Below are positions 1 through 50,659 of a stretch of DNA of 50,659 bases, piece by piece (position 1 is the stretch's first letter; each line of letters begins with the position of its first letter). The notes beneath the pieces were generated by a model. That model saw nothing but the letters and a program-made list of their open reading frames with translations, was not told where the DNA came from and did not search any database. Source of the stretch: Macrostomum lignano. Lineage: Eukaryota. The translations under genes were made by a program, and so were the position numbers. The stretch spans positions 1-50,659 of the forward strand of contig NIVC01004320.1 of NCBI GenBank assembly GCA_002269645.1. Reading direction: 5' to 3'.

Positions 1-83
1 CGAAAATTTCGGAGTCAGTCCACCTTCTTATATACTTTTCTGGCAGCAGTTTCAGCCAGGTGTGTTGCTCCCGTACCCCTTGA

Positions 84-701
84 CTAGACTTCCTGTTCTT
101 TCTCCAGTTCACCCCCTCTGCTGGTTGCCATTTTCTTCTTAACTGATTTACCAATAGCGGAAAGCGGAACATTAAGCTTTTTCTGCTGCAGAAAATCGAT
201 GAACGTTCCACCCAACTGGTTCACGCTCACATGGGAATCCCTCACTGTGTGCTGAATCAAGTCCAGTATGTTTGAGGAAGGGATTGACGTGCCTGCGATT
301 TCCACCTCCCCGTTTTCACAAACTCGAATCAGCTCTGGATTGGTGGACAGGATCGTCCACAGACTGCGAGCCCTGGTTTTGAATTTCTGTGGCACCGACT
401 TGCTGATCTTCTCTTCCCAGGTGCTTATCTGGGGTGTCTCTGTTTTCATCAACTTGGCTTCAGTATTGCGTGCTCCTTCTTTTCCAGCGTGCTTGCGCTT
501 GGCCAGCAAACTTTGCATTGCACTTTGGTACATGGCGGTTTTCACATCTTCTGGACAATCCTCGGCATACAAGATGTCATCGCATTTCTTCTGAGCCTGC
601 TTCAAGTCAGCTTCAGTGGTAGTCTCATTTGGCTTCAAATTCTGCATCAACATCTCATACTCTGCTTTAGGAATCAGAACCATTTCTGAAAATTTGTTCA
701 T
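84..701 (-). CDS. Conserved Polinton protein of unknown function; 3' part probably frameshifted
   Basis: EMVLIP at the N-terminus, SVPQKFKTRARSLW, NGEVEIAGTSIPSSNILDL and LNVP match my recollection of a conserved Polinton ORF. EPVGW (about 207-224) and NQLRRKW lie in alternative frames. Confidence 0.7.
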   Translation of the reverse strand: MNKFSEMVLIPKAEYEMLMQNLKPNETTTEADLKQAQKKCDDILYAEDCPEDVKTAMYQSAMQSLLAKRKHAGKEGARNTEAKLMKTETPQISTWEEKISKSVPQKFKTRARSLWTILSTNPELIRVCENGEVEIAGTSIPSSNILDLIQHTVRDSHVSVNQLGGTFIDFLQQKKLNVPLSAIGKSVKKKMATSRGGELEKEQEV

Positions 702-1004
702 TTTGCTTCTTCTTCTTTACCAGCTTAAGCAGAATCGGGAGTATTTTGATGAAGCCAGCCTTCAACAAGTCTGTCTTTCTTCTTTGTGAGTAATTTTTCG
801 AATTATCTCTTTTGACTTTGCAAGAACAGCTTTTTCATCGAGCGAAAACGATAGATTGTTTTGTAAGAGATTATGGCAGGCCTCGACAAGAAAATAACGC
901 ACTTCTTTTGGACAATTTTTTATCAACAGCCGCTTGAAGCGCACGGTATATTTAGGTGACGCAAGAACCGCAAAAAGACTTGCATATGAATCAAGCACTT
1001 CCAT
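667..1004 (-). CDS. Small conserved Polinton protein with pX(mu)-like hydrophobic C-terminus; -1 frameshift at 776-778
   Basis: ATG at 1004. RLLIKNCPKEVRYFLVEACHNLLQNNLSFS is followed, in the -1 frame, by KTDLLKAGFIKILPILLKLVKKKK, which resembles the family GGFLPxLL tail. Stop at 667-669. Confidence 0.7.
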
Positions 1005-1045
1005 TGCGATGAAAACAATAGCTGATAAAAACAAGCTTCACTTTC

Positions 1046-1692
1046 TTAAGCAAATACAAGATGGGGTCGCTGGTTGGGCAGAATTCTGGCCCGCACTCGC
1101 AGCTCATCGGGAGTTGATGGGTGAAAGTCTAGGAACAGGTAGGCTCCCCTGCCCTGCGCGGTCACGTGCTTGAACACTGACAGCAGAAAGCCGGGCTTCT
1201 CTGTAAAGCACTGCCTGCCCAGTGCTGCAATCTGCAGCTGGTCTCGGGGTTTTTCAAGATAGCTAAGTACATTACATTCAAGCTCATTGTTCGCGACTCT
1301 TTTCCCTTGAAAAATATATTCTGAGTCAGCATCACCAAAAAGCACGGCAAGTGATGTGCGATTCCTGTGAAAAAATTTCGCATTGAAGCAGAGTTTGAAG
1401 TTTCCTCTATTAAGTCATCGAAAACAACCAGGTCATTGGGCCTAAGTGCTGCCTCGATGTTGGTGGGAAATCCCTGGCGCAGCTGCACACCTAGGCTGTT
1501 CAGTTCTGCATGGCCTGCCTGTGAGATCCCATAGTACCACAGAACTCTGCCAGGCTTCACATCAAACATGACGTCTCTGTACTGGATCAGGTGTTCGACA
1601 AAGGTTGTTTTTCCTGCATTGGTGGGCCCGCAGACAATCATGCAGCTTCCCTGCCTGAGGCGGATATCGTAGCAAACTTGCTTTTCTCCCAT
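1046..1692 (-). CDS. A32/FtsK-HerA-like genome packaging ATPase; -1 frameshift at about 1246-1255
   Basis: Walker A GPTNAGKT, Walker B LVVFDDL, HH..LVMLTQN. LKNP continues as RDQLQIAALGRQ...YLFLDFHPSTPDELRVR in the -1 frame (ORFs 1162..1725 and 1046..1345). Confidence 0.92.
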
Positions 1693-1715
1693 GTTTAATG
1701 CATAAATATTAGAAA

Positions 1716-2228
1716 TCACGGACATCTTTTTCTTAAGTTGGCTTCAAACCTCTGTAAGATTCTATCATTCAAATGATTTTTCTCATTAGCATGCAAATGC
1801 TTCAAAATCCCCTCAAATGACCGATTGAACAGAAACTTTTGATAAGCAAAATAGATGCAAAACATTCCGCATTTATTAGAGTTAGCACATTGAACTCTGT
1901 TTATATTGCTTCGGAGCCAAAAGCCAGTTGTTTTAATCTCTCGAAACAAATTATAAACCAAAGATAAAATTTCAGGTTCCCAGCCGAGGGAGTTGAACAA
2001 CTCAATGCGATTTCCTTGCCCAACATAGCACACCACCCAGTGACCAAATGAGCCATTGTGCTGAAGTAGGACAAAAACAAACTTGTTTTCAAAGGAAATT
2101 GATGATCTAAATTTTCTTTTTACATTCAAGGGCAGAGAATTTTTATAGCGCAAATGTAAAGTAACTATGAGAAATTTTTGGTAAGGCAAAAATTTTCTGG
2201 CGAGATTAAGTAGTTGAATTGCATCCAT
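1716..2228 (-). CDS. Adenain/Ulp1-like cysteine maturation protease
   Basis: GHW (catalytic His), LFNSLG (acid position is Asn), VQ (oxyanion Gln), KCGMFC (catalytic Cys). Located between MCP and ATPase. Confidence 0.88.
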   Translation of the reverse strand: MDAIQLLNLARKFLPYQKFLIVTLHLRYKNSLPLNVKRKFRSSISFENKFVFVLLQHNGSFGHWVVCYVGQGNRIELFNSLGWEPEILSLVYNLFREIKTTGFWLRSNINRVQCANSNKCGMFCIYFAYQKFLFNRSFEGILKHLHANEKNHLNDRILQRFEANLRKRCP

Positions 2229-2233
2229 GTCAA

Positions 2234-3516
2234 TTAAGAGGAATAGTCCAGCAAAAGCTCTCGGTGCTTGGTGACCTCAATCAGCGAGTCATACAGGCAC
2301 ATAGCAATCAGGGACACCGCTTCATTCAGAGCCTGTTGGAAGCGAATCTCCAGCCGCAGGTTGCCCTCCTTCTGTCCGTACCACAGAGCCGCTCCCTCGG
2401 GTGTGAGATCGAATGCAAACACCGTGGTGTTGTTGGAGAAGAGCTGGTAGGGGATCCACGGACCGAGTTTGTGTGGCTTGCAGATTGACAGCTTTTCAGG
2501 TAGTGCAAGTATTCTCTTACGAAGGAATTGTTTTCAGGTGTGAAGGCGCCGTGGCACACGGTTTCCCCACCTTTCTTTAGAGCCAATCGGCTAAGGTTGA
2601 AGCTCTGGAACTGTAACGGGCTCGCGTGATGATGACCGTTGAATGCTCGGTGGCTCACGAAGGCCAGCATGATGAACTTCGGCAATTTTCCATGAGTGAA
2701 TCCTTCAATGTTTTTTGACTGAATACCCTGGGGTAGGATGAAGTTCTGCATTTCAGTTCGCTCGATGGGATACAGTGCATTTTGGTTTGTCAGCCCCTGC
2801 TCATGGGCCAGGCTGATGTGGGGCATCACTTTGACTCGGCGAAGATGCAGAATGCTGTGAGAGATTTCCATTCGGTATGCCGCGTTGTTTGCATTCGGGG
2901 TTCTGATGGCAAAGGCCCCATCGCTGGGGACCAGTTTGATGTGCAGGTGCAGATTGCTTAGCAGAAACACTGGGCACTGGAAAACATCGCTGAAGAGCGG
3001 CCCCGCATACTCCATCCATTGGGATTCCCTGTGGCTCTCCGTGTGCTCTTCAGCTGCCGAGTTCGGCTCCAGGAAGCCAGCAGGGTAAAGTTTTAGTTGC
3101 TGGGCATCGGATGAGCTCATTAGTGCTTTGAAGTACGCATGGTAGGGATAGAGCTGGTCTCCACCAGACACCACTCGCTGGTTAATGCTCACAATTACAT
3201 CTGAGAAGGCTGTAGACAGAACAAAATTTTCTGGGTGCACGTCACTGTCTCTGCGCTCGGTGATGATGCCATCTCCATCTCGAACATCCTCCCTCAGCAA
3301 ACCCCCATCCAGTCTCACAAGGCGGCAGCGAATATAAAGAAAAGAATTAAGCAGATCTGTATATTCATCGGCAGATTGGTGGCAGTCAAATTCAATGGGA
3401 GAGTTTGCAACAATGGAATTAACTGGGTGAATATCAACATAAGTAGCTTTTTCAATGCAGGTTTGTAGAACGGGCGTCTTAAATAAATCAAGTCTGGGAT
3501 TGAATCCGTAAGCCAT
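2234..3516 (-). CDS. Major capsid protein (double jelly-roll, hexon-like); -1 frameshift between about 2430 and 2535
   Basis: N-terminal LDLFKTPVLQTCIE...PIEF and internal LPKFIMLAFVSHRAFNG...PLQFQSFNL. The typical C-terminus VFAFDLTP...GNLRLEIRF..AL...VSLIAMCLYDSLIEV is in the -1 frame (ORF 2234..2422). Confidence 0.92.
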
Positions 3517-3518
3517 GT

Positions 3519-3896
3519 CTATGACAGAGAGTCGAGCACGCGTTTCACAGTTTTCTTGCTGACTTTTTGCTTTCGCTTTCCTCCGCCTGCTCTATTCTTC
3601 TTTGCTTTCGTCTTCCTATTCTTAAGCTTTTTCCCACTAGCCTTGCTCGACCTCTTACTGCGATTTCCACCAGTTGCCTTTCGGGTGCCCTTCTTTTTCT
3701 TCAATCGTTTCGGACTTGCTTCAGTATTTCTTTTGCGCCTGACGTTGCTAAGCGTCGAGGCTGATGATGATGATATAGCCGCTGGCGGAGGCTGGTATGT
3801 CATGATCCCTGGGAAGCTCCCACAGCCATAGAGTGCAGGCTTTTCGTGTCCTGTCCTCACCCCCGAATATTGCTGGATTAGCTGCTGGTAGTTCAT
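3519..3896 (-). CDS. Lys/Arg-rich putative virion core (DNA-condensing) protein, 125 aa
   Basis: ATG at 3896 overlaps the penton stop (ATGA). The C-terminal half is highly basic (KRLKKKKGTRK...KRKQK). LYGCG motif. Lies between minor and major capsid genes. Confidence 0.7.
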   Translation of the reverse strand: MNYQQLIQQYSGVRTGHEKPALYGCGSFPGIMTYQPPPAAISSSSASTLSNVRRKRNTEASPKRLKKKKGTRKATGGNRSKRSSKASGKKLKNRKTKAKKNRAGGGKRKQKVSKKTVKRVLDSLS

Positions 3897-4711
3897 TGAA
3901 TGCGTTTCTCCTGAATTTGAACTGTAAGCAGAACAGGGCTGTGAGTCTGTGCAATCAGTGGGCAACCATAGATGTCCCGCAGCTGAACTCGAATGCTGTG
4001 AAGAAGACTGATTCGTTGAATCGGGAAGAATATTGTTTTCTTAAATATTTTTGTTTGATAGTTGCCCCATTCAATGCCAGCTTTCATTCCAACTGTTCTC
4101 AACAAGGAGCTCCAGTTGCAATTAGTTGACTCAACGATACTGCAGTGCACATTGATTAAGCTGGTGCGCGGGCAGCCAATGCAATGCTCGGATACGCGGC
4201 TCCCTGGCTGGATTTTCACAGCCTGGTTTCCAAATCCCAGCCAATGCAGAATTTTACTAGATGGAAGAAACAGCTCTGCTCTCGCAGTGTTGTTGTGCAC
4301 CACAGTTCGTGAGTTGCGGATTTCGAACTTCATACCAAATTCCCTGTTGCCACTACGCCCCATCAGGCCGGACTCATCAGCCTCCATCTCAGACTCCCTG
4401 TCACTCATTGCATCAAAGAACAGCGAATCAGAGTTGGCCAGCAGCTCATTCAGGCGCTCCACCAGCTCCTCCACTCTAGCAAAGCGTCCGGGTTGAAGAA
4501 CCAGGGCCTCATGCTCTCTTCCATCTGAGACAGTGAAGCAGTAAGGCTCGTCAACATTGAACCATGCAGCAGGCAGATGGATTTCAGCCAGACCTGCCTC
4601 ATAGTCCACATTTCGATCCAAGTAAATAGGTGAAGGCAGGTAAAAATTAAAGTCACTAGGAGTACCTTCAGCATGCTCACTGTTAATCAAAATAGTTCGC
4701 ATTATAATCAT
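3893..4711 (-). CDS. Minor capsid protein (penton, single jelly-roll)
   Basis: TPSDFNFYLPSPIYLD..YEAGLAEIHLPAAWFNV at the N-terminus and SLINVHCSIVES...IRVQLRDIYG at the C-terminus, typical of Polinton minor capsid proteins. Confidence 0.88.
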   Translation of the reverse strand: MIIMRTILINSEHAEGTPSDFNFYLPSPIYLDRNVDYEAGLAEIHLPAAWFNVDEPYCFTVSDGREHEALVLQPGRFARVEELVERLNELLANSDSLFFDAMSDRESEMEADESGLMGRSGNREFGMKFEIRNSRTVVHNNTARAELFLPSSKILHWLGFGNQAVKIQPGSRVSEHCIGCPRTSLINVHCSIVESTNCNWSSLLRTVGMKAGIEWGNYQTKIFKKTIFFPIQRISLLHSIRVQLRDIYGCPLIAQTHSPVLLTVQIQEKRIQ

Positions 4712-4739
4712 AAACTACATGATGAGGGCTGTGCCAAAG

Positions 4740-5810
4740 CTAAACCTTTCTTAAGTCTTTTTCATCCACCCAGCCAGTCGAGTCGTAGCCCGCCCATTTC
4801 ACCAGATAGCGAATTTTTCCCTTCCGCTTCTCCGTTTTCAGGATCTTCTTAATCACATACAGCCGCTGTGAGTCCGGGACAGCCTGCAGCTCGTGCTCAT
4901 GGAAGAGTCCTCGAATCTCTTGCCCCCGCATGTCTTTAATCTTGTACATGTAGGGATAATGTTTTGGGGCTCTGCTCACCACGGTGTACACTTCCTCACT
5001 CCAGCTCGCTTTGTATCCCTTTTTGAATATCCGTGGAGCATTGGAAATTCTCACTGACTGGTTTTCAGCGAACTTAGGCTTCTTTAATTTTTCTAGAGTC
5101 TCGACTGCTTTTCCATCGTACAGGTTCATCCACACTTCAGATTCATTCTCTTTGCAGACACTAGTGGGTGCCATTTTGATGCTTCTGTGGTAGGTATTGT
5201 TGTAGGATTTTACCAGCTTAGGCAGCACATCAAGCCAGTGCAGTGTGCTCTTGTAGGTGAAGTAGCGCCACATTCTACTTTTCAGAGTTCGATTCCATCG
5301 CTCAATGACAGCTGCCTTCTGCTCGCTGTTAGTTGGGAAAGCCAGAATCCCTCTGTCAATGCAGTATTGACGGAAAGTGGAGTTGATAAATTCCTTCCCC
5401 TGATCTGTGCGAACTGTGCGTGGCTGGCGCTTTGAACTTCTCAGTATGCTCTCGAATGCTGACTTCACTTCTGCAGCAGATTTATTTTTCAGTGCCTTGG
5501 CCCAAGCACATTTTGAGAGCACGTCAATGCATGTGAGAATATATTTGTAGCCTTTATTATGCTTTGCGAATGGAATCATTTCCACTAAGTCAAGTTCCCA
5601 CTGATCATCGATTGCGCGCACTATGATTGGGGCCCTTGGATATCGCCTCCTAGCTGGCTTGTGCAGAGTGTGCACTGGCTGCTCGCTGAGCCACTGCTCA
5701 ATGCTCTTTGCAGATATTCGATCACCTCTTTGCCTCACTTCATGCAGCAACTTTGAGGCACAAGAAAAACTAGCCGGTTGCTCAGGTTTCAAATAAATTT
5801 TCTCCATCAT
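4740..5810 (-). CDS. Retroviral-like (RVE) DDE integrase with C-terminal chromodomain
   Basis: WELDLVEM (D), TDQGKEF (D), AVIERWNRTLK (E). C-terminal YVIKKILKTEKRKGKIRYLVKWAGY..TGWV chromodomain. Uninterrupted 356 aa ORF. Confidence 0.96.
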   Translation of the reverse strand: MMEKIYLKPEQPASFSCASKLLHEVRQRGDRISAKSIEQWLSEQPVHTLHKPARRRYPRAPIIVRAIDDQWELDLVEMIPFAKHNKGYKYILTCIDVLSKCAWAKALKNKSAAEVKSAFESILRSSKRQPRTVRTDQGKEFINSTFRQYCIDRGILAFPTNSEQKAAVIERWNRTLKSRMWRYFTYKSTLHWLDVLPKLVKSYNNTYHRSIKMAPTSVCKENESEVWMNLYDGKAVETLEKLKKPKFAENQSVRISNAPRIFKKGYKASWSEEVYTVVSRAPKHYPYMYKIKDMRGQEIRGLFHEHELQAVPDSQRLYVIKKILKTEKRKGKIRYLVKWAGYDSTGWVDEKDLRKV

Positions 5811-6130
5811 GGGTTTATCAAGATACGTGCCTATCCACCTGCTCTAGCTGTACAGTATTTTTTCTTAAGTAGAAATTTATATTCCAATTAAATGATAGAG
5901 AAACGAGTGGCAAATTAATTTATTACTGTCAGATTGAAACCTCTAACATCGTAACAGTCGGTGTATTTTCCGAAAGCAAACAATCCATAAAAACGAACAC
6001 TAAAACACTCGCACACCAGCATTTCAGAAATAGCAGAGATAAAAAACAGCATAGTGCCGTCAGGCTGGATAATCATGTGCAAGCTAAAAGTAATTTAGTT
6101 AGTCCAATGCATTCAAAGCATTCTAGCTGT

Positions 6131-6907
6131 TCAGTTATCAAAGCGAACATTGGGCTGCAGCCTCATCGCGTCCTGCCGACGAAGTTGAAATGGCAGCTTT
6201 CGCTTCCTGCTGCTGCTGCTCACCGTCGAAGCCGCTGCATGCGCCCTGAACTGATACCACACCGGATCTTCCTCAAGGTTGGTGTCCCGCTGCGGAAGCA
6301 GTCCAGCATCAGAATCAACCGAAGGTATCGGTGTGGATGTGATTGGCTCAGTCACAATGCGCGGCCTTGTGGGCGAGCTAACGTCCTCGTCATCAGCATG
6401 ATCTCCGCCCTCATCAGTCTCCATTATGGGCTTCGTGTCCTGGTCAGCCTCCAACTTGAGCTTCTTGTCCTCTTCCTCCTCTTCCTCATCAGACTCCAGC
6501 TCGTACTGCATTGTGTTCCTCAAGGGAGCCACCAGCTGACCGTCGATCCAGGAGGCGATTTTCCAGAGCTTCTGCCACAGCGGCGGAGTCAGTGGTACGG
6601 CGTTTCGTCTCAAAAACTCCTCGCAGCAATCTTCCGGCAGCCGTTTGAGCCAAATGATGCCGCCTTTGACTTCCACAAACTTATCGAAGCCGAGTTTCAC
6701 GACCTTGGGCTCGTTGTTGCGTGCAGAAATCACAAGTGAGCGTTTCACCTCCTTCAATTTCTTCCATTGGTGAACATTCAGGTTGAATCCTGGGACGCCT
6801 GGCTTCAGACTTGCCGTGCTGCCGTGTCGGTAAAACTTGCGAATAGCGATAAATTTTTGTCCTTCAAACTCCTGGACTTGTGCCTTATAGCCTTCACAGA
6901 TGTCCAT
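6131..6907 (-). CDS. Protein with two PC4-like (p15 coactivator/ssDNA-binding) domains and acidic, low-complexity tail
   Basis: VQEFEGQKFIAIRKFY...LKPGVPGFNLNVHQWKKLKE matches the PC4 pattern. A second degenerate copy LGFDKFVEV...VPLTPPLWQKL follows, then an acidic run and an RKRK motif. Confidence 0.8.
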   Translation of the reverse strand: MDICEGYKAQVQEFEGQKFIAIRKFYRHGSTASLKPGVPGFNLNVHQWKKLKEVKRSLVISARNNEPKVVKLGFDKFVEVKGGIIWLKRLPEDCCEEFLRRNAVPLTPPLWQKLWKIASWIDGQLVAPLRNTMQYELESDEEEEEEDKKLKLEADQDTKPIMETDEGGDHADDEDVSSPTRPRIVTEPITSTPIPSVDSDAGLLPQRDTNLEEDPVWYQFRAHAAASTVSSSSRKRKLPFQLRRQDAMRLQPNVRFDN

Positions 6908-7011
6908 TTTCCTTTCGCAATTGAAAACTCACAAAAGTTAAAAGCTGAGGAAAATTTCGGATGAAATTTTGGATTTGAAAAATTGAGAATTCTTTCTTGT
7001 CAATTTCGGGG

Positions 7012-7075
7012 CTTATATACCCTCGACCGAACCACCCCAAACCACCCATCCCACTCCGGGCTCTGTGATTGGCTC
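7012..7075 (-). promoter_or_regulatory. Putative Pol II promoter of the PC4 gene (TATATAAG and CCAAT)
   Basis: Minus-strand TATATAAG at 7012-7019, about 105 nt upstream of the ATG, and AGCCAATCA about 50 nt further upstream. Confidence 0.45.
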
Positions 7076-7113
7076 TTTCGCAAACATTATTTCCAATTAC
7101 ATAGATTAACATC

Positions 7114-7610
7114 TTATCTCTGCAGTGTTAACCACCCCCAATGCAAAGAGATAGGCCGCCTCTCCTCCTATCTCTGCAGTGTTAACCACCCCAATGCAAA
7201 GAGATAGGCCGCCTCTCCTCCTATCTCTGCAGTGTTAACCACCCCCAATGCAAAGAGATAGGCCGCCTCTCCTCCTATCTCTGCAGTGTTAACCATCTCC
7301 AGTGTAAAGAAATAGGCCGCCTCTTCTCCTATCACTCCTGTGTTAAGCAGAGATAGAGCTCATATCTCTGCAGTGCTTAGCCGTCCCCAATGCACAGAGA
7401 TAGAGCTCATATCTCTGCAGTGCTTAGCCGTCCCCAATGCACAGAGATAGAGCTCATATCTCTGCAGTGCTTAGCCGTCCCCAATGCACAGAGATAGAGC
7501 TCATATCTCTGCAGTGCTTAGCCGTCCCCAATGCACAGAGATAGAGCTCATATCTCTGCAGTGCTTAGCCGTCCCCAATGCACAGAGATAGGGCTCATAT
7601 CTCCGCAGTG
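7114..7610. repeat. Subterminal tandem arrays (about 4 x 53-54 bp, then about 5.5 x 47 bp) sharing a TATCTCTGCAGTG core, each unit self-complementary
   Basis: Units read directly. CAGAGATA-gagctca-TATCTCTG inverted repeat in the 47-mer. Confidence 0.9.
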
Positions 7611-7708
7611 TATTTTTCCCTATACATTTGCATTGCCGCCTATCTCGCCAGTGCTAGTGCGGCAGTATCATAATTCGCCCTACTACTGCCGTCCCGAACA
7701 CCCCTTAT

Positions 7709-8213
7709 CACCAATTCACCCACGTCACCAATTCACCCACGTGACCAATTCACCCACGTCACCAATTCACCCACGTCACCAATTCACCCACGTCACCAAT
7801 TCACCCACGTCACCAATTCACCCACGTCACCAATTCACCCACGTCACCAATTCACCCACGTCACCAATTCACCCACGTCACCAATTCACCCACGTCACCA
7901 ATTCACCCACGTCACCAATTCACCCACGTCACCAATTCACCCACGTCACCAATTCACCCACGTCACCAATTCACCCACGTCACCAATTCACCCACGTCAC
8001 CAATTCACCCTCGTCACCAATTCACCCACGTCACCAATTCACCCTCGTCACCAATTCACCCACGTCACCAATTCACCCACGTCACCAATTCACCCACGTC
8101 ACCAATTCACCCTCGTCACCAATTCACCCACGTCACCAATTCACCCTCGTCACCAATTCACCCACGTCACCAATTCACCCACGTCACCAATTCACCCTCG
8201 TCACCAATTCACC
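7709..8213. repeat. 17-bp minisatellite CACCAATTCACCCACGT, about 30 copies
   Basis: Direct reading. Confidence 0.95.
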
Positions 8214-8261
8214 TAGCTTACCAAAATTCCTTAGTCTGCGGGAATAGGCATTAAGTGTCAG

Positions 8262-8424
8262 CCACAGATACTATATAACTAGATAGGTCACTCCCTATCT
8301 CGCTGTGGGGACCAAAAATGATACTACTACTACTATAAACATTTTTCACTACTGATGGCTGGTCCTAAGAGTAGTGTGAGAGTAAATTAACCGAGTGACC
8401 TATCTAGTTATATAGTATCTGTGG
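8262..8424. mobile_element. 163-bp MITE, perfect 32-bp TIRs, 6-bp TSD TGTCAG
   Basis: CCACAGATACTATATAACTAGATAGGTCACTC (8262-8293) and its exact reverse complement (8393-8424). TGTCAG at 8256-8261 and 8425-8430. Confidence 0.88.
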
Positions 8425-8833
8425 TGTCAGCTCAGGTCCCTGTCACATCGATAACGCCCTGCGACGAAATACGATTAAATCAGCTGTCCAATGTATTCAC
8501 CGATTAAACCTCCTGGATGGGGCAGAGCAGCTTAGCGGCCACATTAATTTGGGGCTTGGGCTCGAAAACTGGTCGGAGGCTGATGCGCGATTCACAACCC
8601 ACGAGGGGCAACCCTTATTAGAAATTAGGAAGTCAGAGTCGCTGTACACCCTGTGTGAGCTGTGTGAGAGTGCGTGCCTGCGTACAGTATCCGCGCGCTT
8701 GCATGTGCTCAGGAGTCAGCGGAATAAGCCGAATTGCCTCAGCGCGCTGGTTGTGGGATAATGTCCAGGCGTTGCGCCAGGGTGCCCACAGCCAACTTGC
8801 GATTGTGCATGCATAACCCTTCTGGATCCGCAG

Positions 8834-11800
8834 TTCCTCGCTGTGACATGTCCACTGCGAGCAACTTCAACTGGACTCGGATGCAGCCGGACGTCGATCC
8901 CATCGCCGACGGTCGGATCGTCAAGGCGGCCTGCGCCCCGGGCTTCTTCAGGACCAGCGAGGTGGACGGAACGCCGGACAGCCTGATCAGAAACCGCTAC
9001 CGCTGTGACCACGTCAGCAGTGCCAGCAGCATTGGCACGGCGAATCTGGTGGCCATGAACAACACCGTTGTGGACCATTGCAAGCGTGAGTGAGGCCTGG
9101 GATATTTGTGCTTGCGCACTCTTGCAAGCGTGAGTGAGGCCTGGGATATTGGTGCGTGCGCACTCTTGCAAGCGTGAGTGAGGCCTGGGATATTGGTGCG
9201 TGCGCACTCTTGCAAGCGTGAGTGAGGCCTGGGATATTGGTGCGTGCGCACTCTTGCAAGCGTGAGTGAGGCCTGGGATATTGGTGCGTGGCACTCTTGC
9301 AAGCGTGAGTGAGGCCTGGGATATTGGTGCGTGGCACTCTTGCAAGCGTGAGTGAGGCCTGGGATATTGGTGCGTGCGCACTCTTGCAAGCGTGAGTGAG
9401 GCCTGGGATATTGGTGCGTGCGCACTCTTGCAAGCGTGAGTGAGGCCTGGGATATTGGTGCGTGGCACTCTTGCAAGCGTGAGTGAGGCCTGGGATATTG
9501 GTGCGTGCGCACTCTTGCAAGCGTGAGTGAGGCCTGGGATATTGGTGCGTGGCACTCTTGCAAGCGTGAGTGAGGCCTGGGATATTGGTGCGTGCGCACT
9601 CTTGCAAGCGTGAGTGAGGCCTGGGATATTGGTGCGTGCGCACTCTTGCAAGCGTGAGTGAGGCCTGGGATATTGGTGCGTGCGCACTCTTGCAAGCGTG
9701 AGTGAGGCCTGGGATATTGGTGCGTGCGCACTCTTGCAAGCGTGAGTGAGGCCTGGGATATTGGTGCGTGCGCACTCTTGCAAGCGTGAGTGAGGCCTGG
9801 GATATTGGTGCGTGGCACTCTTGCAAGCGTGAGTGAGGCCTGGGATATTGGTGCGTGCGCACTCTTGCAAGCGTGAGTGAGGCCTGGGATATTGGTGCGT
9901 GGCACTCTTGCAAGCGTGAGTGAGGCCTGGGATATTGGTGCGTGCGCACTCTTGCAAGCGTGAGTGAGGCCTGGGATATTGGTGCGTGGCACTCTTGCAA
10001 GCGTGAGTGAGGCCTGGGATATTGGTGCGTGCGCACTCTTGCAAGCGTGAGTGAGGCCTGGGATATTGGTGCGTGGCACTCTTGCAAGCGTGAGTGAGGC
10101 CTGGGATATTGGTGCGTGGCACTCTTGCAAGCGTGAGTGAGGCCTGGGATATTGGTGCGTGCGCACTCTTGCAAGCGTGAGTGAGGCCTGGGATATTGGT
10201 GCGTGCGCACTCTTGCAAGCGTGAGTGAGGCCTGGGATATTGGTGCGTGCGCACTCTTGCAACAGTGGGAACATCAATGATTTCTAAGACCAATAGTGCA
10301 TAAAATTTTACAACAGCACAGAGATTTGTACATCGCTGTGACACGCCAACCCCTTCGCGCTCCAGCCATGAGCTGCCAGGGCAGCGTGCTGCTGAACCTC
10401 AACCTGCAGGTGGACTTCAAGGAGACGTACCGGAACCGGATCGACCCGAACCGCGAGTACCTGTTCGGCGAGTCCATCCCGGTCGAGTGCAAGACTGGCT
10501 ACGTGAAGATCACCAACCGCACGGACATCAACTCCACCATCGACTGTCGTCAGAACGCGCTGAAGCCGAACGAGGGCCAGTGGGACCCCATCTTCTGCAC
10601 CCGTGAGTCCGGGGACTGGATCAGATCTCAGATTTTCTATCATCCTACTATTAGGCAGTATTATAGGATTCAGTAGATTAATAATAATTTCAAATAGACA
10701 AAAACTGAAACATAGCTCATAGAAAACCAATGTTGAGCAAGTTAGCTACATCGCTCATACACTGCCAGTAGCCAGGAATGCACTCCAATAGCCAGAAGCA
10801 GTCAGAAAAGTCCCACAAAATAGGTGCAGACAATAATATCTTTTGGGAAATTGCCAAGGACGGTGAATCGCCAAAAAACTTCCCTCCTTGCAGCCGTCGG
10901 GTGCAACAAGTCGGCAATGTCAGGCGCCTACGACTACAACACCATGCAGATGTACAAGGCCTACGACCGGCTCAAGGACCGCACCTACACTTCGTCCGAG
11001 ACGCACATGTTTCCCTACTACCCCAACACCGTGTACGTGCGCTGCTCCACTCCCGGCCAGTTTTTCAGGGACCGAAAGTACGACAAGACCTTCCAGTGCA
11101 ACTTGGTGCCGAACAGCACCATCGAGGCCACGTGGAGCCCCGTGGAGGGCACTCTGGAGTCCTCCATGCAGTGCCAGCGTGAGTTTGGGGCCCTTGGCGG
11201 CCGCTCTTGGCTGCAAAGTTGTCCGAAGCAAAAGTCCCAGGACGAGCTTATAAAGCTTGACTCCCCATAAGCCGCCCCTTTTCTCAAGAAGGCTCAAAAG
11301 ATTGAAATACTCGCTGGTCTAGCGATTCCAGCTTTTACGAGTAGCAATCCTTGAAGCCCGGGTGGCTTTTTAAGCACTCGCGTACTCTTGAGCTTAGGGC
11401 TCAAGCTTGAGATACAACTCGATCCTCATTCGAGTCCAGTTAGGTACGCACTTCAGTACGCACGCACTCTGCACCCGCAGCTATAACGTGCCTGACAAAC
11501 GAGCTGGTGGCCATGAGCTACCGAGCAACAATTCAGGATTACCTCACCAAAGGCAACTTCAACTCTAGCGTCACCCTCACTGACGACACCGGCCTGGAGA
11601 CTAAAGTCCCCTTGAAGGATTTCCTCTCGGCGTCCGAGTATAAGTACACGGTGTCCGTTCGATTCGACTGCCAGAGCGGATTCGCCATGTCGACCGTGAA
11701 TGACACCACCGGAAAGTTCATGTCCGTGAGCAGCATGCAGACCAGCTGCAGCTCCGTCGGCTCCTGGAACAAAATAATCAGCGAGTGCATCAGTGAGAAT

Positions 11801-12282
11801 CTGACAATCTGTCCCTGCAATGCCGGGGATCTTGATTCTGAGATGACCATGATTGAAGATTGTGAATTGTGATGAATACAGCGTCAAAAAATGTTTTTGT
11901 CGTGTGAATTCCTGTTTCCTGGAAACTCACCAAATTTCTGTTTCCTGGAAACTAATTGAATGCCTGTTTCCTGGAAACTAATTGAATGCCTGTTTGCTGG
12001 AAACTAATTGAATGCCTGTTTCCTGGAAACTCATTGTGAATACCTGCGTTCCCCGCAGAGATGTCCGCCGCCATCGACGCCACCTCGGGCAAGAAGTTCG
12101 TGCCGGAGCCGAAGGAGGCCGGCTCGGCGCAGTCTCTGGGCGCCACCGTCATCGTCATCCTGGTGGTGTTCTTCACGCTGATCGTGGTGCTGGATATCGC
12201 TACGCTGTCCCGTGACATCAAGCTGCTGAAGCAGAACATCCGGCGCCTGAAGCTCAAGGCCAGCATGAAGAAGAACGACTGA
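8834..12282 (+). CDS. Sushi/CCP-domain type I membrane protein, 5' end not identified
   Basis: Exons 8834-9085, 10366-10602, 10894-11178, 11481-11792, 12059-12282. All introns are phase 1 GT-AG. Each module has C..C..G(F/Y)...C...W...C. The last exon encodes a TM helix (LGATVIVILVVFFTLIVVLDI) and a basic tail. Confidence 0.8.
9078..10262 (+). repeat. 43/44-bp intronic minisatellite, about 27 copies, each containing the exon end plus donor TTGCAAGC|GTGAGT
   Basis: Direct reading; begins across the exon-intron junction at 9085/9086. Confidence 0.95.
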
Positions 12283-13583
12283 AGCAGCGATTGATTTGAC
12301 TTGAAGCGGATGTTTGAGAAGCTGAGAACTCACTTGGCCCTTTATCTACTAACCCTCAGGTGCGCCCAAATCGAGTCGAAATATTTTGAGTCGAGTCGAG
12401 CCAGATTTTGCGAACGAACAGCTGAAGGATGAAACATCTTCAAAATATGCACTTTAGCTTTGCTGTCGTGCCGAATTCGATGTACTTTTATTTTTTCAGT
12501 TTTTTCTCTTAATAACAATCGCAGATTCTAAACTCTTAAGGCTTAACTCGATACGCTTATATGCTACTCTTTTCTAAGTAGTTGAAAATTTCGGTAAAAA
12601 CGCTGTTAGAACTGTTGTAACTCTGTCGTTAGAGGAAATTTTGTCACACACTAAATTAATGTCTAATTAGTTAGACGATTAGGTTGAGGTTAGTTTTAGG
12701 GTTAGGCGTAGATTGCCTCTAGTTACAGGCCATAGTTATTAGCCTTTAGAAAGAAGCGTCTTGATATAGTCTCTAGATATAGCTCGTAGCCTCTAGATAC
12801 AACCTCTATACATAGCCACTAGAGTTAGGCCTTTAGATCTATCTATCTGGCCTCTAGATATAGCCTAGATATAGGCTCTAGATATAGCCTTCAAATTTAG
12901 CCTCTAGTTATTATGGCCTCTAGTGGAGTGTTCAGTGCATTAGTATTGACGCAAATTAATGTCAACTAATATCTAAAAGTCTCTCATTAAAGTTGCCCTC
13001 TAAGATTTTCACCATGCCGCTCTTGTAATTGATTTTACAAGAAGTTCAACCGTTTCGAAATGGCGCGAGCAGGCCAGTCTTATCAAATAAAGTGAATCGC
13101 GCTGTCTGTCTCATTTTAACTCGTATGGCTCGTGCTTCGCCTTCTGTTCGCCCCAAGCGCAGTTGGCAGAGCCCTGCGAGACCAGGCTGATTGCTAATAT
13201 TGGCTTATCTGAGCCCACGTGGCTCTCTGAGTGCGCAGATTATTTTCACCTGCTCGATTCTCTTATCAACACGGACTGCTGGCGTGCAGCAGCAGCAGCT
13301 TTTGACTCTGCGCTTCGAACAACGGGCCCTCCACCCCCCCGAGCCTCCCCGCTGATAAGCCAATCTGCAGAGCCCGTCCGCTAGTCACGCTCTGCTCTGC
13401 TCACTCGAGCTCCACCCCGCTCTCCCTGATCTCCTACTTCTGCTGCTGTTTCTTAAAAACCGGAGACCCGCGGAAGGTGCGCAGAGTGCCGGGCAGCCCC
13501 TCTTAGCAACTGAGCTTAAAGTATCGCATTGTAACTCCGGTGACGGGCAGAGACCGAGAAAAAGCAGGCCAGCAAGAAAGCCA

Positions 13584-22102
<8,519 letters not shown>

Positions 22103-22606
22103 CTGCCAAAAACCATCATGACAGAAAGCCCAGAAGATTAATTAAACCGCACTAGCAAAGACCCATACCTGTGATTGAGCGAATACTCCTGAGCATTGTA
22201 CAGACAGGTGTCACCCATGTGCTATTTGAGTGCACTGGGTATATGAAAATCATTCATTGATTGGTGTTGCATTGCTACCCTTTAATACGAGCCTCGTTTA
22301 TTTTTCCAATGACAGAGCGCTGAGGCGGTTCAAATATTGAAATTATTTTAATTTAAATTACACATTTAAACAATATTAGCGGTGGAATTTTTGCGGTAAT
22401 CACATATACCCGCATCATACTTTATATTTATGTATTTTATAAACAATTTACGGTTTCAGAGTTAAATTTCTTCACTTATAGTAAAATTTGCTCACGTTGA
22501 ATGCCTTCTGTTGCCATCGAAGTCTGCTACGAGTATTATGTGATGAATATACTACTGAGTAACTCAAAGTATTCAGTAGTATTGGTGCAAATCTCTTTAT
22601 ATAGTG

Positions 22607-23075
22607 GATGATGATGGGATATTTAATATTAGATCAATATCTGGATGATGGGATCTCTAATTTTAGGTCAATGCCTGGGTGATAGGATCTCTAATTGTAG
22701 ATCAATACCTGGATGATGGGATCTCTAATTGTTGACTAATACCTGGATGATGGGATCTCTAATTGTAGGTCAATGTCTGGGTGATGGGATCTCCAATTGT
22801 AGGTCAATATCTGGATGATGGGATCTCTAATTGTAAGTCAATGCCTGGATGATTGGATCTCTAACTGTAGATCAATACCTGGATGATGGGATCTCTAATT
22901 GTTGACTAATACCTGGATGATGGGATCTCCAATTGTAGATCAATACCTGGATGATGGAATTTCTAATTGTAGGTCAATGCCTGGATGATGGGATCTGTAA
23001 TTGTAGGCCAATGCCTGGATGATGGGATCTCCAATTGTAGGCCAATGCCTGGATGATGGGATCTCTATCGTAGGT
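22607..23075. repeat. 34-bp intergenic minisatellite, about 14 diverged copies
   Basis: GGATGATGGGATCTCTAATTGTAGATCAATACCT unit. Confidence 0.9.
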
Positions 23076-23273
23076 CAATACATGGATTGCTTCCACTCCA
23101 AACACCAATATGACGGCTCCGTGTTCCCCAGAGCCTTCACGGCAGTGCTTAGTCTATGGCCAGAGGCAAGAAAGTGGCTTGAAGGGATGCGAAATTGACT
23201 GGGAGGTGGAATAATAACAAGGGAATAATAAACCAGCAATCTCGAACGCCCTGCAACCAGTCTGCATCACGGA

Positions 23274-25490
23274 ATGTCTCAAGAAGCCGAGGAGGAGCCA
23301 GTCAGCGTTCGCAGCATCTCTGTGCCTCTGCTTCCGGAAGCAGCAGCAAGCGAAGCAGCAACTGAAGTATCGGTGAAAGCAGCAATGGAAGGTCAGAGGG
23401 CAGCCGAGGCTGGAAGCCACAGGAGCAGCAGAAGCCGTAGCGGCAGCCCAGTTAGCAGCGCCGGCAACAGCAGAGCAGCCAGTAGGAGCAGCAGCAGGGC
23501 GGGCAGCACCACCGGAAGCAGCACCGGAAGCAGCAGTGACGCTGGCATCATCGGGGCGGCCGTCTCAACGCTGCGCGGTCTCCGGCGGCAAGTGCACCGA
23601 CGTCTTCTGCGCCGGCCTCTGGCTTGGCGACTCCGGGCGCGGCCGCTGCGAAACACCGCCAACTCCAACTTGGCGGCGGCTGGACAGGCCGAGCCGCTGC
23701 GCAACGCCAACGCCAGGCGGCTTCTGGGCGGCCGGCACGGCCACAGCCGGAGCCACAGTCGCACTGGCGAAGAGAGCAGTGCCAGGTGAAGCTGAGAGCA
23801 GAGCAGTGCCAGGTGAAGCTGAGAGCAGAGCAGTGCCAGGTGAAGCTGAGAGCAGAGCAGTGCCAGGTGAAGCTGAGAGCAGAGCAGTGCCAGGTGAAGC
23901 TGAGAGCTGAGCAGTGCCAGGTGAAGCTGAGAGCAGAGCAGTGCCAGGTGAAGCTGAGAGCAGAGCAGTGCCAGGTGAAGCTGAGAGCAGAGCAGTGCCA
24001 GGTGAAGCTGAGAGCAGAGCAGTGCCAGGTGAAGCTGAGAGCAGAGCAGTGCCAGGTGAAGCTGAGAGCAGAGCAGTGCCAGGTGAAGCTGAGAGCAGAG
24101 CAGTGCCAGGTGAAGCTGAGAGCAGAGCAGTGCCAGGTGAAGCTGAGAGCAGAGCAGTGCCAGGTGAAGCTGAGAGCAGAGCAGTGCCAGGTGAAGCTGA
24201 GAGCAGAGCAGTGCCAGGTGAAGCTGAGAGCAGAGCAGTGCCAGGTGAAGCTGAGAGCAGAGCAGCGCCAGGTGAAGCTGAGAGCAGAGCCAGTGCCAGC
24301 AGTGCAGGAAGCTCAACCCCCCTCTATCCAAACTCTGCAAACCGGTAGGTTGCAGCTGAAGGCACTTCGGGCGGTGCTGCGGAGCCGCGGTGCGGTCAGC
24401 CGACAGATCGTCAGCAGGGCGGCGGAGGCGGCGGCCCTGACAGGCAGCGACGAGGCCTCGCTAGCCGGAAGCAACACCGTCTGGGATGGCGTGTTCACCA
24501 GCCTGAGCCCCACGGACACCGGCGGGGTGTTCGGCTCGCTGCTGTTCGTCCTGCTGCTGGCGCTCGGCCTCTTCCTATGCGCGGAGAGCGCGCAGCCCAA
24601 CCTGCACCGCTCCAAGCAGGAGATGTTCGTCTGGGCCTTCGTTCAGGTGCGCCGCTTGCTCTCAGACTGTCTGCGTGTTGGTTGTGTGAGCAGTGAGTGA
24701 CCAGATGAGCATGCTTGCAATTGCAGACAGTGAGCAGTGAGTGACCAGATGAGCATGCTTGCAATTGCAGACAGTGAGCAGTGAGTGACCAGATGAGCAT
24801 GCTTGCAATTGCAGACAGTGAGCAGTGAGTGACCAGATGAGCATGCTTGCAATTGCAGACAGTGAGCAGTGAGTGACCAGATGAGCATGCTTGCAATTGC
24901 AGACAGTAAGCAGTGTAATCCTGAACTACGCCTCTTTCCTGGGCGCCATCTGCATGCTGGCGGTTTTCCAATGGCGCCGCGCTAGGGCGCGCCATCAGCG
25001 GCGCCTCCAGCTGCGGCTGCAGCGCGAGTGGATGCGCCACGTGCGCGAGGTCTGCGAGGACATGCAGCGCAGGGGCCAGACGGAGCAGGCGGGCCAGCAG
25101 CCAGCCGAGCAGCAGCAGACAGCGCAGCAGCAGGAGCAGAAGCAGCCGCACCAGAAGCAGCAAGCGGCGCAGCAGCAGAAATCGCAGCAACAGCAGCAGC
25201 CGGGGAGCTCGCAGAACAACACGGCGGCTCACTTTGGCAACAACGCCAGTAACGACGAGGCGATGAGGCTGCGCAGGAAAGGCGCCGAGCTGCTGCGGAT
25301 GGTGTCGGAGCTGGAGAAGCTGGCGGCGCTGGAGCTGCGGCTGGAGGCCTCGGACTCGGAGCTGGAGGAGCTCGCGGCGGCGTACCCGGAGAAGATCGGC
25401 AGCGCCTGGGTGAGCGCCGGCTGGCGCGCCAGCCTCTACCGAGCGCGGGGCCAGGAGGACGCGGCCTTCGCGCAGCTGCAGCCGACTTAA
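23274..25490 (+). CDS. Unknown multi-pass membrane protein with Ser/Arg-rich N-terminus and Gln-rich/coiled-coil C-terminus
   Basis: Exons 23274-23785, 24349-24646, 24903-25490 (phases 2 and 0, compatible). Hydrophobic segments FGSLLFVLLLALGLFLC and VSSVILNYASFLGAICMLAVF. Family not recognised. Confidence 0.65.
23773..24290 (+). repeat. 27-bp intronic minisatellite, 19 copies of exon end plus donor AGAGCAGTGCCAG|GTGAAG
   Basis: Direct reading. Confidence 0.93.
24690..24915 (+). repeat. 44-bp intronic minisatellite, 5 copies of acceptor TTGCAATTGCAG|ACAGT
   Basis: AG ends at 24726, 24770, 24814, 24858 and 24902; the last is the inferred real acceptor. Confidence 0.9.
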
Positions 25491-26076
25491 GCGGCTGATT
25501 GAATTCGCGCCAAAATGCGCTCTTTTTCCGGCTAGAACATGACAAAATTCAATTGTTGATGTCGAGTTAATGTTCTACCTTGAAATCGTAATGTTAATTT
25601 TTTTCGTGCGAGTTTAACTCAAAATTACACAGTAAAATGATAATTACACAGCGCAATCCACAATACGAATGCTTGATTCCTCTCTGACCCTTAAAAAGCA
25701 CCGATTTAAACAAAAATCAACTGCATTAAAGATACTCAGCGAGCTAATCTCTGCTATTGTTCATCACTGCAGGCTACTCATAAATTTATATTTTAATAAT
25801 TCGCGGCGTCGACCCTGGGAATGCAACTGAAATTTGGTCCGCTATGCAAAACCTACACTGGCGCACCCTCAGACCAGGCCCTCAAAGAACTTCAGAAACT
25901 GCAGCCAGTCCGCCTGGAGCAACGCCGGCTGCCCGCCAATACCGGACAGAAGCAGCAAGCAGTGGAGCAGCAGGAGCAGCAAGGGAACAGACAGCAGGAG
26001 CAGCAGCAGCTCGCCAGCAACTCGGAAGCCATTGTAAAACCCCGCCTCCGGGCTCGCGGCCGGCCCGGCGAGTCCG

Positions 26077-27174
26077 CTACCGCACAGAGCCTCCTGACGA
26101 CGTCGCTGGTCGCGCCGACGGCGGAGTGGGTGGCGACTCGGCCGGAGGAGGCAGCGGTGACTGCAGGCCCGGCAGCCACAGCCGCACGGCCACGAGAGTC
26201 TCGCAGGCGGCTGCCGCCGGCGCTGCTGCTGCAGAAGCCGCGAGGCTGCGGATGCAGCCGAGATGGCAGACGGCGACGGCGGTGACTGCGGCAGCTTTGG
26301 CACTGATGCCACCGACTGGGGTGCTGCGGTGAGAGGCAGAATGAAAGCTTGACGAAGAGGAACAGCATGCAGATGAAGCTCCGTCTCCAGCATCGCAGCA
26401 GTCTGCATGAAGATTTTTATGTACGTGTCGCGCACACATCATGAGAGTCGCGCACACATCATGAGAGTCGCACACAGACACAATGAGAGTCGCGCACACA
26501 TCATGAGAGTCGCACACAGACAAAATGAGAGTCGCACACAGACACAATGAGAGTCGCGCACAGACACAATGAGAGTCGCACACAGACACAATGAGAGTCG
26601 CACACAGACACAATGAGAGTCGCACACGGACACCATGAGAGTCGCACACAGACACAATGAGAGTCGCACACAGACACCATGAGAGTCGCACACAGACACA
26701 ATGAGAGTCGCACACAGGCACCATGAGAGTCGCACGCAGACACCATGAGAGTCGGACACAGACACCATGAGAGTCGCACACAGACACAATGAGAGTCGCA
26801 CACAGGCACCTTGAGAGTCGCACACAGACACCATGAGAGTCGCACGCAGACACCATGAGAGTCGGACACAGACACCATGAGAGTCGCACACAGACACAAT
26901 GAGAGTCGCACACAGGCACCTTGAGAGTCGCACGCAGACACCATGAGAGTCGCACGCAGACAATGAGAATCGCGTACAACCGCGCACTAAAGACGCTCAG
27001 AATTTTCCCGCGCTCACCAAGACCCACGACAAACTGCCGAGTCGCGGGCCAGCAGCCGGTGGGCTGCTCCGCACTTGCCTCGGTTGGCAATCGCTGCCGC
27101 CTGAGCAGCTCGGAGGGCCGCACGCAGGGCTCATAAACGACTTGCCGCTGCGGCTCGGAGTCGCTGGCAGGCAT
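26077..27174 (-). CDS. Possible two-exon orphan gene (about 160 aa)
   Basis: GCGCCATG start at 27174, donor TTG|GTGAGC after 27018, acceptor CATGCAG| before 26402, phase compatible, stop at 26077. No recognisable domain. Confidence 0.33.
   Translation of the reverse strand: MPASDSEPQRQVVYEPCVRPSELLRRQRLPTEASAEQPTGCWPATRQFVVGLGERGKILSVFSARLYAILIVCVRLSWCLRATLKVPVCDSHCVCVRLSWCLCPTLMVSACDSHGVCVRLSRCLCATLIVSVCDSHGVCVRLSWCLRATLMVPVCDSHCVCVRLSWCLCATLIVSVCDSHGVRVRLSLCLCATLIVSVCDSHCVCARLSLCLCATLILSVCDSHDVCATLIVSVCDSHDVCATLMMCARHVHKNLHADCCDAGDGASSACCSSSSSFHSASHRSTPVGGISAKAAAVTAVAVCHLGCIRSLAASAAAAPAAAACETLVAVRLWLPGLQSPLPPPAESPPTPPSARPATSSGGSVR
26447..26965. repeat. 22-bp minisatellite GAGAGTCGCACACAGACACAAT
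   Basis: Direct reading. Confidence 0.92.
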
Positions 27175-27699
27175 GGCGCTGCTGGTCTGTCGAGCTTCAG
27201 TTTGGCTCCCGCTAGGAGTTGCTAAAAATTGCAAGCACTGAGGCTGCGCCGCACCGAGCCACCGAAGCTGTCTATGGCAGTCTCTCCGCTCGATTCAACT
27301 TGTTTGGTCTGACCAAACCACTCCCAATTCAGCCAATGCATAGAAAAGACACCCAAATGCCTCGGGAACAAAAAAATGTTTGCTTGCACTACTGAAAACT
27401 AATCGGCAGTAGTCAGCTATGGGCATAGAGGAAAAAATATTTTCAATCGCAATAGAATAACGCAGCTAAACTTTAAAGCAGAGCAGACGCTATATGCGAT
27501 AAATGAGAAAGTTGTCGGTGTGAACACAATTGACGAATTGATCGAACTGCCCAAAATCATGAATTCCACACACTTGCTGCGCGCGAAACTGTGATAATGA
27601 CGTGTATTCTCCAGTATACAGAAGGTCACTGAGTGGCCCATCTCGTGTATATAAGATCTATGGGTCTGAAAGCTGACAGATAGAGGGAGAAAGACGGAA

Positions 27700-28380
27700 A
27701 GCAGTGATTTCAGCTCCGCAGCATGGAATTGCAGTGATTTCAGCTCCGCAGAATGGGATTGCAGTGATTTCAGCTCCGCAGAATGGGATTGCAGTGATTT
27801 CAGCTCCGCAGCATGGGATTGCAGTGATTTCAGCTCCGCAGCATGGAATTGCAGTGATTTCAGCTCCGCAGCATGGAATTGCAGTGATTTCAGCTCCGCA
27901 GCATGGGATTGCAGTGATTTCAGCTCCGCAGCATGGGATTGCAGTGATTTCAGCTCCGCAGCATGGGATTGCAGTGATTTCAGCTCTGCAACATGGGAAT
28001 GCAGTGATTTCAGCTCTGCAGCATGGGATTGCAGTGATTTCAGCTCCGCAGCATGGGATTGCAGTGATTTCAGCTCTGCAGCATGGGATTGCAGTGATTT
28101 CAGCTCTGCAACATGGGATTGCAGTGATTTCAGCTCCGCAGCATGGGATTGCAGTGATTTCAGCTCCGCAGCATGGGATTGCAGTGATTTTAGCTCCGCA
28201 GCATGGGATTGCAGTGATTTCAGCTCCGCAGCATGGGATTGCAGTGATTTCCCTCAGCTCTGCAGCATGGGATTGCAGTGATTCCCCTCAGCTTTGCAGC
28301 ATGGGATTGCAGTGATTTCCCTCAGCTTTGCAGCATGGGATTGCAGTGATTTATTTCCCTCAGCTCCGCAGCATGGGATT
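27700..28380. repeat. 30-bp minisatellite GCAGTGATTTCAGCTCCGCAGCATGGGATT, about 22 copies
   Basis: Direct reading. Confidence 0.93.
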
Positions 28381-29161
28381 GGGATGGGATTGTAGCAGAG
28401 CCAGGTCAAAAATGAAGAAGACTGCAACAAGCAAGCGGCGCAGGTGTTCGTGAGGCGAAACAGAGTATGCGATGAGCGCCGAAGAACTCCGCGGCCTGGG
28501 GTTATTTCTGCTGATTTGAAAATTTATTTCTTTATTGCCTCAAAAGCGCACACGCAGGCGGGCAGTTCAGACAGTTGGGGGAGGCGGCAAAGCCGGCTGC
28601 TGGGAAAAGGGACTAAAAATGAAAACAACAAAAGCACAGAGGCCGCGGAGCTCGGGTCTTCTGACAGGATCTGCGGTTGCCTAAAAGGTGCTCCGGCGGC
28701 GCCAATGCAGGCCTTGCTGAGCAAGCGCGGAAGCTGCGGCAGATGTAATAAATAATTGATTAGTATAATAGCTAAATCACAAGAGCGCGATAAACATTGG
28801 GACAGTTGCGCTTGCGAGCAACTCTTATTAATTATATAAATATTTCTATAGGCGCCTATTTGAGGAAAGCGGGACACAAAATCAATAAAATCTATTGCTG
28901 GGAATCAGATCTGGTGCCGGAGTCTTTGTCCAATTCGCAGTCTTTGTTAATCGCTAATAAAACCAGCAACAGGCGTTCATCCATGATATGACGGTTCGCA
29001 AATCTAAAATTCTCACTGAAAGACCGGCCAATCAAAACAGACGGCGCACAAAAATAGTCGGTTGAAATTCTCCACATTAGAAAACTGCGAATAGCTGGAG
29101 CCGCCCGGCCGCCTTCTGCGGAAGCCTGCGGACTGACGTAGCAGCGAACTGGATTGCCGGT

Positions 29162-30258
29162 GCAAGATTGCAGCCAACGATAGTTGCAAGATTGCAGCCA
29201 ACGATAGTTGCAAGATTGCAGCCAACGATAGCTGCAAGATTGCAGCCAACGATAGTTGCAAGATTGCAGCCAACGATAGTTGCAAGATTGCAGCCAACGA
29301 TAGCTGCAAGATTGCAACCAACACGATGGCTGCAAGATTGCAACCAACACGATGGCTGCAAGATTGCAACCAACACGATAGCTGCAAGAATGCAACCAAC
29401 ACGATAGCTGCAAGAATGCAACCAACACGATAGCTGCAGCATTGCAACCAACACGATAGCTGCAAGATTGCAACCAACACGATAGCTGCAAGATTGCAAC
29501 CAACACGATGGCTGCAAGATTGCAACCAACACGATGGCTGCAAGATTGCAACCAACACGATAGCTGCAAGATTGCAACCAACACGATAGCTGCAAGAATG
29601 CAACCAACACGATGGCTGCAAGATTGCAACCAACACGATAGCTGCAAGATTGCAACCAACACGATGGCTGCAAGATTGCAACCAACACGATAGCTGCAAG
29701 ATTGCAACCAACACGATGGCTGCAAGATTGCAACCAACACGATAGCTGCAAGAATGCAACCAACACGATAGCTGCAGCATTGCAACCAACACGATAGCTG
29801 CAAGATTGCAACCAACACGATAGCTGCAAGAATGCAACCAACACGATAGCTGCAAGATTGCAACCAACACGATGGCTGCAAGATTGCAACCAACACGATA
29901 GCTGCAAGAATGCAACCAACACGATAGCTGCAGCATTGCAACCAACACGATAGCTGCAAGATTGCAACCAACACGATAGCTGCAAGAATGCAACCAACAC
30001 GATAGCTGCAAGATTGCAACCAACACGATGGCTGCAAGATTGCAACCAACACGATAGCTGCAAGATTGCAACCAACACGATAGCTGCAAGATTGCAACCA
30101 ACACGATGGCTGCAAGATTGCAACCAACACGATAGCTGCAAGATTGCAACCAACACGGTAGCTGCAAGATTGCAACCAACACGATAGCTGCAGCATTGCA
30201 ACCAACACGATAGCTGCAGCATTGCAACCAACACGATAGCTGCAAGAATGCAACCAAC
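29162..30258. repeat. Compound 24-bp then 26-bp minisatellite (GCAAGATTGCAACCAACACGATAGCT)
   Basis: Direct reading. Confidence 0.93.
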
Positions 30259-30699
30259 CAAGAGGCGGCTAAGTCTGGCAGCCCAACGCTTAGCAGTCCC
30301 GCTGTTCGGGCGCAATAAAAAATTGGTCAAATAAAACAAAAGCTAAATTAGAACAAGCAGACTAAGCGCTGGCTACAATGATAAACAACAGAATCGTCAG
30401 TAGCGGTAGGAAAACAGGGCAATTGTTTTTGCTAACAGAAAGCGACGCCGAAATCAAGCAGAACCCGCATTGAAACGCTCGGCGCTTCTCCGGCAGACCG
30501 CGCGGGCGAGCATCCGCGCACTGGACGCTCGGCTTCTCAGAGAAAACAGCTAGAAGAGAACAAAATAGAGAGACGAGACAAGATGAGAGTCAAGACGAAG
30601 GAGCACACCAACCGCAACACGGGCGCAGGAGTCTAAGCGGCAAAAGTGAACTAATAAATCTCTTCTAGAAGCGGCAATCTCTCGACGGCCCTCGGCAGC

Positions 30700-33600
30700 T
30701 CAGGAGTGGCGGGACGCCCCGCTCGGGTGCTTCCGTCGCTGGTCCTCCTGGGTGACGCGCTGCTGAATGACCCGCTCCGCCTTCAGCACGTTTGCCTGCG
30801 GGTGCGGGGCCTGCAGCTGAAATTCCTGCGCACTGCGCATTGCGATACCAGGGATTCTCACAGGTGAGGGAAAGCCAACCACCGATGTTTCTAACCGGTG
30901 AGGGACATCCACTTACCGGTGTTTCTAACCGGTGAGGGACATCCACTTACCGGTGTTTCTAACCGGTGAGGGACATCCACTTACCGGTGTTTCTAACCGG
31001 TGAGGGACATCCACTTACCGGTGTTTCTAACCGGTGAGGGACATCCACTTACCGGTGTTTCTAACCGGTGAGGGACACCTACTTACCGGTGTTTCTAACC
31101 GGTGAGAAACACCCACCTGCCGGGGTTTCCTACCTGCACAGCGGTGACCGACACCTACCCAACAGGGATTCTGACAAGTGACAGACACACACAGGGATTC
31201 TCACCTGCATGCCGGTGATGGACACACACACAGGGATTCTCACCTGCATGCCGGTGATGGACACACACAGGGATTCTCACCTGCATGCCATTAATGGACA
31301 CACACACAGGGATTCTCACCTGCATGCCGGTGATGGACACACACACAGGGATTACCTGCATGCCGGTGATGGACACACACAGGGATTCTCACCTGCATGC
31401 CATTAATGGACACAACACGGTTGCGCGACTGTGTCTGCGAGTCGCCCCGCTTGGACACTTGGATGCAGGTGTGGGTGGCGGTCTGCAGCTCGGCGATGTC
31501 GCGGCCACCGGGCCCGAGGACGACACCAATCAGAGATTCGGGAACCTCAACGTCCCGCTTGTAGACTCCGCCTGTGGCAGCGGCTGCGGCAGCCGCAGCG
31601 GCAACAGCGGCTCCGTAGTTTTCGTAGGCCGGGCCGCTGGGGAAGATGAAGGCCGCGGCCCCGGGGTCGCCCCCGCCGCCGCCGGGGGTCACCAACTGGC
31701 TGGAGAAATCGTTCGAAGCGGCAACGGCTCCGGCAGCCCCATCGTTTATCGGTGGAGGCGGCGGCGGCGGCGCCTGCAGAGCCGAGAGCGAGCCATGCGG
31801 CAGGCTGTACGAGTTCATCGGCGAGGCCATCAGGGGCGGCATCGGCGTCGAGGGCGTAGAAATCAGTGGCATCTGGCAAAGTCAGGTGGGGTTGGGGAGT
31901 TGGGGATCTGGGAGCGGCATGCAGACTGATTCAGGTTGCAGGGATCTGGGAGCGGCATGCAGACTGATTCAGGTTGCAGGGATCTGGGAGCGGCATGCAG
32001 ACTGATTCAGGTTGCAGGGATCTGGGAGCGGCATGCAGACTGATTCAGGTTGCAGGGATCTGGGAGCGGCATGCAGACTGATTCAGGTTGCAGGGATCTG
32101 GGAGCGGCATGCAGACTGATTCAGGTTGCAGGGATCTGGGAGCGGCATGCAGACTGATTCAGGTTGCAGGGATCTGGGAGCGGCATGCAGACTGATTCAG
32201 GTTGCAGGGATCTGGGAGCGGCATGCAGACTGATTCAGGTTGCAGGGATCTGGGAGAGCGGCATGCAGACTGATTCAGGTTGCAGGGATCTGGGAGCGGC
32301 ATGCAGACTGATTCAGGTTGCAGGGATCTGAGAGCGGCATGCAGACGCGAGAATGAAGTGCGGACACGAAACAATCAAGCAGTGCTCAGACCTGCGCGGG
32401 CACCAGCGACTGCATGTTGAAGAAGCCGTAGTTGGCCAGGGTGGCCATGGCGCCAACGATTTCATCCGAGGCCGCCTCCGAGTAGCCGCTCTGACGCAGG
32501 GAGGCCCGCAGGGCATCGGCCGAGATCTGCGCGAACTGCTGCGCCGAGCTGGCGGAATTCTGCGAGGAGCTCAGGCTGAGCTGCTGCGCCAGGCCGCGCC
32601 CGCCTGTTGGGGCCGCCGTCTGCTGCGGCGAGCCGGGGCCGCCAGACAGCGCGTAGGGGCTGCCGGTGGGGTACGCGCTGGCCACGGGCCCGGAGATGTC
32701 CGAGTAGCTGATGTTCGGACAACTGGCCGACTGCGGGTCCTCGGCGATCTTCGCCACGATCATTGCCGCGGCCGCCCTGTTGGCCTCCGAGTCGCCCGCG
32801 ACGGTGACGCAGCGCTCCGACAGGGCCTGGTCCTTCGGCTTCTGCGACACCTGCACGAATGCGCCGCTGGCGTCCATGATCTCCTTGATAAAGGCGCCCT
32901 TCTTGCCGATGATCATCCCGGCTGTGCTGTTCGGCACCAGGATCTTCAGCTGGAGCAGTCCGGGGGGGGCGGGTCAGACTGGCTGCGGACATGTGTGCCA
33001 GGAAAGGAGGAGGACACAGTCTGGGTGTCAATGAGGGTGGAGGACACAGTCTGGGAGTCAATGAGGGTGGAGGACACAGCCTGGGTGTCAATGAGGGTGG
33101 AGGACACAGCCTGGGAGTCAATGAGGGTGGAGGACACAGCCTGGGTGTCAATGAGGGTGGAGGACACAGTCTGGGTGTCAATGAGGGTGGAGGACACAGC
33201 CTGGGAGTCAATGAGGGTGGAGGACACAGCCTGGGTGTCAATGAGGGTGGAGGACACAGTCTGGGTGTCAATGAGGGTGGAGGACACAGCCTGGGTGTCA
33301 ATGAGGGTGGAGGACACAGCCTGGGTGTCAATGAGGGTGGAGGACACAGCCTGGGTGTCAATGAGGGTGGAGGACACAGCCTGGGTGTCAATGAGGGTGG
33401 AGGACACAGTCTGGGTGTCAATGAGGGTGGAGGACACAGTCTGGGTGTCAATGAGGGTGGAGGACACAGCCTGGGTGTCAATGAGGGTGGAGGACACAGC
33501 CTGGGAGTCAATGAGGGTGGAGGACACAGCCTGGGTGTCAATGAGGGTGGAGGACACAGCCTGGGAGTCAATGAGGGTGGAGGACACAGCCTGGGTGTCA

Positions 33601-35179
33601 ATGAAGGTGGAGGACACAGCCTGGGAGTCAATGAGGGTGGAGGACACAGCCTGGGAGTCAATGAGGGTGGAGGACACAGCCTGGGAGTCAATAAGGGTGG
33701 AGGACACAGCCTGGGTGTCAATGAAGGTGGAGGACACAGCCTGGGTGTCAATGAGGGTGGAGGACACAGCCTGGGTGTCAATGAGGGTGGAGGACACAGC
33801 CTGAGAGTCAATGAGGGTGGAGGACACAGCCTGGGAGTCAATGAGGGTGGAGGACACAGCCTGGGTGTCAATGAGGGTGAAGGACACAGCCTGGGAGTCA
33901 ATGAGGGTGGAGGACACAGCCTGGGAGTCAATGAGGGTGGAGGACACAGCCTGGGTGTCAATGAGGGTGGAGGACACAGCCTGGGTGTCAATGAGGGTGG
34001 AGGACACAGCCTGGGTGTCAATGAGGGTGGAGGACACAGCCTGGGAGTCAATGAGGGTGGAGGACACAGCCTGGGTGTCAATGAGGGTGGAGGACACAGC
34101 CTGGGTGTCAATGAGGGTGGAGGACACAGCCTGGGTGTCAATGAGGGTGGAGGACACAGCCTGAGAGTCAATGAGGGTGGAGGACACAGCCTGGGAGTCA
34201 ATGAGGGTGGAGGACACAGCCTGGGTGTCAATGAGGGTGAAGGACACAGCCTGGGAGTCAATGAGGGTGGAGGACACAGCCTGGGAGTCAATGAGGGTGG
34301 AGGACACAGCCTGGGTGTCAATGAGGGTGGAGGACACAGCCTGGGTGTCAATGAGGGTGGAGGACACAGCCTGGGAGTCAATGAGGGTGGAGGACACAGC
34401 CTGGGTGTCAATGAGGGTGGAGGACACAGCCTGGGTGTCAATGAGGGTGGAGGACACAGCCTGGGTGTCAATGAGGGTGGAGGACACAGCCTGGGAGTCA
34501 ATGAGGGTGGAGGACACAGCCTGGGTGTCAATGAGGGTGGAGGACACACCCTGGGTGTCAATGAGGGTGGAGGACACAGCCTGGGTGTCAATGAGGGTGG
34601 AGGACACAGCCTGGGTGTCAATAAGGGTGGAGGACACAGCCTGGGTGTCAATAAGGGTGGAGGACACAGCCTGGGAGTCAGGCGGGAGTGTATCAGGCAG
34701 CAATCATCTGCCAATATAATCTGCTTGCCTGTTTGTGCCGCTCAACATTGAGTTTGCCGTCCCCAGTCAGCTTGGGATTGGGGTCCGGCTTCTCCAGAAT
34801 CTGCTCCATGATGCAGGTGCAGACTGCGATGATGGAGTCCACCGTGCCCTGGATGAGGCAGACTCGCTCCGTAGTGCCTGGCAGTTGATTTGCATTAAGC
34901 ATAAATGGAGTCTGTCAGTTCGAGCTCCAAACTAGACAGCTCAATCATATTGCTTAACCAAGTATACTTTACTGTAAATAGTACTGTAAGTACTGTGAAA
35001 TACTGTAATTTCCAGGAATCTATAATCCGTCTCACCTGGATAAAAGTCATTGGACTTGGACATCTTTACTTTGGCTCCCTTTTCCTTCTGCAGCTGGGCA
35101 ATGGCCTCGCCACCCTTGCCAATGATGGCGCCAGCAGCAATGGATGGCACCAGAATCTTGAACAGCACATTGTCTGCTG
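30700..35179 (-). CDS. NOVA: Nova/pasilla-family KH-domain RNA-binding splicing regulator (3 KH domains)
   Basis: Exons 35179-35036, 34877-34729, 32949-32392, 31872-31393, 30795-30700. KH1 [18 protein letters not shown]...[21 protein letters not shown]2 [20 protein letters not shown]3 [16 protein letters not shown]...SKRG...RNRVVSING, all characteristic of Nova. Confidence 0.95.
30884..31103. repeat. 34-bp intronic minisatellite carrying CCG|GTAAGT on the Nova sense strand
   Basis: About 6 copies. Confidence 0.88.
31197..31412 (-). repeat. 37-41-bp intronic array, 6 copies of Nova exon end plus donor GGCATGCAG|GTGAGA
   Basis: Direct reading on the minus strand. Confidence 0.9.
31903..32345. 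repeat. 38-bp intronic minisatellite, about 12 copies
   Basis: GGGATCTGGGAGCGGCATGCAGACTGATTCAGGTTGCA unit. Confidence 0.92.
33009..34680. repeat. 30-bp intronic minisatellite, about 56 copies, in the Nova KH1-KH2 intron
   Basis: GGAGGACACAGCCTGGGTGTCAATGAGGGT unit. Confidence 0.96.
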
Positions 35180-36889
35180 CTAAGGGGCAAAGCAGGAGTT
35201 AACTGTGACCATGGAGAAAATTTATTAATGCTAAGTTATTAAAGTAATACAAAGCCAACAGTTTGCATATATCGCCTATTTTTTAAAAATGCTATATTTA
35301 AAAGCAATACAGGTACAAAATGTATTTATATATCTATAGTAAATGAAATACAATACACAAAATTTAATCTCTAGCCACTATTCAGCCAAAACTAGCCAAA
35401 TCAGCTTGTGGCTTATGCCTTTAATTTAGCTAGCAAAAGTACACTTTGAGAATTAGAAATGCATAGGGGGCTATATTTCTGAATTAAAAATTATCTGGCT
35501 AAAAGTTTTTGCACTTTTTATATATTAATATTAGGTATGTGGGAGGCCTCTTTCTATTATTTATTTGTACACAAAAATCTAACTTTCTGTGCTATTTCAA
35601 AGTCTGCATGTTACTAAGAAAAACAATTTGTTTTAATACTCATATTTCTCAAAATATTTTTGCAATTATTTTTTGTTATAAATGACCTGAAATTTTAGTA
35701 TAAATAAGCACAAATTCAGCGAAGGAAAGACCAACTCATATTCACCACAGTTCCTAAGAGAAGAGTTAACAGTGACTAAGAAAGAAGAGTTCCGAGTAAA
35801 TGTATTTGAAGACTGTTTTCAATGTTAATTCATTTTACTAAGAGAAGTGAAGTAGAAGGAAGCGCATACCATATATACTACTAAGAAGCAGAAGTGTTAA
35901 GTAGAAGAATACAAAGTAGATCCTAACAGTACATATAAAGTACTGGAGGCTGTGACCCTCTGATCCTAGTAAATGCCCAAGACTAGAAATATATAAAGTA
36001 CATATACCAGTCGACCATATATACTACTCAGACTAGAATAATATTAAATGCTACCAGAATAACAGTAAGAACACTACCTATGAGAGTTAACTAATATTCA
36101 GAAGAATTCTCAGACAAATACTTAGACCTATGCTTAGATAAGTACTTAGACCTATACTAAGAACTTTTTTCAGACTTATTCTAGGAAAATAAATTCACAA
36201 TAGAGTAGTCTTGGTGGCAGCAATAGAACATTTAAGAGACAGAAGGAAAGCCCTGTATAACTTTGGTGGCAGTTTATGAGATTTCATAGTATACAAGAAA
36301 CATGCCTGTCATAACTTGGTGGCTTAATGGTTGAAATTTTCAAGAAAGAACAATTAGCCCTATAACAGTTAGAACAAAATATATCATTGTTTTTATTCAA
36401 TTTTCTTCATTCCTACTTTTATGGTTTTATGATTTTTATTTTCTTCATAATATTAGCTCTTGTTAGCTCTTGCAATATGTAGGTTTACTTGGAACTAAAA
36501 TGAAAAACTAAAAAATAGATATCCAAAAAGCAATTGCTTGCCAAAAATTTGCAAGTGTAGCTACTTTTAAGCCACAACTAAAATTTAATCATCTTTGGAA
36601 ATCTTCTTTGAATCATTTTTATTAAATATTGTTATAGATTAAATATAGTTATAGATAAAATGATTGAAAAAATGAAAAGAAAAAATGTCAAAGCTATAAA
36701 CTAGATATAGGAACATTTTCTAACTTAGCTATAGCAGCTGCTGAACTGCTAAGTTTAAATTTGTAAATAAAAAAATGATTTTTTTGATTTTTTGTTTCTT
36801 TATTTTTATGTTTGATAATTATTAATAGGCTAAAAAGTTAATAGAGCATACAATATAAAACATAATGCTATATATTAACTAATATTACC

Positions 36890-37878
36890 CCATAGTCCGG
36901 ATCATGCTGGACTTATGCCGGAGGAAAAATCCAACATTTTTTGGCACTTACGCCAGACTTACGCCAACCAAAAAAGGTCCCTCTGACTTACGCCACCCAA
37001 AAAAAGGTCCCTCACAATTCTTGTGAATAGAATAGAATAAAATAGAATAGAGATTTACAATTAATCAGTGATTAATTAGTAGTAGTAGTAAGAATTTGGC
37101 TCAGGCAATTAGCCTGTTTGGCCAATATATTATAGAGCTATGTATTTGGAAAAATTTTCAAAATAGAAGTTTATAAATACGATTTGACGAGTTATTGTAA
37201 AAGATAAAGTATTTGAAAGCGCGCCAGAATTTTTACAGTATTTTTGGACAAAAAGTGACAACTAACAACTAACAACGAGTACAAATATTAATACAAAAAT
37301 GAGTACGAATTATGAGGTATAGCTTTAATTGCGAGATTACTTTGATTACGATAAGTTGCAAATGAAGTTCAAATGAAAAATCCAAAAAAAAACATTTTAA
37401 AAAGATCTAGATTTTTTAAAAATATGAAGGTAGGGGGGTAAGAAGCGGACTGAGTACTTAATCAGTACTTATTAAATTCAGAAGTTGCAACTATTTAAAA
37501 ATCTCACAAGTTGCAAATTCTGAATCAAGAATCAAAGTAAGCATCTTAAAGCTAAAAAAACTTTTGCTATCCTACAATAGATATTCTGCTATCTCATTTA
37601 TATGAAGTGCAATATTTTAATGAACTTTGTTTTAATGCTGCTCTTTAACATCATAATTAACGCAAATGTGTAATGTTCTATAGTGATACATTTGATCGTG
37701 AATGATCTCATTTGTGCCAACATTTACGCCACTTGATTTATGCCATGTACTTACGCCAAGCACTTACGCCAAGGCACATTTTGGCCTATACTTACGCCAA
37801 GCACTTACGCCAGCCTCCGATCCCAAACCAGATTTATGCCGGAGATCTCTAGCGTAAACAACATGATCCGGACTATGG
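36890..37878. mobile_element. Non-autonomous DNA transposon (989 bp), 17-bp TIR CCATAGTCCGGATCATG, 8-bp TSD ATATTACC
   Basis: TIRs 36890-36906 and 37862-37878. TSD 36882-36889 and 37879-37886. Subterminal ACTTACGCCA repeats. Confidence 0.88.
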
Positions 37879-38175
37879 ATATTACCCAGGTGCTAGAGTC
37901 TAGATCATGTCAGACGAGATGCCTTAAGATTTGTGCTATTTATATAGAGGCAATTTGAATAAATATAAGCAAAAAAGCTTATTAAGCAAAATGAAAAATT
38001 ACTTTTAAAATAAAAATAAATAGCATATAAGAATAGCACAGATTTTTTTTAAACATGAGAAGACTGATATTAAGCAGTGCTTAATATTGACTGATATTAA
38101 GCAGTGCTTAATATTTCAACTTTCTACTAGTCAAAGTAAATCTAATTCTATGGCTAAACTGACAATATCCATCCT

Positions 38176-38776
38176 CCATATTGCGGATCATGTTATATGT
38201 ACGCCAGAAAGTATCTGGCTATATAATAAAGTGTATGCCAATAAAGTAAATTGGGTTCTAGTAAATTGTACGCAATTAAAAAATGCATGATTAACAAGCA
38301 CAAAAACTATGAAAGAAGCATGCCGAGGCGCGCATCAAAAAATTACCATAAAAAAGTAAAATTGAAAACGTACATCGTTTAAAAACAAAAATAATTAGTA
38401 AAACAAAGTTTTTACATTTACTACTAGTTAAGGTACATTTTAAAAAAAGAACTTTAATATATTGTGTAAATATTCAATATATTGTCATAACTTAGCGAAG
38501 TAACTTTATTGACTATTCAGCGTAATTTACGTAATGGTGTCGTATATCAATGTTTTTGTATGCTGCGCTGAAAGCTTGAACAAGTATAGTTAAGAATTGT
38601 AAGCAGATGATTGTGCTTGGAGGTTGTATTTCCTCCGGTTACAATAGATGTACGCCAGCCAAAGAATTTGTACGCCAGATGTAAGCCACTTAAAGCATTT
38701 GTACGCTAGATGTACGCCAGCTAAAGCATTTGTATGCCGGAATTTTCTGGCATATACTACACCTTCCGCAATATGG
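38176..38776. mobile_element. Related MITE (601 bp), TIR CCATATTGCGGA, 8-bp TSD TCCAT(C/T)CT
   Basis: TIRs 38176-38187 and 38765-38776. Flanks match 7/8. Internal TGTACGCCAG repeats. Confidence 0.75.
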
Positions 38777-38975
38777 TCCATTCTAGCTAGATATAGTAAG
38801 CATTGCTTACTTTGAGTATTCTCAGAAGGACTCAATCAGCTTACGATCAGCGTAGATGGTCTCAGGTTTAGATTTTATATTTGAACTTACCTATGCATAT
38901 AGAGCATATAGCTTGTATACTATAAGAACTATAACTAGTAAATATTAATAACTAGTAAATAAATAAAATATTTAC

Positions 38976-39018
38976 CTGGTATTCTTCTTACTGTTGTTGG
39001 TTCTCTTTCATTATCCAT
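38976..39018 (-). CDS. Candidate first coding exon of Nova (MDNEREPTTVRRIP)
   Basis: ACAATGG start context and phase-1 donor CCAG|GTAAAT, compatible with the phase-1 acceptor at 35179. No homology support. Confidence 0.4.
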
Positions 39019-42000
39019 TGTTCAAAATGTGACAAAATAACTCCATACTAATAAAAACACATTTTAAGGTAGTATTTTTTAAATTTATAAGAAAAATATT
39101 TTCTAAACACTATAAGATTAAGTCTATGAAGGAGCTGAGAGATCTGACTAGTTTAGTTTCTAATTTATCAATAAAATTAAAAATATGCTAATGTAATGTG
39201 AATGAAACTTGAAAGCCCAAAGACTGAAAAAAAGTAAAGGAATAGGCTTTACTATCAAAGAATAGGATAGATTAAATCTGTTTAATGGAGAAAATTACGT
39301 TCTAAAGGCAAACAAAAAGACAAAAAATCCTTGCGGAGCAAGTGAGTAAACGCAGGCCAGAGAGCAGCTGATTCTTATAAAACCGCAACTCGTAAATAAG
39401 GTGTAAATAGTATAACAAATGTAAGTGACACAATTAAGTTGTCTGCGGCAAAAAAAATTGTTTTTTCTGAGATCCTGTCTATTTGTCATTTTTATAATTA
39501 TTACGTTACTATTGTCTCTGACATATTCCACGATAATTTTTTATTTGAGATTAACTGCGAAGCGATACGCACCCTATACGCCTAGACGCTCTTTCAAATA
39601 CCATATTTAATACAAATTTGTTAATCTCCTATTAATACCTATATACTTATTTTTAGCACCTACGGGATCAATTAAATCGCTATACATCAAGTTCATACAA
39701 TGCTTGTTTTTTAATTCCCTACTTAAATACTTTTTGCTTCCTTAGTCGTTAAAGCTCGTTCGAAGTTTCGTAGAAAACTTTAGGCGCTCTTTCAAATGGG
39801 TATCGGTAATTCACGGCGCGGCCCGGGTATCGGTAATTCGGTTCCTAGTCATTTCGTCATCTGCCATTTTGTCATCTGGGGTGTCTGGGGTGCTCACCTC
39901 GACTAGGGTCAGTTTGTCATCTTAATTAGCATGCACTACCTTAAGAGAGTCATTTCGTCATCCACCAATCATATTAGTTCTAACTTCCATTCCAAGTGAA
40001 TTAATGTGGCAATTAAACATATTTACTAATTTTACTTGGAATCCTAATTATCCCAGTCATTTTGTCATCTCGATTGATAAAACCTGTCGATCGATCGGTT
40101 CTGCTTGCCGCAGCTTATAGTTAATAAAAACAAAAAAATAGCTTTACACTAACTCGCATCTCACACAGATTGATTGGTTGATGACGAAGTATCCAGCATA
40201 ACTAAATATTTGGTCACTTCGTCATAATTTTTAAGCTACTTTGCTTCTGGTCACTTCGTCATCTAATATGACGAAATGGAATATGACCAGTGACTAGTAA
40301 GAATCCAGTCCATTTCGGCGACAAACATTTCAGCAACAGGTCAATTTGATGACAGTTCTTAAATAGTATTTTGAATGTATTCTTATCTCATAGCAACAAA
40401 AAATTCAGAACTTACGCACATTTACAACATTTCTTTAAATGTTGTTGAAACGAATTATAGTTGTAAAACTTTACATTAAACTTTACAAGCTTTGTTAAAA
40501 CTATGTTAAAACAATTTTTAATATAAAACTTAATCAATGCATTGACAGTATAAAACCTAGACACTGATAGATGCTTGGACACCAAAAGTATGGTAAAATG
40601 AATCAATTACAAGAAGAAATTAATGTTCTTAAGAAACGAGAAAAAAGCTTGTAAAGGACTTTAAATGTTAATCCATTTGAATTACAATTTGTGTATGATG
40701 TTTACTCTTCCATGGTCACAGGGGCATTCATGCCATTGCCACTGCATGCAAGCAGCAATGCCTTAAGAGTTCTGGTGCCGGCTTCGTATTCCGCCCAGAG
40801 GAAGATACTTGTAATTTTTCTATTAGGCCTATATTTGTTGCCAAAATGATAGTTGCCAAATTGCCTGTTGATAAAATGGGTGTCGCCAAAATGGATAGGT
40901 TACCACTAGTAATTCATGGCCTAGCCTGTGCCAGGTAGCCCCTATTTAACTGATGTAAATCTATTTTAGTAAATTAGTAAAACAAAAAAATATTGACCAG
41001 AAAGCCATATATTTTTAAAGTCAATTATGGGTTTACTATGTTGTAAAATATTGATTGTCAATTTAATGAATTTCTGATACTCTATTCTTTAAATTAAGTT
41101 AAAAACTAAAGTAACAATGCCGTGGTCCTGGGCTAGGCTGGGCTGCAAAATACCAAGACCTCTTTTAAATACTATATTATTGCAAAGCTCTTGCAATAAT
41201 CTACTCTTAAATTTTAATTAAATACACTGATGTATACTAGCTAAACAGGCTTCTTGCCTAAGCTAAACTTACTACTACTATTACTACTAATACTACTACT
41301 ACTGCTATAACTATAATATTTATGCATTTATATCCTTCTATAGTTGTAGCCCCCTAGGCACTCTTTCTAGTTTCAGATTTCCTAGTTATGATTAACTTGA
41401 CATAATATAGTATAGCTACTACTACAGGCCAGGCATACAGTCTACAATTTTTTATTTGTATATCTGTTATAGAACATAAACCTATGACTATCTATTGCAG
41501 CTATCTATGTAGTGGCTATCTATGTAGTGACCTTATCTACTACCTAGGCTAGGCCTATTCGATCAAATTTCATATATATCATATGATATGAGCATATATA
41601 GGTCTATGCATATTCTAGTCTCTAGTCTAGATGTCAAGGCTTATGGGAGAATACAACAGCTACCAGACAAAGAGTTAGACATTTTGGCAAAAGCTAAATA
41701 TGAGTATGAGATTAAGAATAAGTCTTGATTTAACAAACAATTTATATAATTTTTCATTTATTCCAAAGTTAAAATAGACTATATAAATAAAATCACAAAG
41801 ATGATCATTTTTTACTTAAATACTATAATGAAAATAAAAGTCTGCAGCCATGCACTTCATTAGAACAGTTAGAAAATGTATCAATTTTCAATTCAATAAG
41901 TCAATATAAAATATATTAATATTGTATAATAAAGAGGTTATAAAGTAATTAGACTATTGAAGTATCAAGCAGCAGCTGCTTCTTTATTTTGTTAAAATAA

Positions 42001-42477
42001 TCTACTTTGAAGAATTCTGCAAACTAATTTTTGGACTGTATTATATGGACTTGGACCCAAACCAATATCCAATCTAGAACTTTTTATTGATTTTAATACT
42101 TTAAATTTCAAGTTTGCTTAAAGTCAATAAAATGGATAGCCCATTCCATAAATTAGCAAATATCAAAATGACAATTAGTCCAGGTCCAAGCCTGAGGCCA
42201 TAAATTAGTTATACTGGAAAATTTGCCAAAATGGCCTAACATTGTCTTGAAGTGACTATTGCCAAAACATCTTGTCGCCAAAGTGTCTATCACCAAAATG
42301 TGTTGTCGCCAAGGTTACTGGTAACCATTGCAATGATTTCAGCTTGGGCAAATTGCTGAGAGAACAAGGCTTAAATAGAATTGCTAAGATGGCCAGACTT
42401 AGGCCTTGGGGGATTGCTCATTGTTAAGATAAGATGGCAAGGCTTATGCTTGCCTATGGAGAATTGCTAGGCCTAGG

Positions 42478-42867
42478 CTGGTTTTACAGGCCATATGGGG
42501 TTTTTTGGCCCCTTGAAAATCTCATTAGCAACTGGATTTTTGGTACAAGGTATCAGAGGCCAATCTGGCAACTTCATTTTCCCTGTGCCAGTTGCAAATT
42601 TCAAAGAATGATTTTGTAAGTATAATAAAAGTGCCATATGAATCAATATGATAGAATTGTTATTTTGTTATTGTTTGCAGCATAGATAGCACTCTTAACA
42701 GTTGAAAGAACAAATTTCTGCTTCTCAAATGTAGCCTTGGAAATATCTATCCTCAAGAGTTTTGCTAGTTTCTAGTTGCCAATAAGCAACTAAAAATAGC
42801 CATTGGCAACTGGATTTTAAGCCCCAAGGCCAGCTGGCAATTGTATTTCCAATCTTAAAAAACCTAG
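42478..42867 (+). mobile_element. About 390-bp dispersed repeat/MITE, copy 1
   Basis: Alignable by eye along its length with the reverse complement of 44405-44786. Short CTGGTTTT...AAAAAACCTAG termini. Confidence 0.7.
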
Positions 42868-43439
42868 CTAGGCACCTAAAGTTAAATATATCTAGGCTTA
42901 AGGAAACACTAAAATATCAAGGCTTAAAAAATGGATAAATTGCTAAGAAATCAAAGTTTATAAGGAGAATTGCTAAGATGTCAAACCTAGAGATTGGACA
43001 ATAGGCCTATTGCATTTTTGGGGTTTCTGAGACAGTCTTAAGAATTAACCCTTCAAACTTATGTTGTTAAGACTAGTCTTAATGCTTTTGAGAAATGACT
43101 AACAGAGAATTGAGATTTGATCAAAATTAAGCCTAATTAGTATCTAGTAGGCCTAAACCTATTTTATAATTTACATAATTTTATCAGGTGCTAATGTTGT
43201 AGGGGAGACTTCCTTCTTAATAATATCCCACTGCTATTACCAAAGTTGTGCTAGGCCTTTCAGCTCTCTCTAGAAAATCCCACCACTGAGTCACCAAAGT
43301 TGTGGTAAGGGGTTTTCCTGTACAATATTAGATCCCACTGCTGCCACCAAAGTTGTCATAGGGGAGACTTACTTCTTAATAATATCCCACTGCTATTACC
43401 AAAGTTGTGCTAGGCCTTTCAGCTCTCTCTAGAAAATCC

Positions 43440-43675
43440 CACCACTGCCACCAAGTTGTAACAGGCATTTTGGCTCTCTATAAAATTCCACCGTTATGCC
43501 ACCAAAGTTGTAACAGGCGTTTTGGCTCTCTATAAAATTCCACCGTTATGCCACCAAAGTTGTAACAGGCGTTTTGGCTCTCTATAAAATTCCACCGTTA
43601 TGCCACCAAAGTTGTAACAGGCGTTTTGGCTCTCTATAAAATTCCACCGTTATGCCACCAAAGTTGTAACAGGGC
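43440..43675. repeat. 52-bp tandem repeat (CCACCAAAGTTGTAACAGG...), about 4 copies, within a larger degenerate repeat
   Basis: Direct reading; related reverse-complement motifs occur at about 35945-36330. Confidence 0.8.
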
Positions 43676-44404
43676 TTTTTCTTCTGTCCTCCAACTAACT
43701 TCACTAACTGCCACCAAGTTTTTACAGGGGTTATTCCTATAGTTATCCTGATTATACTTGTTTTTACTCCCTAACTATTTCTTAGAATTTCATTTAAATA
43801 TTTCTGGGTAGCGTTCTTAGTAGCGTTTCTGGTAGCTTATGGCTTGCTTTCTGGTAGTGTTCTGGTAGCTTATGGCTTGCTTTCTGGTAGCATTCTGGTA
43901 GCTTATGGCCTGAGCGGTCTATAGTACTGGTATATGTATTAGTGAATAGTCCTAATCGGGTGTTACCGAGACTAGAGGGTCACGGTGCCTCTCGTAATAC
44001 TTCTGCGAATTATTCCCTGATTCCCTTTTCTTAGCAAATCTCTTTGAATTGTTTCTCAGACTTTGCAAATGAATAAGTCACTATTCAACTCGAAAGACTT
44101 TACAAGGTTTAGATTGAACAGTGAAACAAAATATTTGGTACAGTAAAACAAAATATTTATCTCATATTTCACACGAGTTTGGTTTCTAAGAAAACATACC
44201 TTTATTGCTCAATATTTGTACAGTATTGAAGCACTACTACACTAACCAATTTGGCAATAATGCTAATATTATTATTTGTTAAATGTGTTAAATAAGCTAT
44301 ACAATGATGATAGTAGAAAAAAATTAATATATGATAGGCCCTATTGAGCTTGTTAATATTAGTAACTTGATATATATTAAATATAAATATTATAATATTA
44401 CAAT

Positions 44405-44786
44405 CTAGGTTTTTTAAGGTTGGAAATCCAGTTGCTAGCTGGCCCTTGGGGCTCAAAATCCAGTTGCCAATGGCTATTTTTGGTTGCCCATTAGCATTGG
44501 CTACTAGCCAAATTCTTGAGGATAGATATTTCCAAGGCTATGTTTAAAAAGCAGAAATTTGTTCTTTTAACTCTAAGATTGCTATCTATATTGCAAATAA
44601 TAACAAAGTAACAATTCCATCATATTGATTCATATGGCACTTTTATTATATTTACAAAATCAATTTTTTGAAATTGGCAACTGGTACAGGAAAAATGAAG
44701 TTGCCAGATTGGCCTCTGATAACAAAAATTTGGTTGCCAAAGAGATTTTCAAGGGGCCAAAAATCCCATATGGCCCAAAAACCCAG
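44405..44786 (-). mobile_element. About 390-bp dispersed repeat/MITE, copy 2 (inverted)
   Basis: Diverged reverse complement of 42478-42867. Confidence 0.7.
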
Positions 44787-47700
44787 ATTATAATTATAGT
44801 TACTTAAAGTCACATAGTTACAAATCTTGACTTTTTTGGAAATCTTGAAACTGAGATTGAGATTGAAAAAAGTGCCAAGATCTTGACAATTAGGATTAAA
44901 ATTGAGATCTTGTTTGACCCTTAGTCAAAGCTTGAAAGTGATAATTAAGATGGCAAGGCTTATGAGAGAATTATTGAGATATCAAAACTTAGGGGATAGG
45001 AATTGCAACATTCCTTTGGTTTATGATCACCTCAAACAAAGACAATCACTACTTAAAATAGTTGTAAGACATAGAAACTGACAAAGGTGAAAGTATGTTG
45101 AGTATATTGAGCATGTTATATTTAATGATGCATTATTTTGATTATAAAAGGGGTTGCAAACATAAAAAATGATGCAAGTGAATAAATTAAGGTCGCCTAA
45201 AAAGGTTAAGAACCACTGATCTAAACTGCACCAGATACCCCCCTTTCCTATACCTAATTGTGCTAGCTTTCTAGAGTATATCTGCACTACTAAGGGCTCA
45301 TGCTAGACATTATTTTCAATAATGGCCATTTGCCATAATAGAAAGGCATAGCAAAAAGAAATGATTAATAATAAAAGATTATTACACTTAACACTAGTTA
45401 CACTAGGCCTGTTTGCTATCCATGAAATATTTGCTAGACTTGCCAGGGTTGCTATCTATTCTAGGGATATTTGCTATTAGGGAATGTTTACTATTTGGGG
45501 TGCATACTATCAAAAGAGATACTTTGCTATTTAGAAATACTTGCTATTTGGAATGTGCTTGCTATCTAATTTGCTTGCGATTAGTAAAGATGCTTTGCTA
45601 TTTAGGGATGCTTGCTATTTGGGAGTTGCTTACTATTTAAGGACGCTTGCTATTTACAAGATGTTTGCTAATAAGGAGATGCTTGCTATTTAGTTAAAGG
45701 ATGCTTGCTATCTAGGAGATGCTTTAATAGATTTTTGCTATTTGGGATTGCTTGCTTTTGGGAGATGCTTGCTATTTGGGGGATATTTGTTGTCTGGGAG
45801 ATGTTTTCTATTTAGGAAAAGTGCCCACTATTTTTATGAAGGCTTGCTATTTTTGTTGTATCCTTGTGTTTTTGAAAAAAAGAGATTTATAATAAACATC
45901 TTTGTCTAACAATTTTACTTGAATAAGGTAATAATTTTTCTTCTTCACTTATTGGCCACCTTAAATGGGGACTTTAGATTGCTGAGATATTAGGTAGGCT
46001 TTCTGGGGGAATGGCTAAAATGGTAAAGCTTATTAAAAATGCTCAAAGTTCAAGGTTCACTGGAAGAATTGCTAAGATTTCAAGGCTTACTAGGGGGTTT
46101 CTAAGATGTTAAGGCTTAGTGGGAGAATTGTTGAGATATCAAGGCTTAACAAGGGGAATTACTAAGATATCAAGCTTGAGGTCTAAAGCTACCTACATAT
46201 AGTTTTTTTCATTTTTTTAATTCTGAACAATTTTATTTAAGTAAAGGTGATTTACTAAACTAAATTAAGAATGCTTTTAATTTTTTTCATTTTAAAGGAT
46301 TCTCATAAATTTTCATTCTTTGCTTATTGGGCATCCTAAAAGGGGGCACTAGATTGCTTGTAGAATCTAAGACTATACAAAAACTTAAGTATCTATATAA
46401 ATTATCTTAATAACTTTTTTTAATTAGATGTATGGATTATACAAAGCATTTAATTAAAATAATAAAGAAGTAATAGCAAATTATTTTTAAGACGAAAAGA
46501 AAGAAGTCTATTATAGTTAAGTTAACACTATTTATCTAACCTCACCTTTTATGATTTTTAGCTATTTGCCAAAGATCAAAGTCAAATAGTAGTTACAAGG
46601 GTAATACTTTAGATAAGAAAGGCATTAAAGACTGCCATCAAAAACCAAAAGAAAATAATTTCTAAGAATGCTTGCTATAGACCTATGTTTTTGATAAATT
46701 AAATTAAGTGTGTAAATCATTAATTGTATACCTTAGGTATTGAGGAACTTTTGGTTTTTAATTGCAATTTATACTGAGTTTTTCTAGGGTAACTCTTAAG
46801 TTTTTGGGGTTTAGGACTAAAGCAATAGATTTTTCACTTTAAGTGCACATTGTGTAAATAGAATATATAGTAGGCTAAAGTCAAAATTAATATTTTAATT
46901 TTTAATGCAAATGGAGCTCTTAAGTCCTTAAGGTTAGATACTCTAGTAACAGAGCCATGTGCACATTGCATATATAAAGTGATAAAGGCTAAATTTAAGG
47001 TTAATGTTTAAATTCTCACTTCAAAAAGAGCTCCTAAGTCCCTAGATTTAGGAACTCACAATAAAAATTTATAGTACTATGTGCACATTGTAATCTATTA
47101 ATCTATATAACCCCTATTAATCTAGGTAATAGGGGTTAAAGTTATAAATATATTTTTTCAATACAAAGGCCTAAAGTAGTCCTTAATCTCTATAGTCAAG
47201 GACTCAAGCAATATATTTTCTATGCCACATATGCATTTTTGGTTAGTATAGTAAGGGTTGAAGTTAGGATAAATGTAATATTAGCCATTCTTCTTATGCA
47301 ATAAGAAGCATTCTTCTTGTGCAGTGTGTGATATATTAAAATTATACTATTGCCATTGGATTTAGTATCATTAAAAGTTATTGGAAGTTATTAGAAATCA
47401 ATTAACTATAGGTAGATAAGATAGAACCATTATAGATAGACTATGAGAAAAATTATGACTATAAATATAGTAAAGCTATAGAAAGCAAGGCAAATGCACT
47501 TATTAACAATAAAGAGCTAGCATTAGTCAAAGCTGGCATTAATATATAAGAGCAAGCAAGCAATACTATGTTTATTTCATAGCCTCATCATACAAAGAAA
47601 AAGTATGCTCAGAGTCCCATCCTAACCTAATCAACCCTAAGACTCTTCACATTACCAATTCCAGAACCAGAATCAGTTCGGATCTTCCAAGAAAAACAGC

Positions 47701-48419
47701 AGTATAACTATTTAACTCTGTTGATATTTGACTGCCTTTAACAGCCTTACTTTGCAAAATTTTTAACTTTCTTCTTGGCAATTTTCATTCAATAATTAAG
47801 AGTTTATAGCAGGTATATCCCACTAGTTAAGGAGACAAAAAATTATACTTTACAAATTGGTTCTGGTTCTAGAACCAGAACAAGCAATATGAAGAGCCTC
47901 CCTTACTAGCCAATCATAAAGCAGAGTTAGCCAATCATTGCTTCATAAATAGAGCCAATTATTTTGGAGGCTAAAAAACAATAAAAATAGGGCTTAAGCT
48001 AATTGGCTTAGGTGTACTTATCATATATGTAAGGGTGATTCAAATGAACAAAAACAAAGAATGAAATATATTGGATGACTCAACAAACCTTGTAGGTAAA
48101 ATGCATTTGTAGTTCAAGAGTGCCCAGTACAATAGTAGTTCTAAATGAACATTGACTGCAAAAACCAATGTGTTTCAACCCACTAGGGCCATGATCAAGG
48201 TATATTATTTATCAATCAACCAAACACTTAATATAAATAAACAATTGTACTATATAGTGTCAAATTGAAAATGGAAGATAAAAAATATACAAAAGAACAT
48301 AAAAAACTGAGGGTTGAAGTTAAGCAAGAAGAGAGAGTGAGAGAAGGAAAAATAAAATGTACATGCAAAGAACTGGTCAATCTCAAAACACCCTAAGAAG
48401 GTGACCCGCACCACTATGC

Positions 48420-49010
48420 AACAGCTGCACATAGAGGCTTGGGTTTTGAGCCTTGAAATGCAGTGCTTGCAGAATGCCAAGCTTGAATTCAGAATTGGAA
48501 CAATCAATAATCTTAAAAGCTCAATCTGTTCTCTGTCACAGCAGCTCTTGCACTCCAGAAGGTGGTCCTAGATTGCAGATTTCTTTAGCCAATGCTTCCT
48601 AACATTGGTGCCTTTTCGTTTTTCCCATGTATAAGATATTCTGATCATCAGAACAACAAAATTTATACATAACACCTGCAGCCAAAGCATGAGGAACATA
48701 GGACTTGAGCTTGCTAACAAATTGACCCACATTGACTAAATGCAAAAACAATCCTAATTAATACAAGGATTGAAATATATCCTCAAAGTGTAGTGTTCCA
48801 CGAACGTAGTGTTCCACTATTTCCAAAAATATCTCTCAAGTTTCTTTTTCAACAAGTTAGATAGGATACCATTGAAAGACAAGATCATTATAGGGTCATC
48901 CAGCTTTTCACCATGATTCTGCTGCAACCTGCTAGTAACCTTATCAGTGACAAACCTGAAAATTAAACAACTAATGAAATTGTTAGGGTATCCATTCATG
49001 CTGAAAATCC
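48420..49010 (-). mobile_element. Decayed Penelope-like retroelement fragment (RT C-terminus plus GIY-YIG endonuclease)
   Basis: NGYPNNFI...LSFNGILSNLLKKKL; KLKSYVPHALAAGVMYKFCC...LYMGKTKRH; SAI*DHLLECKSC; FKIIDCSNSEFKLGILQALHFKAQNPSLYVQ. Interrupted by stops and frameshifts. Confidence 0.8.
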
Positions 49011-50515
49011 TCTAATCAAATTGTTCACCTCTTTATCAAATGTGGACTCACCTCTTTATCAAAGGGAAAATTGCAGTCAATGTTGATTTTAAGCTTTATT
49101 TATTTGCTATTAATTAAGCGACCAACTCTACCACAATAGTAGTTCTATCTGGCATGTACCAATTGATACAAGTTACATATGACTTAGTTAACTTAGTCAA
49201 TCCAAACAGTCATGATTGCTTACCTTTTAGGCTTTTTTGTTATATATTTTAATTGTTTAAACAATGTTATCAAGTATAAAAGATAGAGAATTGGGTCATT
49301 ACTAGTCATTAATTTTACCAGAGTAAGCAAGTAGCTCCTAGGTTCCTACTTGTACTTTTATTACTCGACCTTTCAAGTATTGTATCATAAAATATATTTC
49401 ATAGATTGTATTGAATTCAGTTACATTATAGATGAATAAATTAGTATCAATAGTTATAGTATTTTAAATGCACTTCTGAACAGTTTTTAAAGAATTCGAT
49501 ATTAAAAATATGTTGACTTTCTATTAAGTAAAAGTAATTTGATGGCAACTGTTTTGTGTAGTATTGATATGATTTGCCTCAGACTGAATAGTTGATGTAT
49601 ACTAAAAATATTAGATATAAATTAGTATATGGATTTATTTATTCATAAATATCTATTCTGTTGTGATTAAAATAAAGACCTAAACATTTTGATTTAAACT
49701 CATATATAACACAATGGACCATATTGACTAAATAGATTATGATCTTTAAATTGTTTTTATTAGACTTGATACTGAAATTTTTACTGAAATGGCAATCTAA
49801 TTTCATTTATTTCAAAATTTGCATTTTCTCATTTACCTACTATAGCTTTATTAGATAAGCTTTTATTTATAAGCATTGGTATCTTTGAAAGTAGTATAGT
49901 TTGCACATCAGTTCTAATACAAACCAAAACTGTCTAACAATAATTTATTTAAGGCTTTCAATTGAATACAGGCATAGTTATGGCATAGCAATAAAGCAAA
50001 GACAAGCTGCTATGTCTGCATAGTTTTTGCTTAACTATGATTTCACCAATGCCATTTAATAAACAGTGGTGTTGTAAATAAATTCTCTTTGAAAACATTT
50101 CATTCATACCAAAGCACAAGTGCAAGGATATTGTCAATGGCCTCCTAATGTTGAGACAATGGTTAAAATGGGATTTTATTGTAGCTAGTTACTGGGCATA
50201 AAACTGACTGCTTCAGTACAATGCAGCACACATTGTTTTTTAATTGCAATGAACAACAATAAAAGTTTATATACTGGGGTGCAATGAGTGTTATATACTG
50301 GGATGCATGCTCGCAATATCGATAGGAAATGGTGTGAATTTTAGTCATATAGTTTTTGTGCATATTTACTTGAAAATACTTGTTGGTCGTGATTTTTTAT
50401 GCTTTTATAATGCTACTAAATAAAGTACCGACTTCAGAGGTTTAAGTTTTTGTGTCAGAAAATAGTAGAACATAAAAGCCGACCAACTCAGTATTGTCCA
50501 GATGCCTATGCCAGC

Positions 50516-50659
50516 TCAGCGTCTGCTGCAGATGCTGCTTGCAGTTGCTGATTCTCCTTCCGCCCTCACACTGAACAGTTGAATGAAAAGCTCAAAGAAT
50601 TCAAAGGTGCTGATAATGGACACGCCCAGCCACAGGCCGAGGATACCGCCGATGTCGGA
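50516..50659 (-). CDS. 3' end of a DEG/ENaC (amiloride-sensitive, ASIC/FaNaC-like) channel gene, truncated by the window edge
   Basis: SDIGGILGLWLGVSIISTFEFFELFIQLF...SRR* is the TM2 signature (DIGG-LGL-G-S-...E). Confidence 0.9.
   Translation of the reverse strand, partial: SDIGGILGLWLGVSIISTFEFFELFIQLFSVRAEGESATASSICSRR

Follow-up and report, generated by a model that had tools for sequence, protein, structure and literature searches.

The first 7.7 kb of a 50,659-nt stretch of Macrostomum lignano DNA, referred to here as the window, raise the question of whether this flatworm carries a virus-like mobile element that can still form particles. This segment (1..7687, ~7.7 kb), in which nine tightly packed genes all lie on the minus strand, is very probably the right part of a recent insertion of a Polinton (Maverick, adintovirus-type provirus) in the M. 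lignano genome. The first-pass annotation had placed it in this class, and the integrase, the double jelly-roll capsid protein, the protease, the gene order and the (ACT)2 end bear this out. The window holds the right half of the element, which crosses the left window edge; pPolB, the left terminal inverted repeat (TIR) and the target duplication lie beyond it. The right end, the sole one within the window, terminates in ACTACT (7682..7687), the (ACT)2 motif of Maverick ends, and thus agrees with the (AGT)2//(ACT)2 or (AG)3//(CT)3 end-motif criterion (PMC8097293). Next to it is a probable TIR (7021..7687), the inner boundary of which is a guess because the left copy is absent from the window, and no second copy of this repeat occurs elsewhere in the window. 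Within the repeat lie a tandem array of 54 bp x4.3 (7115-7346) and a related one of 47 bp x5.6 (7348-7610), whose units agree at 31 of 36 columns.

The host is identified by a neighbouring aminopeptidase gene in the window that is 99-100% identical to M. lignano proteins, which confirms the flatworm origin that had been proposed. The element could instead be a chimeric join of contaminant or free-virus DNA, as contaminant adintoviruses in assemblies have been reported by Starrett et al. (PMC8502044), its composition is unlike that of host exons (GC3 of 0.37-0.63 in element genes versus 0.91 in a host exon) and it leaves the window at its edge. However, the junction falls exactly at the canonical terminus at 7687 and is followed by satellite and then by a MITE and host exons, and we consider a chimera very unlikely. 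Two GTDB genome scans for bacterial or archaeal relatives, which would indicate contaminants, gave 52 and 58 pattern matches, none of them confirmed, and an Rfam search of positions 1-9000 returned no match.

Of the gene set claimed for this element, the major capsid protein (MCP), the chromodomain integrase and the protease were recovered by homology tools, whereas the penton, core-like and pX-like proteins have no annotated match. The integrase (4740..5810, 356 aa, intact) is retrovirus-like with a C-terminal chromodomain (Pfam rve E=3e-13, Chromo E=1e-4), matches the foamy virus integrase (E=3e-13) and contains the catalytic acidic motifs. The adenovirus-type cysteine protease (1716..2228, 170 aa, intact) matches Pfam Peptidase_C5 above cut-off (E=8e-5) and has the His and Cys motifs; PDB sequences gave no meaningful match to it. 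The gene closest to the terminus (6131..6907, intact) encodes a 258-aa protein with an acidic tail and a PC4 domain, identified by Pfam above cut-off (E=3e-8 to 6e-8) and by a PDB PC4 match (E=9e-5). PC4 domains have a single-stranded-DNA-binding fold. A second PC4 repeat in this protein was considered and found unsupported (shuffle P=0.47). This gene and a 205-aa ORF at 84-701 were absent from the earlier gene list.

The MCP gene (2234..3516), with a frameshift near 2461, has 4048 relatives at E<=0.001. All of the top 12 structural matches to its predicted fold are double jelly-roll viral capsid or scaffold proteins, the best of them with Z 11.5 and rmsd 4.3 over 198 aligned residues, in a structure model that is confident over the first jelly roll only. 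PDB sequence searches with the MCP, alone or as a 41-sequence profile, found no match. The best viral structural match is a Cotesia bracovirus protein, and the Cotesia host genome carries a Polinton (PMC4028283 Table S1). In a tree built without labelled references, the window MCP and those of P0001, P0002, P0156, P0003, P0005 and P0006 form a well-supported, long-branch clade, which on these sequences appears to be divergent and new. P0001 and P0156, both on a 14,411-nt contig, are probably parts of one near-complete element.

The names of the penton, PW, PM and PZ genes are putative and rest on position or gene order and composition. The putative penton, or minor capsid protein (3893..4711, 272 aa, intact), lies one gene from the MCP, as in other Polintons (PMC4028283), and is of the right size for a penton. 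Its single relative, which lacks annotation, is 58% identical over the full length, and the fold predicted from this 2-sequence alignment has a pLDDT of 29. Between penton and MCP is the open frame of a small basic core-like protein (3519..3896, 125 aa, K+R 28%) with Atlas leads of only 0.80-0.81 (<0.9), named PW by gene order (PMC8097293). The putative packaging ATPase (1046..1725) has a frame break near 1250, with ~66 codons beyond it in another frame. Walker A and Walker B motifs are present in it, and library matches are weak (Pfam E 0.02-0.09; generic P-loop matches in Pfam/NCBIfam at E>=0.002; one PHROG at 2.5e-4; one weak match without annotation among phage records). The small PM-position protein (668..1004, end approximate), previously called pX-like and presumably bearing a pX-like tail, is delimited by a codon model and open frames and has a probable frame break near 790. 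The intact 205-aa ORF (84..701) occupies the PZ position, given the order ATPase-PM-PZ (PMC8097293). The PW, PM and PZ proteins have no family match in Pfam, PHROGs or NCBIfam.

Two upstream motifs recur in the element. A TATA-like motif, GTATATAAG, which may act as a promoter, occurs twice on the minus strand: at 7012..7020, ~105 nt upstream of the PC4 gene, and at 27..35, upstream of a gene expected left of the window, where pPolB should lie; there is no ATG on the minus strand within 1-84. The second motif, YTTAAG, is a candidate promoter element found on the minus strand (724..5869, with starts at 5869, 4755, 4045, 3626, 1737, 1050 and 729) 12-149 nt upstream of the start codon in seven of the nine genes. 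These motifs may define a two-tier gene programme, in which GTATATAAG would drive the PC4 gene and the next leftward gene, and YTTAAGAA the integrase and virion genes. The YTTAAGAA element resembles the baculovirus TAAG late promoter, and this candidate might be recognized by a factor specific to the element or by a helper virus polymerase. Trans-splice acceptors, for which the M. lignano motif is YTNCAG (PMC8629364), were also considered behind these packed, co-oriented genes and rejected, as the motif is not enriched upstream of starts (2/17, P 0.38-0.86).

Whether this copy can function depends on the three frame breaks, in the MCP (~2461), the ATPase (~1250) and the PM gene (~790). The earlier claim that the genes are co-oriented and open once three slips are allowed stands, since the ORFs were all found on the minus strand with no premature stop apart from these breaks. 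The MCP break, at about residue 352 of 427 in the numbering of relatives, is demonstrated by six of six tested relatives that are unbroken there; the ATPase and PM breaks were deduced from codon bias, where a codon model switches from one coding frame to another, rather than from homologues. With slips in the capsid, ATPase and pX-like genes the virion module is not intact as assembled, and the interrupted core ORFs place this copy outside the 'intact Maverick' definition (PMC8097293). The description of a complete morphogenesis module was therefore overstated. Because its capsid and ATPase genes are frameshifted, the copy as assembled would be unable to make particles alone, and the suggestion that it is possibly competent is unsupported for this assembled copy, with pPolB, left TIR and target duplication outside the window.

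All three breaks shift the frame in the same direction, and the frames are open downstream, as would be expected if virion proteins were regulated by programmed ribosomal frameshifting. This explanation is rejected as scarcely credible, since a slippery heptamer is found in none of the three break zones, yet 23 times elsewhere in the element, and relatives at 77-78% identity encode the MCP in a single frame of 427 aa. The shared direction and the lack of stops also fit long-read consensus errors, in which case the copy would be intact in the animal and a competent provirus. One UniRef gene model points the same way, since the window matches its first 281 residues at 100% and these contain an odd N-terminal extension; so does the capsid, which shows no excess of decay. 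From its accession series, we take this contig to belong to the PacBio ML2 assembly. For that assembly, a lower base accuracy and a smaller number of intact ORFs have been reported (PMC5730564). Against consensus errors, the longest base run in the MCP break zone is 2, and the reading frame of the 15-exon host aminopeptidase is unbroken across the 944 of 951 residues that were mapped. This contrast (no break in 2853 coding bases of the host versus 3 in ~6400 element bases) is not significant (P=0.33) and thus argues only weakly for real germline mutations, under which the insertion would be young and either dead or helper-dependent. Germline mutation is also in line with the degradation of 96% of vertebrate Maverick loci (PMC8097293) and with the radical private capsid changes (10/40 here versus 5/32 and 8/35 in two intact relatives, all small numbers), and sits less well with the same-direction shifts and absent stops. 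Zero stops with three frameshifts are also compatible with neutral decay (P 0.05-0.48, by assumed substitution-to-indel ratio). On balance, germline mutation is given an even chance and consensus error together with a competent provirus somewhat less than that, and early mutations rather than consensus errors stand at roughly even odds.

The copy is nevertheless young, as had been proposed, because its capsid has decayed no more than those of intact relatives: it has 40 private changes over 425 columns versus 32 and 35 in two of them, and 6 departures at 43 conserved columns versus 7, 6 and 7. The family was functional until recently, whichever the origin of the breaks. By analogy with established models, such an element would be replicated from its (AGT)2 ends by a protein-primed polymerase and inserted by the chromodomain integrase. 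It could spread in particles built of double jelly-roll capsid and penton proteins, into which the ATPase would package the DNA and which the protease would mature. The PC4 protein would probably bind single-stranded DNA during strand-displacement replication or aid transcription, and a copy that retains its integrase and ends could still be mobilized with the aid of sister copies. It is improbable, taken together, that the breaks are assembly errors and that M. lignano hosts a still active family of Polintons, belonging to a divergent capsid clade and having a two-tier gene programme; if true, particle formation by animal Polintons, and its trigger, would become directly testable in a laboratory animal. 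No Maverick particles had been observed as of 2021 (PMC8097293), and indirect evidence for particles comes from insect cell lines (PMC8502044). Since M. lignano offers transgenesis, promoter-mapping libraries and several assemblies, a young family in this host is convenient for expression and particle studies. As first stated, the finding is ordinary, because the class and its gene set are well known, and its worth is practical; the YTTAAG motif and PC4 gene add modestly to what is known of Polinton anatomy.

Known systems place this element as follows. Among Polintons, 46 of 72 have a full-length MCP and 13 more a split one (PMC4028283), and 134 intact vertebrate Maverick copies have been described (PMC8097293). 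Vertebrate Mavericks share with it the orders INT-penton-PW-MCP-PRO and ATPase-PM-PZ, intronless genes and the (ACT)2 end, and those of Xenopus tropicalis likewise have both modules on one strand (PMC8097293); here the host differs, a PC4 accessory gene and three frame breaks are present, and the pPolB side lies beyond the window. Adintoviruses have the hexon, adenain and chromodomain integrase in common with it, and their penton, FtsK-type ATPase and small pX-bearing gene would correspond to the genes so named here (PMC8502044). Their gasdermin and cupiennin similarities and PLA2 domain were not detected here by Pfam; the lack of a PLA2 domain would fit a Beta-type virion module, an Alpha/Beta assignment that rests on labelled references and on PolB, which is beyond the window. 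Flatworms, which had been called poorly sampled, are not wholly unsampled, as two of four listed Schmidtea Polintons already have all four morphogenesis genes (PMC4028283). In Polinton-1_SM and Polinton-2_SM of Schmidtea mediterranea (PMC4028283 Table S1), compared by listing and not by sequence, the MCP, penton, ATPase and protease genes are listed as intact, whereas MCP and ATPase are broken here. Our literature search, which most subscription journals and Repbase lay outside, found no paper on a PC4 gene or on a TAAG-type or late promoter in Polintons, and, with picture tables also outside it, no description of a Polinton or Maverick in Macrostomum; neither word appears in the supplementary text of PMC5730564. 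The closest relatives, P0001, P0002 and P0156 (77-78% MCP and 58% penton identity), have unbroken MCPs, unlike the window, as do P0003, P0005 and P0006 of the same clade. New here, within a gene set that is itself standard, are the Macrostomum host, the apparently divergent capsid clade, the PC4 gene and the YTTAAG motif.

Bases 1-7687 of the window hold the right half of a real Polinton in a named model flatworm, Macrostomum lignano, and the element continues past the left window edge. Nine tightly spaced minus-strand open reading frames (ORFs) lie within these bases, and the right end is a terminal region of two related tandem arrays closing in ACTACT at 7682-7687. Read from this end, a PC4-domain gene is followed by an integrase, a putative penton, a small basic gene and the major capsid protein (MCP), and then, further leftward, by a protease, an ATPase, a small pX-like gene and a 205-aa ORF. 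No second copy of the element occurs elsewhere in the 50,659-nt window. The integrase matches Pfam rve (E=3e-13) and Chromo (E=1e-4) as well as a foamy virus integrase (E=3e-13), the protease matches Pfam Peptidase_C5 above cut-off, and the PC4 gene is recognized both as PC4 (E=3e-8 to 6e-8) and through a PC4 entry in the PDB (E=9e-5). The ATPase carries Walker A and B motifs, its library matches being generic only. Searches of Pfam, PHROGs and NCBIfam gave no match for the basic gene, the pX-like gene or the 205-aa ORF; in their motifs these three presumably resemble the PW, PM and PZ proteins of vertebrate Mavericks. An open frame of 288 codons on the strand opposite the PC4 gene (5876-6739, plus strand) has no match in Pfam and is probably a shadow frame. 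The putative penton has one unannotated relative (58% identity end to end) and is placed one gene from the MCP, matching the description in the available text of PMC4028283.

The MCP has no sequence match in Pfam or the PDB. When its structure model (mean pLDDT 48.6, confident in the first half only) was compared with 48,161 chains, the top 12 rows were all double jelly-roll capsid or scaffold proteins, the best being the mavirus MCP (Z 11.5, rmsd 4.3, 198 aligned), and Foldseek agreed with this result. One protein search gave seven relatives among 1803 candidates, and another gave 4048 representatives at E<=0.001; among the matches listed in the latter, representatives outside the clade described next are at most 35% identical, except one 242-aa fragment at 48%. 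A FastTree phylogeny (45 MCPs, 328 columns) was built from the in-frame window piece and matches up to P0049 of 390-480 aa, leaving out the fragment P0004 and 106 weaker matches. It groups the window with the relatives P0001 and P0002 (support 0.97), then P0003 (0.99) and then P0005/P0006 (1.00), all on a long branch.

The first-pass annotation had accurately reported three single-base slips in this element, but these strike the two most essential morphogenesis genes, capsid and ATPase. All six MCP relatives tested shift frame against the window at one shared point near 2461, and the two closest have residues 352 and 353 side by side there. Since the second jelly roll loses its final part, the product of the assembled gene is not expected to build capsomers. 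Frame switches in the ATPase (near 1250) and the pX-like gene (near 790) are indicated by a codon model that was trained on the remaining element genes and run in 60-nt windows, a noisy method with stray calls elsewhere. None of the three break zones contains a slippery heptamer. The slips may be assembly errors, as suggested by their shared direction and by the probable origin of the window in the PacBio ML2 assembly, to which we take its accession series to belong. That assembly is less accurate at the base level and has fewer ORFs intact, according to the available text of PMC5730564. They may instead be real mutations, since the MCP break involves no long base run and the 15-exon host aminopeptidase has no frame break, against three in ~6400 element bases, although this contrast is not significant (P=0.33).

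Nothing points to prolonged neutral decay. Over 425 colinear columns the MCP shows 40 private changes, where two relatives with intact genes have 32 and 35; among 43 columns that distant relatives conserve, it departs at 6, compared with 7, 6 and 7. The occurrence of zero stops beside three frameshifts has a probability of 0.05-0.48 under neutral decay. The element, previously annotated as young and possibly competent, is indeed young, its capsid showing no excess decay, but competence is not supported for this copy, which is defective as assembled and, unless the breaks are errors, would rely on sister copies. No near-identical capsid protein was found in the MCP and penton searches, which says little on copy number because repeat-overlapping transcripts were taken out of the later M. 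lignano GenBank annotation (PMC5730564, available text).

The motif YTTAAG occurs eight times on the coding strand, seven copies sitting 12-149 nt before the first ATG of seven of the nine genes. All six copies of CTTAAG fall within 150 nt ahead of starts (binomial P=5e-5; first of 2968 hexamers, its overlapping extensions being second and third). Several points count against the motif: it was spotted before testing, the Bonferroni value is ~0.14, and its count in coding DNA is not above a synonymous-recoding null (P 0.17-0.20); in such packed genes a position ahead of a start equals one near the previous gene's end, and one copy includes the ATPase stop codon. The protease gene has no YTTAAG ahead, and the PC4 gene has GTATATAAG in its place, found again at 27-35. 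Ahead of the element's start codons, the trans-splice acceptor of the host shows no enrichment. YTTAAG is hypothesized to be a candidate promoter element, which we take to resemble the baculovirus late promoter.

The host, earlier called flatworm-like, is identified by an aminopeptidase exon (13599-14213) whose only matches among 2674 candidates are two Macrostomum lignano proteins, at 100% and 99% identity; the 100% match also covers an N-terminal extension, itself unusual, in one UniRef model. The M1 aminopeptidase gene (13584-22099, plus strand; 944 of 951 residues mapped) has introns filled with tandem repeats, and the matching UniRef model lacks 40 aa in one place and 50 aa in another, both of which the window contains; a conserved peptidase motif lies in one of these stretches. 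A 17-bp satellite (7708-8213, ~30 copies, 97%) starts 20 bp beyond the Polinton end. Next to it lies a 161-bp MITE (8263-8423) whose inverted ends of 31 bp are perfect and whose 8-bp target duplication is exact, presumably akin to P-superfamily elements in duplication length and end sequence. Exons of a sushi-domain host gene follow (8834-11870, plus strand; weak Pfam matches), and because the first visible exon looks internal, the Polinton may lie antisense inside an intron of this gene. Further along are a glutamine-rich ORF (24885-25490, plus strand; 201 codons, hydrophobic start, low-complexity Pfam matches only) and three KH-domain exons (31291-35198, minus strand), presumably Nova-like, upstream of which ~15 kb with 32% GC and no long ORF differ from the rest of the window. 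A foldback-type element (42498-44767) has long inverted repeats, imperfect at 85-93% in most of their blocks and ~1.5-2.2 kb apart, with a 52-bp tandem array between.

In the available text of PMC8097293, Polintons replicate by protein-primed self-synthesis starting at a repeated end motif and integrate with duplication of 6 bp, and the purifying selection seen on their virion genes is read as evidence of particles. The PC4 protein could act as a single-stranded-DNA binder or coactivator. In a mostly open-access literature without Repbase, no Polinton description from Macrostomum was found; nor was PC4 or the YTTAAG motif found in Polintons, in a survey that included the available texts of PMC11161782, PMC11296320 and bioRxiv 2023.08.22.554363, and the available supplement text of PMC8502044 gave no match. 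Among 72 Polintons, 46 have a full-length and 13 a split MCP (PMC4028283, available text), and two of the four Schmidtea elements in its Table S1 have all four morphogenesis genes. Chromodomain and pX-bearing genes are already recorded in adintoviruses, and nuclease-resistant adintovirus genomes in insect-cell preparations (PMC8502044, available text); expression is demonstrated in corals (PMC11131425, available text). In vertebrates, 134 intact elements are counted among 3511 loci, and the basic gene, pX-like gene and 205-aa ORF of the window correspond in position to PW, PM and PZ in the Maverick layout of vertebrates (PMC8097293, available text).
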